Positions 1 to 64,000 of a stretch of DNA of 64,000 nt are shown here, piece by piece. The notes under the pieces were generated by a model that worked only from the letters and a program-made list of their open reading frames with translations, was not told where the DNA came from and did not search any database. The translations under genes were made by a program, and so were the position numbers. The stretch spans positions 149,741 through 213,740 of the forward strand of contig JBDRKW010000006.1 in NCBI GenBank assembly GCA_043813585.1, read 5' to 3'. This DNA is from Candidatus Kerfeldbacteria bacterium (GTDB taxonomy: Bacteria; Patescibacteriota; Patescibacteriia; UBA9570; XYC2-FULL-38-9). How positions within the stretch are numbered: position 1 is the stretch's first letter; each line of letters begins with the position of its first letter.

Positions 1-456
1 TGACGGATCAAACGTGGGGCTTATTGTCTGAAAATAGTAATTATACTGTTTATTAAACCATATCGCGGAACAATCATATTGCGAACCTCCCGCGCCGTTA
101 CAGAGCTGATCAAACGCATCGACATCAAACAATACTGCAGGATAAGGGCGAATTGCCAGCGCCCCGGTTGCGACGCCTGAATAATCGTACACGCCCAAGC
201 TCTCCTCGAACAACCCCTCATTCCATACAATAACCTCATTTGAATCAATTCTCAGCCAATTCGTATCGCGATGCCCCCGGACCATCTCCATGCCTTCGCG
301 CGCAAGATTAGCTGCGACGAATTCATTGCTCATGATCTGGCCGCTGACAAACGACGTGGTGCTCAACGTCATAATCGATATCACCCCGAACAAAATCACG
401 CCGATCGCGAGAACGGTTTCCAGCAATGAAAAGCCGCGTTGTGGGTTGCGCCGCAT
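1..456 (-). CDS. Type IV (pseudo)pilin-like protein; C-terminus runs off the window edge
   Basis: Hand translation of the minus strand from ATG 456-454 gives MRRNPQRGFSLLETVLAIGVILFGVISIM..., a class III prepilin leader plus hydrophobic helix. There is no stop down to position 1. The ORF track misses it because it is truncated. Confidence 0.6.
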   Translation of the reverse strand, partial: MRRNPQRGFSLLETVLAIGVILFGVISIMTLSTTSFVSGQIMSNEFVAANLAREGMEMVRGHRDTNWLRIDSNEVIVWNEGLFEESLGVYDYSGVATGALAIRPYPAVLFDVDAFDQLCNGAGGSQYDCSAIWFNKQYNYYFQTISPTFDPS

Positions 457-457
457 A

Positions 458-991
458 TTAATATTCAAGCTGGCCGGTCTGGCCGTTGATCTTCATTGTT
501 ATTTCGTCTCCGCTCTGCGTATGGGACAGTACAACTCCCATATCAGCGCCGAGCGTTGCATTAGAGTAAAAATTTCCGCCGGGTAGCTGCACGAAAAAAT
601 CGCAGGATGCAACGCCGGGAAAACAATTGCCAATGATTACGTTACTGATGAGCTCTTCGACTTCGATATCATGGTGTTGAATGAGTGTATCAATGCCGGC
701 GTCAAACTTGTTGTTGCCGTCGAACTCCGCATAAATATCATAAGCAGATGTCGTTTTCAAAAACACGATGCCATAGCCGCGCGGTACGGTGCCGGTGACG
801 CTGTCAATCTTTCCGGACTGCGCCCATGACGTAACGGTTCGGATATCGGCCGAAATCGTTGACACGGCCAAGTCAAGCTCCGCGTCCGCCTGCGGCGATG
901 CAAAACGCGTAATAACAAGCGTCGACAATATACCAACTATCCCAATAACGATAAGCAGTTCGATTAGAGTAAAACCTCTGTGTCGCTTCAT
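458..991 (-). CDS. Prepilin-type N-terminal cleavage/methylation domain protein (minor pilin/pseudopilin)
   Basis: MKRHRGFTLIELLIVIGIVGILSTLVI motif. The likely start is the internal Met at 991; the longer ORF overlaps pilD. Confidence 0.65.
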   Translation of the reverse strand: MKRHRGFTLIELLIVIGIVGILSTLVITRFASPQADAELDLAVSTISADIRTVTSWAQSGKIDSVTGTVPRGYGIVFLKTTSAYDIYAEFDGNNKFDAGIDTLIQHHDIEVEELISNVIIGNCFPGVASCDFFVQLPGGNFYSNATLGADMGVVLSHTQSGDEITMKINGQTGQLEY

Positions 992-1767
992 ACGAGTAAT
1001 CCTAAATACCAATCAATCATGGTGTCGCCGTACAGCAGGGATACGAATGTCGCAACGCTTAAAAACGTACCAAACGCAATGCGCGTTTTCATCCCGGCTT
1101 GTTTTCGCAGTAGCATCGCCGATGCAATCAGCGCTCCTCCGACATAGGCCAAAAACAGCGCCAGGATTGTCGCCTGCCATCCCAGCAATAATCCCATGAG
1201 TATTCCCAAGCGAATATCACCATCGCCAATCCATTTTCCATTGGAGACAATGTACTGAAACCAAAAGAAAAAACCGGCAATCACGGCACCTGTCACCATA
1301 TTCAGGATAGTCATTCCGTTTACCAAACCAAACAAAAAGGCCAGTACGATTGCCGGCAGTATCACGACATCCGGCAGCTGATGGTGCTTATAATCATACA
1401 AGAAAAGAAATACGAGAATGGCACCGGTTATTATGGCCGTCGCCATCTGCACGCTCCAGCCGAACTCGAACGCCGACAACGCAAATACGCCGGCGGTCAC
1501 CAACTCTACCAATGGGTACTGCAAAGAGATCCTCTTTCCGCAAAAGCGACAGCGGCCCCGCAGCACCATGTATGAAAACAGGGGTATTAAATCACGCGCA
1601 AGCAGCGTCTTGCTGCAGTGCGGGCAAATGCTGCGCTCAGCCTCTCCCTCGCCGGTGAGAAATAAACTACGCCCGGTTGCCAGGCGGTATTCCGCAGCGT
1701 TCATGAAACTGCCGATCGAAAGCCCAAAAACAAAGCTAAAAATAATCAATAGGTAATCTACAAGCAT
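988..1767 (-). CDS. pilD: Prepilin peptidase (A24 family)
   Basis: N-terminal CPHC...CRFC zinc motif and a polytopic membrane body with a DGD catalytic region. It sits next to pilin genes. Confidence 0.85.
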   Translation of the reverse strand: MLVDYLLIIFSFVFGLSIGSFMNAAEYRLATGRSLFLTGEGEAERSICPHCSKTLLARDLIPLFSYMVLRGRCRFCGKRISLQYPLVELVTAGVFALSAFEFGWSVQMATAIITGAILVFLFLYDYKHHQLPDVVILPAIVLAFLFGLVNGMTILNMVTGAVIAGFFFWFQYIVSNGKWIGDGDIRLGILMGLLLGWQATILALFLAYVGGALIASAMLLRKQAGMKTRIAFGTFLSVATFVSLLYGDTMIDWYLGLLV

Positions 1768-1805
1768 AATTGTATTATACCGTCCCTGGCCGTGTCACAC
1801 AATAC

Positions 1806-1834
1806 AAAAAAAGGCCCGTATCGGGCCTTTTTTC
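1806..1834. terminator. Bidirectional rho-independent terminator after the major pilin gene
   Basis: aaaaaaaGGCCCGtatCGGGCCttttttt is a perfect 6-bp GC stem flanked by A- and T-runs. Confidence 0.6.
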
Positions 1835-1850
1835 AAGTAGTGTACGTATT

Positions 1851-2354
1851 TTACAGAGTTGAATCGCCTGATAGGCAGTACACCGGATCATTACACTGCA
1901 AATTAGCGTCAACTGTCCGGGCATCATTAGAGTTGAGCCGAACCCAACCGACGCCGCCAACGCTTCCGTCAACATCCTGGTTCAGTGACGAATGGTTGCT
2001 GTTTTCGAGTATTACGCCAATGTAGTATTGGTCGTTGTTCGTTCCATTTAGGAGGTAATCATAATACGTGCCGGTGTCATGGTCCGGATCGACAGGGATT
2101 GCACTCATGTATGCAGAAACATCGCTGCCAAGAGTCGTCCATGTCTTGCCTACCGGAATCAGCGGATAGTCCGCATTCGCGTTCCAGTACAGCTCAAGTG
2201 CCGTCTGGATCGCCTTTGCGTCTGCAACACGCTTGGTGTCGCGCGCGCGCTGCTGCGCTGAGGTCAATGATACGATTGCCAATGTTGCCAGCAAACCGAT
2301 GATGGCAACAACGATAAGCAATTCGATCAGGGTAAACCCTTTTTGAATTTTCAT
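1851..2354 (-). CDS. pilA: Type IV major pilin
   Basis: MKIQKGFTLIELLIVVAIIGLLATLAIVSL prepilin signal. The 167-aa size fits, and the gene is followed by a terminator. Confidence 0.8.
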   Translation of the reverse strand: MKIQKGFTLIELLIVVAIIGLLATLAIVSLTSAQQRARDTKRVADAKAIQTALELYWNANADYPLIPVGKTWTTLGSDVSAYMSAIPVDPDHDTGTYYDYLLNGTNNDQYYIGVILENSNHSSLNQDVDGSVGGVGWVRLNSNDARTVDANLQCNDPVYCLSGDSTL

Positions 2355-2443
2355 CGCGTTGTTTTCTTAACGTTTATCTTATTAATTAAAGTCAGAATAT
2401 ATTGTACCATATTTTAAGCAAAGGTGCAAAAAGCTTTTCAACA

Positions 2444-3646
2444 CTAGATATTTTCGGTCACCTGGTAAATTGGCAATAATATGCCTGCAATCAGAATAAG
2501 CGCGCCGGCTCCAAGCACAAGCATAATTATCGGTTCAACAATGCTTACCAACGCCCCGGTAAGGGATTCAACCTCACTGGTGTAGAAATCGGAAATCTTA
2601 GCCAAAATCTGGTCCATCTTGCCGGTTTCCTCCCCGACACTGACCATTTGCGACAACATCAGCGGTATGTACTTACTCTGTTCAAGCGACTTCGACAGCG
2701 GCTGTCCACCTTCCACGTCTTTCACAGCTTTCTGCATGATTGACTTATACATGTCATTGCCGACAACATCGCCCACAATCGTGATTGCCTGGTTCACCGG
2801 CACGCCTGAAGCCAGAAGGTTTCCGAGGCTCCGCGATAAGCGCGCCAGGTAAATCTTGCGGAAAATAGTTCCGATAATCGGGATATGAAGCTTTGCGCGC
2901 CCAATAAACGTCTTGCCTGCCGGATTATTTATTGCAAAGAGGTATCCGCCGGCCAGGCCGCCGATAACAATAATAATCAGCCACCAGTACGAGGTAATTG
3001 CGTGGCTTACCCATACCAGGATGCGCGTCACAAGCGGCAATTCGGTGCCGCTCTGCGCAACCACGTCCAATAAATTCGGGATAACGAAAATCATCATGAA
3101 GATGAACACACCGCCGAGAGCGGCAACGATAAACACCGGGTAAATCATGGAGCTGATGATCTTCGACCGCAATTGGTAGTCTTTCTCCTTCTGGTCGGCC
3201 AGGTATTCCAGCACCTCGTCCAGTCGGCCGGTGGTCTCCCCCGCGCGGATCATATACACGAAAAAATCATCAAACACTTTCTCGTGCTTATGCATGGCCG
3301 CTGACAAACGTGCGCCGCTGTCTACGTCGTCGGCAACAGCCGAAATGACATCCTGGAACTTCTTGTTCTCAACCTGCTGGATAAGAATGCGCAGCGCCCG
3401 CACAATCGGCACGGTGGCGGAAATCAACACGGACAGCTGGCGGGCAAACAGCACGACATCTTTGGCCTTCACGCCTGTGAGGGAGATGCTGGCAATGCTA
3501 AAGCCGCCGCCTTTCTTGTGCGATTCGAGTAAAATGAGATTTTTCCCGCGGATAACCTCCTGGAGAACCGCTTCGGACGGCGCCTCCAATACGCCTTCGA
3601 CAAGGTTCCCCTGGGGATCGCGCGCCTTATAATTGAATTCGGGCAT
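2444..3646 (-). CDS. pilC: Type IV pilus assembly platform protein (GspF/PilC family)
   Basis: 400 aa with two GspF-like repeats and three TM segments. It lies between pilA and pilT. Confidence 0.85.
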   Translation of the reverse strand: MPEFNYKARDPQGNLVEGVLEAPSEAVLQEVIRGKNLILLESHKKGGGFSIASISLTGVKAKDVVLFARQLSVLISATVPIVRALRILIQQVENKKFQDVISAVADDVDSGARLSAAMHKHEKVFDDFFVYMIRAGETTGRLDEVLEYLADQKEKDYQLRSKIISSMIYPVFIVAALGGVFIFMMIFVIPNLLDVVAQSGTELPLVTRILVWVSHAITSYWWLIIIVIGGLAGGYLFAINNPAGKTFIGRAKLHIPIIGTIFRKIYLARLSRSLGNLLASGVPVNQAITIVGDVVGNDMYKSIMQKAVKDVEGGQPLSKSLEQSKYIPLMLSQMVSVGEETGKMDQILAKISDFYTSEVESLTGALVSIVEPIIMLVLGAGALILIAGILLPIYQVTENI

Positions 3647-3657
3647 AAACGACGTTG

Positions 3658-4719
3658 TTACATGAACTGTTCGGGATTGTTAGAAAACCGGGCCGCCTCT
3701 TGTTTGCGAATGAGCCCCTGCTGGACTGCCTGCATCAGCGCATCATCGAGCGGCAGCACGCCGTCCTGCCCCCGCGACGTTTGCATAAAATTTTCCAGCG
3801 ATGCAATGTCGCCTTTCTGGATCACGCTACGCACCGCATCGTTCGGAACAAGCACCTCTGCAATCATCACTTTATCGCCGGTAAGAGAAGTAATCACCCG
3901 CTGGTTAATGATGCCGGCCAGGCTTGACGCGAGCTCTGCGCGCGCATGGCTCTGGTACGCCGGATCAAAGCTGTTAATAATCAGGTTAAGCGCCGCCACC
4001 ATGGAATTCGCGTTCAATATGCCGAATACCGTCTTTCCGGTATTGGCCACCTGGAGCGCTTTGCTCATCGCTTCCGGTTCTGACAAGTCAGTGACCATGA
4101 CTATATCAACGTCTTCCGCCAGCACAAAATCCAGGCCTTCGGCCACGGAACGAACGTCCTTGCCTACCTCGCGCTGGTCGATTACGCACTGGTTATCGTT
4201 GAATAAAATCTCAACCGGATCTTCAATCGTCACAATATGCTTTTGCGCAGACTGGTTGAGATACTCGACAAAGCCGGCCACAGTGGTTCCCTGGCGGGCG
4301 CCGTACGGGCCGATAACCAGCACCAGGCCCATCGGCACATTTACCAGCTGCTGTGCAGCCTGCGGCAGTCCCAGCTCCTGCAGTGTCGGAATTAAATCCG
4401 GAATCAGCGTCAGCGACGCAGACAGGTGGTTCTGCTGGTAAAACACCGAGATGCGGAACCGCTTCCCGTTCTCAAACGTCTTGGTTACGATAATCTCCTT
4501 CTGTTCATACAGCCGCTCGCGGTCCTCGTCATCCAGCCACTCCAGAATGACGCGCTCCATAAAATCAGGAGTCAGCACAGACTGCTCCGGCATCGGCATC
4601 AGCTTTCCGCCCACGCGCATCATCGGCGGGTTGCCGACAGAAAGATGGACGTCCGTCGCCTTATAAGTATCGATCTCCGAAAGCATCTTTCGGATGGCAA
4701 GTTGGTCTGCTGTTTCCAT
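3658..4719 (-). CDS. pilT: Twitching-motility retraction ATPase
   Basis: 353 aa in the PilT/PilU AAA+ family (GPTGSGKSTT-like region, PilT-length protein). Confidence 0.85.
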   Translation of the reverse strand: METADQLAIRKMLSEIDTYKATDVHLSVGNPPMMRVGGKLMPMPEQSVLTPDFMERVILEWLDDEDRERLYEQKEIIVTKTFENGKRFRISVFYQQNHLSASLTLIPDLIPTLQELGLPQAAQQLVNVPMGLVLVIGPYGARQGTTVAGFVEYLNQSAQKHIVTIEDPVEILFNDNQCVIDQREVGKDVRSVAEGLDFVLAEDVDIVMVTDLSEPEAMSKALQVANTGKTVFGILNANSMVAALNLIINSFDPAYQSHARAELASSLAGIINQRVITSLTGDKVMIAEVLVPNDAVRSVIQKGDIASLENFMQTSRGQDGVLPLDDALMQAVQQGLIRKQEAARFSNNPEQFM

Positions 4720-4727
4720 AGTTGCGC

Positions 4728-6464
4728 TTATTCTTCAGTAACGGTCCAGACCTCTTCAATCGTCGTCTGGCCACGCAAGGCCTTGATAAGACCGTCCTGT
4801 TTCAGCGTATAAAAACCCTGTCTTTTTAACTCTTCCTCCACGATGTGATACTGGTTGATCTGCCCTTCGGCAATAATCTCCTTAAACCGGTCGGTAATCT
4901 CAATAATCTCGGAAATTGATACGCGGCCGCGGTAGCCGGTATTATCGCACCGCTCGCATCCTTTGCCGCGCGAAACCTTCAGCGGCAGTGTTGAAGTGAT
5001 ATCCTTCGGCAGCGACTGCTTCGGGATGCTCTGAAGTTCAACCAACACGGAGCTCTCCATCTCAACCGGCAGCGTCAAATCTTCCTTGCAGTCATCGCAA
5101 ATTTTGCGGACAAGGCGCTGTGCCGCAATAAGGTTCAGAGAAGAGGATATTAAAAACGGTTCAATTCCCATGTCCACAAGGCGCGGAATCGCGCCAAGGG
5201 CGTTATTGGTATGCAGCGTGGAAAGCAGCATGTGACCGGTCAGCGCTGCATGGACCGCAAGCTCGGCTGTTTCGGCGTCACGAACCTCACCGACCATAAT
5301 GATATCCGGATCCTGGCGCAGAATGGAGCGCAGTCCGTTTGAAAATGACAGCCCGATCTCCGGCCGCACCTGCGACTGGGAGATGCCCTGAATGTGGTAC
5401 TCGACCGGATCTTCAAGCGTGATGATGTTGCGCGATTCTATGTTCAGCATCTGCAGCATGGCATAGAGCGTCGTCGACTTACCGGAACCGGTCGGCCCCG
5501 TGATCAGCAGCATGCCGTGAGGAATTTTCATGTGCTCCGTTATCACTTCCAGGTTGCGGTCTGAATACCCGAGCTCTTCCGGCGACTGCACCCCCGACTC
5601 CGTGTCCAAAATACGCAGCACGACCTTTTCCCTGCCGATCAGCGGCAGCGTTGAAACGCGAAAATCGATATCGCGCTTGTCAAACGACATTCGGAACCGG
5701 CCGTCCTGCGGCAGGCGCGTTTCATCCAGCTTCAGGTTCGACAGCACCTTGATGCGGGCAACAACTGAATCATGGACGTTCTTAGGCACCTGCAGCGACG
5801 TATGCAGCACGCCGTCCACGCGGTAGCGCACCCGTGTCTCATCATCCATCGGCTCGATATGTACGTCGGATGCATTTCCCTCCACTGCATACCGCAGAAT
5901 AACAGAGACAATTTTCGACACAGGCGCTGACTTCACCGCCGAATCGGCTGCCTCTTCTTCCAGTTGCTCTTCCATCGGCTTTTCCGCATCTCCTGCAAGA
6001 GCATCATTCAGCTCAATAGACATGCCAGCATACTGCCGGAGCACGGAATTCACGCTTGATTCGGAGGTGATGAAATACTTCAGTTTAATGTTGTCCCGGC
6101 GCGCGATAAAATCAAGCGCCTCAATCGCTTTGTAATTCAACGGATCCGCCATTGCAACCGAAACCGAGTCCCCGTCACGCGAAAAAGGAACTACCTGGTA
6201 ATTCTCGGCAATATCCTGGGTGAAAACATTCAGCACCTCTACCGGCATGTCCTTATCAATTAAAAAGACATACGGTATGCCAAGCACCTCCGCCTCGGTT
6301 TTTGCCAGCTCCTCTTCATCAACGATCGCCTCGGTAATAAGGACGTCATACATATGCAGCGCATCCTCCCGCGACTTTTCTGCAAGGGTATTTATTTGCT
6401 CATCCGTTAGGGCCTCTTTTTCCCGGAGCTTTTCTATGACTGCTGTTTTATCCTCGTCTTTCAT
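4728..6464 (-). CDS. pilB: Type IV pilus assembly ATPase (GspE/PilB)
   Basis: 578 aa with an N-terminal GSPII domain, Walker A GPTGSGKSTT and a CxxC...CxxC tetracysteine motif. Confidence 0.9.
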   Translation of the reverse strand: MKDEDKTAVIEKLREKEALTDEQINTLAEKSREDALHMYDVLITEAIVDEEELAKTEAEVLGIPYVFLIDKDMPVEVLNVFTQDIAENYQVVPFSRDGDSVSVAMADPLNYKAIEALDFIARRDNIKLKYFITSESSVNSVLRQYAGMSIELNDALAGDAEKPMEEQLEEEAADSAVKSAPVSKIVSVILRYAVEGNASDVHIEPMDDETRVRYRVDGVLHTSLQVPKNVHDSVVARIKVLSNLKLDETRLPQDGRFRMSFDKRDIDFRVSTLPLIGREKVVLRILDTESGVQSPEELGYSDRNLEVITEHMKIPHGMLLITGPTGSGKSTTLYAMLQMLNIESRNIITLEDPVEYHIQGISQSQVRPEIGLSFSNGLRSILRQDPDIIMVGEVRDAETAELAVHAALTGHMLLSTLHTNNALGAIPRLVDMGIEPFLISSSLNLIAAQRLVRKICDDCKEDLTLPVEMESSVLVELQSIPKQSLPKDITSTLPLKVSRGKGCERCDNTGYRGRVSISEIIEITDRFKEIIAEGQINQYHIVEEELKRQGFYTLKQDGLIKALRGQTTIEEVWTVTEE

Positions 6465-7402
6465 TCAGTTGCGGTTACCGTTTCGTCTTCCTGGTCAAAT
6501 GGCGTGAATGGGAGGCTGTTGCCTGCCGTCGGCATCTGGAAATCATCACTTGAACTGTTCCCGGACGCATCCACGCTCACCACGGTGTAATAATACGTTT
6601 TATTCGGGTCAACCGCGTCAAAATATTCCTGCGGAGCTTTTTTCTTGATGGCTGCCAGCTCCTCTCCGCGGTTGCCGTACGATGTTGAACGGTACAAACG
6701 TACAAGGTCTACGTCTTCCTCGCCGGAAAGCTCCCATGTCAGCAGCAAGCCGGTCTTCTGCGATTCCAGTACCGGGGTTATACCAACGTTTCGCGGCGGT
6801 GAAGGAGGAATTTCATCTGTCGGCGTAATAAGCACGGAAGGCGAGTCTGCAGAAGCATAGGTCTTGCCGCCGACCTCGTTCACGGAAACGACGGAATATT
6901 CGTAGCGAACCCTGTTTTGCACCGTGTCATCGATATATTCGAGGCCGGAAAAGCCTTCGGCAATCAGCTTGCGGTCCTTCACGGTCGATCCGTCGATTGT
7001 GGCGCGGTAGATATTTACCATCTGAACAAATTCCGGGCGCGTCCAGAATAATGCGACTTCGTCGCCAACGCGCGTATTCAGCACAGTCAAATCGCTCACC
7101 GGCGGCGGCGTCTTCGGATCCGCCAGCGTGGCTTCTACCTGCTCTGCCGATACCGCCTGAGGATACAGTTCCAGCTCGAGAAACGCCTCCCCGGTCAAAA
7201 CATCAGACCGAAACGATATGATCGCGGGCATCTCCTGCGCATACGCCGGCCGGTTAAACAGCCCGAATGCGGAATGGTCATCGCGGCTGGTGTAAACCGC
7301 AAGCCCTCCAACCACGGCAACAAGCATGATAAAAATGACTTCCCTGATAAATAGGCTGGGCGATTCGATCTTTTGTTGTTTGCTCCGCTGTTTCATAATC
7401 AT
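6461..7402 (-). CDS. Membrane-anchored protein with two fibronectin-III-like domains, pilus-cluster associated
   Basis: N-terminal TM helix followed by two roughly 100-aa β-rich modules (YEYSVVSVN... / YYYTVVSVDASGN). It is embedded between pilO and pilB. Confidence 0.4.
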   Translation of the reverse strand: MIMKQRSKQQKIESPSLFIREVIFIMLVAVVGGLAVYTSRDDHSAFGLFNRPAYAQEMPAIISFRSDVLTGEAFLELELYPQAVSAEQVEATLADPKTPPPVSDLTVLNTRVGDEVALFWTRPEFVQMVNIYRATIDGSTVKDRKLIAEGFSGLEYIDDTVQNRVRYEYSVVSVNEVGGKTYASADSPSVLITPTDEIPPSPPRNVGITPVLESQKTGLLLTWELSGEEDVDLVRLYRSTSYGNRGEELAAIKKKAPQEYFDAVDPNKTYYYTVVSVDASGNSSSDDFQMPTAGNSLPFTPFDQEDETVTATE

Positions 7403-8100
7403 TGAACTCCGGTTTGTTCTACCGTCGTACCAGGGTGAAGGAAATACGTCTGAAGCTGCAATGCATAGCTGGCGGATCCCGGTGAAAACGTCAGGTTCTG
7501 CAGATCCAGGATCGGGACAAATGACTCCAGCGTATCCAGAAACAGCTTCAATTCCTCATAGGTCCCCTCACCGCTCTCAATATTCAGCGTAATGGTGGCC
7601 GTACGAACATCCTTGCTTGTAAACTTCGACGCCTCACCCGCAATCGTTCCGGCATCTGTTATAGTCGCTTCCGCTACCGGCTCCGGCTTCACAACGTCTA
7701 TGCTTAAAATCGCCAGGCCGGCCTGCTCTGCCAGCGCGCTCATCCGGTTAATCACCGAAGCGGGCTCAAGTCCAACCGGCAACAGATGATCCATCTGCTG
7801 CAGCCGTTCTTCCGACAACTTGGAATATTCTGTTTCCATTGTCTGCAGCTGCAACAAGTAGTTCTCGCGCTCCTGCAGCCGCGCACTCGTATCCTCATAA
7901 CCTATCAGTCCGGCTTCCTCAATTTTCGTCAATTCCTTGTCGAGTAACACAAACCATCCAACCACCAGAATCAGCACCGCCTCAAGCGCAACAAACCATA
8001 AATAATATTTCGAGATAAACTCGACCACGGCGCCGGCTATTTTTTTCAGGTTAATCTGCATTGCCATATGATCGCGGGTGTGAAAAAAGTGACGGGTCAA
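7399..8100 (-). CDS. pilO: PilO-like pilus assembly protein
   Basis: Single N-terminal TM helix, a coiled-coil and a C-terminal α/β domain. Its position after the PilN-like gene supports the call. Confidence 0.55.
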   Translation of the reverse strand: MTRHFFHTRDHMAMQINLKKIAGAVVEFISKYYLWFVALEAVLILVVGWFVLLDKELTKIEEAGLIGYEDTSARLQERENYLLQLQTMETEYSKLSEERLQQMDHLLPVGLEPASVINRMSALAEQAGLAILSIDVVKPEPVAEATITDAGTIAGEASKFTSKDVRTATITLNIESGEGTYEELKLFLDTLESFVPILDLQNLTFSPGSASYALQLQTYFLHPGTTVEQTGVQ

Positions 8101-9385
8101 ACTGGATGCTCAGCGAAAACGTTACGTATACCTTCTCTTTTGTTTCGGGTGCCTGTTCTGTTGCTGTCTCTTCCGGCGTTGTTTCCGCAGACTGCTCTAT
8201 ATTGGATGCAAGAAACTGCGACGCAGATGAAGAAAATACGCTCGTTACATACGGAGAATTCCGCAGCGTATTCAGCTGTGACTCAATCTGCGAATAATCA
8301 GTGGCAATAGCTTTAAAGGTAAACAGCCCCGTGGTTGCAGAACCGGTCATAGACTGGTAATACACTGTCGGCAGCGTAAGGCCTTCCACCAACTGGAGAA
8401 ACGGCGTCCAGTACACGTGCTGCCGAAGCACTTCATCAACGTTATTCAGCTGCTCGCTCAACTCCTTGGCGTCTGCCTGGAGGGTTCGATACTGCGCGAT
8501 CTGCAACTCCACCTGCTGAATCTGATCTTCCGTCACGGCAATGTTCGTGTTCAGCCGCTGTTGGTACCACTTCATGCCGCCATACACGGCGAATAAAAAT
8601 ACCAGAAAGATGACACCCGCACCGATCAGCTCCCGGTAGCGGTTGCGGACGATAAACTCCTCGCGGATCTCTTCCGGAATAAGATTCACGCCCAAAAAGC
8701 CGCCTTTTTGGACGATCTCTTCTTTCTTCTTTCCTTTTTTCTTGCCGTTCTTCTTGTTCTTCTTGCCGTTCTTTTTCGGCTCAGCAAGAACTTCGGGGAC
8801 ATGCACCTTTGGCATGTCTTTACCCTGCGCTCCACGCGGATCCTTTAAATCGGGAGCTTCATCAGGCGTGACCGGCGGCGCAATGTGCTCGCCAAAATCA
8901 CGGGGCTGCGTCGCTGCAGCCAATAAGTCAGTGGCCGCCTTCTCTTTTTGATGAATCGGCGCCGTATGCTCTTTTGGCTGGGGTTGCGGAGTAGGCGCAG
9001 GCACTGGCTTCTGTTTTGGAACCGGCAGCGGTTTCGGCCTCTTCTTTTTTTTATGCTTTGGCGGTTCAGGCGTCTTTTCGGCTTGCTCTGTATCTGTAAT
9101 AGTGCTCATCGCTTTCTTCGCCGCCCGCACTGCGTCGCGCGCTGCGTCATCTGCGTCTCTGGCAGCCCGTTGCGCATCCCTGGCCGCCTTCATTGTTTCG
9201 CGCTTGCGGCGCCATGCGGAAAACGATGAACCTCTCTTCGGGCGGGACTGGGGCTGCGATTCCGGCAGTTTAGGTTCCGGCTTTTCTGTTGCCGGCTTAT
9301 CGGATTCCGGCTGGGAATACTCAATATCGAACGACTCCGGCCGTTCTTTTTCCTCCTTCTCTGGTACGAAACTGATTCCCTTCAT
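8051..9385 (-). CDS. pilN: PilN-like protein with a long K/P/A-rich low-complexity N-terminal extension
   Basis: The C-terminal half has a TM helix, coiled-coil and periplasmic domain typical of PilN. The N-terminal roughly 230 aa is low complexity (KKNGKK repeats, PKPLPVPKQKP). Confidence 0.5.
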   Translation of the reverse strand: MKGISFVPEKEEKERPESFDIEYSQPESDKPATEKPEPKLPESQPQSRPKRGSSFSAWRRKRETMKAARDAQRAARDADDAARDAVRAAKKAMSTITDTEQAEKTPEPPKHKKKKRPKPLPVPKQKPVPAPTPQPQPKEHTAPIHQKEKAATDLLAAATQPRDFGEHIAPPVTPDEAPDLKDPRGAQGKDMPKVHVPEVLAEPKKNGKKNKKNGKKKGKKKEEIVQKGGFLGVNLIPEEIREEFIVRNRYRELIGAGVIFLVFLFAVYGGMKWYQQRLNTNIAVTEDQIQQVELQIAQYRTLQADAKELSEQLNNVDEVLRQHVYWTPFLQLVEGLTLPTVYYQSMTGSATTGLFTFKAIATDYSQIESQLNTLRNSPYVTSVFSSSASQFLASNIEQSAETTPEETATEQAPETKEKVYVTFSLSIQFDPSLFSHPRSYGNAD

Positions 9386-9394
9386 TTAGGAATG

Positions 9395-10534
9395 TTATCC
9401 GATTTCACGCATTGCTAGGCCGACCGCGACCGACATGCGCGGACCGATGCTTTGTAATACCGGTTTCATCTCCATTGGGTACATCACGCGCGCCCACGGA
9501 TCGCCGATAAAAACCTTCACGCCAAGAACATTGCTTAAGTATTGCGTAATGTTTGGCAGCCAGGCAGATCCGCCGGCCAGCACGATCTTCTCAACGCTGC
9601 CGCTGCCCTGGCTCTGGTAGAGGTTCAGAACATATTTCACTTCATTTACCACGGACGAAACCATGAACTCAATCCGTTTTGGAATCTGGTTGCCCGTGCC
9701 GGCCTGTTCCACCAAGCCGAAGTCGCGCTTGAACTGTTCAGCGCGGTCGGCGTCTATATTCAGGCTGTTTGCAATCGCTTTGGTGATGGTGTGGCCGCCG
9801 ATATCAATGCTGCGGTTAATCAGCGGCACCGAATCAACAACAATGCTGATCGTGGTCGCCACCGCGCCCATGTCAATCAGCATTATCGGGGACTTATCAT
9901 TTCCTATGAGCGCACGTTCCAGAGCAAAACTCTCCGTTTCAAGGCTCACCAGGTTCAACTTGGCCGCTTTGAAAATTTCCAGGTACCGTGATACCAGGTC
10001 TTTTGGCGCTGCTGTGAGCAGTATTTTCAAAAATTTCTTAGACTTGCCTTCAATTTTTGCCTGGCTTGGCTGGCCGGCAGCCTGCTGGCCAGGGCCCTGT
10101 TGTCCCGGCTCCTGCCCGGCGTTTGCCGCAAATGCAGTTTCAATGTCAGCATCCTCCAAAATCTTCCAATCCAGGATCATCTCCTCAATCGGCATAGGCA
10201 CGAACTTTTTCGCTTCCCAATTCACTGCAGAAACCAGCTCTTTTTTCGGCATTTCAGGCAGGTGGATTATGGAAGTAAAAACAGTGTAGCTCGGAAGCGC
10301 TGCAACAGCGTTCGTGGACGTTGTCCTGGAATCCTTCTGTATTTTTTCGAGCGCTGCGATGATATTATCCTTGGCCTCCTTGCTTGCCGACGTCAGGATT
10401 TCATTCGATTGTTCCAGGTAGCCGTACGTCAACAGCTTTGGCCGGCCTTTAAAATTCTCTAGCTCCACGAGCTTTACTGCGGAATTGCCAATATCTATTC
10501 CCAAGTAACTCTCGTTTGATCCAAATAGTGCCAT
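9395..10534 (-). CDS. pilM: Type IV pilus assembly ATPase-fold protein PilM (actin-like)
   Basis: LGIDIGNSAVKLVEL actin/FtsA-like phosphate-1 motif with a Q/P/G-rich insertion. The likely start is Met at 10534; the ORF extends to 10612. Confidence 0.8.
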   Translation of the reverse strand: MALFGSNESYLGIDIGNSAVKLVELENFKGRPKLLTYGYLEQSNEILTSASKEAKDNIIAALEKIQKDSRTTSTNAVAALPSYTVFTSIIHLPEMPKKELVSAVNWEAKKFVPMPIEEMILDWKILEDADIETAFAANAGQEPGQQGPGQQAAGQPSQAKIEGKSKKFLKILLTAAPKDLVSRYLEIFKAAKLNLVSLETESFALERALIGNDKSPIMLIDMGAVATTISIVVDSVPLINRSIDIGGHTITKAIANSLNIDADRAEQFKRDFGLVEQAGTGNQIPKRIEFMVSSVVNEVKYVLNLYQSQGSGSVEKIVLAGGSAWLPNITQYLSNVLGVKVFIGDPWARVMYPMEMKPVLQSIGPRMSVAVGLAMREIG

Positions 10535-10637
10535 ATGCAAAACATTAATAAAATCAAAGGGAAAAATCCCGTAGATGTAGTAAATTATAACATCTTTTAG
10601 ACGCTTGTGCAACGAGTTCTACACAGGCCTTAATGCG

Positions 10638-12278
10638 CTAATCAACGATCGGAAGCGTTGACGCGTAGTCCTTAAGGCCCGGCGGCGTATTCGCAATTAT
10701 CCGGCCGTCATAATATATTAATTCGGAAGGTTCATCCGTGCCCGGCAGCCCTTCATAGGTTCGCTGGAAGTCAAACGTGCGCCCCATGAGCAGCCCGTAC
10801 GCAACCAGCTGCGACGCGCTGGTTGGGAGTGTGGTAATCGTGCCGTCGCTGACACCGTCTCCGATAAAATCATCACCGACCACGAAAAAGGATCCGACGA
10901 TGTTCGAAACATTCTCGCCGATCGTCAGGTCGCCGCGGATAATCCATGCAACAGAAGCCAGGTTTTTCAAATCAAGAAGCGTCGTGTTGTTATAAAAAAG
11001 ATTGGCATTAATCGTCAGGTCGCCGTTCACTACTATGGTAATAGCGCCGTCAAAATTACTGCCGCTCGATGGCAGTGCCGTGCCATTTAAAAATGTAATG
11101 GCATCTGATATTGTATTTGACTGGCCCGGTCCGGATCCATCGTCAACAAACACAACCGCGCCGTCAACAAACACCTGGGCAGGCATGCCGGCAAGCGACG
11201 GGACAACCATGACCTCGTCTCCCCAAATATTTTTTGTACCGTCAATCTGGGTGGTTAATTTGTCAAAATCAATGCGGCCAAGTTCGCTGCGATATTCACT
11301 GTCCGCATCCGGCAATGTCAGCACCGGCGAATTTTCATCTATGAAATTGCCTTCGCCCAAGAGCTCGCTGCTGAAATTCACAACCGATCCGGTGCCGGCG
11401 CTGCCCGTAATCAGGTAGGTGGCGTTGAATTGCGGCGGCGATAGGACGCCGGCCGGATTACTGATGCCGCCGGCCACATAAACATCTCCCCGTTCAGTGG
11501 CGACGAATCCTCCCTTTGGTCCGGTCGGTGAACCGCCGCCGCTTCCGGAAAAATCTATCCAGCCCAGGCCGACGCTGTTCGAATACGATGCGTCCGGAAG
11601 CGTGCCTCCGCCGGACCATGCCCAGCCTTCAAAACTGCCGTTGCGGTATAGCACGCCATACTCATCGCCGTCTGCCGTGTTATTGCCCTGGAGCAGGATC
11701 CAGCCCCAGTCATTGTCCATACTCGTTGTCCCCAGAGCGCGGTCCCCTTCCAGGCCGATCGATATAATGCGCGCCCAGCCCGACACCTCCTCTTTATTTT
11801 CGATATCCAATTGCGCCGGATAACACGGTTCTGCCGGGTAAAAGTTCGCCGGCCCCAAAGCCACGCATGCCGGGTCGGCATATAACGGATTGGTCAGCGG
11901 TTTCGGATCAAAATTCACCCAGCCTAGGCTGTACGGCGTGCCTGACGTTGTAATGTCATTACCAAACCAGCCCCATCCGCTGATATCGCCTGTATCAGCA
12001 TCAACGGTGACGTTCGGGTATTTGCTGTCAACCGTGTCGCAAAAACCGACGGCGCTATCGCAGTTCAAATGGAAAAAGCCTTCCGCAGAAGTTATCTGAA
12101 GCCCTTCTGTTGCGCCCGCCTGATCAGTCGGCGCTCCGATCCACCCCCATGCTTCCATGATGCCGGTCGTCAACTTTACCGGTACCGCAAACACCTGCTC
12201 ATGCCATAACAAAATAACCGCACCGGCCAAAACAGTTGCAAGAACCAAGGAAACTGATAGTGTACGCACACGCGTCAT
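10638..12278 (-). CDS. Large secreted or membrane-anchored protein of unknown function heading the pilus gene cluster
   Basis: Signal anchor MTRVRTLSVSLVLATVLAGAVILL followed by a G/D/S/T/N-rich β-type sequence. It has no prepilin motif and is co-directional with pilM. Confidence 0.4.
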   Translation of the reverse strand: MTRVRTLSVSLVLATVLAGAVILLWHEQVFAVPVKLTTGIMEAWGWIGAPTDQAGATEGLQITSAEGFFHLNCDSAVGFCDTVDSKYPNVTVDADTGDISGWGWFGNDITTSGTPYSLGWVNFDPKPLTNPLYADPACVALGPANFYPAEPCYPAQLDIENKEEVSGWARIISIGLEGDRALGTTSMDNDWGWILLQGNNTADGDEYGVLYRNGSFEGWAWSGGGTLPDASYSNSVGLGWIDFSGSGGGSPTGPKGGFVATERGDVYVAGGISNPAGVLSPPQFNATYLITGSAGTGSVVNFSSELLGEGNFIDENSPVLTLPDADSEYRSELGRIDFDKLTTQIDGTKNIWGDEVMVVPSLAGMPAQVFVDGAVVFVDDGSGPGQSNTISDAITFLNGTALPSSGSNFDGAITIVVNGDLTINANLFYNNTTLLDLKNLASVAWIIRGDLTIGENVSNIVGSFFVVGDDFIGDGVSDGTITTLPTSASQLVAYGLLMGRTFDFQRTYEGLPGTDEPSELIYYDGRIIANTPPGLKDYASTLPIVD

Positions 12279-12342
12279 GGCTCTATCATACGAGAAAACG
12301 GCCATGCTGGAAAGGTTTTGCCTTTACCCGTATAATCGACCT

Positions 12343-13503
12343 ATGCCTGAAACGGAAAAAACAACCTATGCGTTTATCCTGGGTTCGCACCCGGATCTTT
12401 CGCTTGCAGAGCTGAACGCCGTGCTGCCGTTGCCGGACGGAGCTCCGCTCACGCGCTCCGGAACCGTTGCGTTCTATAAAACGGCAGATCCGCTGGACGC
12501 CGACGCCCTCATGGAAACGCTCGGCGGCTGCATCAAGATTGTCGAAATGGCAGGCGTGTTTGATGAAGAAAAGCTTCTCGACTGGCTGATGAACCAAGTA
12601 GATCGTTCGACCAAATTCAATTATGGATTTTCTCTTTACCCGGCCGACAGAGGGATCAAAACGAAGAAACACTGGAAGACGCTGCACAAACTCGGCCTCC
12701 AGCTGAAGAAGTCATTCAAGGAGCAGGAGATCTCGGTACGCTTTGTGGAATCGCGCGAGGTCATATTATCGTCCGTGATCGTCCGAAAAGAACGGCTGCT
12801 GAAGAACGGCGTTGATATTGTGTTGCTCAAAGACAACGATGGCATGCGGTTTGGCAAAACCCTGGCCACCCAGCCATTTGGCGAGTTCTCCCGGCGCGAC
12901 TACGGCCGTCCGGAACGCGACGCGCGCTCCGGCATGCTGCCGCCCAAAGTCGCGCGCATGATGGTGAATATCGCGCAGCCGAAAAAAGACTCGGTGGTGC
13001 TCGATCCGTTCTGCGGTTCCGGAACAATCCCGCAGGAAGCACTGCTGCTCGGGTATGCAAACGTCATCGGCAACGACATCAGCGAGAAAGCGGTTGAAGA
13101 CACGCGAAAGAACCTGGAGTGGATGAAACTTCCGGAAATACCGTTGCACGTCTCGCCGGCTGAAGAGCTGGTGATGAAAAGCGTGCTGGATCCGTATTCG
13201 GTGGACCGCATCGTGTTTGAGGGTTACCTCGGTCCTCCATCGCCAAAGGAAGAACATATTTTGAAAATCAAAAAAGAACTGGCGGCATTGTATACAAATG
13301 CATTCCCGGTACTGTTCGACCTACTCAAGGAAGATGGGCGCGTTGTTGCGGCGCTGCCGTTCTGGAGATTCAGGGAGGACCACCATCTGGATATTCCCGC
13401 GATTATTAAAAGAGCCGGCTTTGTTATGGATGCCGGCCCATGGTTCTACCGTCGGCCGCAGTCAACCGTCGGCCGCGAAATTGTCCGCTTAAAAAAAGCG
13501 TAG
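12343..13503 (+). CDS. Class I SAM-dependent methyltransferase, TRM11/RlmL-like (N2-G / N6-A type) with an N-terminal substrate-binding domain
   Basis: Motif I VLDPFCGSGTIPQEA and a GPPSP motif-IV-like sequence. The upstream ATG at 12157 overlaps the neighbouring gene and was rejected. Confidence 0.6.
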   Translation: MPETEKTTYAFILGSHPDLSLAELNAVLPLPDGAPLTRSGTVAFYKTADPLDADALMETLGGCIKIVEMAGVFDEEKLLDWLMNQVDRSTKFNYGFSLYPADRGIKTKKHWKTLHKLGLQLKKSFKEQEISVRFVESREVILSSVIVRKERLLKNGVDIVLLKDNDGMRFGKTLATQPFGEFSRRDYGRPERDARSGMLPPKVARMMVNIAQPKKDSVVLDPFCGSGTIPQEALLLGYANVIGNDISEKAVEDTRKNLEWMKLPEIPLHVSPAEELVMKSVLDPYSVDRIVFEGYLGPPSPKEEHILKIKKELAALYTNAFPVLFDLLKEDGRVVAALPFWRFREDHHLDIPAIIKRAGFVMDAGPWFYRRPQSTVGREIVRLKKA

Positions 13504-13506
13504 ATA

Positions 13507-14574
13507 CTAACTGAAATGGAACAGCATCACGTCGCCGTCCTCCACGACGTATTCTTTGCCTTCCATCCGCACTTTCCCTTTTTCACGCGCACCGGCCCAG
13601 CCGCCGCCTGTGACAAAATCATCATACGAAACGACCTCGGCGCGGATAAACCCTTCTTCAAAGTCAGTATGGATCTTGCCGGCTGCCTGCGGCGCCGTGC
13701 TTCCCTTCGTGACAGTCCACGCGCGCACCTCTTTTTCGCCGGCTGTTAAAAAAGTAATAAGGTTGAGCGTCTCGTACCCGCGCTTGATCAGCTGTTCCAG
13801 GCCAGTCTTGTCCATGCCCATCTCTTTCATTAACTCCTTTGCGTCGTCTTCCGTAAGCTGCGCCAGCTCCGATTCGATCTTGGCAGAGATGGCAACCGGG
13901 TCCTTTTTCTTGAGCTCTTCAGGAAGGGCATCAGCTATGGCGCCTTCATCAACGTTTGCGATGAACAAAAACGGCTTCATGGTCAGTAGTTGGTACTTTT
14001 CCACGATCTCCCGCTCGTCTTCTTCCAGGGCGACGGTGTTTGCAAACTCGCCTGCGTCGAGCACGGGTTTTATCTTGTTTAAAATTTCCAATTCTTCAAC
14101 CGCTTCCTTGTCCTGGCCACGCGCCTTCTTTTCCATGGTTGCATGCAGTTTTTCAACTAGTTGGAGATCCGCCATGATCAATTCAAGATGAATAGTTTCC
14201 ATGTCGTCTTTCGGGTCGGCCTTGCCGGCGACGTGCACGACGTCCGGATCATTAAACGCCCGAACAACTTCGGCAATGGCATCCACTTCGCGGATATGCT
14301 GGAGGAACTTATTGCCCAGGCCTTCGCCTTTATGGGCGCCTGCCACCAACCCTGCGATATCAACAAACTCAATCATAGTAGGCACGATCTTTTCTGTTTT
14401 TACTAGAGGAGCCAAAACGGCGAGCCGTTCGTCCGGTACGGGCACGCAACCGACGTTCGGGTCAATCGTGCAAAACGGAAAATTCTCCGCAGCCACCTGG
14501 TTGCGGGTGAGCGCCTGGAAGAGCGTAGATTTTCCGACGTTGGGCAGGCCAACAATTCCTATCTGTAATGACAT
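13507..14574 (-). CDS. ychF: Ribosome-binding ATPase YchF
   Basis: MSLQIGIVGLPNVGKSTLFQALT G1 motif with TGS and C-terminal YchF domains. There is no SD upstream. Confidence 0.9.
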   Translation of the reverse strand: MSLQIGIVGLPNVGKSTLFQALTRNQVAAENFPFCTIDPNVGCVPVPDERLAVLAPLVKTEKIVPTMIEFVDIAGLVAGAHKGEGLGNKFLQHIREVDAIAEVVRAFNDPDVVHVAGKADPKDDMETIHLELIMADLQLVEKLHATMEKKARGQDKEAVEELEILNKIKPVLDAGEFANTVALEEDEREIVEKYQLLTMKPFLFIANVDEGAIADALPEELKKKDPVAISAKIESELAQLTEDDAKELMKEMGMDKTGLEQLIKRGYETLNLITFLTAGEKEVRAWTVTKGSTAPQAAGKIHTDFEEGFIRAEVVSYDDFVTGGGWAGAREKGKVRMEGKEYVVEDGDVMLFHFS

Positions 14575-14821
14575 AAAAATCGGGTTATGAACCCGATCAG
14601 CATAGAGGAATATTCATTTTGTTGCAATACGTCTGGCTTTACCGCCCGTTTCCCATTTCTCTGAAGCGAATGCTCGTTTCGCATCAGAGAGACGGGGCCG
14701 GGCCACTGCAGATCGTGTAGATTGCAGGGCCCGGCTTGAACTTCGTTCGTCCGTCGGTGCGCCGTGGTAGCGTGGCGCCGTTGCCACCGGCTTGCAGACC
14801 GGCGTTAAGCTCGGTTGTGCG

Positions 14822-15073
14822 CTAGCCGTTGAGGCCGCGCACGAACTGATCGGTGTCGACCGTGTCGCCGTCGGAGACCATCATCGGGGCGTAGGCGCCC
14901 ATGACGGGGGTCTTGACGAACTGCATGCGGATGCTGTCGACCAGGTCTGCCAACGCGTCGCGGACGTGGTCCACGGCCTTCTCGACCAGCGGGGTACCCG
15001 CAGGTGCGAAGCGGCCGATGACGGCGATGGCGAGGATGGACAGGACGACGAAGTTCGGGTTGGAGAGGCTCAT
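14822..15073 (-). CDS. Small (83 aa) hypothetical protein with an N-terminal hydrophobic helix; GC-rich
   Basis: About 65% GC in a roughly 50% GC context. A strong SD (AAGGGGG) lies 6 nt upstream of the ATG. Confidence 0.45.
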   Translation of the reverse strand: MSLSNPNFVVLSILAIAVIGRFAPAGTPLVEKAVDHVRDALADLVDSIRMQFVKTPVMGAYAPMMVSDGDTVDTDQFVRGLNG

Positions 15074-15443
15074 AATGGCCCCCTTTCGTAATCAGTCGTG
15101 TGCGCAGTCTCCCGGAGGACAAGCTCCCGCGGGAAACATTGCAACTTGTGTAGAACGACTGCTCGGTAGCGGTAGGGATGCATTTTGCTTTCAGCAAAAA
15201 ACGCAGTTCCCTCCCTTCACAGAGCAGCTGTCCTCAAGTGCTTAATTATTTCTCTCTCACTCTTATATACTCTCTCCTGCTCTTATTGCACAAATCTGTA
15301 CAAAAGAACGAAACAGCATAGCGCACTTTTGCTGTTTTGTCAAGAGTAAAAGACGGGATATTCGCTAATTTTAGCGAAACGATATATATGTTGGTTACCC
15401 TAGCAAAATGAAAAACAGCGATGAATTCAGCTCATGAACACCA

Positions 15444-15472
15444 TTGACAAAAGCCTTTTTTCATGATATCCT
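15444..15472 (+). promoter_or_regulatory. Sigma70-type promoter (TTGACA-17-TGaTATCCT extended -10)
   Basis: TTGACA at 15444-15449, 17-nt spacer, TG-extended -10 at 15464-15472. It lies upstream of the small membrane-protein gene. Confidence 0.4.
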
Positions 15473-15536
15473 ACTTGGTCTTTTACTCGAGGAGAGAGTT
15501 TCGAGGGAGGACAGCACCTTTGGAAGGAGAAACGTC

Positions 15537-15842
15537 ATGAACACGGTTTCCAAGACCATCCGTATCTGCACCAGCTTCGCGCTAGTGATCCTCGGCTACA
15601 TCCTGCTTCACAACATTTACGCCCACATCGATGCGATCATCGGCTGCATCTCGGCGTACGACGTGGAGCCGAGCTACACGCACGAATGGATCACTCGCGC
15701 GCTGATCTGGCACGTCAAGGAGTACGTCTTCGTGAATGGAGTGACCTGCTACCTGTTGATCGGCACGCTGATCATCAGGATGAACGCACGACGACTCTCT
15801 ACTGAACTCTTCCGTCTTGGGGAGGAATATAGGGAGGCATAG
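15537..15842 (+). CDS. Small (101 aa) two-TM membrane protein, unknown function
   Basis: Strong SD GGAAGGAG 6 nt before the ATG. Two hydrophobic helices and an RMNARRLSTELFRLGEEYREA tail. Confidence 0.5.
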   Translation: MNTVSKTIRICTSFALVILGYILLHNIYAHIDAIIGCISAYDVEPSYTHEWITRALIWHVKEYVFVNGVTCYLLIGTLIIRMNARRLSTELFRLGEEYREA

Positions 15843-15935
15843 AGGTGCTAGGGGGACGAACCGCAAGCGCGATTCAGGGTGGAGACGACACGTCACCGCC
15901 CACCCCCCAGTTCCTGTGACTGCAACTCGATTGTA

Positions 15936-16500
15936 GCCAGAGGAATGAAGCTCCCCGGGCTCACGCCCGGGGTATCTTTATACCCATACAAACTTCGTTT
16001 GTCCTTTGTCCTCTTTACCTTGCTGCTCTATATATTTTTCGATAGTATTTCTGTTGACTCCGACGGTAGAGACAAAATAGCCATCTGACCATATTCCCAT
16101 CTTGTCGTTCTCGTACATATGGCTAAGGAAAGGAAACTGCGTTCTCATGGCCTTTGCACTATTGCTTTTAAGAGTACGTACGATATCAGAAACAGCGTAT
16201 TTTGGAGGAATGACTAGAAGGAGATGGATATGGTCTTCATCCGTATTCATTTCAATAAGTTCAATATCAGGTTGTGTGTTGAGTATATTTTTTATAGTGG
16301 CCATGAGATACGCTCCCATGCCTTGTTTGAGTATCTTTCTTCTATATTTGGTGACAAAGACAAGATGGTATTGTGTATAGTAAATACTGTGCGCTTGTTT
16401 GCGGTATGCGATTGGTTCACTCATACTGTGAACATACCACGCTGCGGTAAAGAGGCCAAAGGCACAGCAAGGAACCCCGGGCTCACGCCCGGGGTATTGA
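15936..16500 (-). mobile_element. IS200/IS605-family insertion sequence (tnpA only)
   Basis: The identical perfect palindrome CCCCGGGCtcacGCCCGGGG occurs at both ends (15953-15972 and 16475-16494), flanking a Y1/HuH transposase gene. Confidence 0.75.
15978..16424 (-). CDS. tnpA: IS200/IS605 family transposase TnpA (Y1 HuH)
   Basis: YHLVFVTKYRRKIL and HIHLLLVIPP (HuH) motifs in a roughly 148-aa protein. Real start MSEPIAY at 16424. Confidence 0.85.
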   Translation of the reverse strand: MSEPIAYRKQAHSIYYTQYHLVFVTKYRRKILKQGMGAYLMATIKNILNTQPDIELIEMNTDEDHIHLLLVIPPKYAVSDIVRTLKSNSAKAMRTQFPFLSHMYENDKMGIWSDGYFVSTVGVNRNTIEKYIEQQGKEDKGQTKFVWV

Positions 16501-16515
16501 CTCCGTACACAAAAA

Positions 16516-16545
16516 GAATCCCGCACTAAACGGGATTCTTTTTAT
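16516..16545. terminator. Hairpin and T-run (bidirectional terminator candidate)
   Basis: GAATCCCGcactaaaCGGGATTCttttt. Confidence 0.45.
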
Positions 16546-16552
16546 ATATACT

Positions 16553-16915
16553 CTATTTCAGGATAACCTCATGATCCGGGCACCACGCCGGATCGACAAT
16601 GCATAAAAACTTCAAATCAATATCTCCGGTGTTCTCGATAAATTGCGTCGCGTTCGGCGGAATGGAGATCACACACCCGGGACCAACCAGTTCAGTCTCA
16701 TCGCCTATTGTCATCTTCCCCTCGCCTTCCAAAATATAATAGACCTCCGACACGCTCAACGTGTGCGGTGCAGAAACGTCGCCCGGCTTCACGACCGCGT
16801 GCGCCAAGCTATATCTAAAATCCTCATCTGACTTATCCGCATGAAGAAGCTCACGCAAAATCGTATTGTCCCCGGCAATAAATTCTTCGCACTCGTCCAG
16901 CTTTCGAATAAACAT
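16553..16915 (-). CDS. Cupin domain protein
   Basis: Conserved-barrel motifs (G(X)5HXH-like HAVVKPGDVSAPHTL ... PPNATQFIENTGD). Start at MFIRKLDE, 4 nt after the folD stop. Confidence 0.6.
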   Translation of the reverse strand: MFIRKLDECEEFIAGDNTILRELLHADKSDEDFRYSLAHAVVKPGDVSAPHTLSVSEVYYILEGEGKMTIGDETELVGPGCVISIPPNATQFIENTGDIDLKFLCIVDPAWCPDHEVILK

Positions 16916-16919
16916 AATT

Positions 16920-17795
16920 CTACTTATCGCCGGTAAATCCTTCAATTCGCCGCATCGCAAGCCAGGTATTCTGCAACAGCGACACAACTGTCATCGGCCC
17001 AACGCCTCCCGGCACCGGGGTAATAAATCCTGCTTTGTCAGCAACCTCTTCCAGGGCCACGTCTCCGACAACCTGTCCTTTGTGACGGCTGATCCCGGCA
17101 TCAATCACCATCGCGCCCTCTGCAATCATATCCGCGGTAATCAAATTCGGAACGCCCGTGGCAGTTATCAGAATATCCGCTTGCTGCGTATGCGCTGCCA
17201 GATCTTCAGTGAGCTTGTGGCATATCGTTACAGTCGCGCCTTTGTTCAGAAACAACGCGGCTGTCGGTTTGCCCACGATATTGCTCGCACCTACCATCAC
17301 CACATGTTTGCCACGAATATCCACGCGCGTTGATCGCACTAGCGTCCAGATTCCTTTTGTGGTTGCCGGCACAAAAAATGGCTCGCCCATATATAACCGC
17401 CCAATGTTATCCGGATGAAACCCATCCACGTCTTTCCACGGCGCCACCGCCTCCATAATCGTATTCGCATCAATATGGTCCGGCACAGGCATCTGCACCA
17501 GGATCCCGTGGATCTTCTTGTCCTTATTGAGTTTCTCTATAATCTTCAACACCTTATCCTGTTTGATGTCCTCCGGCAGCTCCACTGTCTCTAAATACAT
17601 GCCCACCTCTTCGGACGCCTGCGACTTGAACTTCACGTAAATCTTCGAAGCCGGATCATGCCCAACCAAAACCACGGCTAATCCCGGCCGCACATCCGAC
17701 TGTGCGATTTTATGCTTTAAATCAGCGCGAATCTGCGCCGCCATCCCCTTGCCGTTGAGGATCTTCGTTACATGTGATTGTTCTTTGTTTTCCAT
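16920..17795 (-). CDS. folD: Bifunctional methylenetetrahydrofolate dehydrogenase / methenyl-THF cyclohydrolase
   Basis: Full-length FolD-family protein (GKGMAAQIRADL..., GHDPASKIYV, NIVGKP motifs). Confidence 0.9.
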   Translation of the reverse strand: MENKEQSHVTKILNGKGMAAQIRADLKHKIAQSDVRPGLAVVLVGHDPASKIYVKFKSQASEEVGMYLETVELPEDIKQDKVLKIIEKLNKDKKIHGILVQMPVPDHIDANTIMEAVAPWKDVDGFHPDNIGRLYMGEPFFVPATTKGIWTLVRSTRVDIRGKHVVMVGASNIVGKPTAALFLNKGATVTICHKLTEDLAAHTQQADILITATGVPNLITADMIAEGAMVIDAGISRHKGQVVGDVALEEVADKAGFITPVPGGVGPMTVVSLLQNTWLAMRRIEGFTGDK

Positions 17796-17877
17796 TGCTA
17801 TACTCTACCGCATTCTTGACTTTTTACAAATTCACAGATATAGTCTACTGTTCATTCATGAGTATTTAATACCTTCT

Positions 17878-18585
17878 ATGGGAGAACCACAACCCGCCCG
17901 GCAGCAGCCGGCAGAAAGCTACGATCGAGAAACAAAACCGGGCAAACGTAAAATACCGCCTGCCAGGCTTGAAGTTATTGAAGGTGGAGATGAAAGTCAA
18001 CTGCTTGATGAGGCGGCGGCCGGATCAAGTGAAGCGTTCAACCAGTTATGGAAAATGTATGATGATGAACTCACTGGATTTCTCTATAACAAAATCCCTT
18101 CATACGTTGCCAACCGCCGGGAAAAAGCCGAAGAAATCAAACAAGAGGTGGCCGTAAAAGCATGGAACAATATTCATACGTTTAAGAAAGAAGCAACATT
18201 CAAAACATGGATATACCAAATCGCAAAAAATAAATTGATCGATGAATTTAGACGAAAAAAACGCAGAGTCAAAACACGTTCTATCGACGAAGAGTATGAC
18301 GACGGGGGAAAGAAAATTGATCCCGAGGCCACAGGCCTGTCAGCTGATCCGGAACTGGCCAGCATGATGGCCGAACAGGCAGATGTCGTGCGCGAAGCAA
18401 TCAAAGAGCTTCCGTCCGAGCAAGCTGAAGCAATACGCCTGTTCCATCTTCAAGACAAATCATATTCAGAAATCGCAGAGATCCAGGGCATTAGTGAAGG
18501 AACTGTCATGAGCCGTCTGTTCTATGCAAGAAAATCACTTAAAGAAAAGCTTAGCGAAATGGGTCAAGAATTGCGCAGCGCTTAA
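17878..18585 (+). CDS. RNA polymerase sigma-70 family (ECF-type) sigma factor
   Basis: Region 2 ([19 protein letters not shown]) and region 4 HTH ([28 protein letters not shown]). TTTAAT 7 nt upstream of the ATG suggests a leaderless transcript. Confidence 0.75.
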
Positions 18586-19835
18586 CCGTACAGCGGAAAT
18601 GCTTTTGTAAGCTCGGACACCAATGTCCGGGCTTTTTGTTTCACGTTATCGTCTTCTGGATTCTTGAGTAACTCGATAATCATATCTCCGATTTGAGTCA
18701 TCTGATTTTCCTTCATGCCACGCGTGGTCAACGCCGGAGTACCGAACCTGATACCAGATGGATCAGTTGGCGGCCGCTCGTCATCAGGAATGACATTTTT
18801 ATTCACTGTGATGCCGACCTCGTCCAATAATTCTTCCGCCTGCTTGCCAGTGAGACCCAATGATGTCACGTCAGTGAGCACAATATGATTTTCTGTACCG
18901 CCAAAGACAATCTTGAGCCCTCCGTTCAACAAAGATTCAAATAATGCAGCAGCATTCTTCACAATCTGTTGGGCGTAGTCTTTAAACTCCGGCTGTGCTG
19001 CCTCTTTAAGTGCAACAGCCAACGCTGCAATCACATTCTCATGCGGACCGCCCTGTAAACCCGGGAACACCGCCTTGTCGATCTGCTTTGCGAACTTCTC
19101 TTTACAAAGAATCATCGCACCGCGCGGTCCACGGAGTGATTTATGCGTGGTAGTTGTCACCACATCCATTATCGGCACCGGATTCTTCATCACACCGCCG
19201 GCAACAAGCCCCGCAATATGCGCCATGTCCATCATACTCACCGCTCCAACCTCTTCTGCGATCTCCTGGAGCTTTTCATAATCCAAATCACGAGAGTATG
19301 ACGAGTATCCGGCCAATAAAATCTTTGGCTTCACCTCCTGCGCCTGCTTGCGAATCGCTTCATAATCAAATGCACCGGTTTCCGGATCGCAGGTGTAGTG
19401 TTCAAAGTTATAAATACTTGCGGAAAATGTTACGGGGTGTCCGTGCGTCAGATGGCCGCCATACGAAAGCGCCATTCCTAGCACTGTGTCTCCAGGTTTG
19501 AGTAATGCCGCATACACAGCCAGGTTTGCTGGCGAACCAGACAACGGCTGCACGTTAACATGCTCCGCTGCAAACAATTCCTTCGCCCGGTCGATTGCCA
19601 TCTGCTCTAACGCATCAATAAATTCATTACCCCCGTAGTACCGCTTGCCTGGGTACCCTTCAGCGTACTTGTTCGTTGCAACCGATCCGATAGCTTCCAT
19701 CACCGCTTCAGATGCGAAGTTCTCCGATGCAATCATCTCTAATGTGTTCTGTTGCCGGTTTAATTCATTCGATAATGTCTCTGCAACTTCCGGATCGTTC
19801 TTTTTGATATTTGAGTAGTCAATCATGCTGTCCAT
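18582..19835 (-). CDS. glyA: Serine hydroxymethyltransferase
   Basis: Full-length SHMT with a PLP-lysine region ([13 protein letters not shown]). Confidence 0.95.
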
Positions 19836-19868
19836 ACTATACCACGCAGCCCCTTTTGCCTAGAACCA

Positions 19869-19898
19869 TTGACAAATACACCCTTTTCAGCCTATAAT
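19869..19898 (+). promoter_or_regulatory. Near-consensus sigma70 promoter (TTGACA-18-TATAAT)
   Basis: TTGACA at 19869-19874 and TATAAT at 19893-19898. It is about 100 nt upstream of the LOG-like gene, which has SD AGGGGAGG. Confidence 0.5.
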
Positions 19899-19997
19899 AC
19901 TTCGATTACCCGGGGGGAATTCCATGAAGGATTCTTCTCGTTTTGGTAATTGTACATACCACACCACAGCGCAAGCTGGTTTTAGGGGAGGCTACAG

Positions 19998-20762
19998 ATG
20001 GCAAGCGGATATTGGAAGACAGACCCACACGCCGTCATGCAGAGCGAGTGGCTGCAGCACGGCACCTGGTCCTTCAGCGACAAGGTGCGCCGGTACGCTC
20101 AGTGGATTCGTCCACAGGTCGGCCCGATGATCGGCATCTTCGGCTCGGCACGCGACCCGGAGAAGGCGCCGAACCTGCACGCCAGGTACGCCAATCGCGC
20201 GACGGAGATCGGTCGGCTGCTCGGAGAGCGCGGCGCGTCGCTGATCAGCGGCCACTGCCCCGGCCTGCCGGAGCTGACCGAGAACGGGTTCAAGGCGGCG
20301 CGCATTAGCGACCGCAAGCAGCCCGTCATCGGAGTGCGCATCGTCATCACCAAGGACGGCGTGATCTTCGAGGAGACGGACCGGACCAAGGTGGATGTCT
20401 ACATCGAGTGTGATGATTTCGGTCCCAGGATCGAGATAATGGAAGCGCTCGCCGATGGCGCCATCTTCTGCCCCGGCGGCATCGGGACGCGCCTCGAATT
20501 GCAGCTGTTCATCCAGAAACAGCAGCTCGGCAGCTACCTGGGCCGGAAGATCCCGTTGGTTCTGGTCGGCACCTCGCACTGGGCCAAGATCCTCGACGAC
20601 TTCTCCGCCCAGCAAGAGGACGAGACAATCGGCTCCCACGAATTCTGGGTGACGGTCACCGACCACCCGGAGGAGGCAGTCGAACTGGTCCTCGGCGAGA
20701 ACGGCAACAGGGACCGCGCCGAGCGAATCCTGGTCGAGACCAGCGGCGACCTGAGCATATAA
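19998..20762 (+). CDS. LOG/SLOG-family Rossmann-fold protein (TIGR00730-like)
   Basis: IGIFGSARD and FCPGGIGTRLELQLF (PGGxGTxxE) signatures. About 64% GC with a strong SD. It has N- and C-terminal extensions relative to minimal LOG proteins. Confidence 0.7.
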   Translation: MASGYWKTDPHAVMQSEWLQHGTWSFSDKVRRYAQWIRPQVGPMIGIFGSARDPEKAPNLHARYANRATEIGRLLGERGASLISGHCPGLPELTENGFKAARISDRKQPVIGVRIVITKDGVIFEETDRTKVDVYIECDDFGPRIEIMEALADGAIFCPGGIGTRLELQLFIQKQQLGSYLGRKIPLVLVGTSHWAKILDDFSAQQEDETIGSHEFWVTVTDHPEEAVELVLGENGNRDRAERILVETSGDLSI

Positions 20763-20765
20763 AAA

Positions 20766-20800
20766 AGGGACGGACGACCCTACAATATCGTCCATCTTTT
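20766..20800. terminator. Hairpin and T-run between the convergent LOG-like and Elp3 genes
   Basis: aaaaaaGGGACGgacgaccctacaatatCGTCCatcttttttt. Confidence 0.45.
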
Positions 20801-20821
20801 TTTACTCAAACCTCGCCGGTT

Positions 20822-22375
20822 CTAAATATCCTTTACCATATACTCGCCTTCCAGGCGGTACCCGCATTTATTCCTAAAATATTCGCGCACGCCGACGCCC
20901 GCAATGACCGCGATTTTTGTATACCCCGCGTGCCGCGCGATCTCTTCCGCATCTTCCATCAACTGCTGGCCCATGCCGACATGCTGCACCGAATGTTCGC
21001 CCGAATCAATCTTCGCCATCCGCCCGTAGGTGTGCACCTCGCGGATAAGCGCTGCATCCTGCAATTCGGGAATCCAGTGCTTTCCAATATTCTGCAAACG
21101 GAGCCGCGCAAACGCATACATAATCTCCTTATCCGGTGACTCATAGCTCAAAAAAACTTCGCGCCCGCCGGACGCGTCATACCCGCGCCGGACCAGCTCC
21201 AAATCCTCCAGCGCAACCGACACGTCGCCGGGTTCCCGGCACCGGATGCACCGGCACTGCACGCCCTGGCGCTTCATCATCTGCCGCAGATTCGTTTTCC
21301 GGTTCCCCGCGTAAATCGAACTGCTCGGGATGTCCCGCACCAGCCGTTCAATGCGCACCCACTCCGGTACGAGCTTTTTAATTTCCACCAATAAATACTC
21401 CAGTGACTCCTGCGCATACGGCGTATACGAACCATCTTTCCACCACTGATACAATACGGAGTTTCCAGTAACAACAGTCGGATAGATCTTAATATGGTCC
21501 GGCTGGAAATCCGGCGTGCAAAACGCGTCAACAATCGTCTTCAGGTCCTTCTCAATGGTCGCGCCCGGCAGCCCCTGCATATAATGGTGCGAAACCTTCA
21601 TGCCCGCTTCCTTCAGCAGCCGCGTCGCCCGAACCGCATCTTCATTCGTCTGCTCGCGGCGCACCAGCTGCAATACTTCCTCGTCAGTCGTCTGCACCCC
21701 AAGCTGCACCCGCGTGCACCCAAGCACACGCATCCGCCGTACCTCTTCTTCATCAATTAAATCCGGACGGGTTTCAAGCGTCAGCCCGATCACGCGGTGC
21801 TGCGCAGTTTCATTCAGCATCTTCGCTTCCTCGATATCCCGCGCCACGCAACTATTAAACGCATCATAACACCGCTTGATAAACCAGGTCTGGTATTCAT
21901 GCGGATACGCAGACCACGACCCGCCCAAAACAATCAGCTCACATTTATCCGTCACATGGCCGTTTGCGTCCAACGCCTTCAGCCGCGCCTCCACCTGGCT
22001 AAACGGATCAAACTGATGGCGCAACGCCCGCGCCGCACCCGGTTCGTTGGACAGGTACGATTTCGGCATTCCCTGCTCGGACGGGCAGTACACGCACTTG
22101 CCAGGGCAAGAATACGGCTCGGTCAGTACGGTAATCACCGCAACGCCGGACAAATTCCGCACGATCCGCTTGGAAAACAGCGTCCATATCGCGCCATCCT
22201 TCTCCAGCTCCCCCGCGTTTATCATTTCGCGGTATTTTGCTAGTATTGAAGAGTTGGGAGCCATGCTGGTTCCGTATTCCTTGGCCACCACCGCTTTTAC
22301 AGCCTTAAGCTGCTGCGGCGACGCAACGCCGCGCTTGATGGCCAACTCAATAATTTTTTTTAACGCATCAGACAT
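20822..22375 (-). CDS. elp3: Elp3-like radical-SAM / GNAT acetyltransferase (tRNA U34 carboxymethylation family)
   Basis: Radical-SAM cluster CPGKCVYCP, an Elp3-type central domain and a C-terminal GNAT region (QHVGMGQQLMEDAE..). Confidence 0.8.
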   Translation of the reverse strand: MSDALKKIIELAIKRGVASPQQLKAVKAVVAKEYGTSMAPNSSILAKYREMINAGELEKDGAIWTLFSKRIVRNLSGVAVITVLTEPYSCPGKCVYCPSEQGMPKSYLSNEPGAARALRHQFDPFSQVEARLKALDANGHVTDKCELIVLGGSWSAYPHEYQTWFIKRCYDAFNSCVARDIEEAKMLNETAQHRVIGLTLETRPDLIDEEEVRRMRVLGCTRVQLGVQTTDEEVLQLVRREQTNEDAVRATRLLKEAGMKVSHHYMQGLPGATIEKDLKTIVDAFCTPDFQPDHIKIYPTVVTGNSVLYQWWKDGSYTPYAQESLEYLLVEIKKLVPEWVRIERLVRDIPSSSIYAGNRKTNLRQMMKRQGVQCRCIRCREPGDVSVALEDLELVRRGYDASGGREVFLSYESPDKEIMYAFARLRLQNIGKHWIPELQDAALIREVHTYGRMAKIDSGEHSVQHVGMGQQLMEDAEEIARHAGYTKIAVIAGVGVREYFRNKCGYRLEGEYMVKDI

Positions 22376-22402
22376 ATGGATGGTAAAACCGCAGAACGCT
22401 TG

Positions 22403-23101
22403 ATGAGCCAGATAGAGGCTGATTACGACACGATATCAGACCACTTTGCGCAAACCCGGCTCAACCAGTGGTACGAGGTCGATTTCCTCATCGACCAATA
22501 TGTAAAGCCGGAAGAGCTGGTGCTGGACCTTGGCTGCGGTAATGGGAGGGTAGCTGATCTGGTCAATCAAATCAAGGCAAAATATGTCGGGCTCGACGTG
22601 TCGGACAAGCTCATCGCGATTGCACGTGAACAGCGGCCGGGCAATGACTTCCGCGTCGGCAACATGCTGCGCACCGGGTTCGAAGACCAAACCTTCGACC
22701 ACGTGCTGATGATCGCGAGCCTCCACCATATTCCGTCCGACGAACTTCGGCAGCAGGCACTGGAAGAAGCCAAGCGCATTACCAAGCGGCACGGATTCAT
22801 CATAATGACCAACTGGAACCTGCGGCAGATGCGCTTTGCAGTGCGCCGATGGAAGTTCAACCTGCAAACGGCGCTGCGGATGAACGAGCTGGACTGGAAC
22901 GACATGTTCATCCCGTGGTACGACCAAAAACAGCATCTCCTTGCATCGCGGTATTACCATGCATTTACGCCGGGCGAGCTGAAACGCCTGGCAAAGAAGA
23001 CCGGTCTAACTGTTATTGACCAATACTACGAAACAAACGGCATGCATGTGGCGCGCCGAAACGGCCAGAACATCGTCACGGTTCTTTCCCCGGAAAGTTG
23101 A
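22403..23101 (+). CDS. Class I SAM-dependent methyltransferase (Methyltransf_11-like)
   Basis: Motif I VLDLGCGNGR. The alternative start at 22376 shares CATATG with the divergent elp3 start. Confidence 0.65.
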   Translation: MSQIEADYDTISDHFAQTRLNQWYEVDFLIDQYVKPEELVLDLGCGNGRVADLVNQIKAKYVGLDVSDKLIAIAREQRPGNDFRVGNMLRTGFEDQTFDHVLMIASLHHIPSDELRQQALEEAKRITKRHGFIIMTNWNLRQMRFAVRRWKFNLQTALRMNELDWNDMFIPWYDQKQHLLASRYYHAFTPGELKRLAKKTGLTVIDQYYETNGMHVARRNGQNIVTVLSPES

Positions 23102-23161
23102 ATTGAAAACGGAAAACTTGTATAATACATTAGGTTAAATAATAAAATCTAAATACAAAAC

Positions 23162-24508
23162 ATGGAGGTCAAAAAACAAATGTACGGCATAACCCTTCCA
23201 ATTGCAGGGGTTATTATTTTGGCAAGCGCATTTTTCGCGCCAGCCGTCCTGGCTCAGCCGGAACTAACGGCTACTGACGAAGACACAACCGTCACAGCAA
23301 CAGAAGACGAGGTTAAAATAGATAAGGAGGAGAACAAGAAAGACTACAAAGTCACTAAAAATACTGACTGGAAGGTCAACGGTTCCACTGAAGAGACTGA
23401 CTTTACCGTCGCCGGCCTGCACCTGATGGCTGGAATGAGCCCGCTTGTCGCAGACGATTCCGGGTCGGACGTATTTGCTTTTGGACAAACCGTTACAGTG
23501 GTAGACGCGGTCATGGGAGATCTCTTTTCAGCAGCAAATGCAGTAACGATCGAAGGTCCTGTCGCAGGATCAGCACGAATTGCCGGTAACTACATAGAAA
23601 TTGATGACAACGTCGGGCGAAACGTCGTCGCTCTCGGCAACAGTATACGTCTTACGGAAAATGGAATGGTCGGAGGCCACATGAATGCAGCTGGTGCGAC
23701 CATACAGATCGATGGCGAAGTAATGGGAAAACTCGCAATATCCGGAGACACAGTATTCCTAAATGGAACATTCAACGATGAAATTTCTATTGAAGCAAAC
23801 AGCGTAGTCATCGGTGACAACGCCGTATTTATGGGAGAAGCGGAGGTTAAGGGACCAAACGCACCGCAAATCAGTAAAGTTGCAGAAGGCGGCGACATGG
23901 TCACCTATACCTATCAAGAATTTGATCAAAGCGAGAAAGGTACATATACAAAAAAATACGACAGCGCTTTCTTCAATCCCGGAGCACGCATGGGAAGATG
24001 GCTCATGTCCTTCCTGTTCTTCGGAATCATCGGACTTCTTTCAATCCTCGTCGCACCAAAATGGATGACGAAAGTCACAGACGTCATGACAGAGCACGCC
24101 GGCATGAGCTGGATGAAAGGCGCACTGCTGTTCTTCGTCGCCCCAATTGTTGGAGTGATCCTAATGATGACTCTCATCGGCATTCCACTCTCACTGATGT
24201 TGATGTTCGCGTATTGGCTGCTGCTGCTATTCGGCCGAATTGTTGCTGGTTATATGCTGGGCCGCCTGATCCTTTCACGCGACAAGGTCGAAGATGAACG
24301 ATCATACATGTTGCTGTCATTTGTTATCGGTTTCGCAATTCTGTCGATCCTGTACTATATCCCTGTTATCGGCGGACTGATTGGTTTACTGGCTGCTATC
24401 TGGGGTGTTGGTGCTATTACTCACTACTGCTGCATGAAGCTCGCTGAAAAAAAAGCAAAGAAAGCCAAAGCAAATAAAAAAGGGGGAACGGCTAAAAAGA
24501 AAAAGTAA
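23162..24508 (+). CDS. Membrane protein with an extracytoplasmic β-helix/bactofilin-like repeat region and a C-terminal multi-TM domain with a K-rich tail
   Basis: Signal peptide, then roughly 18-aa repeats (V.G..a.I.G), four predicted TM helices and a KKAKKAKANKKGGTAKKKK tail. Confidence 0.4.
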   Translation: MEVKKQMYGITLPIAGVIILASAFFAPAVLAQPELTATDEDTTVTATEDEVKIDKEENKKDYKVTKNTDWKVNGSTEETDFTVAGLHLMAGMSPLVADDSGSDVFAFGQTVTVVDAVMGDLFSAANAVTIEGPVAGSARIAGNYIEIDDNVGRNVVALGNSIRLTENGMVGGHMNAAGATIQIDGEVMGKLAISGDTVFLNGTFNDEISIEANSVVIGDNAVFMGEAEVKGPNAPQISKVAEGGDMVTYTYQEFDQSEKGTYTKKYDSAFFNPGARMGRWLMSFLFFGIIGLLSILVAPKWMTKVTDVMTEHAGMSWMKGALLFFVAPIVGVILMMTLIGIPLSLMLMFAYWLLLLFGRIVAGYMLGRLILSRDKVEDERSYMLLSFVIGFAILSILYYIPVIGGLIGLLAAIWGVGAITHYCCMKLAEKKAKKAKANKKGGTAKKKK

Positions 24509-24519
24509 CCCTTTAATGC

Positions 24520-25854
24520 ATGAACCTGGACGCAATCTTCAAAGCGTATGACATCCGCGGAGTCGTACCCGATGACCTAAACGAAGATCTCGTCACCAAA
24601 CTTGGAAAAGCATTTGCAACGTTTGTCGAAGCTGACACTGTCATGGTTGGCCACGACATGCGAAACACGTCTCTGCCGCTTGCAGAGGCGTTTGCATCTG
24701 GGGTGATGAGCACCGGGAAAAATGTCACTTTTTTGGGGCTAATCCCGACTGACGCAAGTTACTATGCCGCCGGCAAGTATGAGTTGCCGTGTGTGATGTT
24801 TACCGCGTCGCACAACCCGGCGCAGTGGAACGGGCTGAAGCTCACCAACGCGGGCGCGGTTCCCATCGGCTTGGAATCCGGCCTGCAGGACATCCGTGAT
24901 ATTCTCGAAAAAGAATTATGGAAAGAAAGCAGCACGCCCGGCACACGAAGCGACAAAAACGTCATTGACGAATATATCGCGCATGCGCTCTCGCTCGTGG
25001 ACGTATCCAAGATCAAGCCGTTTAAAGTGGCAATTGACGCGGGCAACGGCATGGGCGGATATGTTGCGCCAAAGCTGTTTGAACACCTGCCATGCGAAGT
25101 CATCCCGCTCTATTTCGAGCTGGACGGCACCATGCCCAACCATGAACCAAACCCGATTAAATCGGAAAATGTCGCAGACCTGATCGAGGCGGTTAAAAAG
25201 GAAGGTGCAGACATCGGTCTGGCGTTTGACGGAGATGCAGACCGTGTCTTCTTCATTGATGAAAAAGGCAGCCGCGTAAGCGCATCGTTTGTCGGCGCGA
25301 TGGTCGCCAAAAACATGCTGAAAAAAAACCCCGGCGCGACCATTATTTATAACGCGGTGTCGAGCAAGATCGTGCCGGAAACAATTGAAAAAAACGGCGG
25401 CACGGCGGTGATAGAACGCGTTGGCCATTCGTTCATCAAAAAAACTATGGCCGAAACCGGTGCGGTATTTGCGACCGAGCACTCGGGCCACTACTACTTC
25501 AAGGACAACTACCGCGCGGACAGCGGGCTTATCACGTCACTCATTGTATTGGAGATGCTGTCCGAAACAGACAAGCCGTTTTCCGAACTATTGGCAGAAT
25601 TCCAAAAATATTTCGCCATTGAAGAAACGAATTCAGAGGTGGATGACAAGGACGCGGCCATTGCGCGGGTGAAGGAAAAATATGCTGACGCGAAAATAAC
25701 CGAGCTTGACGGTGTCACGTTCGAATACGACGACTATTGGTTCAACGTGCGGCCGTCAAATACCGAACCGGTGCTGCGGCTGAACCTGGAAGCGAACACG
25801 CCAGAATTGCGCGACGAAAAAGCGGCAGAGGTACTACAAATCATTAGAGGTTAA
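24520..25854 (+). CDS. Phosphomannomutase / phosphoglucomutase (α-D-phosphohexomutase family)
   Basis: Active-site TASHNPAQWNGLK, Mg-binding DGDADR and the sugar-binding region are all present. Confidence 0.85.
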   Translation: MNLDAIFKAYDIRGVVPDDLNEDLVTKLGKAFATFVEADTVMVGHDMRNTSLPLAEAFASGVMSTGKNVTFLGLIPTDASYYAAGKYELPCVMFTASHNPAQWNGLKLTNAGAVPIGLESGLQDIRDILEKELWKESSTPGTRSDKNVIDEYIAHALSLVDVSKIKPFKVAIDAGNGMGGYVAPKLFEHLPCEVIPLYFELDGTMPNHEPNPIKSENVADLIEAVKKEGADIGLAFDGDADRVFFIDEKGSRVSASFVGAMVAKNMLKKNPGATIIYNAVSSKIVPETIEKNGGTAVIERVGHSFIKKTMAETGAVFATEHSGHYYFKDNYRADSGLITSLIVLEMLSETDKPFSELLAEFQKYFAIEETNSEVDDKDAAIARVKEKYADAKITELDGVTFEYDDYWFNVRPSNTEPVLRLNLEANTPELRDEKAAEVLQIIRG

Positions 25855-25888
25855 AAAAAATACGGGGAAGCGTTTCCCGTATTTTTTT
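25851..25888. terminator. Bidirectional rho-independent terminator
   Basis: aaaaaaaaTACGGGgaagcgtttCCCGTAttttttt. Confidence 0.55.
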
Positions 25889-25895
25889 GTTCCCG

Positions 25896-26819
25896 TTAAT
25901 TCAGTTCGCCCACCGTCGGCCGCAGGTCATCCACGCCGTTGTCTGTTAATCGCTTCTTATTCTTGTCGCGCAGGCGCAGGGAATAGATCTCGAAATCCAC
26001 TTCTCCTTTCTTTTTGAATGAGTAAAAGATTTTTTTGCCGTTCGGGGAATAGTACGGCGTGCGCGCTTTCGCGTTGGAGGTCAGCTGTTTCTTTGACGAT
26101 CCGTCCTTCTTCATGGTGTACAGGTGGTACTGCTTCTTGTACCGCTTGATAAACGCGATCCTCTTTCCATTCGGAGAAAAACGCGGCTCGAGGCAGCCCT
26201 TTGTGCACTTGGTCAGCTTCTTCATGCGCGTGCCGTCTGTCTTGACCGTATAAATGTTATGGATGCCGTTCAAGTTCACGCCTTCAAACACAAGACGGTT
26301 GCCGCCGGGCGCGTAGGATGGGTTGTATGCGTGCTTCAGTTTCGGATTGTCAATCAGCACAAGACTCGTATTTTTGCCATTCGTCCCTACAAGATAAATC
26401 TTGCCAATAAATTCATTCAGTTCATATGATTCGCGCGTAAATGCCATTTCAGTGGAACCCGGCGCCCAGGATACCATGTGGTCAGCGCCAAGCCCTGCGT
26501 CATTAAGGTAGGTCTTGCCAGTTCCATTAGCGTTCATGATGAGTAGTTCATAGATCCCGGCAGGCGATGCCATCGCGATCTTGTTGCCCGCAGGCGCGAT
26601 AGCGATCCCTTCAGGCGCATTCAGGCTGCTGCCGCCCGGTTTGAATTCCTTTAAATCCTGGCCTTTGAGGCCCATCTCATACACCGGATACAGGGTGGTT
26701 GCCAGCGTTTCTTTTTCCTGGGCAAAGTAGACCTTTGCCGCTGCGTTTGTCGCATCTGCGCGGACAAGCAGGAATACTGCCGCGCACACTCCGATGCCAA
26801 TCGCGAACGTTCGCTTCAT
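25896..26819 (-). CDS. Secreted TolB-like β-propeller (PD40 repeat) protein
   Basis: Signal peptide followed by repeated Y.P.FSPNGK / SP.GK.I.F motifs typical of WD40-like β-propeller repeats. Confidence 0.6.
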   Translation of the reverse strand: MKRTFAIGIGVCAAVFLLVRADATNAAAKVYFAQEKETLATTLYPVYEMGLKGQDLKEFKPGGSSLNAPEGIAIAPAGNKIAMASPAGIYELLIMNANGTGKTYLNDAGLGADHMVSWAPGSTEMAFTRESYELNEFIGKIYLVGTNGKNTSLVLIDNPKLKHAYNPSYAPGGNRLVFEGVNLNGIHNIYTVKTDGTRMKKLTKCTKGCLEPRFSPNGKRIAFIKRYKKQYHLYTMKKDGSSKKQLTSNAKARTPYYSPNGKKIFYSFKKKGEVDFEIYSLRLRDKNKKRLTDNGVDDLRPTVGELN

Positions 26820-26836
26820 AGTTTAGTACGTTATGC

Positions 26837-28324
26837 TTAATCAGTCAGAGAAATATAATCCCATAACCGCGTCCCGCCGTTGCAGATGTACAGCCGGTTA
26901 TTGCTGGTGTCGATGTACAGCCGGCCGCGCTCGTCATCGTCATCGCAGTCTGCTGCAGTTGGCGCTCCGCCGCCGTTCCGCTCAAACTGGGCGTACTGGT
27001 CGCTGCCGACATGCAGCGCACTTTGCGGGTTCGGCGTGTTGATGCCGACGTTATTCCCGGAAATCGTCATGCCGGCGCCGTTGTTGTTGAGAATTTTCAG
27101 GTCATTGCCGGTATCAAGCGTCAGTGTCGCGTAGCTGACGCCGGCGTGCTTGAAATTCAGGATGCTGTCGTATCCGCTGCCGGAATTGATGACAATACCC
27201 GCTTCCCGGTTGCCCTGCACCTTCACATACACATTGTCCGTAGTCGCGCCGCCGTGCTTCACGTCCAGCAGGTAGCCCGAATCCGGGTCGTCCGTGCCGA
27301 TGCCGACGTTGCCGCGGTACCCGTTGACATACAGCATGTTGCCGTTCAGAACGATGTCTCCGCTGTAGGTCGCATCAGAAATGGCAGTTAAACCTATGTC
27401 GTCACCCGGCTGCGTGGTATAAATCTGGAAAAAACTGTCTTTCGCCCACAGATACCCGCTATCGATGGTGACGTCTCCGTCAAAATTGGTGGTTCCGTTC
27501 ACATCAAAATTTTCGTTCACTGTAAGGTCGCCGCGCGCAATGACATCTGCCGAACCGCCGGCCGTTCCCAGATTAATCGTCCCGTCAGCGTCAAAATCGC
27601 CGTTCACGGTCAAATCCCCGGTCATGGTCCCGGTGGAAAGCTTTGCCGGGGAAAGCGAGGCGATCCACGCCGGATTCGCGTACGAACCGGTGGTATACAC
27701 GCCGTTCGTTACCGTACCCGCGTTTCCGGTGACATTCCCCGTGACATTTCCGGTTACGTTGCCCGTCAGGTCGCCCTCGAACGTACCGGCTATCGTACCG
27801 CCGTTCGAAATATTATTCCCGCCCAGGTTGATAGACCCGGTCATGGTTCCGCCAAGCAACGGAAGGTATTTAGCTACTGTAATCGAATCCGGCACCTGCG
27901 CGTTCGAAACCGAACCGAGTATTTCCGAAAAATCCACGCCGTTTTTCGTCACGTTCAGTTCTGCTGCGGTCGCGGTCAGGTCGTTGATGTCTGCAACCTT
28001 CAACGCAGAAACATCAACGCCGTCAACCGTCTTCCCGTCTGCCACGATAATGTCGCCCTCTGCGCGCAGGTCCTTGTTCACGCGGAGCTTATCATCCACG
28101 ATCACTGCCTTGTTGGCACCGCCTTTGGTCTTGGCCGGATTGACGATCTTCCCCTTTACTTTCAACTGTTCCATTTTCATGATGCCATTGACGACAAACA
28201 TGTCGCCGGGCGCCCCACCCAGCAGTGACGTCACGTCATGCGCAGCCGCATACACGGCAGTGGAGCTTAAAATAAAAGCTACCACGCCAGTTGCGACCGC
28301 CGATACTTTTAGTGTTTTTTTCAT
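26837..28324 (-). CDS. Secreted cell-surface protein with (TGNV)n tandem repeats and a C-terminal RLYI..N..RLYICNGG motif
   Basis: Signal peptide, a Gly/Thr/Asn-rich β-solenoid-like sequence, and the 12-nt tandem repeat at 27700-27790 encoding GNVTGNVTGNVTGN. Confidence 0.45.
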   Translation of the reverse strand: MKKTLKVSAVATGVVAFILSSTAVYAAAHDVTSLLGGAPGDMFVVNGIMKMEQLKVKGKIVNPAKTKGGANKAVIVDDKLRVNKDLRAEGDIIVADGKTVDGVDVSALKVADINDLTATAAELNVTKNGVDFSEILGSVSNAQVPDSITVAKYLPLLGGTMTGSINLGGNNISNGGTIAGTFEGDLTGNVTGNVTGNVTGNAGTVTNGVYTTGSYANPAWIASLSPAKLSTGTMTGDLTVNGDFDADGTINLGTAGGSADVIARGDLTVNENFDVNGTTNFDGDVTIDSGYLWAKDSFFQIYTTQPGDDIGLTAISDATYSGDIVLNGNMLYVNGYRGNVGIGTDDPDSGYLLDVKHGGATTDNVYVKVQGNREAGIVINSGSGYDSILNFKHAGVSYATLTLDTGNDLKILNNNGAGMTISGNNVGINTPNPQSALHVGSDQYAQFERNGGGAPTAADCDDDDERGRLYIDTSNNRLYICNGGTRLWDYISLTD

Positions 28325-28361
28325 ATGTATTGCTTATTTACCGATTCTATTTTACCAAATT

Positions 28362-28410
28362 CCGGTATCAAAGTAAAAAAAAGCCCAGCCGGATGTTCCT
28401 CCATTCCAGA
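28362..28410 (-). terminator. Imperfect hairpin plus T8 run after the GC-rich gene pair
   Basis: The minus strand reads CCCATCTGG..(loop)..CCGGCTGGG followed by TTTTTTTT. Confidence 0.4.
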
Positions 28411-28414
28411 TGGG

Positions 28415-29467
28415 TCAGTCGATGATGACGGGCGGTGTCTCGTCCGGGTCTCCGGTCCAGCGCTGCAGGTCTTCGTCAGAGAACGACGGCGCGCGTGCCG
28501 TCAAAAACCGCCAGCCGGAATCCCATGTGGTGGCTGCCCTGCCGACCGTAAGCATGCGCTTCTTCCCGTCCTGGGTAAGGTTCACTGCGTGCCTCCGGTT
28601 GCCGCCCAGCTTGGCGAAGATCGTGATCGGCCGGTCATGCGTCAGGTCATGGAGCGACAGGCCAAACGAGATCAGCTCTTCCAGGTCGGCCATGCGGAGC
28701 TTCCGGTCGGAAATCTCCGCCTGGATCTCGCCCGAGGTCGCAGGCCGGTCCAGCTGAACAATTACGAGCTCGCGCACGACGCGGCCATCGCCGTCGCCGT
28801 GGGACTCCAGGCGGCTCGTGTTGAGTTTGGGATCGACATAGACGAACTGCCCGCGTGCAATCAGCTCTCTGGGCGTCAGGTTGTAGTTGACAACCAGCGT
28901 GTAGTCATCATCATCCCAGGTCTCCTGGCTGTCCGTGTCGCGCTCCGTGAGCACGATCTCCGGCTGCGAAGGCGCGATGACTACATCATGGCGCACACGC
29001 TTCTTCGGGCGCCACCGCGGAACCTCTGGCGGCACGTCCGGTCCTGCCTCCACCTTCTGATCGAGCGACACCTCCATCTCCGTCTCGTGGAGTTGCCACT
29101 TATCGCGGTTGCGGATGATCATGCGTGCAAGCTTGCGCATGAGCCGCTCGTTATGGACAAACGCGAAATAATCCTCGTCTGTCCCGCCCACTCGGGCGAA
29201 CTCGTCCACGAACGCGTACCCCGCGCCGATAAACTCCTTCACGTGCAGCCCGACGGCCAAAGCGCCGCGGTTGAAGAAGGGGTCCGTGATCCGGCGATGG
29301 GACAGGATGACCTGGTTGATCACCAGGCCGAGCGCCTCGCTGCCGGTCCCGAGAATGCTCCGATGCAGTACCCGCACCGAGTGGCCGAGCTTCGCGTCGT
29401 CGATCTTCTCGATCGCGCGCAACACCTCTGTTGCGATGTAAAGGAACTCTTTCGGGTTGGATGACAC
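28415..29467 (-). CDS. Hypothetical protein (350 aa), paralogue A of a GC-rich two-gene module
   Basis: GTG start preceded by GGAGG. About 62% GC. Its N-terminal roughly 120 aa are paralogous to the upstream gene (GGTDEDYFAFVHNERLMRKLA vs GGTEEDILRMFFDYRLIERIA). Basic linker RWRPKKRVRHD. Confidence 0.5.
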   Translation of the reverse strand: MSSNPKEFLYIATEVLRAIEKIDDAKLGHSVRVLHRSILGTGSEALGLVINQVILSHRRITDPFFNRGALAVGLHVKEFIGAGYAFVDEFARVGGTDEDYFAFVHNERLMRKLARMIIRNRDKWQLHETEMEVSLDQKVEAGPDVPPEVPRWRPKKRVRHDVVIAPSQPEIVLTERDTDSQETWDDDDYTLVVNYNLTPRELIARGQFVYVDPKLNTSRLESHGDGDGRVVRELVIVQLDRPATSGEIQAEISDRKLRMADLEELISFGLSLHDLTHDRPITIFAKLGGNRRHAVNLTQDGKKRMLTVGRAATTWDSGWRFLTARAPSFSDEDLQRWTGDPDETPPVIID

Positions 29468-29501
29468 AACTCACCTCCGCTCATCATCCCGAGTTTCACC
29501 T

Positions 29502-29530
29502 ATCATATCGTCATCCGGAGGCAGGGTCAA
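29502..29530 (-). promoter_or_regulatory. Sigma70-like promoter (TTGACC-17-TATGAT) for paralogue A
   Basis: On the minus strand, TTGACC corresponds to plus 29525-29530 and TATGAT to plus 29502-29507. Confidence 0.4.
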
Positions 29531-29571
29531 CGTAAAAAAATCCGGCGAACGCAGCGATGCTGTGTTGCCGG

Positions 29572-30528
29572 TCAATTCACATCCTCTGCGCACTCCGCCG
29601 GAGAGCGCGCCAGAACCTGCACGCCGTTCTCGATCTCACGGGCGATGTTCCAGTACTTGATGGTCCACTCGCGCCCGTCGTCATCCGGAACGAAGAACGG
29701 CACGTACGCGTCGCCGTGCGACCCTTCCCACCGCTCGCAGGGAACCAGCACCTCGCCGGTTGCGTGCGTGCGGTAGCGCCGCATGAAGAACAACGCGTCT
29801 CCCAGCGTCGGACGCGCAAGCCCCTGACGCCGCAGGGCGGCGAGCATCGCCTCGAAGTTCAGGCTGCGGTCGAACTCCACCAGCGCCATCTGGTACGGCG
29901 CATCACCGCGGCAGGTGTTGCCGACGTTCAGCGGGAACTGCTGCTCCGACACCATGGAGCCGGGTTCCATCCGCACGCCCGCCTCGTGCAGCGCGGCAGC
30001 GAACGTCTTCTGCTCCGAAGGCCGGAACAGGTCCGGAAACACGGTGGAACGCAACCGCGTGGCCGGAGCAAGCACCTTCAGCCGCGGCTTGCGGGGCCTG
30101 GACTTCTGCCTGCCGCATGCTCCGCCTTCGGCAAACGGACTTTGCGGCCCGGCATTACCGTGCTCCATCTCGTCGGCGAAGTTCACCACCGTGGTGGCGA
30201 TCCGCTCGATCAGCCGGTAGTCGAAGAACATGCGCAGAATGTCTTCCTCCGTGCCGCCGGCAGAACGAATCTCACTCAGCAGCACTTTGGACGCCGTCAT
30301 CATGGTACGGACGGCGAAACCAATCTCGGCATCGCTCATCCTGTCCAATGTTCTGAACAGATCCCCGTACATCGCATACCGGCGCGGCCGTACGACCGAC
30401 ATCATCATCTTCTCCGCGATCAGCGCCCTAATGGCTACCCCGATGTCCTCGTCCCTGAAGGACTTGAACTGGTCGATCACGGAGCTCAACAGCGAAAGAA
30501 TCCCGCGATACACTGCAGTCATGTTCAA
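29572..30528 (-). CDS. Hypothetical protein (318 aa), paralogue B of a GC-rich two-gene module
   Basis: SD GGGAGGA 7 nt upstream of the ATG. About 62% GC. It shares the N-terminal domain and a basic linker (RQKSRPRKPRLK) with paralogue A. Confidence 0.5.
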   Translation of the reverse strand: MNMTAVYRGILSLLSSVIDQFKSFRDEDIGVAIRALIAEKMMMSVVRPRRYAMYGDLFRTLDRMSDAEIGFAVRTMMTASKVLLSEIRSAGGTEEDILRMFFDYRLIERIATTVVNFADEMEHGNAGPQSPFAEGGACGRQKSRPRKPRLKVLAPATRLRSTVFPDLFRPSEQKTFAAALHEAGVRMEPGSMVSEQQFPLNVGNTCRGDAPYQMALVEFDRSLNFEAMLAALRRQGLARPTLGDALFFMRRYRTHATGEVLVPCERWEGSHGDAYVPFFVPDDDGREWTIKYWNIAREIENGVQVLARSPAECAEDVN

Positions 30529-30635
30529 ATCCTCCCGGAATTCGAGTTTTCAAGTGCGCATACCATAATAAAACAACGGCCTCCTGTCAACGCTGCATGT
30601 TCGATTTTGCCTGCGGCTATGGTACACTTCAAAAC

Positions 30636-31424
30636 ATGAACAAGGAGCTTCAAACCGCCATGAAGGCTGCTGATGCAGCGTCGCGCATCGCGTTGAAGTA
30701 TTGGCGCAAAAAGAACCATGTACGCACGAAAACCAACTGGCGCGATCCGGTCACGATCGCTGATGTAAAAGCGGATAGAGCAATTCGCAAAATGATCAAG
30801 AACAAATTCCCTGACCACGGCATCGTTTCAGAAGAGCTGGATGATGTAGAAGCAACAAAACAATCAGAATACGTATGGGTCATTGACCCCATTGATGGCA
30901 CGATGAATTACGCCATGGGCCTGCCGACCTTCAGCATTGCAATTGGCTTGTTGAAGAACAGCAAGCCCGTACTCGGTGTGATCGACCACCCTGCGCTTAG
31001 CGAACGCTACTGGGCAGAAGCAGGAAATAATACGCTGATGAAACGCGGCAATAAAAAACCGGTTCGCTGCACTGTTTCAAAAACAACATCACTGAAAGAA
31101 AGCAAATTCTCGTTCGGCTTCAGCTACACTGATGCCTCCCGCAAACGCTTCCTTAAATCATTTCCAGGCCTTGTAATGAAGACCGCAGCCTCGCGTATCC
31201 ACTACTGCGCCGCCTACGACTGCACAAATGTCGCCCGCGGCGGGCTCGACTTCTACATCAGCATCAACCTGCAACTCTGGGACTTTGTTGCTGCCTGGCC
31301 GATCGTCGAAGGATCCGGCGGTGAAATCGTAAACCTCGAAGGTAAACCGATTACCATCGAAGACCGCAGCATTGTCGCGACAAATAAAAAAGTCACACAC
31401 TCCGTCTTGAAAATGCTGAAGTAA
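30636..31424 (+). CDS. Inositol monophosphatase family protein (SuhB/IMPase-like)
   Basis: WVIDPIDGTMNY and GLPTFSIAIGL motifs. Confidence 0.8.
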   Translation: MNKELQTAMKAADAASRIALKYWRKKNHVRTKTNWRDPVTIADVKADRAIRKMIKNKFPDHGIVSEELDDVEATKQSEYVWVIDPIDGTMNYAMGLPTFSIAIGLLKNSKPVLGVIDHPALSERYWAEAGNNTLMKRGNKKPVRCTVSKTTSLKESKFSFGFSYTDASRKRFLKSFPGLVMKTAASRIHYCAAYDCTNVARGGLDFYISINLQLWDFVAAWPIVEGSGGEIVNLEGKPITIEDRSIVATNKKVTHSVLKMLK

Positions 31425-31504
31425 CGGCGGCATACGAAAAAGATGACAGCCGGCTTGCATTCTGGTACCCTAAATCAGGATAATTTATTCAAATTCCATT
31501 TCAT

Positions 31505-33055
31505 ATGACCGTAAAACGACCGCTGGTATTAGCCATTCTCGACGGCTGGGGCATTGGGGAGGATGACGCGCACAACGCCATCTATCTTGCTGACACTCCG
31601 AATATCGACAAACTGCTTGCAACCTACCCCAACGGGCCGATCGGCGCTGCCGGAGAACACGTAGGGCTGGAGCCGGGCCACCAGGGTTCAAGCGAAATGG
31701 GCCACCTGATTATCGGGGCCGGACGCAATGTCGTTCTGCCGCAGATGCAGGTGCAGCAGGCGCTTGATACGGGGTCAATTTTCAAAAATGAAGCCTACCT
31801 TAAGGCGATTCGTCACGCGAAAGAAAGAGGTTCGCGGCTGCATCTGTTTGGTTTGTTATCCAACGCGGGCGTGCATTCGTACGATACGCTCTGCCATGCG
31901 CTTCTTGAAATGGCCGCCAAAGAAGGGCTCACCAAAGAACAGGTCTATATCCATATTTTTTCCGACGGACGGGATTCTTCGCCCACTTCCCTGCCCACAT
32001 ACGTAAACCGGCTCGAAGAAAAAATGAAAGAAACCGGCGTAGGCATTATCGCCTCCGTGCAGGGCCGCTGGTGGGTGATGGACCGCGATCACAACTGGGA
32101 CCGGATCAATGTCGCATACGACCTGCTCACCCAGGGAAAGGCAAAGCGCGAAGCCAAAAACATCTACGCCGCCATCGAACTGGCGCGGCGCGAAAACGAA
32201 ACCGACGAACAGTTAAAGCCGACAATCATCGACAAAAACGGCATATTCAAAGACAACGATGCGGTGATCAACTTCAACTACCGCGTTGACCGCGAAATCG
32301 AAATCACGCAGGCGCTGGTGGAGCCGGACTTTGATGAATTCCACCGCGAAGTCCACCCGGGCATCTTCTACATTGCCACCATGCCCTACTACGACGGCAT
32401 GCCGAGCCTGACCGCGTTCGATCGCGAAGAGCTAAAAATGCGGAATATCCTCGGCGAGGTGCTGGCGCGCGAAGGCCTCATGCAGTACCGCGTAACCGAA
32501 ACGGAAAAATGGGCCTACCTCACGAAAATCTTCAACGCCATGCAGGAAGGCCCGTTTGAAGGCGAAGAACGCCACCTGATCCCTTCCGACAAGGTCAACA
32601 CCTTTGATGAAAAACCGGAGATGCAGGCCGTGCCTATTGCGGAGAACATTGTAGTGCAGCTGCAGGAGAAAAAATACGACGTTATCTTCACGAATATCTG
32701 CAACGCGGACATGGTCGGCCATACAGGCAACCAGGAAGCCGCCATTCGCGCCTGCCAGGCCATTGACCGCGCCATCGGGCTCATCCGAGAGGAGTTAAAA
32801 AAACAAAACGGCATCCTGCTCATCACCGCCGACCACGGCGACGCGGAAGTCATGTGGGATCCGGAACACGACATGCCGCATACCCAGCATACGGACAGCT
32901 TCGTGCCGTTCATCTATATTGATGACGAGAATAAAAACGTGCGCATCCGCGAAACCGGCGCTCTCAAGGACATTGCGCCGACCATTCTGGACCTGCTTAA
33001 CATAGATATCCCCGGCGAGATGGAAGGCAAATCATTACTCGTACCGAAAAAATAG
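31505..33055 (+). CDS. gpmI: 2,3-bisphosphoglycerate-independent phosphoglycerate mutase
   Basis: Full-length iPGM (LAILDGWG, phosphoserine region, metal-binding C-terminal ADHGD/HT motifs). Confidence 0.9.
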   Translation: MTVKRPLVLAILDGWGIGEDDAHNAIYLADTPNIDKLLATYPNGPIGAAGEHVGLEPGHQGSSEMGHLIIGAGRNVVLPQMQVQQALDTGSIFKNEAYLKAIRHAKERGSRLHLFGLLSNAGVHSYDTLCHALLEMAAKEGLTKEQVYIHIFSDGRDSSPTSLPTYVNRLEEKMKETGVGIIASVQGRWWVMDRDHNWDRINVAYDLLTQGKAKREAKNIYAAIELARRENETDEQLKPTIIDKNGIFKDNDAVINFNYRVDREIEITQALVEPDFDEFHREVHPGIFYIATMPYYDGMPSLTAFDREELKMRNILGEVLAREGLMQYRVTETEKWAYLTKIFNAMQEGPFEGEERHLIPSDKVNTFDEKPEMQAVPIAENIVVQLQEKKYDVIFTNICNADMVGHTGNQEAAIRACQAIDRAIGLIREELKKQNGILLITADHGDAEVMWDPEHDMPHTQHTDSFVPFIYIDDENKNVRIRETGALKDIAPTILDLLNIDIPGEMEGKSLLVPKK

Positions 33056-33062
33056 CCGAGCC

Positions 33063-33722
33063 ATGAACACTAAGGCAGTCATCTTCGACCTCGACGGCGT
33101 CGTCATCCACTCGGAACAGATCTGGTACGATGCGATGATCGAATTTTACCGGGAACACGGGAAGGAATATTCTTCAGGCATCCGCGAAATGCTCATGGGA
33201 ACGAGCCAGCAGTTTTCCGGCCAGTTCATCAAGGACGACCTCGGCCTTGGCAGCGATTGGCCGCCCGAAAAAGTGATCACCACCATCATCGACCGCGTGA
33301 AAGTCGGGTACCAGAACAACCTGCGGCTGGTGGACGGCTATATGGATCTGATGAAGCAGATTATGGAAACCGATGTACGGCGCGGGCTGGCGTCCGGCGC
33401 CCGTCCCGACCTGATAGAACACGCAATCACGGAATTCAAGCTGTACGACCATTTTGAATCCACCATGTCCGGCGACATGGTGAAACATCCAAAACCGGCA
33501 CCGGATGTCTATTTGGAAGTGGCCAAGCGTTTAAATGTTGAACCGGAGCGGTGCGTCGGCATCGAGGACTCGCCCAAAGGCGTGCAGTCGGTGAAAGCTG
33601 CCGGCATGCGCTGCGTGGCCATTCCGGATAAATTCCTGAAAGACCATGACGCATTTGCGGGCGCAGACGTGATACGCGAAGACCTCACCCTGGTGACCCT
33701 TCACGATTTAGGCATACAATAA
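33063..33722 (+). CDS. HAD-superfamily hydrolase (β-phosphoglucomutase-like subfamily IA)
   Basis: Motif I FDLDGVV and motif IV GIEDSPKGVQS. Its stop overlaps the next gene's start (TAATG). Confidence 0.75.
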   Translation: MNTKAVIFDLDGVVIHSEQIWYDAMIEFYREHGKEYSSGIREMLMGTSQQFSGQFIKDDLGLGSDWPPEKVITTIIDRVKVGYQNNLRLVDGYMDLMKQIMETDVRRGLASGARPDLIEHAITEFKLYDHFESTMSGDMVKHPKPAPDVYLEVAKRLNVEPERCVGIEDSPKGVQSVKAAGMRCVAIPDKFLKDHDAFAGADVIREDLTLVTLHDLGIQ

Positions 33723-35071
33723 TGACAATACGCAGCGAACAACCATTTATCTTCAAAGAGTATAACTTCGACCACGGCACGAATACGGCCACGTTTACCT
33801 ATTCATACGGCAACGAACTGACGTTCACAGAAACTCTGGAGTTCCCTGCCGAAACGGTCGCACTGGATAATAACCCCGAGGTGTTCAAACGGCTGCTGTT
33901 CTGCCTCCACCTGATCCTCGGCATCAGCTACTGGAAAGCGTACTGCCCGAAAAAGATCGAAGTGGAATCCGGCATGCTTACGCGCGAACAGGCCGATTTC
34001 TGGAATACCGTGTACACCAAAGGCCTGGGCGAATTTTTCTACAAGAACGAAATCGATTTCCGCGGCCTGGTACAGTTTCCAGCGACCGCAACCGTGGCGC
34101 TGGATCCGCATGCGGCCAGCGTCGATGACACGTCCCTGGTTCCGCTCGGCGGCGGAAAAGACTCGCTGCTCACCATCACGCTGCTGAAGCAACTGGAAAA
34201 GCCGTTTTCCACTTTTGCCCTGGGCAGCCATGAAATCATTGAACAGCAGGCCGAACGCATCGGTGAAGAGCATTTCATCGTCAAACGCACAATTGACCCG
34301 AAACTGCTTGCGCTGAATAAGCAAGACGCCTACAACGGCCACGTGCCAGTATCCGCCATCTACGCGTTTACCGCACTGGCAACGGCAGCGCTCACCGGAA
34401 ACCGGTATGTCATCGTTTCCAACGAACACAGTTCGAACGAAGGCAACGTGCAGTACCTCGGCGAAACCATCAACCACCAGTGGAGCAAAAGCTACGAGTT
34501 CGAACAGCTGCTGCGCGGGTATGTGACAACGTACATCACGCCGGACATTGAATACTTCAGCCTACTGCGGCCGCTCCATGAAATACAGATCGCGAAACTG
34601 TTCAGTGAATACGCGGCAGAATGGCTCCCCCGCTTTACCAGCTGCAACAGGAATTTCCGGCTGGAAGAGCGCGCCGAGTCGCTCTGGTGCTGCCAATGCC
34701 CCAAGTGCGCGTTCGTGTTCCTGATGCTCGCGCCGTTCATGCCCAAGCAGGACCTGATCAAAGCGTTCGGCAACAACCCGCTGGATGACGAATCGCTCAT
34801 CCCGGTCTACGAAGAGCTGCTGGGCGTTAAAGACCACAAGCCATTTGACTGCGTCGGTACGCCTGAAGAGGTCCGTGTGGCGTTCAGCATGCTTGGCGAT
34901 GTCGAGAATTTCGACAATGACGCGGTTATGACGCATGTCCGGACGCTGTCGAGCGTCAGCCTGGATGACGTGGAAGACGTGCGGAAGGCCGTTTTCTCCG
35001 TCTCTGACGAACATGCCCTCCCTGACGAATTCTTAACCACATTCGATGCCATCGAACTATCTCAACAATAA
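33722..35071 (+). CDS. PP-loop (adenine-nucleotide α-hydrolase) ATPase with a CxxC..CxxC element; candidate MurL-type UDP-MurNAc-L-Ala-L-Glu epimerase
   Basis: PP-loop LGGGKDS near residue 140 and a CQCPKCAFVF zinc-ribbon-like motif. It is translationally coupled to, and overlaps, the downstream stand-alone murD. Confidence 0.45.
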   Translation: MTIRSEQPFIFKEYNFDHGTNTATFTYSYGNELTFTETLEFPAETVALDNNPEVFKRLLFCLHLILGISYWKAYCPKKIEVESGMLTREQADFWNTVYTKGLGEFFYKNEIDFRGLVQFPATATVALDPHAASVDDTSLVPLGGGKDSLLTITLLKQLEKPFSTFALGSHEIIEQQAERIGEEHFIVKRTIDPKLLALNKQDAYNGHVPVSAIYAFTALATAALTGNRYVIVSNEHSSNEGNVQYLGETINHQWSKSYEFEQLLRGYVTTYITPDIEYFSLLRPLHEIQIAKLFSEYAAEWLPRFTSCNRNFRLEERAESLWCCQCPKCAFVFLMLAPFMPKQDLIKAFGNNPLDDESLIPVYEELLGVKDHKPFDCVGTPEEVRVAFSMLGDVENFDNDAVMTHVRTLSSVSLDDVEDVRKAVFSVSDEHALPDEFLTTFDAIELSQQ

Positions 35072-36371
35072 AAACATTCTCATCCTTGGGGGGGGCCGCG
35101 AAGGCATTTCTGCCGCGTACTACCTCAACCAGCTCTATCCGTCTGCGACGTTAAGCGTTGCCGACAGGCAAGTGCTGGACATCGCCCTGCCAAACGGCAC
35201 GCAGCCGCTCTACGGCCCGAACTATCCCGCCTCACTCGAGCAGTGGGACCTTGTGATTGTATCACCCGGCATCCCGCCGAATGACCCGCTCCTGGCAACC
35301 GCCCGCGCGGTTACGACCTCCACCAACATTTTCATGGACGACTGCGCCGGCATGGTGATCGGCGTAACCGGCTCCAAAGGCAAAAGCACGACTGCATCGA
35401 TTATCCATAACATCCTCACCACTGCGGGGAAACACGCGTACCTGGTGGGCAATATCGGCTACCCGGCGCTTGCGGAACTGTCGCGACATAATGACAAAGA
35501 AGATATTTTCGTATTTGAAATGTCGAGCTATCAGTTGAGCCGCATCAACAAAGGGCCGGAGATCGCGGTTATCACCAACCTGTTTCCCGAACATCTCGAC
35601 TATCACGGCGACGTGCAGCAGTACTACGCGGACAAAATGAACATCACCATGAAGCAGAAGCCGGAACAGGTGGTAATCGCCAACCAGGCGTACGGCGAAC
35701 TGCTTCAGCGCGTCCAGCAGTCTCAGGCAACCAAGATATTTTACCCGGACATGCAGGGGCCGCACACGCAGGATTCCACCGTCATGCTCGGCAACCTGGA
35801 GCTGGTGCACCGCAGCGAAATCCAGCTAAAGGGAGACCACAACGTGGAAAACATCATGGCCGCCGTGGCCGTCACTTCCTATATGGACATTGCCATGAAT
35901 GCGATCAAGCAGGGCATCGTTACGTTCACTCCACTGCCGCACCGGCTGGCGCTCGTTGGCACCGTCAACGGCGTAACGTTTTATAACGATTCCCTCGCCA
36001 CCACGCCGGAAGCGACCATCGCCGCGATCAACGCATTGGAAAATGTCGGCACAATCATCCTCGGCGGACTTAACCGCGGGTATGATTTTAGTCAGCTGGC
36101 GTTATTAATCACGCAGAAACAGATCCCGAATATCGCCTTTTTCCCGGACTCGGGCGCGCAGATTGAAGAACAGCTGCTCAAACTGAAATACGAACCCAAT
36201 CGGATCCACACGCAGTCCATGAAAGAAGCGGTTGCGTTCGCGTTCAAGAATTCACCGAAAGGATCGATCTGCCTGCTCTCCTGCGCCAGCCCCAGCTACT
36301 CCGTGTTCCGCAACTACGAAGACCGCGGCAACCAGTTTGAACAGGCGGTTATCGAACTGCAGACACAATAG
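35046..36371 (+). CDS. murD: UDP-N-acetylmuramoyl-L-alanine--glutamate ligase (MurD family; possibly an L-Glu-specific MurD2)
   Basis: N-terminal Rossmann domain ILILGGGREG and P-loop GVTGSKGKSTTAS (Mur ligase middle domain), with a Mur ligase C-terminal domain. Confidence 0.8.
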   Translation: MPSNYLNNKNILILGGGREGISAAYYLNQLYPSATLSVADRQVLDIALPNGTQPLYGPNYPASLEQWDLVIVSPGIPPNDPLLATARAVTTSTNIFMDDCAGMVIGVTGSKGKSTTASIIHNILTTAGKHAYLVGNIGYPALAELSRHNDKEDIFVFEMSSYQLSRINKGPEIAVITNLFPEHLDYHGDVQQYYADKMNITMKQKPEQVVIANQAYGELLQRVQQSQATKIFYPDMQGPHTQDSTVMLGNLELVHRSEIQLKGDHNVENIMAAVAVTSYMDIAMNAIKQGIVTFTPLPHRLALVGTVNGVTFYNDSLATTPEATIAAINALENVGTIILGGLNRGYDFSQLALLITQKQIPNIAFFPDSGAQIEEQLLKLKYEPNRIHTQSMKEAVAFAFKNSPKGSICLLSCASPSYSVFRNYEDRGNQFEQAVIELQTQ

Positions 36372-36416
36372 TCTTTCCGGAATAAAAAAATCGGCTCGAA
36401 GACGACTTTTTTTTAT

Positions 36417-37409
36417 TCAGTATCCTAGGCCGATAGTGTCGTACACGTCGGCTAATGTTTGTGATGCCACTTCCTGCGCGCGCTCGCGGCCGTCATCCAA
36501 GATGCGCTCCAATTCGCCCTCGTCCTTGAGCAACGAATTCACTTCCTGCTGCAGCGGTTCGAGCCACGCGATCACCGCGTCCGCCATGCCGGCCTTGAAA
36601 TCCGCATAACCCTTGCCGTTGTATTCCTTTTCCAGGCCAGCAACCGATGTTCCGGTGACAGCGCTGTAAATGGTGAGCAAATTCGTCAGCGCCGGCTTGT
36701 TCTTGCCCGCCTTTACCTCGCTACCCGTGTCCGTGACCGCCTTCATGATCTTCTTGCGAACGACATCCATGTCGTCAAACAATGAAATATAATTATTAGC
36801 GCTCGCCGCGCTCTTCGACATCTTGTTTGCCGGATCATCCAGCCCCATGATGCGCGCACCCGCTTTCGGCATAAACGGCTCCGGCACGGTAAACACCTCG
36901 CGATCATAATGGTTGTTGAACCGCTCGGCAATATTGCGCGTCAACTCCACGTGCTGTTTCTGGTCCTCACCCACCGGCACGGCATCTGCCTTGTACAACA
37001 GGATGTCCGCCGCCATCAGCACCGGGTAGGTATACAGCCCGACGCCGACGCCTTCCTTTTTCTGCTTGCCGACCTTGTCCTTAAACTGCGTCATGCGTTC
37101 CAGTTCGCCCATCTGCGTAAAGGTGGAAAGCACCCATGCCAGCTCCGCATGCGCCGGCACGGTTGACTGCACAAAAATGGCCGACTGCTTCGGATCAACG
37201 CCGCACGCCAGGTAGACGGCCGCAGTCTTTCGGATATTCGCGCGCAGCTCTTCCGGGTCCTGCCGCGCTGTAATCGCGTGCAGGTCCACGATGCAGAAGT
37301 AGCTATCATACTTTTTTTGCATCTCCACCCACTGGCGGATTGCCCCCAGGTAATTTCCTATGTGGAGTTCGCCCGAAGGCTGAATCCCCGATAAAATGCG
37401 CTGTTTCAT
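36417..37409 (-). CDS. trpS: Tryptophan--tRNA ligase
   Basis: HIGN (HIGH) and KMSKS motifs. TACAAT lies 6 nt upstream of the ATG, consistent with a leaderless mRNA. Confidence 0.9.
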   Translation of the reverse strand: MKQRILSGIQPSGELHIGNYLGAIRQWVEMQKKYDSYFCIVDLHAITARQDPEELRANIRKTAAVYLACGVDPKQSAIFVQSTVPAHAELAWVLSTFTQMGELERMTQFKDKVGKQKKEGVGVGLYTYPVLMAADILLYKADAVPVGEDQKQHVELTRNIAERFNNHYDREVFTVPEPFMPKAGARIMGLDDPANKMSKSAASANNYISLFDDMDVVRKKIMKAVTDTGSEVKAGKNKPALTNLLTIYSAVTGTSVAGLEKEYNGKGYADFKAGMADAVIAWLEPLQQEVNSLLKDEGELERILDDGRERAQEVASQTLADVYDTIGLGY

Positions 37410-37472
37410 TGCCCGATTGTACCATAAATCAAAAAGAGCCGCCACACGGACGGCTCTTCAGTAAATCTGGAA

Positions 37473-39299
37473 TTAGACCTCCACCACCACCGGAAGGATC
37501 ATCGGGCGGCGCTGCGTCTTCTCGAACAGGAACTGCCCGAGCTGGTCGCGCAGGCGGTCCTTGATATACATCGGGTTCGGCACGTCTCCCTTTTCTTTAG
37601 GAGTCACAATGTCGTGCACCTTCTTCTTCGCGTCTTCCACAAGGGACTTGCTGCCCTTCATGTAGATAAAGCCGCGTGAAATCACGTCCGGCTTGCCAAT
37701 CAGCTCTCCGGTCTGGCCGTCCACCGTCACAATGACGATAAACATGCCGTCCTCGGAAAGCATCTGCCTATCGCGCAGCACGATGTCAGAGACATCGCCC
37801 ACGCCCAGGCCGTCAACAAACACGTAATTTGTTGAAAGCATTTCATCGGTCAGCATCCCTTCGCCTCCGGCAAATTCCATTACCTGGCCGTTGGACACGA
37901 CAAAAATATTTTCGTCTTTCATGCCAACCTCACGCGCAACTTTCGCATTATCGCGCAGGAAATGATGGTTGCCCTCAATCGGGACGTAATACTTCGGCTG
38001 CACCATGCGGATCATGAGCTTCAGGTCTTCCTGCTGCGCGTGTCCACCGGCATGCACGTCCATCATCTGGTAGTGCACCACGTTGGCGCCCTGCCGCGCA
38101 AGCCGGTCTTTGAGGTTCTGTACCGTCCGTTCGTTGCCGGGAATCACCGATGACGAAAATACCACCGTATCGTTCTCCGAAATATTGAAGAACCGGTGCT
38201 CGCCCATCGCGATGCGCATAAGCGACGCATTCTCTTCGCCCTGCGCTCCGGTGCACACGATCAGCACTTTATGCGGAGGCAGCTTCACCGCCTCTTCAGC
38301 CGTAATAATCGTTTTACTCTGTACATCCAGGTAGCCGAGCTGTTTTGCGATGTCGACGTTCGTCTTCATGGAAAATCCTTCCAGCACGACAAATCGCTCA
38401 AGCTCCTCTGCAGCCCACAGCAGCTGCTGCACGCGGTTGAGGTTGGACGCAAACGTACCGACAATAATGCGGCCGTCCACGTCAGACATCATATCCTGCA
38501 TCGTCTTGCCGATGTAGCTTTCAGAGAGCTGCTGCCCCGGCTTTGACGCGTTTGTCGAATCAGTCAGCATCGCCATGACGCCTTCCTGCCCAATCCGCGT
38601 CAGTTTGGCGAAATCCGTCACCTGGTCGCCGATCGGCGACAGGTCGATCTTGAAGTCGCCTGTATGCAGTATGGTGCCTTCCGGCGTATGCACGACGATC
38701 GCCAGCGAATCCGGCACGCTGTGGTTCACGCGGATGAATTCCACGGTGAAATCGCCAAGCTGCAGTTTGCCGTCGATGTCCACTTCGCGCAGGTCCAGTT
38801 TCGGCTTATCGCGGTAGTCGTCCTGCCGCTTGGCAATGATGCCCAGCGTCAGCCGCGCCGAAAAGATCGGCGGGTTGTGCAGCATCGGCGCAATGTGCGG
38901 GATGCCGCCGATATGGTCGTAGTGCGCGTGGGTAATGATAATCCCGCGCACGTTCTTCTCTTTCCCCTTCAGGTAGGACATGTCGTTGATGATGTAGTCA
39001 ATGCCCGGCATCTCCTCCTCGGGAAACTGCAGTCCGCAGTCAATCAGAATAATATCGTTGCCGTATTCCAGCATCGTCATATTCCGTCCGACCTCTTCTG
39101 CGCCGCCCATCACGGCCACGCGTAATTTATTCGAGGTCTTGTTTCGCGGCCCTTTCTGCGACTTCTGCGGCTGCTTGCCGTCAGGTGCGTTCGGGGCCTT
39201 CTTCCACTTCTTTGAAAGATCACGCTGCTTGCGCTTGCCGCCGCGATGCGTTCTCTTTGTACCCGAAGTATTCTGTTTTTTCGATTCTGTCATATTCAC
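37473..39299 (-). CDS. rnj: Ribonuclease J (β-CASP metallo-β-lactamase) with a K/R-rich N-terminal extension
   Basis: HAHYDHIGG metallo-β-lactamase motif, β-CASP domain and C-terminal domain. The N-terminal roughly 60 aa are basic and low-complexity. Confidence 0.85.
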   Translation of the reverse strand: MNMTESKKQNTSGTKRTHRGGKRKQRDLSKKWKKAPNAPDGKQPQKSQKGPRNKTSNKLRVAVMGGAEEVGRNMTMLEYGNDIILIDCGLQFPEEEMPGIDYIINDMSYLKGKEKNVRGIIITHAHYDHIGGIPHIAPMLHNPPIFSARLTLGIIAKRQDDYRDKPKLDLREVDIDGKLQLGDFTVEFIRVNHSVPDSLAIVVHTPEGTILHTGDFKIDLSPIGDQVTDFAKLTRIGQEGVMAMLTDSTNASKPGQQLSESYIGKTMQDMMSDVDGRIIVGTFASNLNRVQQLLWAAEELERFVVLEGFSMKTNVDIAKQLGYLDVQSKTIITAEEAVKLPPHKVLIVCTGAQGEENASLMRIAMGEHRFFNISENDTVVFSSSVIPGNERTVQNLKDRLARQGANVVHYQMMDVHAGGHAQQEDLKLMIRMVQPKYYVPIEGNHHFLRDNAKVAREVGMKDENIFVVSNGQVMEFAGGEGMLTDEMLSTNYVFVDGLGVGDVSDIVLRDRQMLSEDGMFIVIVTVDGQTGELIGKPDVISRGFIYMKGSKSLVEDAKKKVHDIVTPKEKGDVPNPMYIKDRLRDQLGQFLFEKTQRRPMILPVVVEV

Positions 39300-39360
39300 A
39301 CAAAAAATTATTAATTAGGTAGTGTGGCAGTGAATCACCGTTCACTGCTTTGATCGAGTG

Positions 39361-39443
39361 TGCCGAAGGAGAGATTTGAACTCTCACGAGCTTGCGCCCA
39401 CAGCGACCTGAACGCTGCGTGTCTACCGTTTCACCACTTCGGC
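39361..39443 (-). tRNA. tRNA-Leu (anticodon CAG), long variable arm, no encoded CCA
   Basis: The reverse complement GCCGAAGTGGTGAAACGGTAGACACGCAGCGTTCAGGTCGCTGTGGGCGCAAGCTCGTGAGAGTTCAAATCTCTCCTTCGGCA has a class II tRNA cloverleaf, anticodon loop TTCAGGT and a GTTCAAATC T-loop. Confidence 0.8.
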
Positions 39444-39471
39444 CTGTATGCCGGTTGCCCGGCGCGCCGGG

Positions 39472-41430
39472 TTATTTCCAGCGGCGCTTGGTCTTGACGT
39501 ACCAGCGCGTGGCGCGAGCAAACCGGTCTGACGGTACGGAGATGTACTGCACCGGATTCACGCCCTGAATCTTGTCATGGATCGAATAAGAATAATGGGG
39601 ATTATACAGGAAAACCGCCTGTGCATCATCTATAATGTTTTCCTGGAACTGCTCGTACTGCGTCTTGCGCTCTTCCTCATCGTCAGTCGTGCGCGCCTCT
39701 TCCAGCAGGTCATCCACCTCCGTGTCGCGGAAAATCGACAGCGCGAACCCAGGATGGTCCTGCTGCGAGGAATGCCAGAACGGATACGGATCCGGGTCAT
39801 TGCCCACGATCTCGCCGAACAGCAGCGCTTCATAGCTGCGCGTCTTGATCACTTTGTTCTGGATGTCTTCCGGGCTGTAGAAATCGACGTTCACCTTAAA
39901 GCCTGCCTCTTCCAGGCTTTCCTGCAGAATCGACAGGGTCGTGCGGTATTCCGGAAGGTCAACGGTCGAAATCGTAAACTCCAGGATAACGCCGTCCTTC
40001 TCGCGCGGCATCATCTCCAGTGAATTGTCCTCTTCTGCATCAGCATTCTCATTGGTTGCCGGCGCTTCTTCTGCTTGCGGCTGTTCTTCTGCCGGAACCT
40101 CGCCGTTTGCGATCGCTTCACGCTTTTCCAGTACTTCTTTATTATGCTTTTTGGCTTTATCCGTCCATTCCCAGCCGGCATCCAGCAGCGTTCCCTTGGC
40201 CGCCTGCACGTTAAAGTCGCGCTTGCGGACATCGGCGTTGTACCCGAGGTACCCGGGCAGGATCGGCGCATAAATCGGCTCGCCCTGTCCGTACAGCGCT
40301 TCTTTGATGATGCGGTCGCGGTCGATCGAATACGCAATGGCATACCGGACTTCATCTTCGTGCAGGATATCGCTTTCCTTCTGGTTGAAAAACAACGCGG
40401 TATATTGCGGAATGCGCAGCGTGTATGTATTGACGCTGCTGTTTTTCTTCTCAATCGCCGCTGTTTCGCTGGCAGGATAGAACGCAAGCCCTTCAACCTT
40501 CTTGGTCTTCAGCGCTTCAACCGCAGACATCGGGTCCGAGTAAAAGATAAAGGTAATTTCATCCAGATACGGAAGGTCGCCGTAATAATCGTCATTGCGC
40601 ACAACATGGAAATCCTTGATGTTGCCGGTCTTCTCCTTGGTGAGTGACGCAAACTTGTATGGGCCGGTTCCGACCGGCTTGATGTTCAACTCGGTAAATG
40701 CAATGTTCTGCGCCGGGACGTTAAACCACAGATGCTGCGGCATAATGCCGAATGTCAACGAGGATAAAAACGGCGCGAACGGCTCGGGCAGGGTCAGTGA
40801 TACGGTATAGTCGTCCACTTTTTTCGCTTCCACGCCTTTCAGCACGGACTGCAGCGGGCTCCGGTACAGCGGATCCTGAATCGCGGCAACCGTGAACAGC
40901 ACGTCGTCCGCATCCAATGTTTCGCCGTCATGCCATTTGACGTTGTGGCGCAGGAAAAAGGTATAGGTGAGGTTATCGTCGGAAACAACGTAATTCGTAA
41001 TTAAGTCCATCTCCAGTTTCTGCTCGTCTGTCGTGCGGAACAGGCCGGAATACACCAGCGACGAAAGGTCGGAATCAACATCAGAATAGGCCGACAATAA
41101 CGGATTGATGTATTGCGGAGTCCCAACGAGCCCTTCGGTGTAGGAACCACCGTAATCCGGGCCGATCTCTGTTGCGGAGAAATACCACCGCACTCCCAAA
41201 ACGGGCAATCCAACAAGAACCAGTGCCAGCGCCGCCCAAAACAAGATGCGTTCGCGCTTCTCCATTAACCGAGTCGCGTAACGGAAATGCGCCCAGGTCG
41301 GGAACTTCCGGTCCGGGGCGGATTTAAAGACCAGCTGCTCGGGCTGTTGCGGAGGCTCTACCTCAACAGCAGCGTCCGCTGCCGCGTCTTGTTGCTTCTT
41401 GCGCGTAATAAAACCAATGGGGTTTTTCAT
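39472..41430 (-). CDS. ABC transporter substrate-binding protein, family 5 (OppA/DppA-like), membrane-anchored
   Basis: N-terminal TM anchor followed by a cluster C SBP fold of roughly 600 aa. Family assignment is by overall similarity. Confidence 0.7.
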   Translation of the reverse strand: MKNPIGFITRKKQQDAAADAAVEVEPPQQPEQLVFKSAPDRKFPTWAHFRYATRLMEKRERILFWAALALVLVGLPVLGVRWYFSATEIGPDYGGSYTEGLVGTPQYINPLLSAYSDVDSDLSSLVYSGLFRTTDEQKLEMDLITNYVVSDDNLTYTFFLRHNVKWHDGETLDADDVLFTVAAIQDPLYRSPLQSVLKGVEAKKVDDYTVSLTLPEPFAPFLSSLTFGIMPQHLWFNVPAQNIAFTELNIKPVGTGPYKFASLTKEKTGNIKDFHVVRNDDYYGDLPYLDEITFIFYSDPMSAVEALKTKKVEGLAFYPASETAAIEKKNSSVNTYTLRIPQYTALFFNQKESDILHEDEVRYAIAYSIDRDRIIKEALYGQGEPIYAPILPGYLGYNADVRKRDFNVQAAKGTLLDAGWEWTDKAKKHNKEVLEKREAIANGEVPAEEQPQAEEAPATNENADAEEDNSLEMMPREKDGVILEFTISTVDLPEYRTTLSILQESLEEAGFKVNVDFYSPEDIQNKVIKTRSYEALLFGEIVGNDPDPYPFWHSSQQDHPGFALSIFRDTEVDDLLEEARTTDDEEERKTQYEQFQENIIDDAQAVFLYNPHYSYSIHDKIQGVNPVQYISVPSDRFARATRWYVKTKRRWK

Positions 41431-41448
41431 TCAGTTCAGTAAATCCAC

Positions 41449-41664
41449 TTACAGGAACATGCGGAGAGCCGCAAGCCCCAGGAATAGTGCGGATAAAATT
41501 ATAGAAATCGTAAAAAGTCCTTTTTCAGCGCCGCGGCGCGTGCTGGCGATCGTCTCGCCGCCGCCAAATGCGGAACCGAGCCCACCACCCTTCTGCTGCA
41601 GCAATATAGCCGCAATGAGCAGGATGCCGATGATTATCTGTGCTATATCGAAAATTGAATCCAT
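41449..41664 (-). CDS. secG: Preprotein translocase subunit SecG
   Basis: 71 aa with two TM helices and a Gly-rich loop (QQKGGGLGSAFGGGE). Confidence 0.7.
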   Translation of the reverse strand: MDSIFDIAQIIIGILLIAAILLQQKGGGLGSAFGGGETIASTRRGAEKGLFTISIILSALFLGLAALRMFL

Positions 41665-41725
41665 AGGTAATTCAGAAATAGATCAAGAATACACTACCAT
41701 ACGGGTTATAATATGTCAATGCCTC

Positions 41726-43528
41726 CTATTTCTTCATCCCGCGGAACAGATACCCTTCCATTCTCTCTACTGATAACCCATCTTCATGTTTATCAAACAA
41801 TATATCAGTAAGAATGATTCGAAGTCGTACGTCCGAATCCTCACCCTCCAACGTCAGGTCTGATGAAGGAACTTTCCCGCTGTCTAAACCATTCTCGCTT
41901 ATCAATGACTCCAGCAATGCATTCAAATCAAGGACAAACACCTCATCATCATACTCCTCTAACGTAAGAGTATTCTCCTTTGGATCAAATCGTACTACAT
42001 GCGGATAAGCCACCCCAAACGCATCCTTCAGCCCTCCGGAGTCGGGCCTAACCCATTTAAACGTACTCATGGTCGTATATCCGTCCAACACATACGGATT
42101 CGGGTTTTGAATCTCATAGTGATGCCAAGTATTTTCCTCCGCATCATCATAGACAGTATCATAGTAGAGGTTTGTATCACTGTCGGAAAAACCAAGCTGC
42201 TTTAACACATGTTGCACATCAGAATCACGAGTGATCTGATTATCAAACCATGGAACAAGCTTACTGTAATCATGATACTGCGATAGATACCGCACGATCG
42301 ACCGCACTTGCGTTTTATCTTTATCAGACAACACGATATCGTCTGAAACAATCACCTTCCCGTCCACAAGCACTTCGTTATTCACCAGAATCTCTTCCAG
42401 CCGATTCAACTGGCTGCGTTCGGACAAACCGCGCGCGCCCCACGGCCCAAACGACACCACAAGAAGGAATAACCCAAGTGAGTAAAACAGCACCTTCGGA
42501 TTCTGCATCTTGCTAAAGATGTAATACAGCGCGATAACTATCAACCAAACGCCAAACGCCACAACAAAATATCGCCGTTCGGTCACGCCATAGTCAGCAA
42601 TACGTTTTTGTACGGCCCAAAACAGCATGCCGGTCATCGGCAGGATCGCCAGGTAAATCACGCGCGTCGCTTTCTTCACCCATTTCGTTCCGGCAAACCC
42701 GGCAGGGAACAGCGCCAGGCCGGCAAGCACGCCAACGCTGGAAAATCCGATGATCATATACGCAAGCACTCCTTCCGGCCACTCACCGGAGATAAGAATA
42801 TCACCAGAATAGATATACAAAATCACCATATAGACGGCGAACAACGTTAACAGAATATATTGGCCGAACATTTTTACGCTTGCGGAGTCCTTTCGTTCTT
42901 CCAGCTCCTCCTTGCCGCGCGGGATGCCTGCAAGGATATAGTGTGAAACCAGGATGCCGACAAAGAAAATCCACAAACGGAACAGGAAGTCTTCGGGATT
43001 CCAGCTCCAATTGAACAATGAACCTGCTGCCATAAGCGCAATAAGCAGTCCAAGGTACATTGCGCCAAAATAGATGCCCGCAGAAACAATGCGCAGACCA
43101 ACAATCTCGATAAACCGCCAAAAATGATCATGGTTCTTTTTCCCGACAAACGGCGCAACAAAAAATGCGCAGAGCACTGCGCTGATGAGTGTAAGAAATA
43201 GGATAGCGGTCCCACCGTTCAAGTCACCCAGAAGCATGAAGTACAGTCCGCTGGTCAGAATAAGCGCGATCGCCTGCACTGACACTGAAGTGGTGTAATC
43301 TTTGCCGCGTCCCTCCATATAGAGCGTTGCGGAAAGCATCAGCGGCACCGCAATGGCGCCTACGAGCAGCATTTTAAAAAGTATCTCTTCGGTTGTATTG
43401 GAATAGCCGTTATCCACCAGTAGCATCCCAATAACGGTCATGACGACAAGCAAGATGGAAACAAACGGAAACCGCGCGACGGCTCGTTTAACGCCTTTGC
43501 CGATCTCGGCGATAGAAGGAAACTTCAT
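41726..43528 (-). CDS. Polytopic membrane protein (about 10 TM) with a C-terminal soluble domain, unknown function
   Basis: Hydrophobicity pattern only; no catalytic motif recognised. Confidence 0.4.
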   Translation of the reverse strand: MKFPSIAEIGKGVKRAVARFPFVSILLVVMTVIGMLLVDNGYSNTTEEILFKMLLVGAIAVPLMLSATLYMEGRGKDYTTSVSVQAIALILTSGLYFMLLGDLNGGTAILFLTLISAVLCAFFVAPFVGKKNHDHFWRFIEIVGLRIVSAGIYFGAMYLGLLIALMAAGSLFNWSWNPEDFLFRLWIFFVGILVSHYILAGIPRGKEELEERKDSASVKMFGQYILLTLFAVYMVILYIYSGDILISGEWPEGVLAYMIIGFSSVGVLAGLALFPAGFAGTKWVKKATRVIYLAILPMTGMLFWAVQKRIADYGVTERRYFVVAFGVWLIVIALYYIFSKMQNPKVLFYSLGLFLLVVSFGPWGARGLSERSQLNRLEEILVNNEVLVDGKVIVSDDIVLSDKDKTQVRSIVRYLSQYHDYSKLVPWFDNQITRDSDVQHVLKQLGFSDSDTNLYYDTVYDDAEENTWHHYEIQNPNPYVLDGYTTMSTFKWVRPDSGGLKDAFGVAYPHVVRFDPKENTLTLEEYDDEVFVLDLNALLESLISENGLDSGKVPSSDLTLEGEDSDVRLRIILTDILFDKHEDGLSVERMEGYLFRGMKK

Positions 43529-43652
43529 ACTAATATATTTACTAATTTAGTGGGTATATACACCCTAGCAATACACCATAAAAAGAGCAAAAAAAGAAGC
43601 CCGTTGTTTTCCGTCCCGGGCATCAGGACGTTGCGCCTGAAGTTAGGCGCGA

Positions 43653-44408
43653 TTAGAAGTCGAGCACGACGTAGAGGCGGCCCACAATGTCGCGGCCTGT
43701 ACAGGCAGCGGAAGAACCGTCGTTGCTGCAGCGGACCTGCATCGCGCCGACCAAGGTGAAGTGGTCGCCGAACGGCACGATGACGTGCGGTCCGGCGCCG
43801 ATCGACCCACCGCTGCCGTGCCAGGCCTTGCCTGCCTCGAACTCCATGCCGATTTTCATCAACACCTGTTTGCCGCGGCGCACCGGGACGTCTACTTCCT
43901 GAAAGGTGTAGGCCACCTGCGTCGTCGCCATCCCTTCGCCCCAGAAGTGGAGCCACGGGATCGCGGTTAGCGAGTACCGCAGGTCAAACACCGGCGCGAA
44001 CGGCGTGTCCGAGTCGGGGGAAGCGAGGCCGCCGCCCATGAACTCGATCCAACCATCGGCACCTGCGAACCTGGGACCAATGAACGCGACCGCTTCGGGA
44101 GCCCCATCCAGCAGGTTCGGCTCCACGAACCAGAACGCGACACCGGGGTCAACCGCACGACTGATGCCGGTGTCTTCCGCGGCGTGGTGCATCTTGGTGC
44201 CGTGCACCACCAAACGCGCCTCAGGGCTAAAACCGAATTCCTGCGCATGCGCCTTGAGCCCCATGGAGAAGATCAATGCGAGGGTCAACACCGCCAGTGT
44301 CGGGAAGTACCGCTGGATGTAGTTGTCGTCGCGGTCCTTCATGCTGTAAACGGTTGAGATCATCGCAATGACAATCGCTGCGAGCGTGAAAAAGTGGATG
44401 ATGAACAT
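43653..44408 (-). CDS. GC-rich hypothetical secreted protein with a β-barrel-like C-terminal signature (…YVVLDF)
   Basis: About 60% GC. SD GGAGG 7 nt upstream. It has a signal-like segment ending AHA-QE, alternating hydrophobic β-pattern and a terminal Phe. Confidence 0.35.
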   Translation of the reverse strand: MFIIHFFTLAAIVIAMISTVYSMKDRDDNYIQRYFPTLAVLTLALIFSMGLKAHAQEFGFSPEARLVVHGTKMHHAAEDTGISRAVDPGVAFWFVEPNLLDGAPEAVAFIGPRFAGADGWIEFMGGGLASPDSDTPFAPVFDLRYSLTAIPWLHFWGEGMATTQVAYTFQEVDVPVRRGKQVLMKIGMEFEAGKAWHGSGGSIGAGPHVIVPFGDHFTLVGAMQVRCSNDGSSAACTGRDIVGRLYVVLDF

Positions 44409-44472
44409 TTTCGTTCCTCCTCTATTTTTCGATGTTCACATTCCCTGCCTGCGAAATCATATTGAAATCGCA

Positions 44473-44501
44473 TTGACAAAGAACCGCGCATCATATACCA
44501 T
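44473..44501 (+). promoter_or_regulatory. Sigma70-like promoter (TTGACA-17-TACCAT)
   Basis: TTGACA at 44473-44478 and TACCAT at 44496-44501. It lies inside the longer upstream ORF, so the TrmB-like gene must start downstream. Confidence 0.45.
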
Positions 44502-44577
44502 ATTTAGTGAGTGGCAAATACCACCACAGAGGAGATACTGCCGCTTTTGGCTAATATCAGCCCATTCCCCTACCCAT

Positions 44578-45354
44578 ATGTATATCGAACTGTTCCAAAA
44601 CCTCGGCCTGTCAAAAAACGAAGCGCAAATATATGAGGAACTCCTGAAACAAGGCGAAGCTTCAGTTTCCACAATTTCGAGTAAAACCAACATTAATCGC
44701 CGCAATATTTACGACGTACTCAATCGCATGATGGAAAAGGGTCTGGCAATCGCTGTTTTGCAGAAGGGTGAAACGCAGTTCAAACCGGTCGATCCGGGCA
44801 AGCTCATGGAAATACTCAAAGAAAAGGAAAGCATATTGCAGAAATCCATGCCTGACCTTGAAACGCTGTACAGGGCAACTCCGAAAGAGAATGAAGTGTA
44901 TATCTACCGCGGTCCTGAAGGGTGGAAGAATTACATGCGCGATATGCTGCGGATCGGCGAGCCGGCGTATTTCATCTCCGCAAAAGGGGGCTGGCTGGAT
45001 CAACGCGTGAAGGATTACTTCCCCACGTTTATGAAAGAAGCGCAACGCAAAAAAATGAAATTCTATCATCTTTTTGACGCGCGCGTGCCTGAAGAATGCC
45101 CGGAAATCCTGAAATATGTCACGAATAACTATAAATTCCTGCCAAAGGAATATTCAACACCGAGCGCAATCGATATTTTTGGTGATCATGTGAATGTTCT
45201 GGCCGATGTACAACTGGGCGGCCAGGAAGAAGATTTCTCTTTTACCGTGATTGTAAACCAAACAATCGCTGGTTCATTTAAGGTGTGGTTCAAGTACATG
45301 TGGGATTTTTGCCCAGACGTTAAGGGTAGCAAGCCAGGAAAACTGGCAATATAA
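44578..45354 (+). CDS. TrmB-family transcriptional regulator
   Basis: N-terminal wHTH MYIELFQNLGLSKNEAQIYEELLKQGEASVSTISSKTNINRRNIYDVLNRMMEKGL and a TrmB-type C-terminal domain. Confidence 0.65.
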   Translation: MYIELFQNLGLSKNEAQIYEELLKQGEASVSTISSKTNINRRNIYDVLNRMMEKGLAIAVLQKGETQFKPVDPGKLMEILKEKESILQKSMPDLETLYRATPKENEVYIYRGPEGWKNYMRDMLRIGEPAYFISAKGGWLDQRVKDYFPTFMKEAQRKKMKFYHLFDARVPEECPEILKYVTNNYKFLPKEYSTPSAIDIFGDHVNVLADVQLGGQEEDFSFTVIVNQTIAGSFKVWFKYMWDFCPDVKGSKPGKLAI

Positions 45355-45460
45355 ATAGGTCCATTGTTTTAGTCCCGAGCGTCAGGAACGGGATTTAAAA
45401 AAACTTGCAGAATCCCAAACGAATGCTACTCTCAACATGCGTTAATAACACATATTTCAT

Positions 45461-46282
45461 ATGAACAAACCGCAAGAAGAAACAGCCAGCTGGAACTACG
45501 CCGAACTTTGGGACAAATTTCCACCGCCGGCACGGCCATCAAAAGAAGAACTCGAATACCTGGAAAAGGAACTCCGTCCATTAGTTGCGGCAAATCCAGA
45601 TATAAAGCTGCTCATTCTGGGTTCGACCATCGAATACCGTTCACTCTGCAAAAAACTTGGAATCAAGCCGTATGTTGTTGACTTCAAAAAAGAACATTTC
45701 GACACACTGTCCGAATACGCTGACGAAAAATTCGAAGACGAACATTTTATCGAAGCCGACTGGCTACATCTGGAAGGAGAAGACACATACGACATCATCA
45801 TCGGCCACCGGCCATACAATGTGATCAGGCATGGTGAAATCGAACAGCTCTTCCGGGTTATGCATAAGGTTCTGAAACCTGGCGGCGTCTTTTACTGCAA
45901 GGGAAATATGATCAACCCGGACGCTCCGGACCGTCTTGAACAGATACGCGAACAATGGACGATGGAAGAAAACCGCGAATACCCATTATTCAGCTATATT
46001 GAAGTTGAACTCTACACGCACACCGCTGGAGAAAACGGTTACGTGGATTATCCAAAGGCACGAAAAATAATTAACGATTGGTTCGAGCAAGAGAAAATAT
46101 CCCAGGAAGATTATGACCTTGCGAAACTGCTTGTTTCAATGGATGCAGAAGCTCAATTCAGAAATGCAACAAAAGACGAAATCGATTCTGGAATAGAAGC
46201 GGCAGGTTTTTCATCATCTGAACAACTTGTTCTTGATAAAGAGATCTGCGAGAACATGCCGATTATCAAACTGACGAAATAA
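45461..46282 (+). CDS. Putative SAM-dependent methyltransferase-fold protein
   Basis: Weak motif I (LLILGSTIE) and post-I/III region VLKPGGVFY. Low confidence. Confidence 0.35.
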   Translation: MNKPQEETASWNYAELWDKFPPPARPSKEELEYLEKELRPLVAANPDIKLLILGSTIEYRSLCKKLGIKPYVVDFKKEHFDTLSEYADEKFEDEHFIEADWLHLEGEDTYDIIIGHRPYNVIRHGEIEQLFRVMHKVLKPGGVFYCKGNMINPDAPDRLEQIREQWTMEENREYPLFSYIEVELYTHTAGENGYVDYPKARKIINDWFEQEKISQEDYDLAKLLVSMDAEAQFRNATKDEIDSGIEAAGFSSSEQLVLDKEICENMPIIKLTK

Positions 46283-46283
46283 T

Positions 46284-47639
46284 ATGAAAAGGCGCATCAC
46301 AACCGAATTTTCTTCACCCAAACAATGGGAGGATGAAAAAGCCAAATACAAAAAAGGAGAACCGGTAGAAATGTATGCGCGTTACAGCTACCCGGAATTG
46401 CAAAAACGCGAAGAGGAATTTGCGGAAATGATCGGGGTACCGGATACCGCTCTGTTTAACTCTGGAATGGCCGCTATTCATACAACAATCGAAGCTGAAC
46501 AACTGCGGCCAGGCGATATCGTCATGTGCGCAAAAGAAGTGTACGGCATGACAAAAGAGGTAGTCGAAGCGTTAGCGGCAAAAGGAATAACAATCCACTA
46601 CTTTGATTCTGCAGATACTGAAGAATTTAAAAAAATGTCTGCTCAGTATCGACCGCGGCTTGTCGTTCTGGAAAGCATTGCAAACTCAAAAAACATGGAG
46701 GTCGCAAATATTGATGCACTGGCTGAAACCTGTGACAAACTAAATGAAAGCTACCAAAACGATTACACTGGGGAGGCAATCCTTTCGCGCTTCATAGAAA
46801 AAAAGGAACGATACGAAAACGTCTCTAATGAAACAAAGGGAATGCTTCAAGATGTAATTGAAGAATTCAAACGTGGGAATAACCCATTTGTATTCCGCAG
46901 CGCTATCCGCGCTCTCGAACAGGAGACGGGCCGACCGCGCCGCGAAACAATCCAAGATCTTTCAAAAATGGTGAAACACGTATTGAAACAAAGCAGAGAA
47001 AAAGTATCTCTTATAATCGACAACACACTCGCTTCCCCTGCCCTCTTCAATCCGCTATCGGAAACAGCAGGCCACGAAGTTGAAACGGTGGTTGTGGAAA
47101 GCGGTACAAAACATTTTCAGGCCGGGAAAGATAAAATTACGAGCGGTATCGCCTATTCAGATGATGAAGAGAAGATCAAAACGATAAAAAACGTACGTGC
47201 AATGATCGGCACCTACCTGCAGCCTGTTGCAGAAAAGGAAATCCCCAAAGATATTACAGAACAAATGCCGGAAATAATGGCCCGGCATGCAAAAAACGCA
47301 GTTGCTCTGGCTCAGCAGCTGGATAACACAGGAAAAATAGAAGTGTCCCATCCAAATCTACCGAAACACGAACAAAACGAACTCATTGAGACTATCGCAC
47401 CTGACGGAGCGGTAAGCCTCTTCTATATCAGAGTACCGGATGCACAAGCATTTATAAAAACGATAAAAGCAGCAGGCGGTGATTCTGTCGGAATCGGTTC
47501 TAGTTTTGGTCACGACAAAACATGGCTCTCCGATTTTGAACTCGAACCGGGGTCTGTGCGCATCGCAGTTGGCAGCGAGTCGGAAGAAGACTTCAAAAAA
47601 ACGCTTCAGATATTCGAACAGGTCCTACAGGCAATGTAG
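46284..47639 (+). CDS. PLP-dependent transsulfuration-family enzyme (cystathionine γ-synthase/lyase-like)
   Basis: FNSGMAAIHTTI and the candidate PLP-lysine region VVVESGTKHFQAG. Only 2 nt from the upstream gene, so likely an operon. Confidence 0.65.
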   Translation: MKRRITTEFSSPKQWEDEKAKYKKGEPVEMYARYSYPELQKREEEFAEMIGVPDTALFNSGMAAIHTTIEAEQLRPGDIVMCAKEVYGMTKEVVEALAAKGITIHYFDSADTEEFKKMSAQYRPRLVVLESIANSKNMEVANIDALAETCDKLNESYQNDYTGEAILSRFIEKKERYENVSNETKGMLQDVIEEFKRGNNPFVFRSAIRALEQETGRPRRETIQDLSKMVKHVLKQSREKVSLIIDNTLASPALFNPLSETAGHEVETVVVESGTKHFQAGKDKITSGIAYSDDEEKIKTIKNVRAMIGTYLQPVAEKEIPKDITEQMPEIMARHAKNAVALAQQLDNTGKIEVSHPNLPKHEQNELIETIAPDGAVSLFYIRVPDAQAFIKTIKAAGGDSVGIGSSFGHDKTWLSDFELEPGSVRIAVGSESEEDFKKTLQIFEQVLQAM

Positions 47640-47692
47640 GGGAAAAAGAATGTTGCATGTTCGGCTGTGTAATGTGTTACAATTGGTCGACT

Positions 47693-49897
47693 ATGCCAAA
47701 GAAAAAAGCCACAAAAAAGGCGAAACCAAAAAAATCTACCCCCAAAAAAAACACTGGACGTGTATCTAAGGGTGATTTGATATTGAAGGAGCTGAACGAA
47801 ATGCAGCGCGAGGCAGCCGAGGCCACAGAAGGCCCGGTGTTGGTGCTTGCCGGAGCCGGTTCGGGCAAAACGCGCACCCTGATCCACCGCACCGCCTACC
47901 TTATTGCAGAAAAAGGGGTGAAACCATGGACTATCCTCGCCGTTACCTTCACTAACAAAGCAGCGCAGAACATGAAGGAACGTATGTCCGCATTACTTGG
48001 CGACATGAAGCATACTCCCGTCATGGGCACGTTCCATTCCATCTGTGCCCGCCTGCTCCGCAAAGAGATCCCCGCGCTCGGTTTTGAACGCAATTTCGTG
48101 ATCTACGGTGATGACGACCAGAAAGGCCTGGTCAAGAAAATCATGAAAGAGATGGGATACGACACCAAGCAGATCCCCGCCAACTCTGTCCACTGGAAAA
48201 TCAGCAGCGCGAAAAACCTGCTTATCGGCCCGGAAGAGTTTGAACAACTCGTGGATGACCCTATCAGCGAAGTCGCGGCAAAGGTGTATCCCAAATACCA
48301 GGAAGAGCTGCACAAGGCCAACGCGCTGGATTTTGACGATTTAATAATGAAGACGGTCGAATTGTTCCAGCAATTCCCTGAAATCCTCGCCAAATACCAA
48401 AAGATGTGGAAGTACATTTTGGTGGACGAGTACCAGGACACGAACAAGGCGCAATACACGCTCGTCTCGCTGTTGGCAGACGACAACAAGAACATCTGTG
48501 TTGTGGGCGACGACTTTCAATCCATTTACAGCTGGCGCATGGCGGACATCCGAAACATCCTCGACTTTGAAAAGGACTACCCGGATGCGACCGTCGTCCT
48601 GCTCGAGCAGAACTACCGCTCCACCCAGACCATCCTGGACGCATCGAACGCAGTGATCGCCAAAAACAAGAACCAGAAAAAGAAAGTGCTCTGGACGGAA
48701 AATGACCTCGGCGAAAAAATAATCGTTAATGAAGTGGAGGACCAGGAAGCCGAAGGCCGGTTCATCGTGGAACAAATCATCAACATCGAAACCGGCGACG
48801 GGAAGGTAGCAGGCAGCAGCACGCCGGAACTGAAATACGAAAACGACGAATACGCGCAGCCCGACCCGGCCGACCAAGAAAACATGCAGCCGATCCAGGA
48901 GGGTGAAAGCATCCTGGAACGCGTGATGCGCTCCAAGATGTTCGAACAGAACCGCGAGGCGCAGGATTTACAGCAGAAAGTGGATGCCAACAAGAAAGCA
49001 ATCGACTTCTCGCGCTATGTGGTGCTCTACCGCACGAACGCGCAGTCCCGCGCAATTGAAGAAGCATTCCTCAAATACAACATCCCGTACAAAATCATCG
49101 GCGGCATCCGGTTTTACGAACGCATGGAGATCAAAGACGCCATCGCCTACCTTCGCGTCATGTTCAACCCGGCCGACTGGGTGGCGCTCGAACGCATCTC
49201 CAACACGCCGGCACGCGGCATCGGCGACCGCACCTGGATAAAAATCGAACAATTCGCCGCACAACGCGGATTCAACATAGTAGAAGCGGCAGGACAGGCC
49301 ATTCCCGACATCCAAAACGCGCGCTTGTCGGCGTTCTACCAGTTTGCAGAGATCATCAAGACCGTGCGCGACAAAATGGAAGAGCTGAACCCCACGGAGA
49401 TCCTGGATATGGTCCTCAAAGAGATCGGCTACAAGGAACACCTGTTCAACACCACGGAGACAAAGGAAAAAGCAGAGGCAAAATGGGAAAATGTGCAGGA
49501 GTTGAAGAATGTCACGCAGAAATTCGCGAACTTGCGCGGGGCAGAAGGGCTGGAAGCGTTCCTGGAAGAAGTCTCGCTCGTCATGGACCAGGACAACGTG
49601 GACGAATCAGAAAACGTCGTGAAGCTCATGACCGTGCATGCGGCCAAAGGGCTGGAATTTCCGGTAGTGTTCGTGGTTGGCATGGAAGAAGGGCTGTTCC
49701 CCCACTCGCGATCGCTCATTGACCCGAAAGAAATGGAAGAAGAACGCCGGCTGTGCTACGTGGCGCTCACCCGCGCGATCGAACGGGTATACCTGGTGCT
49801 CGCCAGCCAGCGTATGCGCTGGGGAAACGTGCAGGTAAACCCGCCGTCGCGCTTTATCGACGATATTCCGGACGAATTGATGATCTGGCTGCAATAG
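47693..49897 (+). CDS. pcrA: ATP-dependent DNA helicase PcrA/UvrD
   Basis: SF1 motifs (AGAGSGKT Walker A, DEYQDTN, C-terminal VALTRA). A basic N-terminal tail MPKKKATKKAKPKKS. TTGCAT..TACAAT promoter with the -10 9 nt before the ATG. Confidence 0.9.
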   Translation: MPKKKATKKAKPKKSTPKKNTGRVSKGDLILKELNEMQREAAEATEGPVLVLAGAGSGKTRTLIHRTAYLIAEKGVKPWTILAVTFTNKAAQNMKERMSALLGDMKHTPVMGTFHSICARLLRKEIPALGFERNFVIYGDDDQKGLVKKIMKEMGYDTKQIPANSVHWKISSAKNLLIGPEEFEQLVDDPISEVAAKVYPKYQEELHKANALDFDDLIMKTVELFQQFPEILAKYQKMWKYILVDEYQDTNKAQYTLVSLLADDNKNICVVGDDFQSIYSWRMADIRNILDFEKDYPDATVVLLEQNYRSTQTILDASNAVIAKNKNQKKKVLWTENDLGEKIIVNEVEDQEAEGRFIVEQIINIETGDGKVAGSSTPELKYENDEYAQPDPADQENMQPIQEGESILERVMRSKMFEQNREAQDLQQKVDANKKAIDFSRYVVLYRTNAQSRAIEEAFLKYNIPYKIIGGIRFYERMEIKDAIAYLRVMFNPADWVALERISNTPARGIGDRTWIKIEQFAAQRGFNIVEAAGQAIPDIQNARLSAFYQFAEIIKTVRDKMEELNPTEILDMVLKEIGYKEHLFNTTETKEKAEAKWENVQELKNVTQKFANLRGAEGLEAFLEEVSLVMDQDNVDESENVVKLMTVHAAKGLEFPVVFVVGMEEGLFPHSRSLIDPKEMEEERRLCYVALTRAIERVYLVLASQRMRWGNVQVNPPSRFIDDIPDELMIWLQ

Positions 49898-49922
49898 ATT
49901 GAAAAACGACATCGGAAGCTAT

Positions 49923-49950
49923 ACAGCGCCTATCAACGGCGCTTTTCTTG
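49923..49950 (+). terminator. Rho-independent terminator after pcrA
   Basis: AGCGCCtatcaacGGCGCTTTTCTT. Confidence 0.55.
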
Positions 49951-50080
49951 ACTTCTCTGCCTGATGCGGTAAGAAGGGTAGGTAAACCGGGCAGGAATAT
50001 GGCGGGTTTCGGGCTAATAGAGGCCCGGGGCTCAAACGATCATAGTGATCCGATTCCTGTTTGGTGCACGAGGAGAAATC

Positions 50081-51403
50081 ATGCCTAGTGGCGAAGAGGA
50101 CGCTCTGTCCAGACTTGTGACTGCTGCCGTCGACCCGTGGAAACGGACCGACAAGCACCACCTGAACCAGGGGTTGCTGGCGCTTGAAGGCAAGCACACC
50201 GACCTGCTGCCGAATGAACAGTTCAGGTGCCGGATTCCGGTGTCCGAAGGCGAGATCAAGACTGCGGTGTCCGAAGACGGCGCGGTCACAGTTGGTGGTT
50301 TGGACGATTCTGGCATGCACCAGCTGTTCGTGGCTGCGCCCGACAGCACTCGGTTCACGCCGGTGCTGAAACAGCCGGTCGGCGAGATCCGTGCGGTCTG
50401 CTTCCCAAGCGGCAGCAACCGACCGGCGTGCGTTGCCGGCGACGACTTCGACTCCTGGAGGGTCATCTGGGACGACTGGGAAGCGGTCTTCTCCGTGCCG
50501 GTCCGGACGTACCTGAACCCGTTCGCAACGCAGCAATGCTGGCTCACCTGCTGGATGGAAGACGGCCAAAAAAACGCATTCATCATGACGTACGGCATGT
50601 CCGAGATGCTGACGAAGAAACCTGATGGAACTGTCCGAATCACACACTACCCGAAAGGGGGCGCACGAGTCATCGGCGTATTCGACGGCAGTGCAGTTGT
50701 CATGCCGGACCGACGGCTGAACAAACCCATCACATACGGGGATTTCACACTCCCCAAGACGAGCGACTTCAACCGCCACCACGTCCAGGCGCATCCGGAG
50801 GGCGGCATCATCATGGTGGGCTTCGACCTCGACAGCACCACATCACCGTCCAACTTCATCGCCACCTCATTCAACAGGTCGATCAGGTACGTGGAGCAAG
50901 GAGGATTGTTCCTGGTCAACGGCGAAGTGTACAGCAACCATCTGACGGGGAATGATCCGCACAACCGGCAGAACACGGTGGTCTCGCTCGATGGCAGCTG
51001 GCAGACGAAGTCGTCAATCGCCGGAATCGCTGTACAGGGGTTCAGATACGGCGACGGTTCGCTTGCGGTCACCACGGGCCGGCTAGAGTCGCAGGTGTTG
51101 TGTCTCTTCGATCGGGACGGAAACAGTACGTTCGAGTACCGGATCGGAAGCGGGCACTTCACGCCCGACGGCCGCCTTCTCTTCCCGGGTGGATGGTACT
51201 ACCCGCAGACCTTCGCCGGCATGGAAGAGTCGATGCGGCGCACTCTCACCATAATGCCCATTCGCCTCGGGCAACGCTCACTCCACCAGATGACGCTCAT
51301 CAACGAAAACGAGCTTATGGGCATTCATCCGGTGGGCAACGGCCAGCTTGCGGTTCACCGCTGGCTGCCGATGGACCCGGACGTCGACCTGACGGTCGAG
51401 TAA
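50081..51403 (+). CDS. GC-rich hypothetical protein (440 aa), β-rich
   Basis: About 62% GC. SD GAGGAG 5 nt upstream of the ATG. No recognisable motifs. Confidence 0.5.
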   Translation: MPSGEEDALSRLVTAAVDPWKRTDKHHLNQGLLALEGKHTDLLPNEQFRCRIPVSEGEIKTAVSEDGAVTVGGLDDSGMHQLFVAAPDSTRFTPVLKQPVGEIRAVCFPSGSNRPACVAGDDFDSWRVIWDDWEAVFSVPVRTYLNPFATQQCWLTCWMEDGQKNAFIMTYGMSEMLTKKPDGTVRITHYPKGGARVIGVFDGSAVVMPDRRLNKPITYGDFTLPKTSDFNRHHVQAHPEGGIIMVGFDLDSTTSPSNFIATSFNRSIRYVEQGGLFLVNGEVYSNHLTGNDPHNRQNTVVSLDGSWQTKSSIAGIAVQGFRYGDGSLAVTTGRLESQVLCLFDRDGNSTFEYRIGSGHFTPDGRLLFPGGWYYPQTFAGMEESMRRTLTIMPIRLGQRSLHQMTLINENELMGIHPVGNGQLAVHRWLPMDPDVDLTVE

Positions 51404-51540
51404 CGTCCACACCGAACTACGGTTCGGTCCTTTTTTTACGCGGGCTTGCACGGTTCCGGGAAATCGGTTATACTATTGCCCAGTGCACGACACTTCGTCT
51501 CACCCTTTTTTAAAAAATCCATAATATATTTTGAGGAGTA

Positions 51541-51968
51541 TGGCAGCCAAAAAAAAACCTACGAAAAAAAAGCCGGCAGCGAAAAAATCCGTAAAGAAAG
51601 CAACAACGGCAAAGAAGAAACCGGCTGCAAGGAAAAAAGCTCCTACGAAAAAGAAAGCGACAAAACGCGGGTCCTCTGCCCCGAAAAAACCAACTGTCCT
51701 GAAAAGCGAAATCCTGGAAACCATCGACAGCTTTACTGACGTGGAAACGCCGCAGATGGAAACCACGCCGGAAACACCGCAGGCAACAGAAAAAGTATTT
51801 ACCTTCACGCACGTTGGCGAATTCTTTCTGGCGATCGTCATGCTCTCGCTCGTTTTCCTGACCGCCCTGTACTGGATCATCAGCGTCAGCCAGCCGGCCC
51901 TGTTTTCACAGATCGACAGCCGCGGAGGCATCTGCTCCATCCAGGAGACGCTTGCGCTCAAGCAATAG
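51541..51968 (+). CDS. Histone-H1-like basic (AKK/KKP-repeat) N-terminal domain fused to a single TM helix
   Basis: MAAKKKPTKKKPAAKKSVKKATTAKKKPAARKKAPTKKKATKR followed by FFLAIVMLSLVFLTALYWIISV. An intrinsic terminator follows. Confidence 0.5.
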
Positions 51969-51990
51969 GACAAACACACGCCAAACACAA

Positions 51991-52013
51991 ACGCCCCATG
52001 ACGGGGCGTTTTA
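51991..52013 (+). terminator. Rho-independent terminator
   Basis: ACGCCCCatgacGGGGCGTTTT. Confidence 0.6.
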
Positions 52014-52041
52014 TAATTCTGCGTTGTTGAAAAAAGAAGCA

Positions 52042-52728
52042 TCATCTGCGCAGCCTTCTCTTGATGTCATCCAGTTGGATGACATGAGCTGACGCCGATG
52101 ATGCCGGCATCGTTGTTTTTCCCGTGGTTCCTCCCATGGCGTAGACGAGCGCATGCTCGTCCTTCTCGTCCTCCTTGTCGTCGTCGCCGTCCGGGTTCAC
52201 GTCCGAAACCGCGTAGTAGGTGTCGCGGTCGATCTGGACCATGAAGGTTCCTGTCTCGTCGTAGACGAGGGTGCGGTCGGGGGTTCGCGGCGATGCGATG
52301 GTGCGGTCAGAGGTCTGCATGAGGATGCGCCGCTGGGTGCGCCACCTGTTGTAGTTGTCCAGCGCCGCCTGGAACCCGGGCGCGGAGCGCGTCGACGGGA
52401 ACCTTGGGGCGTCCTCGGTCCAGTTGACGTCGGCGTAGAACGGGATCAGCGTCTCGCTGTAGAGCAGGACATCGGCGCTGCCGTTGCCGTTGTCCCTGAC
52501 CTGCAGACGAAATCCCGACTTGGTGCCCAGCGTGAACTGGACGTCGTTGTCCAGTATGAACTTCCCGGCCGGGAAGCTCCTGTACGAGAACGTGATGCGA
52601 ACCCATGCGTAGAGCAGCCGGATCTGGAGCAGTTCCAGCTTCTCGATCATGGGTAGTGGCCGCACCCGCCGCAAAGCAGGTGTGTTCGTTGCCCGCACTC
52701 GGGTCAACGGCTTTTTCCAGCGGTCCAT
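52042..52728 (-). CDS. GC-rich hypothetical protein (about 228 aa)
   Basis: About 62% GC. The likely start is the second Met (MDRWKK), which has GGAGGT 5 nt upstream. An acidic DGDDDKEDEKDE stretch and an RRLRR tail. Confidence 0.45.
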   Translation of the reverse strand: MDRWKKPLTRVRATNTPALRRVRPLPMIEKLELLQIRLLYAWVRITFSYRSFPAGKFILDNDVQFTLGTKSGFRLQVRDNGNGSADVLLYSETLIPFYADVNWTEDAPRFPSTRSAPGFQAALDNYNRWRTQRRILMQTSDRTIASPRTPDRTLVYDETGTFMVQIDRDTYYAVSDVNPDGDDDKEDEKDEHALVYAMGGTTGKTTMPASSASAHVIQLDDIKRRLRR

Positions 52729-52947
52729 TCTGACCTCCATAGCGTTCCCTGACGGAACACTTTGGTTGGGATTGTCGATGTCCGTTGCCCAAGGCGGATT
52801 ATAAGAGTATATCCGCCCGCCCCCTCCCGGGGGCCACGTGCTGTGTGGGACTAGTCACCCTACAACATAAATTCGCCATTTGTCAAGCCATAACTGTTAA
52901 TACCGAAAATGCAGGTCACGCCCGTATATCTGCCCATATTCCAGGCA

Positions 52948-52976
52948 TTGACAAAACGCGTTGACTGACCTATAAT
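52948..52976 (+). promoter_or_regulatory. Perfect-consensus sigma70 promoter TTGACA-17-TATAAT
   Basis: TTGACA at 52948-52953, a 17-nt spacer and TATAAT at 52971-52976. It is about 45 nt upstream of the 659-aa acidic protein gene. Confidence 0.6.
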
Positions 52977-53019
52977 AACGCGTTAAAATAAGCATGTATT
53001 AGCCAAATAAATACTTTTT

Positions 53020-54999
53020 ATGCCAGAACCCAAAGGAATCCCAATTGGTCCCGCAAAGGCCGAAGCACGCCCAACGCCAGTACCGGTCAAACCGGGTGAA
53101 AGAGAAGTGCCTCCGATTACCCGCGAGGACCTGAAAGTTGTCCGGGGAGATGGCGGCGGGGAGATGGCGGCAGAACCGCAGGGCGATGACGCCTATGATC
53201 CCGCAAAAATGGAGCGGTATTATCCGGAAGATCTGTTGAATGTACTTGGCGCGAAGATCGAAGCGGCAACCGGCCAAAAAGTAAATCTGAAATACCAGGA
53301 ATTTACCCTGCAGGAAGCGGGCGGCAAACCGGGTGAAGCAAAAGCGGTTCGCAAAAACGGGGAACAGTATGCAAGCGAACTGATGCAGGCCATGACAAAA
53401 TCCGATAACAAACAGCTGGACGACTTCTACCTGTCGCGCTTTGAACCGGCGACCGACCAGGCGCTGGCGGCCAAACAGCCCCTCACTGAACAGCAGCTGG
53501 CGGCCGCAGTCGTGGCAGAAGCCGCGCGCATGGTTCATGACAACCCAAAAATACGCGAGGCGGTACTGGCAGCGCAGTTTGGTTTTACTTCCATTAATGA
53601 AATTTCAAAAGAATCACTGAATAAGAAGATAAACGATCTCTACGACGCGGAACGCGCAAAAGCCGGCGCTATGACCCCGGAGGTTGCGGCAAAGCTGCAA
53701 TCCTTTATGGATTGGCAGGAACGGCTGGAAGGCATGTTGCTTGATGCGCATGAAAAAGCGGAAAAACTTCGCGGCGAGGCGGCAGAATTGGTTGAAGAGA
53801 TAAAACTGCCGGAGCTGGATATTGAACCAATGGCAATGCCGGAGATTCCCAAAGCCGAATTAAAAGCGGAAGACCTGGAAGCAATAACGGAAACGCCGGC
53901 CGAAGCGCGCGGACGCATTGAACAGCTCCGCATAGCGCTGGACGCAGAGCTGGGCGCAACCCGCTTTGAAGAACGCGGCGTCTGGAGCCGTTTGAAAAAT
54001 ATTGCCACTGAACTGAAAGGCGCGCGCGCCAAGCAGGGCAAGCTGCGCGACCAGCTGAAACAGCTGGACCGGTTTAGCGCTGAAATGAACGATAACAACT
54101 ACAAAGAATACATGGCAAAGATGGATGCGATGCAATCCATGATGGCTGAACAGTTTGAAATCAAGACGCTCCCGGAACTGCGCCCCATAGAAGCAGCAAC
54201 AGAAGCGCCTGCTGCAGAACTCCCGCCGGAACAACAGCCGGCCACAGCAGAAGAAGAAAAAGAGCGCATGATGATCTCTGCGGAAATTGCGGATATTATC
54301 GGCATAGACCAGCCGGAGCAGGCGGCGGCGGAAGAGGAATTCTTCTCCACCGGAGCGCGCGAAACCAAGCCGGCGGCTGAAACAGATATGCCGATTGACG
54401 CGAAGGCAGTGGCAAACCTCCAGCAGCTGGAATACGGCGACCTTGAAATGATGCTCAAGCAGGTGGAGGGCCAGATGGGCGCTGAAAAAGGCGATGCGCT
54501 CAAAGCGCTGCAGATGCGCGAATCGGCGATTACCGAAGCAATGCGTACGCATCCGAGCAATGAAGGCGCGCTGAAGGCAGAAGCGGCTGCGGAAGAGGAT
54601 GAAGACATCCCGCCGACCGAACAGGCGCTTGACCTCGGGCAGCAGCCCGTGGAGCGCGTCCCTATGACCAAGCTGAAAGCGGAATACAAAGAATTTGATA
54701 CCAACGATGTGACCATTGAAGAACAGAAGATCCTGCAGGAATTTGATTTGGATACGCAATTCCTCACCGAAAAATCGATGGACGACCCGGAACGAACAAC
54801 AAAGATGCTGGTTGCGATGAAAACGCGCATCAATGAAAAAGCTGCAGAAATGAAAACGGAACTAAAAGCATCCGGCGTGACCGACCAAAAAGAAATTGAC
54901 GAGCAGGTCGGCGCATACACAGAACGGCTGTATGAGATGTATGACCGCATGTACGTGCTGGAACAACTGCCGAGACCGGAACGCATGAAAGACAAATAG
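53020..54999 (+). CDS. Large (659 aa) acidic, E/A/K/Q-rich, predicted coiled-coil protein of unknown function
   Basis: Long uninterrupted ORF driven by a consensus promoter and ending at a strong terminator. No TM or enzymatic motifs. Confidence 0.55.
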   Translation: MPEPKGIPIGPAKAEARPTPVPVKPGEREVPPITREDLKVVRGDGGGEMAAEPQGDDAYDPAKMERYYPEDLLNVLGAKIEAATGQKVNLKYQEFTLQEAGGKPGEAKAVRKNGEQYASELMQAMTKSDNKQLDDFYLSRFEPATDQALAAKQPLTEQQLAAAVVAEAARMVHDNPKIREAVLAAQFGFTSINEISKESLNKKINDLYDAERAKAGAMTPEVAAKLQSFMDWQERLEGMLLDAHEKAEKLRGEAAELVEEIKLPELDIEPMAMPEIPKAELKAEDLEAITETPAEARGRIEQLRIALDAELGATRFEERGVWSRLKNIATELKGARAKQGKLRDQLKQLDRFSAEMNDNNYKEYMAKMDAMQSMMAEQFEIKTLPELRPIEAATEAPAAELPPEQQPATAEEEKERMMISAEIADIIGIDQPEQAAAEEEFFSTGARETKPAAETDMPIDAKAVANLQQLEYGDLEMMLKQVEGQMGAEKGDALKALQMRESAITEAMRTHPSNEGALKAEAAAEEDEDIPPTEQALDLGQQPVERVPMTKLKAEYKEFDTNDVTIEEQKILQEFDLDTQFLTEKSMDDPERTTKMLVAMKTRINEKAAEMKTELKASGVTDQKEIDEQVGAYTERLYEMYDRMYVLEQLPRPERMKDK

Positions 55000-55015
55000 T
55001 CGCATACGCGATACA

Positions 55016-55047
55016 CGAAAAAACCGGCATTCCTGCCGGTTTTTTTC
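55016..55047. terminator. Bidirectional rho-independent terminator between the convergent acidic-protein gene and uvrC
   Basis: aaaaaaCCGGCAttccTGCCGGttttttt. Confidence 0.6.
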
Positions 55048-56663
55048 TACACCATCCCTTTGAGGTGGCGTTTGCGGTAAAATCCGATGGCAAAACGGTG
55101 CGCCTCATCGCGCATGCGCTGTACTAAATATAATCCTTCTGAGTTGCGTTTTAATAATACTGATTGCGATTCGCCCGGTATAAATATCTCTTCCTCGCGC
55201 TTGGCAAGGGATATTAACGGGATCTTCAGGCCGGTCGCGTCCAAAATCGCCTTCACAGCATTTAACTGCGGTTTGCCGCCGTCAACAATAATCAGGTCCG
55301 GCCGCGGCCAGGGCTGGGTGCTGCCTTTCACCTTTTTGGGCAGGTGCCGAACGCGGCGCGAAACGATCTCCTGCAGCGACGCTACGTCATTTGCGCCAAC
55401 CACGCCTTTGATCTTGAACTTCCGGTATTCAACCGGCTCCGCAAGCCCATCCTTAAACACCACCATCGACCCGACCGAATACTTTCCCTGGATATTCGAG
55501 ATATCATAAATTTCAATGCGGCCGAGCTTGGCAGCATCCAGCCCGATGGCCGCGGCAAGCTCCGTCAACCCCTTCTTCGCGCGCTCGTCATGCTTTTCAA
55601 ACGACGCCTTCTGCCGCTTCAGCGCCTCCCCGGCATTCTCGATGCCCATCTCCAGCATTTTCTTGTGCCTGCCGCGTCGGGACTCGATGCTCAAATAGAC
55701 ATTCTTCGGAACCGACTCGGTCTGCGCATAATACTGGTCTGCAAACGCCCCCAGCACGTCATCGTCGCTCTGGTCGCGCGTGTGCTTCAGGAAAAACACC
55801 TCCTGGTGGATCATCTTCCCACGCCGCACCACAAACAGATTCACCGCCGCCGTCCCGTCCATGCGCGCCAGCGACAGATAATCGGCATCTTCCTGCCGCG
55901 GCGACACCACCTTCTGCTTCACCATTAACTTATCGATCGAAAGCAGCTGGTCGCGCAGCTGCGCCGCCTTTTCAAACTGCTTCAAATCAGACGCACGAAC
56001 CATCTCCCGCTCTACATACGCGCGCACCGGTTCATAATCCCCGCGCAAGAACTGTTCGATCTGTTTAAACACTGCCCGGTACTCGTCCGCACTGATCACA
56101 TCCGCGCACGGGCCCAAACAACGCCCCATCTGGTAATCCAGACACGGCCGCTTTGGGAACACGACCTTCCCGCGCACTTCCCGCGGCGGCGACGTACAGA
56201 TATGGAACAGCTGCTTCATCAGCCGCATGGCGCGCTTCACCGCAAACCCAGAAATGTACGGGCCAAAATACTTCCCGCTCCGCCCGCGCAGCGGAATCTT
56301 CCGCGTCGTTTCCAGCACCGGGTACTTGTCATCTGTTATATGGATATACTGGAAATTCTTGTCGTCCTTCATCACGATGTTGAACGGCGGCTTGTACTTC
56401 TTGATCAGCGTCGTCTCCAACAACAGCGCCTCCGACTCGTTATCAACCACCGTCACCGCAACATCCGCAACAGAACGAACCATCACGCGCTTGGCATCGG
56501 ACAAATCGGCAGAATCGCGGAAATACGACAGCACGCGTGAACGCAAATTCGTCGCCTTACCTATATATAAGAGATGCTTGTCCACATCCAAAAACTGGTA
56601 CACGCCGGGTTTTGCCGGCAGGGACCGCACCTTTTCCATCAATTTTTTGCGAACGTCAGCCAT
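55047..56663 (-). CDS. uvrC: Excinuclease ABC subunit C
   Basis: GIY-YIG (GVYQFLD..LLYIGKATNLRSR), UvrBC, RNase H-like endonuclease and (HhH)2 domains. Confidence 0.9.
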   Translation of the reverse strand: MADVRKKLMEKVRSLPAKPGVYQFLDVDKHLLYIGKATNLRSRVLSYFRDSADLSDAKRVMVRSVADVAVTVVDNESEALLLETTLIKKYKPPFNIVMKDDKNFQYIHITDDKYPVLETTRKIPLRGRSGKYFGPYISGFAVKRAMRLMKQLFHICTSPPREVRGKVVFPKRPCLDYQMGRCLGPCADVISADEYRAVFKQIEQFLRGDYEPVRAYVEREMVRASDLKQFEKAAQLRDQLLSIDKLMVKQKVVSPRQEDADYLSLARMDGTAAVNLFVVRRGKMIHQEVFFLKHTRDQSDDDVLGAFADQYYAQTESVPKNVYLSIESRRGRHKKMLEMGIENAGEALKRQKASFEKHDERAKKGLTELAAAIGLDAAKLGRIEIYDISNIQGKYSVGSMVVFKDGLAEPVEYRKFKIKGVVGANDVASLQEIVSRRVRHLPKKVKGSTQPWPRPDLIIVDGGKPQLNAVKAILDATGLKIPLISLAKREEEIFIPGESQSVLLKRNSEGLYLVQRMRDEAHRFAIGFYRKRHLKGMV

Positions 56664-56756
56664 AGTCAGTTGTTACTCTAGCACACGCGCCCAGCTATTG
56701 ACCACTAACGGTTTATAGTGTAAAATTGGCGCCTGATTTGCATATAACGATATTAC

Positions 56757-59597
56757 ATGTCCGATTCCATCAAAATCAAGGGTGCGCGCGTCCATAACCT
56801 CAAGAACATCGATGTCGACATCCCGCGCGACAAATTCGTCGTTATAACGGGCCTTTCCGGCTCGGGCAAGTCCTCGCTCGCATTCGACACGATCTACGCT
56901 GAAGGGCAGCGCCGCTACGTGGAATCATTAAGCTCCTACGCCCGGCAGTTCCTGGGCCTTATGGACAAGCCGGACGTGGACCAGATCGACGGCCTTTCCC
57001 CCGCCATCTCAATAGACCAAAAAACCGCATCACATAACCCGCGTTCTACCGTGGGAACCGTAACGGAGATTTACGATTATCTCCGTTTATTGTTTGCCCG
57101 AATCGGCGTGCCGCACTGCCCGTCCTGCGGCCAGGTGGTCAAGAAGCAGACGATCGACCAGATGATAAAAAAAGTCATGACCATGAAGGACGGCACCAAG
57201 ATCATGGTGATCGCACCGGTTATCCGCGACAAAAAAGGCCACCACCGCCCGGTTTTTGAAGAAGCGCGCAAAGCAGGGTATGTCCGCGTGCGCGTGGACG
57301 GCCTGCTCTACTCTGTTGACGAAGCGGACGAGCTGAACCTGGACAAGCAGAAAAAGCACAACATCGAAATTATCATCGACCGGCTGGAAGTCAAAAAGAG
57401 CATCGACAAGCAGCGCCTGCACGAATCCATCGAAACCGCGCTCGACCTGTCCGACGGCCTGGTTGTCATCCATAATTCCGACGAGGAAAAGGACACGCTG
57501 CTCTCGGAAAAGCTGGCCTGCAACGACTGCGGCATCAACCTGGAAGAGATAGAACCGCGCAACTTTTCGTTCAACTCGCCGCACGGGGCATGCCCGCGCT
57601 GTACCGGCCTGGGCACCAAGCTGGAGGTGGACCCGAATTTAATTATTCCAAACAGGAAGCTGTCCATTGCAGAAGGTGCTGTCCGTCCCTGGTCGCGCAC
57701 CAGTTCCAACCAGACCTGGATGATGCGCATCCTGGAAGCGGCCGCGCACTCACACGGCTTCTCCACCACCGAACCGGTAAAATCCCTGTCCCAGGACGAA
57801 CTCAACATCGTTCTCTACGGCACCGGGGACGAAGAATACGACGTGAATGCCAGCGAAAACTACTCCGGCAAAGTCCAGCAGTTTATGGCCACGTACGAAG
57901 GCGTCATCCCGAACCTGGAACGCCGCTACCGCGAAACAGAGTCCGAATATATCCGCACGGAAATCGAGCGCTACATGCGCGTATTCGACTGCCCGACCTG
58001 CGAAGGAAAACGCCTGAAGCCGGCCGCGCTCGCCGTGACCGTGAATGACCACAATATCTCGCAGGTGACGTCGTTTACCATTGAACAGGCAGAACAATTC
58101 TTCAAGGAACTCAAACTCACCAAAAAGGAAGAAACCATCGCGCGCCAGATTCTCAAAGAAACCCAGGCGCGGCTCGCGTTCCTGGAAAACGTCGGCCTCA
58201 CTTACCTCACGCTGGACCGCACGGCATCCACCCTGTCCGGCGGCGAAGCCCAGCGCATCCGCCTGGCCACGCAGATCGGTTCCTCGCTGGTGGGAGTGCT
58301 GTATATCCTGGACGAACCGTCCATCGGCCTGCACCAGCGCGACAACGGCCGCCTGATTGAAACGCTCAAACAGCTCCGCGACCTGAAAAACACTGTGATC
58401 GTGGTGGAGCATGATGAAGAAACCATCCTGGCGGCAGACCATGTCATCGACATCGGCCCGGGCGCAGGCAAGCACGGCGGCGAAATTGTTTCACAGGGAA
58501 CGCCGGACCAAATCAAGAAAGACAAGAGGTCCCTTACGGGCAAATATTTATCGGGCAAGGACTCGATCCCGATGCCGAAAAAACGTCGCAAAGGCAACGG
58601 CAAAAAGCTCACGGTTGTGGAGGCGGAAGAATTCAACCTGCAAAAAGTGACTGTCGATATCCCGCTGGGCACATTTGTCTGCATCACCGGCGTATCCGGC
58701 TCGGGCAAGTCCACGCTCATGACGGAAATCCTCGCGACCGCGCTCAAGCAACACTTCTACAACGCCAAAGACCTGCCTGGCAAGTATAAGGAGATTAAAG
58801 GCATCGAATACATCGACAAAGTCATTGATATTGACCAGTCGCCGATCGGCCGCACCCCGCGGTCCAACCCGGCAACCTACACCGGCGTCTTCACGCATAT
58901 CCGCGACCTGTATACCCAGGTGCCGGAAGCCAAGATGCGCGGATACAAAGCCGGCCGGTTCTCGTTCAACGTCAAAGGCGGCCGCTGCGAGGCGTGCCAG
59001 GGCGACGGCGTCATCAAGATCGAAATGCACTTCCTGCCGGACGTCTACGTCGAATGCGACGAATGCCACGGCCAGCGCTACAACAAGCAGGCGCTTGAGA
59101 TCCACTACCGCACCAAGACCATCGCGGACGTTTTAGGCATGACCGTAAATGAAGCGTATGAATTCTTCGAAAATATCCCGAACATCCGCAAGAAGCTTGA
59201 AACACTCCGTGATGTCGGCCTCGGCTACATCCGCCTGGGGCAGAACGCAACCACCCTGTCCGGCGGCGAAGCGCAGCGCGTGAAACTCGCAACCGAACTG
59301 TCGCGGCGCGCAACAGGCAAAACATTGTATATTCTGGACGAACCGACCACCGGCCTCCACTTTGACGACGTGAAGCGGCTCCTCAACGTGCTGCAGCAGC
59401 TCGCAGACATGGGCAACACCGTCATGGTCATCGAACACAACCTGGACGTGATCAAATCCGCAGACCACATTATCGACCTCGGCCCGGAAGGCGGCGACAA
59501 AGGCGGCCTGGTAGTTGCCGAAGGCACCCCGGAAGAGGTGGCGAAGGTCAAAGAGAGCTACACCGGCCAGTACCTCAAAGAATCGCTCAAAAAATAA
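56757..59597 (+). CDS. uvrA: Excinuclease ABC subunit A
   Basis: Two ABC ATPase modules ([10 protein letters not shown] / [18 protein letters not shown] x2) and zinc-finger CxxC motifs. TATAAC lies 8 nt upstream of the ATG. Confidence 0.95.
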
Positions 59598-60626
59598 TTA
59601 CGCCACTGCGGTCCTTTCCGCTTCCTCGAACCGTCGTTTAATTTGATCGGGTATGACGGCGATCGCCAGACGATCATCAGGCTTGGCACCGCGAACCTTC
59701 CGCACCTCGTTTATCAGCGCCTGCGAAGGGTTGTCGCCCGCTTCCAATGCGGCAATGACGGTCCGCACAATATAGTCGTCCGGCAGAACGTCGCGGATGC
59801 CGTCACTGCAGCCCAAAACAATATCTTTGCGCAAATCAATCTTGCGGCTAGTCACATGCGGTTCCAACTTGCCTTCTATCCCCAGGCTCTTCGGAAGCAC
59901 GCTTAAAAATACATTCCCACGGTTACCCTCCAGCTCTTTTAACGCCTCTTCGCGCGTGCACTCTTTCGAAGCCATCACATGTTTGAGGCGCAACTCCACC
60001 GCTTCTACGCCTGCAGCAGCCAGCGCTTGTAATATGCCAGGCGTCAGCACTGTGTCTTTTTTCAGCCTCCCGCCCGGCACCTCAACGCCTGCAGCTGTCA
60101 GCGCCGCATCCACCTCCTGCTGCGGATCATCATTCACCGTAAACTGTTCAATCGTCCGTTCTTCGATGTTAATAACAAATCCCGGGCTGTCGCCGATACT
60201 TGCGCTCGTCACCCGACCCTCGTTCTCCGACAGCTTTTCAAACAATGTCACGTTCATCGTGGTCTTTCCGCCCTCCCCGTTGCGCTTCACCGCTTCATTC
60301 ATATCCGCCGTAACGTTGCGCAGATACTTTCCCCGCTTGTCCGGGTCACCGAATAACTTCGCAGCATTTTCCTGCGCAGCGGCGGCCGCAGCGCGCGATG
60401 CCTTCACGCCAGAACCTTCAGGTCCGCCCTTGGAAGCGCCGTCGTATATGCCTATCACAAATCCTTCGCCTTCGGGGGCTTTAATCAGCTGACCGGTATC
60501 CTCGTTGCGCGTCGGATGGTCCGGGCTCGCTTTGGTCGCATAACTGATCGTAAAACCGGGCTCGGTGCGTTCGCGCGCCTCCTGCGCCTGTTTTTTCGGC
60601 CGAAATTCAATGGAAGTTGTTGCCAT
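59598..60626 (-). CDS. PP2C-family Ser/Thr protein phosphatase-like protein
   Basis: IGIYDGASKGG (DGxGG-like), LGCSDGIRDVL and the terminal DDRLAIAVI resemble PP2C/SpoIIE motifs. Moderate confidence. Confidence 0.5.
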   Translation of the reverse strand: MATTSIEFRPKKQAQEARERTEPGFTISYATKASPDHPTRNEDTGQLIKAPEGEGFVIGIYDGASKGGPEGSGVKASRAAAAAAQENAAKLFGDPDKRGKYLRNVTADMNEAVKRNGEGGKTTMNVTLFEKLSENEGRVTSASIGDSPGFVINIEERTIEQFTVNDDPQQEVDAALTAAGVEVPGGRLKKDTVLTPGILQALAAAGVEAVELRLKHVMASKECTREEALKELEGNRGNVFLSVLPKSLGIEGKLEPHVTSRKIDLRKDIVLGCSDGIRDVLPDDYIVRTVIAALEAGDNPSQALINEVRKVRGAKPDDRLAIAVIPDQIKRRFEEAERTAVA

Positions 60627-60727
60627 ACATTATACGTTTATTGCTCACGCTTGTACTATATATGATGTGGGGAAGAACGCAAAAAAACGGCCTCGTGAGC
60701 CGCTTTATGATTGATATAACACAAAGC

Positions 60728-62071
60728 TTACGATTGCGCCTTCCCGCGGTGCCGCACAAAACCAAACGTTCCGAGCCCCAGCCCGAACGCGACAATCATC
60801 GTCAGCAAAGAAAATTCCGGAACAGCCCCCGCTTCAGGCCCGTTCTCATCAGCACCTTGGTCATAATTTGTGCCCACAGGCATAGGACGCGTTTGCCCAT
60901 CAATATCTAAGCCGCTAAACGTAGCAGGGAGCGAAGTTGTTCCCTCCTCTTCAGCCGGCGAACCTGTCAGGATGTGATATGTCCCATCTAATAAAGGATC
61001 TGCATCTTGAGAAGCCGCATCATCGCCAGAAGCTGATTGCCAATCACCGAGTGAAGTTGCCGGCGTACCATCCCAACTACCCACGTCTGCCGAACCCCCG
61101 GAGCTATAAATCAAATTATTATCAGAGTCCCATCCTGTTGCTGAAGCGAAGATATATAGACCAATACCTCCACTGGGTGGTTGAATGATGTTATTGCGAA
61201 GATAGGTGTTCTCACAACCGAATAACTCAATTTCTGAGCCTTCAGAGTCATCACCATCTGCAACAGTATTATGAACTAACTCTAATCCATCAGATAGAGA
61301 TCCAGAAATTTGTGCAGCGCCCGCACCAATGTCCGTCGAATTGTTATACAAAATATTATTGTGAACCACTGTATCAACAACATACCATGTAGAGCGCCCA
61401 GAAGTACCGATTATATAAATGCCGGAATAACCATTTGAATAAATGTAGTTTCGGCGTACTTCATTGTCTGCAATCATTCCCCCTAATGCGTAGATTTCAA
61501 CACCATTCGTTCCATTGCTGTAAATACTGTTATTTCGAATGATATTGCTGCTCGAATCCATAACCTGCACACCATCTTCCGTTGCATTACGTATTACGTT
61601 GTACTGAAGAATATTGCCAGATCCGCCGCTAATAACGACGTTATGCAAATCAACCCCCTGAAATATAAAATTTTCAAATGTTACGCCGGTTCTGCTGCTT
61701 AAGTTAATCCCATAATCCCCTCCTGTATTTTGGATAATCGGCGATCCTACCCAGTCGGTCCATGTAGTATTATCATGACTAAATGAATCCAATACCAACG
61801 TTTGAAGCGATGCTCCGTTTACATCGCACGTTCCTCGAACATACACTGTTTCTCCTGCCGCTACCTGACTAGCTGCATATTGAAGCGTCGAACATTCGCT
61901 TCCTACGGTACAACCACCCGAATCATTACCAGGGACATCACAATCTACATATCGGTCAGCAGCAAATGCAGCACTAGGCAAAACTACGAAAAAAGCTGCC
62001 AATAAAGCAGCAGTTATTGCAAATGTTCTAATCCGAACAGCACCACGTAGTTGTGACCGTTTTTCTGGCAC
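60728..62071 (-). CDS. Secreted right-handed parallel β-helix (PbH1 repeat) protein with a PEP-CTERM-like C-terminal sorting signal (…VPEFS + TM + RHRGK)
   Basis: Signal peptide and repeated N.I..N/GxxG β-helix rungs. The C-terminus AVPEFSLLTMIVAFGLGLGTFGFVRHRGKAQS has the tripartite exosortase/archaeosortase-signal architecture. Confidence 0.5.
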   Translation of the reverse strand: MPEKRSQLRGAVRIRTFAITAALLAAFFVVLPSAAFAADRYVDCDVPGNDSGGCTVGSECSTLQYAASQVAAGETVYVRGTCDVNGASLQTLVLDSFSHDNTTWTDWVGSPIIQNTGGDYGINLSSRTGVTFENFIFQGVDLHNVVISGGSGNILQYNVIRNATEDGVQVMDSSSNIIRNNSIYSNGTNGVEIYALGGMIADNEVRRNYIYSNGYSGIYIIGTSGRSTWYVVDTVVHNNILYNNSTDIGAGAAQISGSLSDGLELVHNTVADGDDSEGSEIELFGCENTYLRNNIIQPPSGGIGLYIFASATGWDSDNNLIYSSGGSADVGSWDGTPATSLGDWQSASGDDAASQDADPLLDGTYHILTGSPAEEEGTTSLPATFSGLDIDGQTRPMPVGTNYDQGADENGPEAGAVPEFSLLTMIVAFGLGLGTFGFVRHRGKAQS

Positions 62072-62233
62072 CTTTTTTTGTTTTAAGAAGATAAAGGCAG
62101 AATTGCCCCTATCTAAAGATAGTATAACACAATTTCATTATTAATGCAAGCCTTCTTTCATTGACACCCCTCTGCCCTATTGATACCCTCACTTTCCAAG
62201 GGATCGCATGAAAAATGCGAGAAAGGGGGAAAA

Positions 62234-62566
62234 ATGACCAGGGAATTCACTGTCAACATGGAGGATCAGAACTCCATCGGTCACGCATTCGTGGTAATGC
62301 TGATTCACCGCTATCTGCGGTACCCGGAACAACTCCGGGTGCAGATCCAGCGGATCGACGACAAGAATGTCGTGGTGCACATCCGCGCGCACCCGGTCGA
62401 CAAGGCCATGCTGGATGAATGGAAGCGCACCAACAGCAGCCAGCTGATTGCGCTCAGCACCATGCTGGCCCTGCACGCGCACCAGAACGTACTCCCGATC
62501 TACAGCATTCGGGATCACAACAGCCCGCTGCCGGGCGACACTGCATCGCGGAAGAGTATCGCGTAA
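62234..62566 (+). CDS. GC-rich small hypothetical protein (111 aa)
   Basis: SD GAAAGGGGG 4 nt upstream of the ATG. About 62% GC. A terminator-like hairpin and T-run follow at 62567-62615. Confidence 0.45.
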   Translation: MTREFTVNMEDQNSIGHAFVVMLIHRYLRYPEQLRVQIQRIDDKNVVVHIRAHPVDKAMLDEWKRTNSSQLIALSTMLALHAHQNVLPIYSIRDHNSPLPGDTASRKSIA

Positions 62567-62641
62567 CTGCCTGACGCTTCGGAGGGAAGCGATTCAGGCT
62601 CCTTTTTTTTATTTGTTGTTTTACCGCACGCAATCTATACT

Positions 62642-63559
62642 ATGGAGCGTATGGCAACACCGGCAACAACACTCCAGGAAGCGGCATACCGCACGATCGT
62701 CTATTTCGACATGTTCGACTTTGCGCCGACGCTGTTGGAGATAGAAAAATGGATGCTCCACCACGGCCAGGGTCCGTCGTCTTTAAGCTTTCTTAAAAAA
62801 ACAATCGAAAGCGACGAACGGATCAGCCACAAAGACGGATTCTACTTCCTCCGGGGGGACGAGGAACTCACCCGCGCCCGCCTGAAGCGCTACGACTATA
62901 CCGACGAAAAATGGAAACACGCCCGGCCGTACATAAAACTGCTTGCCATGATGCCGCATGTGCGCGCCATCTGGCTTGCGAACGCCATGGGCTGGGGCAA
63001 TGCGCGCGAAAACAGCGACATCGACCTTTTTATTGTTACAACGCCCGGCAAAATATGGTCGGCGCGGTTTTTTACCACAGCGCTGCTGAAACTCCTCCGC
63101 CAGAGACCATTCGAGACCGAGGACCGCAAGGCGATCTGCCTCTCCATGTACGCGGCGGAAAACGCGCTTAACATGGAGCCGTATAAAATCGCGGAGAACG
63201 ACATACACTTTTCCTTCTGGGCCGCGCAGTTCTACCCGGTCTACGATAGCGGCAGTTATTTAATGTATAAGGACTCCAACCGCTGGCTGAACGACGTATT
63301 TGAACACCTCTACTGGACTGAACCGGCCCGGAGACGGATGGTCCGACTGCCGATCGCCATGCGCATCATCAAAGGACTGCTTTCGCTTTTTGCATTAGAG
63401 CGCCTGTTAAAAATGGTCCAGCTCGCCATCATGCCGCTCACGCTCAAAGATATGGCAAACAAGGACAACCGCGTGGTGACGAACGACCAGATACTCAAAC
63501 TCCATACCAACGACAAACGCGCCGAACAGCAGCGCATATACGAACAACGAATTGCGTAA
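62642..63559 (+). CDS. Nucleotidyltransferase-fold (Pol β superfamily) protein
   Basis: GWGNARENSDIDLFIVT matches the G[SG]x9-13D[IV]D minimal NTase active-site signature. TATACT immediately precedes the start. Confidence 0.5.
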   Translation: MERMATPATTLQEAAYRTIVYFDMFDFAPTLLEIEKWMLHHGQGPSSLSFLKKTIESDERISHKDGFYFLRGDEELTRARLKRYDYTDEKWKHARPYIKLLAMMPHVRAIWLANAMGWGNARENSDIDLFIVTTPGKIWSARFFTTALLKLLRQRPFETEDRKAICLSMYAAENALNMEPYKIAENDIHFSFWAAQFYPVYDSGSYLMYKDSNRWLNDVFEHLYWTEPARRRMVRLPIAMRIIKGLLSLFALERLLKMVQLAIMPLTLKDMANKDNRVVTNDQILKLHTNDKRAEQQRIYEQRIA

Positions 63560-63594
63560 AAAAAGAGGATGGAACCGGAGTTCCATCCATGCAG

Positions 63595-64000
63595 TCAGAG
63601 CGTTACATCGCACTGGCCGCCGTCGTTCTGTCCCCAACAGGTGACAGCGTTGTTGATATCCACCGCGCAGGTGTAGTACCAACCGGCAGAAACCTGGAGG
63701 TATTGGCCCGGAGGTACGGCGGTCTGGCCGTAGATGTTCATACCCCAGCACTCGATGCTTCCATCGAACCGGAGGCCGCACATGTGGTACATGCCGGCGC
63801 TCACGTGGACAAACTCCCCTGCCGGAGCATTGAGTTCGCCGTAGTTGTTGGAGCCCCAACAGATGACCGTGTTGTCCTGGCGTTGTGCGCAGGTGTGCAT
63901 CGCACCGGCCGTCATCTCTTTGACGTTCGAAAGGCCCCACGGAACCGACAACTGATTGAAGTTGTTCTGGCCCCAGCAGGTAACCGTGCCGTTGGTGCGC
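63595..64000 (-). CDS. RCC1-repeat (β-propeller) protein; only the C-terminal part lies in the window
   Basis: Repeated CWG.N.YGQ / ICWGSNNYGELN / ECWGMNIYGQT blades. The ORF continues past 64000. Confidence 0.6.
   Translation of the reverse strand, partial: RTNGTVTCWGQNNFNQLSVPWGLSNVKEMTAGAMHTCAQRQDNTVICWGSNNYGELNAPAGEFVHVSAGMYHMCGLRFDGSIECWGMNIYGQTAVPPGQYLQVSAGWYYTCAVDINNAVTCWGQNDGGQCDVTL

Follow-up and report, generated by a model that had tools for sequence, protein, structure and literature searches.

Conserved and orphan genes in the pcrA–uvrC interval of a Candidatus Kerfeldbacteria genome: a probable mosaic junction

The interval between pcrA and uvrC in this genome is probably a mosaic and variable junction between conserved genes, and not a single insertion. 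Its older layer would consist of the genes termed here B and D, its younger layer of the GC-rich orphans A and C. This reading is based on the window, i.e. the whole stretch of 64,000 nucleotides that was analysed, and on a comparison with three to four relatives, among which three genomes (L001, L002 and L005; PcrA 63–70% identical) were readable past pcrA.

Gene organisation and transcription signals

The open reading frames of the window are arranged in the order pcrA (47693–49897, plus strand), A, B, C, D and uvrC (55047–56663, minus strand). A (50081–51403, plus strand; NCBI ABIG66_02465) encodes 440 aa, B (51540–51968, plus strand) 142 aa and D (53020–54999, plus strand; NCBI ABIG66_02480) 659 aa. 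C (52042–52728, minus strand) encodes 228 aa when read from the Met at 52728; its NCBI record, ABIG66_02475, comprises 202 aa and starts at 52650. The first-pass annotation had placed four function-less genes between pcrA and uvrC, one of them coding for a protein of about 228 aa on the opposite strand, and all four reading frames were found as described. None of A–D matched a Pfam, NCBIfam, PHROG or PADLOC family above threshold.

pcrA is closed by an intrinsic terminator at 49925–49943 (plus strand; hairpin followed by UUUUCUU; −11.7 kcal/mol, z −2.8). A, a self-terminated cassette, is sited behind the stop codon and terminator of pcrA and ahead of the promoter of B. It carries the Shine-Dalgarno (SD) sequence GAGGAG at 50070–50075, 5 nt upstream of its ATG, and is closed by a terminator at 51411–51436 (plus strand; hairpin at 51411–51428 with a 7-bp stem, then U7; −12.4 kcal/mol). 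The probable promoter of B follows at 51443–51474 (plus strand; GGCTTGCAC-N17-TATACT). A similar box is present at 62121–62152 on the minus strand, where it precedes another gene. The convergent genes B and C are separated by a bidirectional terminator at 51989–52011 (−15.7 kcal/mol on the plus and −18.6 kcal/mol on the minus strand), while D and uvrC have one in common at 55017–55046 (both strands; A-run, 6-bp GC stem, U-run; −17.3 kcal/mol, z −6.0 and −4.7). A terminator after B and a strong bidirectional one after D had been claimed before, and both hairpins fold accordingly. An Rfam scan identified no RNA family in the A–D block nor in the GC-rich segments of the relatives. A–D are monocistronic modules, each with its own signals; this is a part of the earlier reading that survives.

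Composition and coding potential of A and C

Three of the genes had been considered GC-anomalous. This holds for A (GC 0.604) and C (GC 0.619), which fall into the top 2.4–2.7% of windows of the same size; B averages 0.51, its one GC-poor part being the tail (0.448), owing to the lysine codons there, and D is normal among windows of its size. A, C and D are orphans. Among 5.8 billion proteins, A retrieved only itself, and C and D only their own records. An HMMER scan of 1.84 G representatives with A returned its own record plus P0004, a DUF5907 repeat protein; the latter match covers a 27-residue low-complexity stretch and was rejected as an artefact. PDB sequence searches with A, C and the B profile gave no match.

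Such isolation might be taken to mean that A and/or C are non-functional, i.e. ORFs that arose by chance or very recently (de novo) in a GC-rich, stop-poor spacer, a possibility we regard as unlikely. Self-matches only, among billions of proteins, would be expected in that case. The codon scores point the same way: with a codon model trained on the housekeeping genes of this window, in which six frames were scored per ORF, A and C reached 0.26–0.29 bits/codon vs 0.5–0.6 in housekeeping genes. Furthermore, shuffled versions of the C segment were occasionally stop-free over the full length (maximum 229 codons), and AF2 yielded no confident fold for A. However, the annotated frame was the best of six in both genes, as it was in B and D, and the 440 codons of A exceed every shuffle (maximum stop-free length 313). 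Both genes display GC3 > GC1 > GC2, the pattern expected of coding sequence, with a GC3 of 0.83 in C. Both possess an SD sequence, which in C is GGAGG, 5 nt upstream of the Met codon at 52728, as well as terminators just beyond their 3′ ends, and both were annotated by NCBI. Moreover, the N terminus of C resembles that of an orphan occupying the same slot in L001, the similarity beginning at an SD-preceded Met in both proteins. This similarity is marginal and was in part selected post hoc (p 0.03 overall; p 0.0075 for the first 16 aa).

C carries an Asp-rich acidic patch close to its C terminus. For A, the earlier description as a 440-aa β-rich protein with an SD sequence was correct in length and SD; the β-rich character derives from an AF2 single-sequence model of pLDDT 32 with about seven groups of 3–4 strands, and A is possibly beta-rich. 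A beta-propeller was considered as a candidate fold for this strand pattern. Repeats with a period near 60 aa within A reach scores no higher than the upper end of the null distribution, and no Pfam repeat family was matched. One shared GC-rich element, copied into A, C, the L001 orphan and the segments of the window at 19.9, 28–30 and 43.6 kb, was also considered. It was rejected, as blastn and tblastx matches among these sequences were at chance level, the D promoter excepted.

The junction in related genomes

A B-like gene follows pcrA in all three readable relatives. The order in L001 is pcrA, the B-like gene, a minus-strand orphan, an 861-aa acidic protein, uvrC and uvrA. In L005 it is pcrA, the B-like gene, a 298-aa acidic protein and uvrC, and in L002 pcrA, a 69-aa basic protein and the B-like gene. 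Thus, an acidic protein occupies the position of D beside uvrC in L001 and L005. The slot of C is empty in L005 and holds the orphan in L001, with a GC of 0.614 in a genome of 0.45–0.47. A has no counterpart in L001, L002 or L005 and is, as judged from these sequence comparisons, the sole gene of the four unique to this genome; its absence from the relatives may reflect gain here or loss elsewhere alike. The B-like and D-like genes of L005 lie 9 bp apart, which leaves no space for a promoter of the latter, and hence they look like an operon. Comparison of the pcrA–uvrC spacing, as had been proposed, revealed an interval of variable length: against 5149 bp in this genome, L001 has 4842 bp and L005 1285 bp. 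Other junctions vary between the genomes too, namely those between the SBP gene and pcrA and between uvrA and the gene at 62642.

The first-pass annotation had read the block as an inserted accessory region and had set conserved synteny of the four genes against this view. Synteny was found in part: B is present in three of three relatives, two of them (L001 and L005) have a counterpart in the D position, and L001 also has a gene in the slot of C, while A occurs in none. That the whole block represents one horizontally acquired accessory island between repair loci is very improbable and, on this synteny, already largely refuted. Several properties would suit an island: the four genes lack functional annotation, A and C are GC outliers, the interval differs in length among genomes and a promoter or terminator of its own accompanies every gene. 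It is these modular, variable and compositional features of the region that stand. Insertion as one unit is contradicted by the retention of B after pcrA in three relatives and by the D promoter, which is conserved in L001 (see below). D is also host-like in codon usage, scoring 0.547 bits/codon vs 0.605 for pcrA, as housekeeping genes do. Absence from the same site in close relatives applies to A only. With respect to anomalous composition, A and C are outliers in GC yet have a host-type frame signal, and B and D are normal.

Hallmarks of mobility were likewise missing. Family searches with the block revealed no integrase, transposase or mobility gene; the sole tRNA in the window (39360–39443) is located about 10 kb upstream of the block; and neither flanking repeats beyond chance size around the block nor insertion scars around A or C were detected. 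A, C and D had no phage matches, A had no plasmid or viral-contig match, and no PADLOC defence model was matched by A–D or their L001 counterparts. These results bear equally on the idea of a defence, toxin-antitoxin or phage-derived hotspot. The variable, orphan-rich and modular layout adjoining conserved genes might suggest one, but with a TM segment of B (E 0.005) as the only PADLOC or PHROG match and with no phage or viral-contig matches, we give this idea hardly any credence.

In a mosaic junction, as preferred here, the B- and D-like genes would be the older layer; they look operon-like in L005 and are apart in this genome and in L001, where D has its own conserved double consensus promoter. 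The younger layer would comprise the A cassette, seen in this genome only and situated between the pcrA terminator and the B promoter, and C, which lies antisense in the slot between B and D, a slot taken by a GC-rich orphan in L001 and vacant in L005.

Gene B and its family

Residues 1 to about 50 of B constitute a Lys/Ala/Pro-rich, H1-like tail with a net charge of +15.6. It contains the repeats KKKPAAKK and KKKPAARKKAPTKKKATK (KAAK/PAAK, H1/H5 type). A linker follows, and then one predicted C-terminal TM helix at about residues 93–118 (19-residue Kyte-Doolittle maximum 2.54 at 96–114). The previous designation as a basic-tail/TM protein is therefore borne out. B shares clear homology with the genes that come after pcrA in L001, L002 and L005 (z 10.9–13.4). 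The hydrophobic C-terminal helix is kept in 4/4 B homologues and includes the invariant motif GE..L...LV.L...YW. The same hexamers as in the B promoter, at N18 spacing, precede the B-like gene of L005, and TTGCAC-N17-TATAGT precedes that of L002; the box appears to be of a promoter type recurring in this genome.

A B-family HMM matched just 4 of the 94 sequences examined, these being B and the genes of L001, L002 and L005. A UvrC-anchored metagenome scan recovered 80 loci, all ≤43% identical since the search peptides were too conserved, and the B family was in none of them. We regard the B family as a candidate for lineage-specific, tail-anchored H1-like proteins fixed beside pcrA in Kerfeldbacteria. 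According to the positive-inside rule, the polycationic N-terminal tail would face the cytoplasm. By analogy with the mycobacterial protein Rv3852 (see Discussion), it may bind DNA there, with the C-terminal helix as a membrane tether.

Gene D and its double promoter

D is preceded by a double promoter and leader (52948–53003, plus strand). P1 (52948–52976), TTGACA-17-TATAAT, agrees with the consensus in 12/12 positions, and is overlapped by P2 (52961–52989), TTGACT-17-TAAAAT. The leader is AT-rich and devoid of a Shine-Dalgarno sequence. A textbook consensus promoter at 52948–52976 had been recognised before; the second, overlapping one is added here. The element is kept nearly base for base in L001 at 14278–14334 (z 8.1; 0/1000 shuffles), unlike the other intergenic regions of the block, which are not conserved vs L001. 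It occurs once in the window and, among the relatives, has an exact match in L001 alone.

The protein itself is Glu/Ala-rich with a pI of 4.6 and a net charge of −48. Its acidic nature had thus been correctly described. For the coiled-coil character also proposed, a crude heptad test gave 4 windows vs 2.3 ± 3.6 in shuffles, no excess over the shuffles, and the AF2 single-sequence model, mostly alpha-helical with Pro-rich linkers, has a pLDDT of 47. No DivIVA or other Pfam domain was detected in D.

Conservation of the promoter is not paralleled in the protein. The similarity between the two genomes extends through promoter and leader up to the ATG and ends there; BLASTP, Smith-Waterman alignment against shuffles and hhalign with an L001+L005 alignment all failed to relate D to the acidic proteins of L001 and L005, while these two are homologous to each other, weakly but collinearly. 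It is conceivable, though in our estimation improbable, that D is not orthologous to them and that an unrelated gene has replaced the original one behind the conserved promoter. D and its L001 counterpart nevertheless share strand and position, an equally acidic, Glu/Ala/Pro-rich composition, a Pro-rich N terminus and the absence of an SD sequence, and their most hydrophobic stretches peak at residues 148 and 149, respectively. Proteins of low complexity, whether helical or disordered, are known to become too divergent to align. Orthology of D with the acidic proteins of L001 and L005 is thus suggested by position, strand, composition and promoter DNA. In the reading preferred here, D would be a polyanionic helical protein, strongly and independently transcribed and retained beside uvrC.

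Discussion

For a CPR genome the A–D block is a typical and fairly ordinary patch of lineage-specific hypotheticals, with no field-changing result. Three aspects deserve attention. The B family provides a candidate nucleoid-membrane tether in organisms of almost unknown cell biology. In the D promoter almost every base was kept, while the encoded protein diverged past alignment. Finally, GC-rich orphans in the same intergenic slot across genomes of differing base composition bear on the origin or acquisition of orphan genes in reduced genomes.

The charges of the B tail and of D climb in parallel in three genomes (+12.5/−11.6, +15.6/−48 and +34.5/−78; n = 3). This invites the speculation, to which we assign a low likelihood, that B and D are a Kerfeldbacteria-specific polycation/polyanion pair. 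It would consist of a membrane-tethered H1-like DNA binder and a highly expressed acidic helical partner with co-evolving charges, kept beside pcrA and uvrC-uvrA, and its B–D slot would repeatedly host GC-rich orphans. D could serve as a scaffold for B or as a buffer by DNA mimicry. The partnership, like any function of A and C, is something we infer. If it is real, a nucleoid-envelope link of the Rv3852-Wag31 type would have been invented independently in an ultra-small episymbiotic bacterium.

The junction resembles the ORFan islets of CPR/Patescibacteria in having a conserved backbone (SBP gene, pcrA, uvrC, uvrA and the gene at 62642) with genome-specific hypotheticals in between, A, C and D being the orphans here. 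It differs from them in that the B family and a promoter element are kept, so that it is not purely variable filler.

Among histone-like proteins, Chlamydia Hc2 (Pfam PF07382) and the Burkholderia H1-like family (NF038053) share the KKxA/PAAKK low-complexity composition of the B tail. The matches of H1-like families to this tail are weak (E 0.02–0.09); with PF07382, B scores 15.3 bits and its L001 homologue 13.3, vs a gathering threshold of 40. In addition, both are soluble and without a TM anchor, whereas B has a predicted TM helix.

The closest parallel in architecture is Rv3852 from Mycobacterium tuberculosis, a nucleoid-associated protein with KAAK/PAAK repeats that is held at the membrane by its C-terminal helix and binds the coiled-coil scaffold Wag31 (PMC8233713). 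B, too, is small, with a Lys/Ala/Pro-rich tail of the H1/H5 type preceding a single C-terminal hydrophobic helix, and just as Wag31 is a helical scaffold, the neighbour of B is a long protein predicted to be helical. By sequence, however, D is not DivIVA/Wag31-like, and B scores 13–15 bits (14.6, 13.4) against a cut-off of 100 for NCBIfam NF050153, an HMM that matches a single member of the four-member B family. Rv3852 is described as confined to M. tuberculosis and its close slow-growing relatives among the mycobacteria, while B comes from another phylum and bears its own conserved motif in the TM helix. Judged on these scores and motifs, B resembles Rv3852 in architecture and lies outside the Rv3852 family.

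Organisation of the pcrA-uvrC interval

The interval between pcrA (47693–49897, plus strand) and uvrC (55047–56663, minus strand) in this metagenome-assembled genome of Candidatus Kerfeldbacteria (CPR/Patescibacteria) most plausibly consists of a conserved core of two genes (B plus D or a D-like counterpart) together with two GC-rich orphans (A and C). The four open reading frames named in the first-pass annotation are present: A (50081–51403, plus strand, 440 aa, GAGGAG ahead of the ATG; NCBI ABIG66_02465), B (51540–51968, plus strand, 142 aa, with a lysine-rich tail and a single TM helix), C (52042–52728, minus strand, 228 aa, GGAGG ahead of the Met) and D (53020–54999, plus strand, 659 aa, acidic, without a Shine-Dalgarno sequence; NCBI ABIG66_02480). 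For C, the NCBI record (ABIG66_02475, 52042–52650) chooses a later Met, giving 202 aa. A codon model was trained on 16 housekeeping genes of the window and all six frames were scored per ORF. The annotated frame was the best of six for each gene, at 0.26 (A), 0.31 (B), 0.29 (C) and 0.55 (D) bits per codon, with uvrC and pcrA at 0.51–0.60.

The terminators and consensus promoter reported from the sequence are likewise real. Hairpins fold 3' of pcrA (49925–49943), 3' of A (51411–51428, followed by U7), between the convergent B and C (51989–52011) and between D and uvrC (55017–55046; folding z −6.0). The D promoter at 52948–52976 matches 12 of 12 consensus positions and is overlapped by a second (52961–52989; TTGACT-17-TAAAAT). 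The C–D intergenic region yielded no clear sigma-70-type promoter for C. At 52795–52835 it contains the palindrome GGCGGAT-N11-ATCCGCC and then a G/C-rich run (GCCCGCCCCCTCCCGGGGGCC), both upstream of the minus-strand gene C.

Base composition

GC over the window is 0.529, with an SD of 0.04 among windows the size of a gene; A (0.604) and C (0.619; GC3 0.83) rank within the highest 2.4–2.7% of these. D is ordinary (0.541) and B (0.51 overall) is low only in its lysine-codon tail (0.448), an amino-acid effect, so that the three GC-anomalous genes first proposed reduce to two. Further GC-rich patches lie near 20 kb (a 254-aa ORF), 28.4–30.5 kb and 43.7–44.4 kb; compositional patchiness therefore belongs to the genome and not to the block alone. 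The largest comprises two adjacent hypothetical genes (28415–29467 and 29572–30528, both minus strand; GC ~0.61) without Pfam domains, which are weakly paralogous (54 residues matched by BLASTP, E 6e-5). At 43653–44408 (minus strand), within the variable interval that precedes pcrA, lies a GC-rich orphan of 251 aa (GC 0.62, GC3 0.81) with hydrophobic N-terminal segments and no match in a Pfam search. It adjoins a low-GC trio (44575–47639; 0.44–0.45) encoding a TrmB-type regulator, a methyltransferase and a Cys/Met PLP enzyme.

Comparison with relatives

Scanning species-representative genomes with PcrA as the anchor gave four to five relatives (PcrA identity 63–70%). From pcrA, the window reads A, B, C (minus strand), D, uvrC, uvrA (pcrA-uvrC gap 5149 bp). 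Locus L001 reads B-like (229 aa), a GC-rich minus-strand ORF (353–405 aa), an 861-aa acidic protein, uvrC, uvrA (4842 bp); L005 reads B-like (107 aa), 9 bp, a 298-aa acidic protein, uvrC (1285 bp); and L002 reads a 69-aa basic protein, B-like (212 aa), contig end. The 69-aa protein is a pure KRKPAKRKAAPKKKVAA repeat. L001 is labelled ‘uncultured Gammaproteobacteria’, yet shares gene order with the window and is 70% (PcrA) and 81% (UvrA) identical; it is probably mis-binned or mis-assigned. The L005 label, ‘Candidatus Microgenomatus auricola’, likewise fits oddly with 63% PcrA identity and the common gene order. In L004, a 38%-GC relative, the pcrA match is broken by ~900 bp (4474–5390; intein, insertion or assembly problem), and pcrA is followed by a GC-rich stretch (6842–7292; 0.51–0.53) without a clear ORF or Rfam match, which might be an unrecognised structured RNA.

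No counterpart of A was found in any of these loci, and no repeats, tRNA or mobility genes were found flanking A, C or the whole block. The compared genomes likewise vary in the stretch before pcrA and in the one after uvrA. At a further variable junction, three genes (59598–62566) that L001 lacks separate uvrA from the conserved gene at 62642, whose L001 homologue directly follows uvrA: a 342-aa ORF without a Pfam match, a 128-aa ORF and a beta-helix/NosD-like protein (GC 0.455, GC3 0.35, poor host codon score). The first-pass observation was largely correct. Its reading as an inserted region holds only in part, since the B family and the D promoter are conserved and island hallmarks are lacking; what the block represents is a commonplace variable junction in a CPR genome, in which a few features are mildly interesting.

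The orphans A and C

Among 5.8 billion proteins A, C and D each matched only themselves, and so did A when 1.84 billion representatives were scanned in full with HMMER, its single extra match being rejected as a repeat artefact. Nothing significant was returned from Pfam, NCBIfam, PHROGs, PADLOC, PDB, phage genomes, plasmids or viral contigs. The proposed β-rich character of A recurs in a low-confidence model, which also shows faint ~60-residue repeats. C shows marginal similarity to the L001 minus-strand orphan (p 0.03 overall; p 0.0075 over the first 16 residues, both starting at SD-preceded Met); the L001 ORF stands out by its GC of 0.614 in a genome of 0.45–0.47.

D and its promoter

The sequence preceding D is conserved in L001, as TTGACAAAA..CG.TTGACTGA..TATAAT.....GTTAAAAT.AA..ATG.ATTAG (z 8.1; 0 of 1000 shuffles reach the score; other intergenic regions z −0.7 to 2.1), which places D behind an orthologous promoter. 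The motif (23 specified bases) occurs once in the window and, among 93 loci, in L001 only. D and its L001 counterpart share place, strand, acidic Glu/Ala/Pro-rich composition and the lack of a Shine-Dalgarno sequence. Two collinear segments align weakly between the acidic proteins of L001 and L005 (p 0.001–0.007); D aligns with neither protein. D is an ortholog that has diverged extremely, or else a replacement. It is predicted to be largely helical, with linkers rich in Pro (pLDDT 47), and a crude heptad test gave no support for the classical coiled coil suggested earlier. The AT-rich leader without Shine-Dalgarno (window 52984–53019; L001 14313–14346) contains a tiny upstream ATG (ATGTATTAG in the window, ATGATTAG... 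in L001), which may bear on D translation.

The B family and its likeness to Rv3852

B-like proteins of the relatives are clearly homologous to B (Smith-Waterman z 10.5–13.4 against shuffles), with the motif GE..L...LV.L...YW invariant in the TM helix; a B-family HMM found these proteins and B in only these 4 of 94 sequences (the window and 93 loci). The probable B promoter (51443–51474; GGCTTGCAC-N17-TATACT) is found again in L005, immediately downstream of the pcrA stop, and L002 has a similar version of it. On this basis the A cassette lies upstream of B's own promoter. A functional link between B and D is hinted at by their apparent operon in L005 and by a parallel rise in B tail charge and D negative charge (+12.5/−11.6, +15.6/−48, +34.5/−78), a trend inferred from n = 3 genomes. 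A Lys-rich H1-like extension (MPKKKATKKAKPKKSTPKK...) at the PcrA N terminus (window 47693–47770; L001 9950–10040) is similar to the tail of B, whose gene lies further downstream in the window and directly downstream in L001.

For B, the only matches were sub-threshold ones with H1-like families and with the Rv3852 family (13–15 bits for the latter, cut-off 100); having failed this HMM test, B is placed outside the Rv3852 family. By the positive-inside rule its tail should be cytoplasmic. Mycobacterial Rv3852 is a KAAK/PAAK-repeat nucleoid-associated protein, which a C-terminal helix tethers to the membrane and which binds the coiled-coil scaffold Wag31 (PMC8233713). B has its architecture, and the likeness, offered as an analogy, concerns how B might work.

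Follow-up and report, generated by a model that had tools for sequence, protein, structure and literature searches.

A 659-aa acidic protein of a Candidatus Kerfeldbacteria MAG (CPR/Patescibacteria), encoded at a chromosomal locus in the 64,000-nucleotide stretch of DNA that was analysed as a whole (the window), is composed of conserved modules ('beads') that alternate with acidic, Pro/Glu/Ala-rich disordered linkers free to vary in length. From this architecture, the protein is tentatively proposed to be an abundant, fast-evolving, non-enzymatic modular scaffold or adaptor of the cytoplasm. An earlier note on this DNA, made from the sequence, had listed several candidate roles; a non-enzymatic scaffold-type function is still the best guess among them, but the continuous filament or rod form and the partition-like origin that it also considered were abandoned.

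Gene structure and coding potential

The gene is a genuine monocistronic transcription unit, consisting of a promoter, a leader without Shine-Dalgarno (SD) sequence, an open reading frame (ORF) and a terminator (Table 1). The ORF announced in the earlier note was retrieved: it is intact on the plus strand (53020-54999) and displays a coding signal along its full length, with a codon usage-based coding score of +0.60 in the CDS frame versus at most 0.03 in the remaining five frames, and with positive scores in the CDS frame for all 100-codon windows. Its codon bias is an exaggerated form of the preferred (major) codons of the genome. The ATG at 53020 is favoured as the start codon, because residues 1-13 share 54% identity with the only relative found, P0002 (see below). 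Antisense to the CDS, long overlapping ORFs of 299 and 305 aa occur, as could be expected if the 659-aa frame were spurious, i.e. a chance frame in Glu/Ala-codon-rich DNA, or if the antisense frames were the real ones. This is extremely unlikely, as the coding score of the plus-strand frame is far higher, the ortholog keeps both the modules and the start, and at either locus it is precisely this ORF that lies between promoter and terminator.

Table 1. Features of the locus encoding the 659-aa acidic protein (positions in the window; L001, ortholog locus)
Feature	Position	Strand	Remarks
Divergent promoter-like block of the upstream minus-strand gene	52857..52886	-	TTGACA (52886 to 52881), 18 nt, TAGGGT (52862 to 52857)
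P1, -35 hexamer TTGACA	52948..52953	+	Exact match; same in L001 (1436-1441)
P2, TTGACT-17-TAAAAT, overlapping promoter-like sequence	52961..52989	+	10/12 in promoter scan; 13 nt 3' of P1
P1, -10 hexamer TATAAT	52971..52976	+	Exact match, 17-nt spacer; same in L001 (1459-1464), spacing also 17 nt
5' leader, about 36 nt	52983..53019	+	A/U-rich, unstructured; start inferred from the -10 position
CDS of the acidic protein	53020..54999 (stop included)	+	659 aa; NCBI MFH1426277.1; locus tag ABIG66_02480; annotated as 'hypothetical protein'
N-terminal folded domain, aa 67-260	53218..53799	+	Helix, beta-hairpin, six helices; about 195 aa
Acidic Pro/Glu/Ala linker 1, aa 261-292	53800..53895	+	pLDDT <50; variable length
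Central helical module, aa 293-380	53896..54159	+	Helices 293-324, 329-354 and 358-379; motif RGRIxQLRxALDAEL...EERGxWxR
C-terminal helical domain, aa 549-650	54664..54969	+	pLDDT 70-83 (full-length model); ends in a helical hairpin
Bidirectional intrinsic terminator	55017..55046		A-tract, CCGGCA-TTCC-TGCCGG, T-tract; common to convergent uvrC (stop 55047-55049)

Promoter region and leader

The perfect sigma70 consensus that had been reported upstream of the gene (TTGACA-17-TATAAT; P1, 52948-52976) was confirmed, both hexamers and the spacer being exact. P1 matches the consensus at 12 of 12 positions, is intergenic, faces the gene, and is located 43 nt 5' of its ATG. It is unlikely to have arisen by chance, since the base composition predicts only about 0.005 exact matches in a window. 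The additional claim that it is the only perfect consensus in the window is correct for a 17-nt spacer, but a TTGACA-18-TATAAT sequence is present at 19869 on the plus strand. This second perfect consensus is situated 5' of a LOG-family gene.

The TTGACT hexamer of P2 is located within the spacer of P1, and its position is kept at the ortholog locus (L001), where the sequence reads TTGACT-17-TATTAT; this embedded, conserved hexamer represents either a tandem promoter (P2) or a protein-binding repeat. Indeed, the whole layout (TTGACA-7-TTGACT-4-TATAAT) is kept in L001, with all 18 bases of TTGACA, TTGACT and TATAAT as well as their spacing being identical in this one comparison locus, versus identities of 61% at the four-fold degenerate positions in the neighbouring uvrC gene and 53% for the entire intergenic region. 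Measured against this baseline from a single comparison locus, the promoter elements appear to be conserved beyond neutral expectation. By its canonical consensus, P1 would fit a sigma-70-type housekeeping promoter, albeit in a lineage of which the own housekeeping sigma factor is uncharacterised. It shares with canonical sigma-70 promoters the exact -35 and -10 hexamers, the optimal 17-nt spacer and its preservation in the ortholog, but it differs from them by the lack of an A/T-rich UP element and a TG extension and by the extra TTGACT in its spacer.

Folding of the leader was not better than that of shuffled sequences (z = +0.97) and no SD sequence was found in it; the leader in L001 is similar (about 35 nt), likewise without SD. 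An SD sequence is absent from most genes in this genome. As suggested by its promoter, the gene is plausibly transcribed and expressed at a high level. A perfect consensus promoter need not give the highest output, as promoter escape can become limiting in Escherichia coli.

Terminator and genomic neighbourhood

The hairpin of the strong shared terminator (55017-55046) was missed by a simple terminator scan; its fold energy is -23.3 kcal/mol (z = -6.65), and an analogous hairpin of different sequence occurs at the same place in L001. At the opposite end, the divergent block (52857-52886) displays identical runs of 17/17 and 10/10 bases between the window and L001, and probably acts as the promoter of the minus-strand hypothetical gene, which encodes a 228-aa protein. 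Synteny shared by both loci comprises a K-rich TM gene, this minus-strand hypothetical gene, uvrC, and uvrA. The conserved neighbourhood includes uvrD, uvrC, uvrA, and the gene for a Lys-rich tail-anchored membrane protein (51531-51968), the latter being two genes upstream of the 659-aa gene. The window also holds a type IV pilus cluster. The intergenic region gave no match in an Rfam search, and the PADLOC anti-phage defence models matched neither the 659-aa protein nor six neighbouring hypothetical proteins.

Being an orphan with a strong promoter and a GC3 (0.58) below that of its immediate neighbours (0.71-0.83), the gene could have been acquired from a mobile element (phage or plasmid), for instance as a partition or scaffold protein. 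This origin is very unlikely, as the GC3 falls inside the window range (0.43-0.87), the codon preferences are like those of the genome, the flanks are housekeeping genes in conserved synteny, and neither an integrase nor repeats were found at the locus, the nearest transposase being 36 kb away. Furthermore, contrary to what holds for ParA, ParB, ParM, ParR, or phage scaffold proteins, no PHROGs or Pfam match was obtained and no relative was found in phage, plasmid, or IMG/VR records. The phage or plasmid partition-like protein suggested earlier hence finds no support, its gene residing in chromosomal synteny beside uvrC and uvrA.

Relatives and sequence divergence

When 1.84 billion representative proteins were searched exhaustively with HMMER, a single relative emerged, P0002 (743 aa), which is collinear with the 659-aa protein over its full length (33% identity, E = 4e-46). 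Judged from these two known sequences, the family is tiny and fast-evolving, and the protein appears to be a lineage-restricted orphan. Two word-indexed protein searches returned the query alone, and a third, with the 100-aa central module, returned nothing, the query included; the word prefilter of such searches is overwhelmed by the low-complexity composition, and therefore HMMER was relied on. Exact-sequence look-ups with the 659-aa protein and with the UvrC of the window retrieved no entry. Back-translated peptide patterns, scanned against GTDB species genomes, JGI metagenomes, and IMG/VR, did not retrieve any relative, and a 23-base conserved intergenic DNA pattern gave no match in GTDB genomes or JGI metagenomes. 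Comparison with Pfam, NCBIfam, PHROGs, PADLOC, and PDB sequences, by single sequence and by profile, resulted only in sub-threshold matches with cwf21, RoaM, and a response regulator; in Pfam, nothing apart from cwf21 was found at E <= 0.1. Literature searches on Kerfeldbacteria and on CPR proteomics retrieved no mention of the protein. The homologue search proposed in the earlier note thus revealed P0002 as the single relative and no homologue of known function, such as an SMC fragment, and this sole ortholog is intact.

At the ortholog locus, the identity of the 659-aa protein (33%) contrasts with that of the flanking UvrC (77%). Such a divergence fits exposure to a host or to phages; together with the strong promoter, the episymbiotic nature of CPR bacteria, and the type IV pilus cluster in the window, it could point to a host- or environment-facing protein that is exported by a non-classical route and diverges rapidly under arms-race selection. 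This is improbable, as a Sec, Tat, lipoprotein, or prepilin-type N-terminus was not found, hydrophobic segments are wholly absent, and secretion genes are not adjacent. In addition, disordered linkers diverge fast even without an arms race.

Protein composition and architecture

The protein has a pI of 4.64 and a net charge of -48 (-58 in P0002), and contains no Cys. Its maximal hydropathy over 19 residues is only 0.64, indicating that a transmembrane segment is absent, in agreement with the earlier note. Searches for a signal peptide, LPXTG, and a P-loop were negative. The stated absence of enzymatic motifs held as well, as neither an enzymatic nor any other family match was obtained (Pfam, NCBIfam, PHROGs, PDB, PADLOC). 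In contrast, the share of Glu, Ala, Lys, and Gln had been underestimated at 25-30%: these residues sum to 41%, Glu and Ala alone accounting for 27.6%.

Along the chain, 40 Pro and 33 Gly are distributed, with a Pro about every 16 residues on average, and no internal repeats were found. AlphaFold2 predicted 18 helices (56% of the residues), the longest comprising 40 aa, and five disordered stretches (aa 1-66, 260-292, 380-410, 427-460, and 526-548), constituting the acidic linkers; the full-length model of this two-sequence family was poor (pLDDT 50). Above-random heptad a/d hydrophobicity was found for four of the nine helices of at least 21 aa (220-259, 329-354, 358-379, and 623-649), for instance with an a/d hydrophobic occupancy of 0.88 versus a shuffle mean of 0.62 for helix 623-649 (P = 0.014). 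A coiled coil throughout, as had been claimed, is not supported by the predicted structure, given the 40 Pro, the helices of at most 40 aa, and the five disordered acidic linkers.

The beads comprise a conserved N-terminal peptide, the N-domain, the central module with its three helices, and another two helical modules, which end in the C-terminal helical hairpin. The N-domain was modelled confidently, and its predicted structure matches no solved fold; the Foldseek comparison of the AlphaFold model with the PDB, which had been recommended in the earlier note, gave nothing below E = 0.5. Linker 1 illustrates the variation in length, encompassing 32 aa (net charge -6) in the protein studied and 117 aa (-25) in P0002. 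The central module is, in contrast to this linker, 88 aa long in both proteins, without indel and with 52% identity; it is Arg-rich, the best conserved part, and the sole part that is not acidic (net charge +1 versus 0 in P0002). The C-terminal hairpin combines its heptad pattern with a conserved MYDR motif.

The strongly negative charge of both proteins, the Arg-rich, best conserved central module, and the conserved neighbours uvrD, uvrC, uvrA, and the Lys-rich tail-anchored protein would be consistent with a polyanion that partners or chaperones basic or nucleic acid-binding proteins, resembling a DNA mimic or histone chaperone and perhaps tied to the Uvr proteins or to the Lys-rich protein. 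The probability of this function is low, as the co-location with uvr genes concerns just two related genomes and separate, partly convergent transcription units, and similarity to known chaperones or mimics was not found. Moreover, the DNA mimics known so far are compact proteins of small size.

Comparison with known systems

The 659-aa protein was compared with several known cytoplasmic and filamentous proteins. With crescentin, FilP/Scy, DivIVA, and M proteins, the protein shares a helical, Glu/Ala/Lys/Leu-rich composition and some heptad-patterned helices. This composition, the helical share of 56%, and the four heptad-patterned helices could indicate a long coiled-coil filament former, either cytoskeletal (crescentin/FilP/DivIVA-like) or an M-like fibril. 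Such a filament is unlikely, as the protein lacks an uninterrupted rod (about 80 aa or more), internal repeats, and a family match (in Pfam, nothing but the cwf21 match mentioned above), the Pro residues and disordered linkers interrupt its chain, and no PDB structure approached it in the Foldseek comparison. An M-like protein would, in addition, require a signal peptide and a wall anchor (LPXTG), which are both absent. The M-like or cytoskeletal filament put forward earlier is hence unsupported. Resemblance to SMC, MukB, and Rad50 is limited to long helical segments; an ABC-type ATPase head (Walker A/B and signature motif) with a coiled-coil arm and hinge was not found. An SMC fragment was rejected, with no profile or PDB sequence match and no P-loop seen. 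The readings as M-like fibril, partition protein, prophage gene, or spurious ORF were rejected as well.

PopZ of the Alphaproteobacteria, a non-enzymatic polar organising hub of the cytoplasm, consists of about 180 aa, with a single acidic, Pro/Glu/Ala-rich disordered spacer between short, conserved helical modules that mediate interaction and oligomerisation. The 659-aa protein is 3.7 times longer, possesses several linkers and an N-domain with a beta-hairpin, and has no Pfam match. Similarly, P65 of Mycoplasma pneumoniae contains a disordered region and short coiled-coil segments, and forms a multimer in the core of the attachment organelle (PMC11940719). By analogy, the protein would share with P65 its long disorder and short helical segments, a non-enzymatic and cytoplasmic nature, and its occurrence in genome-reduced, host-attached bacteria. 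It differs by alternating several folded or helical modules with several linkers, the layout of P65 being a single disordered region and then a single coiled-coil block. Sequence or profile similarity was not found (Pfam, same threshold); the analogy is purely functional. HMW1 and P200 are further core proteins of this organelle, and the disordered regions of these mycoplasma proteins are acidic and Pro-rich. An attachment organelle is not known from Kerfeldbacteria. By analogy, the layout of acidic, Pro-rich spacers and short conserved helical modules in a cytoplasmic, non-enzymatic protein thus appears PopZ/P65-like, as far as composition, linker-length variation, and module conservation are concerned, oligomerisation being putative.

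Proposed mode of action and biological significance

The 659-aa protein would be produced at a high level, stay in the cytoplasm, and function as a scaffold, adaptor, or spacer without enzymatic activity. By means of short helical bundles, its conserved modules may engage partners or self-associate, and the acidic linkers may serve as flexible, self-repelling tethers; the Lys-rich tail-anchored membrane protein, which is co-conserved, might, speculatively, be such a partner. Extending this further, the 659-aa protein, the Lys-rich tail-anchored protein, and the product of the divergent hypothetical gene might form a clade-specific structural module, i.e. an abundant, polyanionic, membrane-tethered scaffold at the inner face, organising the cell pole, the host-contact site, or the nucleoid. 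This extension is a long shot; if true, the CPR, as ultra-small episymbionts, would have an equivalent of the terminal-organelle cytoskeleton of mycoplasmas, with a previously unseen fold.

With two family members only, the significance is currently local, not general. With its clean pair of conserved promoters, the locus is suited to the study of transcription and SD-less translation in these organisms. Many canonical cytoskeletal and organising proteins are absent from CPR/Patescibacteria, whose genes are to a large extent unannotated. A probably high abundance, the restriction to one lineage, a conserved maximal promoter, and a confidently modelled N-domain without match among solved folds make the 659-aa protein a candidate clade-specific structural component.

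Promoter, transcription unit and coding evidence

The gene coding for the 659-aa acidic protein is preceded by an exact sigma70 consensus, which is intergenic and oriented towards the start codon, an ATG that follows after 43 nt. Given the base composition, chance would yield about 0.005 exact TTGACA-17-TATAAT matches over both strands of 64 kb, or about 0.014 if spacers of 16-18 nt are counted. The earlier note's statement that it is the only perfect consensus in the window holds for the 17-nt spacer; a second one, with an 18-nt spacer, precedes a LOG/SLOG-family gene ('possible lysine decarboxylase'; 19998-20762). That LOG/SLOG-family gene has a GC3 of 0.87, the highest in the window, and a strong Shine-Dalgarno sequence (GGGGAGG); an antisense ORF of 267 aa overlaps it. 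At L001, the locus encoding the only relative found for the acidic protein (P0002, 743 aa), the upstream region (1436-1464) reads TTGACA-aatggct-TTGACT-catg-TATAAT and shares its architecture with the region in the window, which reads TTGACA-aaacgcg-TTGACT-gacc-TATAAT. All 18 hexamer bases (TTGACA, TTGACT and TATAAT) and every spacing are identical, against a baseline of 61% identity at uvrC four-fold degenerate sites and 53% over the whole intergenic region. The embedded TTGACT creates a second, overlapping promoter-like site (TTGACT-17-TAAAAT in the window, TTGACT-17-TATTAT at L001) and may represent a tandem promoter or, alternatively, a repeat bound by a protein.

The predicted 5' leader (about 36 nt here, about 35 nt at L001) is A/U-rich and lacks a Shine-Dalgarno sequence in both genomes, and no structure was found in that of the window. 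Such a leader is normal in this genome, because most genes of the window lack a Shine-Dalgarno sequence; in several, a TATAAT-like box lies 0-7 nt before the ATG, which suggests that leaderless or very-short-leader mRNAs may be frequent in this Kerfeldbacteria genome. The hairpin behind the gene, not picked up by a simple terminator scan of the window, also adjoins the stop codon of the convergent uvrC and is therefore a bidirectional terminator; in L001 the corresponding position is taken by a terminator hairpin with another sequence. Promoter, leader, single gene and terminator thus constitute a one-gene unit.

The codon-usage log-odds score, trained on the Pfam-confirmed genes of the window, was +0.60 in the frame of the gene, where it was positive in all 100-codon windows, and at most 0.03 in the remaining five frames; the antisense ORFs (299 and 305 aa) are therefore by-products of codon composition. 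A spurious ORF is effectively excluded. The product is identical to MFH1426277.1 (NCBI; 'MAG: hypothetical protein ABIG66_02480 [Candidatus Kerfeldbacteria bacterium]'). The preferred codons of the genome are exaggerated in this gene (GAA, 0.81 versus 0.62; CTG, 0.59 versus 0.42; CGC, 0.70 versus 0.54), a bias that is compatible with high expression and no proof of it.

Features of the window and of the acidic protein (aa, residues; identities are to P0002)
Feature	Position	Strand	Remarks
Type IV pilus cluster	988-10612	-	Prepilin peptidase, PilC-like T2SSF, two T2SSE ATPases, PilO-like, PilM-like
IS200-like Y1 transposase ORF	15978-16526	-	PF01797, E = 4e-32
Cupin-domain gene	16553-16987		Adjoins transposase ORF
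Second consensus, TTGACA-18-TATAAT	19869-19897	+	Upstream of 19998-20762
Example starts, window-wide Shine-Dalgarno/-10 pattern	1767(-), 19835(-), 33722(+), 43528(-), 60626(-), 62642(+)
uvrD	47657-49897		Near acidic-protein gene
Hypothetical gene, 452 aa, GTG start	50045-51403	+	Downstream of uvrD; no family match
Lys-rich protein, 145 aa	51531-51968 (L001 3-395)	+	Beside acidic-protein gene in both genomes
Hypothetical gene	52042-52740	-	Divergent from acidic-protein gene; synteny kept in L001
-35 hexamer TTGACA	52948-52953	+	Exact; 17-nt spacer to -10
-10 hexamer TATAAT	52971-52976	+	Exact
Acidic-protein ORF, 659 aa	53020-54999	+	ORF call, codon-usage score
Terminator hairpin	55017-55046		3' of stop codon; A-tract/CCGGCA-TTCC-TGCCGG/T-tract; -23.3 kcal/mol, z = -6.65
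uvrC, then uvrA	After acidic-protein gene	-, then +
N-terminal peptide	aa 1-13		54% identical; supports annotated start codon
N-domain	aa 67-260		30% identical
Linker 1	aa 261-292		32 aa, net -6; in P0002 117 aa, net -25
Central module	aa 293-380		52% identical; 88 aa in both, no indel
Fourth module	aa 461-525		43% identical over 455-512
C-terminal domain	aa 549-650		26% identical; pLDDT 70-83; conserved MYDR hairpin

Relatives and genomic context

The homologue search proposed in the earlier note, run exhaustively with HMMER over 1.84 billion cluster representatives, returned P0002 (E = 4e-46) as the only match besides the query. Both proteins are collinear over their entire length (33-35% identity). 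P0002 originates from two short Logan contigs with the gene order of the window, namely Lys-rich TM protein (+), hypothetical (-), homologue (+), uvrC (-) and the start of a + gene. Between the two genomes, identity is 77% for UvrC, 33% for the acidic protein and 25% (E = 4e-9) for the minus-strand neighbour. This comparison shows a real gene that is under selection and that evolves far faster than the housekeeping genes. Searches of GTDB species genomes, JGI metagenomes, IMG/VR, phage records and plasmid records brought up no additional relative, and the phage or plasmid partition-like role once considered finds no support there; a mobile-element origin is effectively excluded. The family is an orphan with two known members; its promoter is maximal and conserved, and its N-domain fold is unmatched.

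The window is ordinary chromosome, with genes for SHMT, FolD, PGM, iPGM, a MurD-like ligase, TrpRS/TyrRS and RNase J. Its type IV pilus cluster is typical for CPR episymbionts. Around the Y1 transposase ORF, about 2.3 kb (14575-16919) contain nothing else but short, unannotated ORFs. Downstream of uvrD, the 452-aa ORF has a weak coding score (0.16) and overlaps a 291-aa antisense ORF (49919-50794, -).

The divergent neighbour, for which a family search gave no match, probably starts at its second ATG (52728), which has GGAGG in front of it at a distance of 5 nt. Between the genomes, the divergent half of the intergenic region is kept (window 52819-52887, L001 1320-1389) and reads CTTGACAAAT-N6-TTTATGTTGTAGGGTGA on the minus strand, a possible promoter (-35 TTGACA, 18 nt, TAGGGT). 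Next comes a GC hairpin (GCCCCC-GGGA-GGGGGC, 52819-52834); its stem of 6 bp is lengthened on both arms in L001, to 7 bp. The region probably supplies this neighbour with its promoter and 5' UTR; an Rfam search of the intergenic region gave no match.

Predicted anatomy and possible function

The acidic nature of the protein was confirmed (pI 4.64, net charge -48, no Cys), as was the lack of a TM segment and of an enzymatic signature, according to sequence properties and family searches. One rival explanation is that the protein is a polyanion which partners basic proteins or proteins that bind nucleic acids. The Lys-rich neighbour has a histone-H1-like N-terminal half, rich in Lys, and looks tail-anchored, because its single TM segment is C-terminal; conservation between the genomes resides mainly in this segment and the C-terminal QPxxFxQ tail. 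A partnership with the acidic protein is conceivable, because the charges are opposite. The central module is the sole non-acidic part of the protein (net +1 here, 0 in P0002) and contains the motif RGRIxQLRxALDAEL..EERGxWxR.

A second rival, a filament-forming coiled coil, is close to the earlier view of a coiled coil throughout, which did not hold: 40 Pro and 33 Gly are distributed along the whole chain, and the AlphaFold2 model contains 18 helices of at most 40 aa (56% of residues helical), with low-confidence stretches between them (1-66, 260-292, 380-410, 427-460 and 526-548). A crude a/d-position test gave uncorrected shuffle P values of 0.014-0.057 for helices 220-259, 329-354, 358-379 and 623-649. 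Glu, Ala, Lys and Gln make up 41% of residues instead of the claimed 25-30% (Glu and Ala alone, 27.6%). Internal repeats were sought in the protein and none were found. Modelled alone, the N-domain reached a pLDDT of 81.6 and a pTM of 0.74 (best of five models), its predicted topology being a helix, a beta-hairpin and six helices.

Hence the flagged gene is real and its first interpretation was partly right. The analysis shows a monocistronic, chromosomal and lineage-restricted gene that is probably strongly promoted, with a putatively cytoplasmic, non-enzymatic, 'beads-on-a-string' product; an exported, host-facing protein is the third rival. An abundant scaffold or adaptor is a tentative reading, at somewhat less than even odds, in which the conserved modules would engage partners or self-associate, with the acidic linkers as flexible spacers of variable length. 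The nearest functional analogies are PopZ and mycoplasma attachment-organelle proteins such as P65. The latter is a multimer-forming protein with a disordered region and short coiled coils (PMC11940719). A Pfam search showed no homology of the acidic protein to PopZ or P65, so it may work like them and is not taken as a member of their families. Without pointing to a specific new mechanism, this family matters moderately for CPR cell biology.

Follow-up and report, generated by a model that had tools for sequence, protein, structure and literature searches.

A CPR-specific family of winged-helix, nucleotidyltransferase-fold proteins usually encoded next to an O-antigen-ligase-like gene

Several described groups of enzymes come close to the protein studied here. 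The CD-NTases of CBASS belong to the same Pol-β superfamily of nucleotidyltransferases (NTases) and are of similar length, and the aminoglycoside/lincosamide O-nucleotidyltransferases ANT(4')/KNTase, AAD(9)/AadA and LinB are likewise counted among the closest known systems. MNT antitoxins (MntA) form pairs with HEPN proteins, HEPN domains having an all-α fold. In pneumococcal teichoic-acid synthesis, NTase-fold phosphotransferases of the LicD type are found alongside a Wzy-type polymerase.

The gene that we compare with these systems lies near the end of a 64-kb window (the whole stretch of DNA analysed) of the chromosome of Candidatus Kerfeldbacteria (Patescibacteria/CPR), where it is preceded by a small gene; both ORFs are genuine. 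A first-pass annotation of the window had considered the NTase to be either a cGAS/DncV-like CD-NTase or the MNT partner of a HEPN/MNT pair. Our analysis supports neither the cGAS-like nor the toxin–antitoxin reading of this locus. The NTase gene belongs to a large, uncharacterised, chromosomal family that is specific to CPR and, because it is almost always located just upstream of an O-antigen-ligase-like gene, it most likely encodes a cell-surface housekeeping enzyme.

The previously annotated 305-aa ORF is present (Table 1); NCBI places its start at ATG 62651, which yields a product of 302 aa (P0001). Its AF2 model is of high confidence (pLDDT 95.6, pTM 0.92) and includes a long linker helix that joins the winged helix to the NTase core. 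In the winged helix, the conserved positions F22, F25, T30 and E33 are of the aromatic/acidic type. The C-terminal domain, for which no counterpart was found among the PDB matches, contains a block with the invariant residues V278, K286, H288, D291 and R293.

Table 1. Features of the small gene, the NTase-fold gene and their downstream flank (coordinates within the window).
Feature	Coordinates	Strand	Basis
Shine-Dalgarno-like AAGGGGG	62223..62229	+	Direct sequence reading; 4-nt spacer to ATG of small gene
Small lineage-specific gene, 110 aa + stop	62234..62566	+	ORF; ATG 62234
Intrinsic terminator of small gene	62569..62610	+	RNA fold dG -19.1 kcal/mol, z -2.4
NTase-fold gene, 305 aa, wHTH + NTase-fold	62642..63559	+	ORF; orthologue of CPR-wide family
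N-terminal winged-helix domain, residues about 10-72	62669..62857	+	Family-conserved motif YFDxFDF(A/P)PTxxEI
Pol-β-type NTase core, residues about 103-203	62948..63250	+	Invariant D126, D128, R142, D187
C-terminal family-specific domain, residues about 204-305	63251..63556	+	Invariant RVVxNDxxLKxHxNDxR block
9-bp GC-rich hairpin between convergent NTase and RCC1 genes	63567..63588	-	Terminator scan; fold dG -14.6 kcal/mol, z -4.2
RCC1-repeat gene, 3' part	63595..64000	-	RCC1_2 E 1.5e-26; extends past window end

Assignment of the protein to the Pol-β superfamily was corroborated by its αβαβαβ core with a [DE]x[DE] motif on the second strand and by an intact DxD (codons 63017–63019 for D126 and 63023–63025 for D128). 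The sequence signature G[SG]x9-13D[IV]D, which the first-pass annotation had reported as matched, is actually not satisfied by the motif GWGNARENSDIDLF, where W comes after G117 and N after G119; the part of that claim which stands is the D126-x-D128 pair, invariant across all 43 family members of our alignment A1, the window protein included. An hG[GS] motif located 9–13 residues ahead of the DxD is likewise absent, the window protein having GWGN instead. The signature as a whole is satisfied by only two of the 43 members, the window protein being one of the 41 that fail it, and the G[SG] region is marked by a near-invariant N120. Strand β3 (residues 165–172), the canonical site of the third carboxylate, carries the conserved residues C166-L167-S168. 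The closest acidic residue that is invariant, D187, lies where the following helix begins; judged by its conservation, it is our guess for a putative third metal ligand.

A CBASS-type CD-NTase with an effector gene beyond the window end would be compatible with the size of about 300 aa and with the Pol-β-type DxD, but this interpretation is effectively refuted. The only PADLOC match in this direction (PDC-S09, E 0.034) is meaningless, and none of the 43 family members matched a SMODS- or DncV-type Pfam model. Structural comparisons of the model, which covered PDB and BFVD, gave no cGAS/DncV-type structure among the matches listed, and the bilobed structure of cGAS/OAS-like proteins was not found. 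Neither a CBASS effector of the phospholipase, TM, endonuclease, TIR or SAVED type nor a Cap2/Cap3 gene is a neighbour: downstream there is an RCC1-repeat gene in the window, and Wzy_C followed by groESL in 26 of 28 relatives. In agreement with the earlier remark that no effector is visible before the RCC1 gene, we found no Wzy_C, effector-like or PADLOC-positive gene adjoining the pair. The neighbours are uvrD, uvrC, uvrA and genes for a PP2C-like phosphatase, a β-helix surface protein and the RCC1-repeat protein, none of which is a defence gene, and uvrD, uvrC and uvrA upstream of the NTase-fold gene represent a housekeeping setting. Matches of the UvrD helicase to the GajB/DRT models of PADLOC were dismissed as a sign of defence, since the protein is a full-length UvrD/PcrA encoded in DNA-repair surroundings, about 5 kb upstream of uvrC-uvrA. 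The first-pass annotation had itself named a housekeeping-type relative and the lack of defence-type neighbours as speaking against a defence function, and this is essentially what we observed, although of the relatives that it had proposed, CCA-adding enzymes and LicD, neither was found as a match of the window protein.

The small gene had been described as a GC-rich 111-aa gene with a strong Shine-Dalgarno sequence and its own terminator. It is a genuine gene of 111 codons, that is, 110 aa plus stop, and its ATG lies within a longer ORF that starts with TTG (62180–62566, 128 aa). Both the Shine-Dalgarno sequence and the terminator were confirmed; the latter, located directly after the stop codon, consists of a 12-bp stem with a bulge (62569–62599), a 5-nt loop and a U8 tract, and because of the bulge it was missed by a simple scanner. 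The GC content is above the window mean but only mildly so: GC and GC3 are 0.583 and 0.81, compared with 0.532 ± 0.049 and 0.625 ± 0.10 for window genes, eight of which exceed the small gene in GC. The values for the three codon positions (0.59/0.34/0.81) follow a pattern like that of uvrA which is typical for genes of this genome. A GC-rich foreign island was therefore rejected, the GC content being within about 1 SD of that of window genes.

Searches of 5.8 billion protein clusters with the small protein, both as single sequence and as a two-sequence profile, returned only the protein itself, and there was no match in Pfam, NCBIfam, PADLOC or PHROG. Its only known homologue (102 aa, 27% identical, gap-free) is encoded in the closest relative in a syntenic position, directly upstream of the NTase orthologue; thus, among more than 40 loci with NTase homologues the small gene accompanies the NTase gene in one other locus. 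The small protein is a fast-evolving, lineage-restricted orphan whose functional tie to the NTase is not demonstrable. These properties bear on the idea of a HEPN/MNT module with the 110-aa protein as toxin and the NTase as MNT antitoxin. In the PDB sequence-profile search with the NTase family MNT proteins were indeed the only matches; however, they were not significant (E 0.3), and MNT proteins comprise about 100–150 aa (PDB chain lengths) as opposed to 305 aa in three domains. Moreover, the small protein contains neither an Rx4-6H motif nor a match to a HEPN family, and its single-sequence AF2 model (pLDDT 53), although uninformative, has a low-confidence shape of the mixed α/β type. Given in addition the strong terminator that separates the two genes and the single other locus in which they occur together, the HEPN/MNT interpretation is effectively refuted as well.

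The NTase family comprises 6,465 cluster representatives (50% identity) at E ≤ 1e-3 and 3,070 at E ≤ 1e-30. A word-index search yielded 191 matches; all those with a named organism are from Patescibacteria, and the others are labelled only 'bacterium'. Candidatus Kerfeldbacteria has an annotated protein that is 100% identical, and a 50% identical relative from Kerfeldbacteria was recovered in a scan of genome contigs. Pairwise identity of the window protein with the 42 other members of alignment A1 ranges from 32 to 73% over about 95% of the length. It matches the A1 HMM with E 2.5e-127, a value that is partly circular as A1 includes the window protein, and it carries all family-invariant residues (D126, D128, R142, D187, N213, K286, D291, R293). 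No homologue was detected in phage, plasmid and IMG/VR collections, and neither Pfam nor NCBIfam has a model for the family. Full-text searches of the literature on O-antigen ligases, Wzy proteins or nucleotidyltransferases of CPR, Patescibacteria or Parcubacteria revealed no description of the family or of its linkage to Wzy_C.

This linkage was counted in 28 non-redundant loci of homologues for which 600 bp or more of downstream sequence was available. Wzy_C follows the NTase gene on the same strand in 26, within 300 bp in 24 of them and after inserted genes in the other two. The two genes overlap in 16 of the 24 loci, seven overlaps being of the 4-nt ATGA type, and in most loci groES-groEL comes next after Wzy_C. 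The partner passes the Pfam gathering threshold for Wzy_C (PF04932; O-antigen ligase/polymerase/O-oligosaccharyltransferase) with E 1e-16 to 1e-20, and among NCBIfam models it has weak, sub-threshold matches to the exosortase-associated O-glycosylation ligase and to IctB. A PDB sequence-profile search detected no solved structure for the partner family. As CPR bacteria are without LPS, the acceptor of the Wzy_C partner cannot be lipid A-core. Additional domains and genes recur in this context. A NUDIX domain is fused to the C terminus of the NTase in P0131 and P0144, and Wzy_C is still downstream in P0144 and in P0151, whose C-terminal extension has no match in Pfam. Two loci (L010 and L011) encode a fusion of Wzy_C with radical-SAM/SPASM (rSAM/SPASM), and in L016 a separate rSAM/SPASM gene is located between the NTase gene and Wzy_C. 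The NUDIX fusions and rSAM/SPASM insertions are pointing to nucleotide-diphosphate and sugar chemistry.

Two Kerfeldbacteria loci (L003, L006) show the ancestral order uvrC (minus strand), uvrA (plus strand), NTase, Wzy_C, and in L001 and L002 differing insertions are present at the uvrA-NTase junction. In the window genome this order is broken on both sides. Upstream there are insertions of three lineage-specific genes, which encode the PP2C-like phosphatase, the 110-aa orphan and the β-helix surface protein, the last being of low GC. On the downstream side, the Wzy_C partner on the same strand is missing and its place is filled by the opposite-strand, convergent RCC1 gene; tblastn and HMM searches revealed no Wzy_C, groES or groEL within the window. 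The hairpin between the convergent genes has its T-run on the minus strand and thus is a terminator of the RCC1 gene. Consequently, with the insertions upstream and the convergent RCC1 gene downstream, the NTase gene is left on its own, flanked by two terminators. Nor does it lie beside Wzy_C in L024, in L025 and in relatives using code 25 (TGA as a sense codon), and the NTase protein therefore can be encoded independently of Wzy_C.

The NTase gene may be regarded as the first of a conserved CPR array consisting of the NTase-like gene, Wzy_C, whose product is a polytopic membrane protein, and usually groES-groEL. Based on this array and its often overlapping stop and start codons, we propose a transferase role in the pathway of Wzy_C. 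The protein would be a soluble, Mg2+-dependent nucleotidyl- or phospho-alcohol transferase that acts on the cytoplasmic side in the same surface-glycoconjugate pathway as Wzy_C. It might add a decoration to the lipid-linked precursor, or else produce or use up a nucleotide-linked donor, and Wzy_C would polymerise or ligate the lipid-linked glycan outside the membrane. That the protein is catalytically active, what class of substrate it uses and that it is functionally coupled to Wzy_C are inferences; we consider the chances about even that the NTase acts in the cytoplasm as a nucleotidyl- or phospho-transferase of a pathway for envelope glycans in CPR. More tentatively, it is possible that the winged-helix NTase and Wzy_C, together with rSAM/SPASM and NUDIX in some lineages, constitute an undescribed, Patescibacteria-wide surface-glycoconjugate pathway in which the NTase would modify or activate a glycoconjugate precursor and Wzy_C would attach or polymerise it at the cell surface.

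Gene order in the reduced genomes of CPR can outlast functional coupling, and groESL, which is part of the array, is surely not glycan-specific. The winged helix could also mean nucleic-acid binding instead. If the linkage to Wzy_C were only historical, the NTase might be a small-molecule O-nucleotidyltransferase of the ANT/Lnu type which inactivates or modifies an antibiotic or some other metabolite, such as a product of the hosts of these episymbionts. We hold such a function to be improbable. Frozen gene order would equally have to be invoked for an RNA- or nucleotide-directed NTase such as a tailing enzyme, a CCA-/poly(A)-like polymerase or a second-messenger synthase outside CBASS, with no connection to the envelope. 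However, neither a PolyA_pol/CCA head-domain nor an OAS/cGAS-type match was obtained, no RNA-binding domain was recognised, and both the 4-nt overlaps with Wzy_C and the repeated presence of rSAM and NUDIX partners speak for a specific module, so that this function, too, is hardly probable.

Somewhat less remote, yet still unlikely, is a regulator that contacts DNA or a partner protein through its winged helix and controls how the downstream Wzy_C-groESL genes are expressed or how active they are; variants of this idea are AMPylation or uridylylation of a protein by the NTase core (as by DrrA, GlnE and MntA) and a role as pure ligand sensor. The conserved winged-helix residues are not of the basic recognition-helix type that DNA binding would lead one to expect, NUDIX fusions and rSAM association better suit metabolite chemistry, and the overlapping stop and start codons suggest stoichiometric co-production of NTase and Wzy_C, not a regulator–target logic. 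A transferase of envelope-glycan synthesis remains our preferred interpretation.

For the locus itself our result is deflationary, as no new defence locus of the CBASS-like or HEPN/MNT kind emerges from it. By its thousands of sequence clusters the NTase family is among the more widespread CPR-specific families, and its near-obligate linkage to Wzy_C leads to a concrete hypothesis on the synthesis of envelope or surface glycoconjugates in Patescibacteria, whose cell surfaces mediate the episymbiotic lifestyle and are essentially uncharacterised. If true, the proposed pathway would include a new enzyme activity and offer a handle on how CPR build their host-attachment surface. The high-confidence model and the invariant residues D126, D128, D187, K286, H288, D291 and R293 facilitate biochemical tests.

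In summary, the NTase differs from several of the described systems. Unlike the CD-NTases of CBASS, to which it showed no sequence or structural match at the thresholds used, it is encoded without an effector neighbour and off mobile or defence islands. Compared with MNT antitoxins, for which the match was not significant (E 0.3), the protein is about twice as large, owing to additional winged-helix and C-terminal domains, and it is not encoded bicistronically with a HEPN partner. The LicD/fukutin/FKRP proteins are matched neither at the level of the LicD family model (PF04991) nor by the FKRP-LicD structure, and they resemble the NTase only by functional analogy: here as there, a soluble or peripheral NTase-fold enzyme with a DxD motif is encoded together with a Wzy-family membrane polymerase or ligase for a surface glycopolymer.

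The nucleotidyltransferase-fold protein (NTase) encoded close to the end of the window very likely represents a conserved chromosomal family of CPR bacteria (Patescibacteria) without a role in defence. A hypothetical protein annotated in a Candidatus Kerfeldbacteria MAG matches it with 100% identity, and the identical NCBI protein (P0001) is called from ATG 62651 (302 aa). The start is ambiguous: ATG 62642 has no Shine-Dalgarno sequence, and ATG 62651 is preceded by GGAG (62644-62647) at only 3 nt. A word-index search returned 191 matches, all of about 300 aa and nearly all annotated as hypothetical; those with an organism name were all assigned to Patescibacteria (Kerfeld-, Falkow-, Buchananbacteria, 'Patescibacteria group') or just to a 'bacterium'. 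By exhaustive profile search the family comprises 6,465 representatives of 50%-identity clusters at E<=1e-3, of which 3,070 also pass E<=1e-30. Pfam and NCBIfam hold no curated model for it, and the window protein has no NCBIfam match. Full-text literature searches yielded no description of an architecture combining winged helix, NTase and unique C-terminal domain, nor of a linkage to Wzy_C, an O-antigen ligase/polymerase-like membrane protein (PF04932). The window protein is an ordinary orthologue of this already sequenced, unnamed family, and the defence lead is therefore closed.

The first-pass annotation had proposed either a CD-NTase of the cGAS/DncV type or the MNT of a HEPN/MNT toxin-antitoxin pair. 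We reject both readings and retain the superfamily assignment. The PADLOC CD-NTase models did not match the protein, no cGAS, DncV, CdnE, LicD or FKRP structure was among the matches listed for its model, and neither the window nor the relatives carry an effector gene beside it. Homologues were absent from 50,697 phage records, 72,556 plasmids and IMG/VR. Likeness to MNT is confined to the core and falls short of significance at the sequence level (E 0.3); an MNT is only about half as large as this protein, and the HEPN partner is missing. The sole PADLOC-positive gene within about 15 kb encodes a full-length UvrD/PcrA helicase, which scored E 1e-126 to 1e-107 against DRT 'RTasHel' and Gabija GajB. 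We discarded it as a defence gene: GajA is absent and the neighbourhood is one of DNA repair, with uvrC-uvrA about 5 kb downstream beyond several unannotated genes. Its scores illustrate how the GajB and DRT helicase models pick up housekeeping UvrD. Four consecutive ORFs at 50045-54999 (452, 181, 232 and 659 aa) lack Pfam and PADLOC matches; GC3 is high in two of the four (0.77-0.83).

Membership in the Pol-beta superfamily, as originally assigned, stands. In Pfam the window protein matched Polbeta alone and below threshold (E 0.007); across an alignment of 43 family members Polbeta was found in 25 (best 4e-8) and NTP_transf_2 in 13, and LicD and SMODS/DncV-type models in none. An AF2 model computed from this alignment (pLDDT 95.6, pTM 0.92) comprises an N-terminal winged helix (residues ~10-72), a long helix (75-102), the NTase alpha/beta core (~103-203) and a C-terminal domain that closes with a beta-hairpin and a helix. 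Invariant among the 43 members are D126, D128, R142, D187, N213, V278, K286, D291 and R293; near-invariant residues include N120, C166, L167, E253, Q260 and H288, and the window protein carries all of them. The motif GWGNARENSDIDLF had been said to match the signature G[SG]x9-13D[IV]D. It does not do so literally, as the residue after each glycine is neither S nor G, and only two of the 43 members satisfy the expression; the Asp-x-Asp is invariant. The strand that usually bears the third carboxylate reads C-L-S in this family; the leading candidate to take its place would be D187. No hydrophobic 19-mer exceeds 1.54 (Kyte-Doolittle); the protein is soluble with an intact DxD core.

The best structural matches to the model were ANT(4') (7.2), AAD(9) (7.0), LinB (6.8), DrrA (6.5), Pol X (6.4) and MNT (6.3). 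A Foldseek comparison with PDB entries and with viral models produced no match at E<=1e-3. An ANT-like enzyme acting on small molecules appears improbable to us. A winged-helix regulator or a protein AMPylase is somewhat less remote and still unlikely.

Genomic context was taken from 49 loci (L001-L049) obtained by looking up eight homologues as exact proteins and by scanning metagenome contigs with a degenerate pattern. An HMM built on seven downstream Wzy_C proteins was run against every ORF of every locus. After removal of redundant loci and with at least 600 bp required downstream of the NTase gene, 28 loci remained. In 24 of these Wzy_C (E 1e-16 to 1e-20) follows within 300 bp on the same strand; in two it follows after inserted genes (two small ORFs in L007, a radical-SAM/SPASM gene in L016), and two related contigs (L024, L025) lack it. 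The genes overlap in 16 of the 24 close loci, seven of them by a 4-nt ATGA. The NTase gene is near-obligately paired with the Wzy_C gene, and the two are often translationally coupled. That the enzyme is directed at RNA or nucleotides and the synteny is meaningless seems to us as improbable as an ANT-like function.

In most loci groES-groEL lie downstream of Wzy_C. Past groEL there is often an unannotated ORF of ~153 aa and then a small membrane protein of the MamF_MmsF family (L001, L003, L004, L009, L013, L015 and others). Three variations inform the chemistry: a NUDIX domain fused C-terminally to the wHTH-NTase (homologues P0131 and P0144), a Buchananbacteria Wzy_C protein with a radical-SAM/SPASM enzyme fused at its C-terminus (L010/L011, 5957-8254), and the separate rSAM/SPASM gene of L016 (8931-10019). 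Homologue P0151 has a comparable C-terminal extension without a Pfam match. Wzy_C still lies downstream of P0144 (L049, 4974-6392) and P0151 (L048, 6001-7371); RmuC precedes both. In L040-L045, long ORFs emerge only with TGA taken as a sense codon; the homologue encoded there measures ~245 aa, is without the winged helix and does not have Wzy_C in its vicinity. These loci resemble code 25 of the Gracilibacteria/Absconditabacteria type; in L042 and L044 the gene adjoins a predicted SAM-dependent methyltransferase, as read from N-terminal sequence only.

Window features (window coordinates)
Feature	Position	Strand	Details
UvrD/PcrA helicase	47657-49897	+	
uvrC	55047-56663	-	
uvrA	56757-59597	+	
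PP2C-like phosphatase	59598-60626	-	342 aa; weakly similar to Ser/Thr phosphatases: NCBIfam PP2C/Stp1-type E 1.6e-10, well short of the cutoff; Pfam PP2C E 0.02
Right-handed beta-helix surface protein	60728-62071	-	447 aa; Beta_helix E 5e-15, NosD
Small ORF, longest form	62180-62566	+	TTG start, 128 aa
Small gene, ATG form	62234-62566	+	110 aa plus stop
Small-gene terminator	stem 62569-62599, then U8	+	12-bp interrupted stem, -19.1 kcal/mol, z -2.4 (RNA fold)
NTase gene	62642-63559	+	ORF, 305 aa
Hairpin downstream of NTase	63567-63588	-	9 bp, GC-rich, -14.6 kcal/mol, z -4.2; T-run on minus strand
RCC1-repeat gene		-	convergent with NTase, runs off window; RCC1_2 E 1.5e-26

The ancestral Kerfeldbacteria order is uvrC(-), uvrA(+), NTase(+), Wzy_C(+), intact in L003 and L006. 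The uvrA-NTase junction is a variable slot, empty in these two loci; at 4200-6000 it holds 143- and 405-aa minus-strand genes in L001 and a 203-aa gene plus a Peptidase_M17 gene in L002. In the window (59598-62641) three genes are inserted. The stop codons of the PP2C-like gene and uvrA abut (59597/59598), and a PP2C_2 gene also occurs near the NTase-Wzy_C module in L016. For the beta-helix protein, recent acquisition as a surface protein is probable: its gene is markedly low in GC (0.455, GC3 0.35 versus window means of 0.532 and 0.625), and the protein opens with a hydrophobic signal or anchor and has a C-terminus ('VPEF', hydrophobic stretch, RHRGK) like a PEF/PEP-CTERM-type sorting signal. 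A choice-of-anchor Q match ahead of this tail stays below threshold (E 0.0016). The downstream hairpin terminates the RCC1-repeat gene. Synteny is broken and the window lacks Wzy_C, groES and groEL throughout, which leaves the NTase gene on its own, with a terminator on either side; its usual partner Wzy_C must sit past the end of the window or somewhere else.

The third inserted gene is the small gene, for which a strong Shine-Dalgarno sequence and an own terminator had been correctly noted: AAGGGGG precedes ATG 62234 with a 4-nt spacer, and the stem-U8 follows right after the stop. The terminator, overlooked by a simple terminator scan because of a bulge, argues against an operon with the NTase gene. 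The description as GC-rich holds in part: GC (0.583) and GC3 (0.81) mildly exceed those of window genes (0.532 +/- 0.049 and 0.625 +/- 0.10), but eight genes are richer in GC and the codon-position pattern is like that of uvrA. In the closest relative (L007, L008) a homologue (27% identity, 102 residues, gap-free) is encoded directly upstream of the NTase orthologue (74% identity). Judged from this syntenic homologue, the gene is real; it evolves rapidly and keeps its position within a narrow clade. In a search of 5.8 billion protein clusters the small protein matched only itself, as a single sequence and as a two-sequence profile; four libraries gave no family match, and an Rx4-6H motif was absent. 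Its low-confidence model (pLDDT 53) has beta-alpha-beta-beta-alpha-alpha topology. We see no functional link between it and the NTase.

As the likeliest mechanism, we propose that the NTase takes an NTP or NDP-linked donor and may nucleotidylate, or transfer a phospho-group onto, the hydroxyl of a precursor belonging to a pathway whose lipid-linked glycan Wzy_C would polymerise or ligate outside the membrane. Where fused, the NUDIX domain might have the nucleotide-diphosphate-linked donor or product as its substrate, and the rSAM/SPASM enzyme, where present, could modify the sugar or acceptor. This specific mechanism of an envelope-glycan transferase is tentative, the balance tipping slightly against it; for the broader account, a conserved non-defence CPR family with such a mechanism, we see the balance as even. 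At the family level the NTase-Wzy_C hypothesis is reasonable and merits a bench test, and the window locus itself is of moderate-to-low interest. In pneumococcal teichoic-acid synthesis, LicD-type phosphotransferases of NTase fold cooperate with a Wzy-type polymerase. These phosphotransferases are the nearest functional analogy to the NTase-Wzy_C pair; a test for LicD family membership of the NTase was negative.
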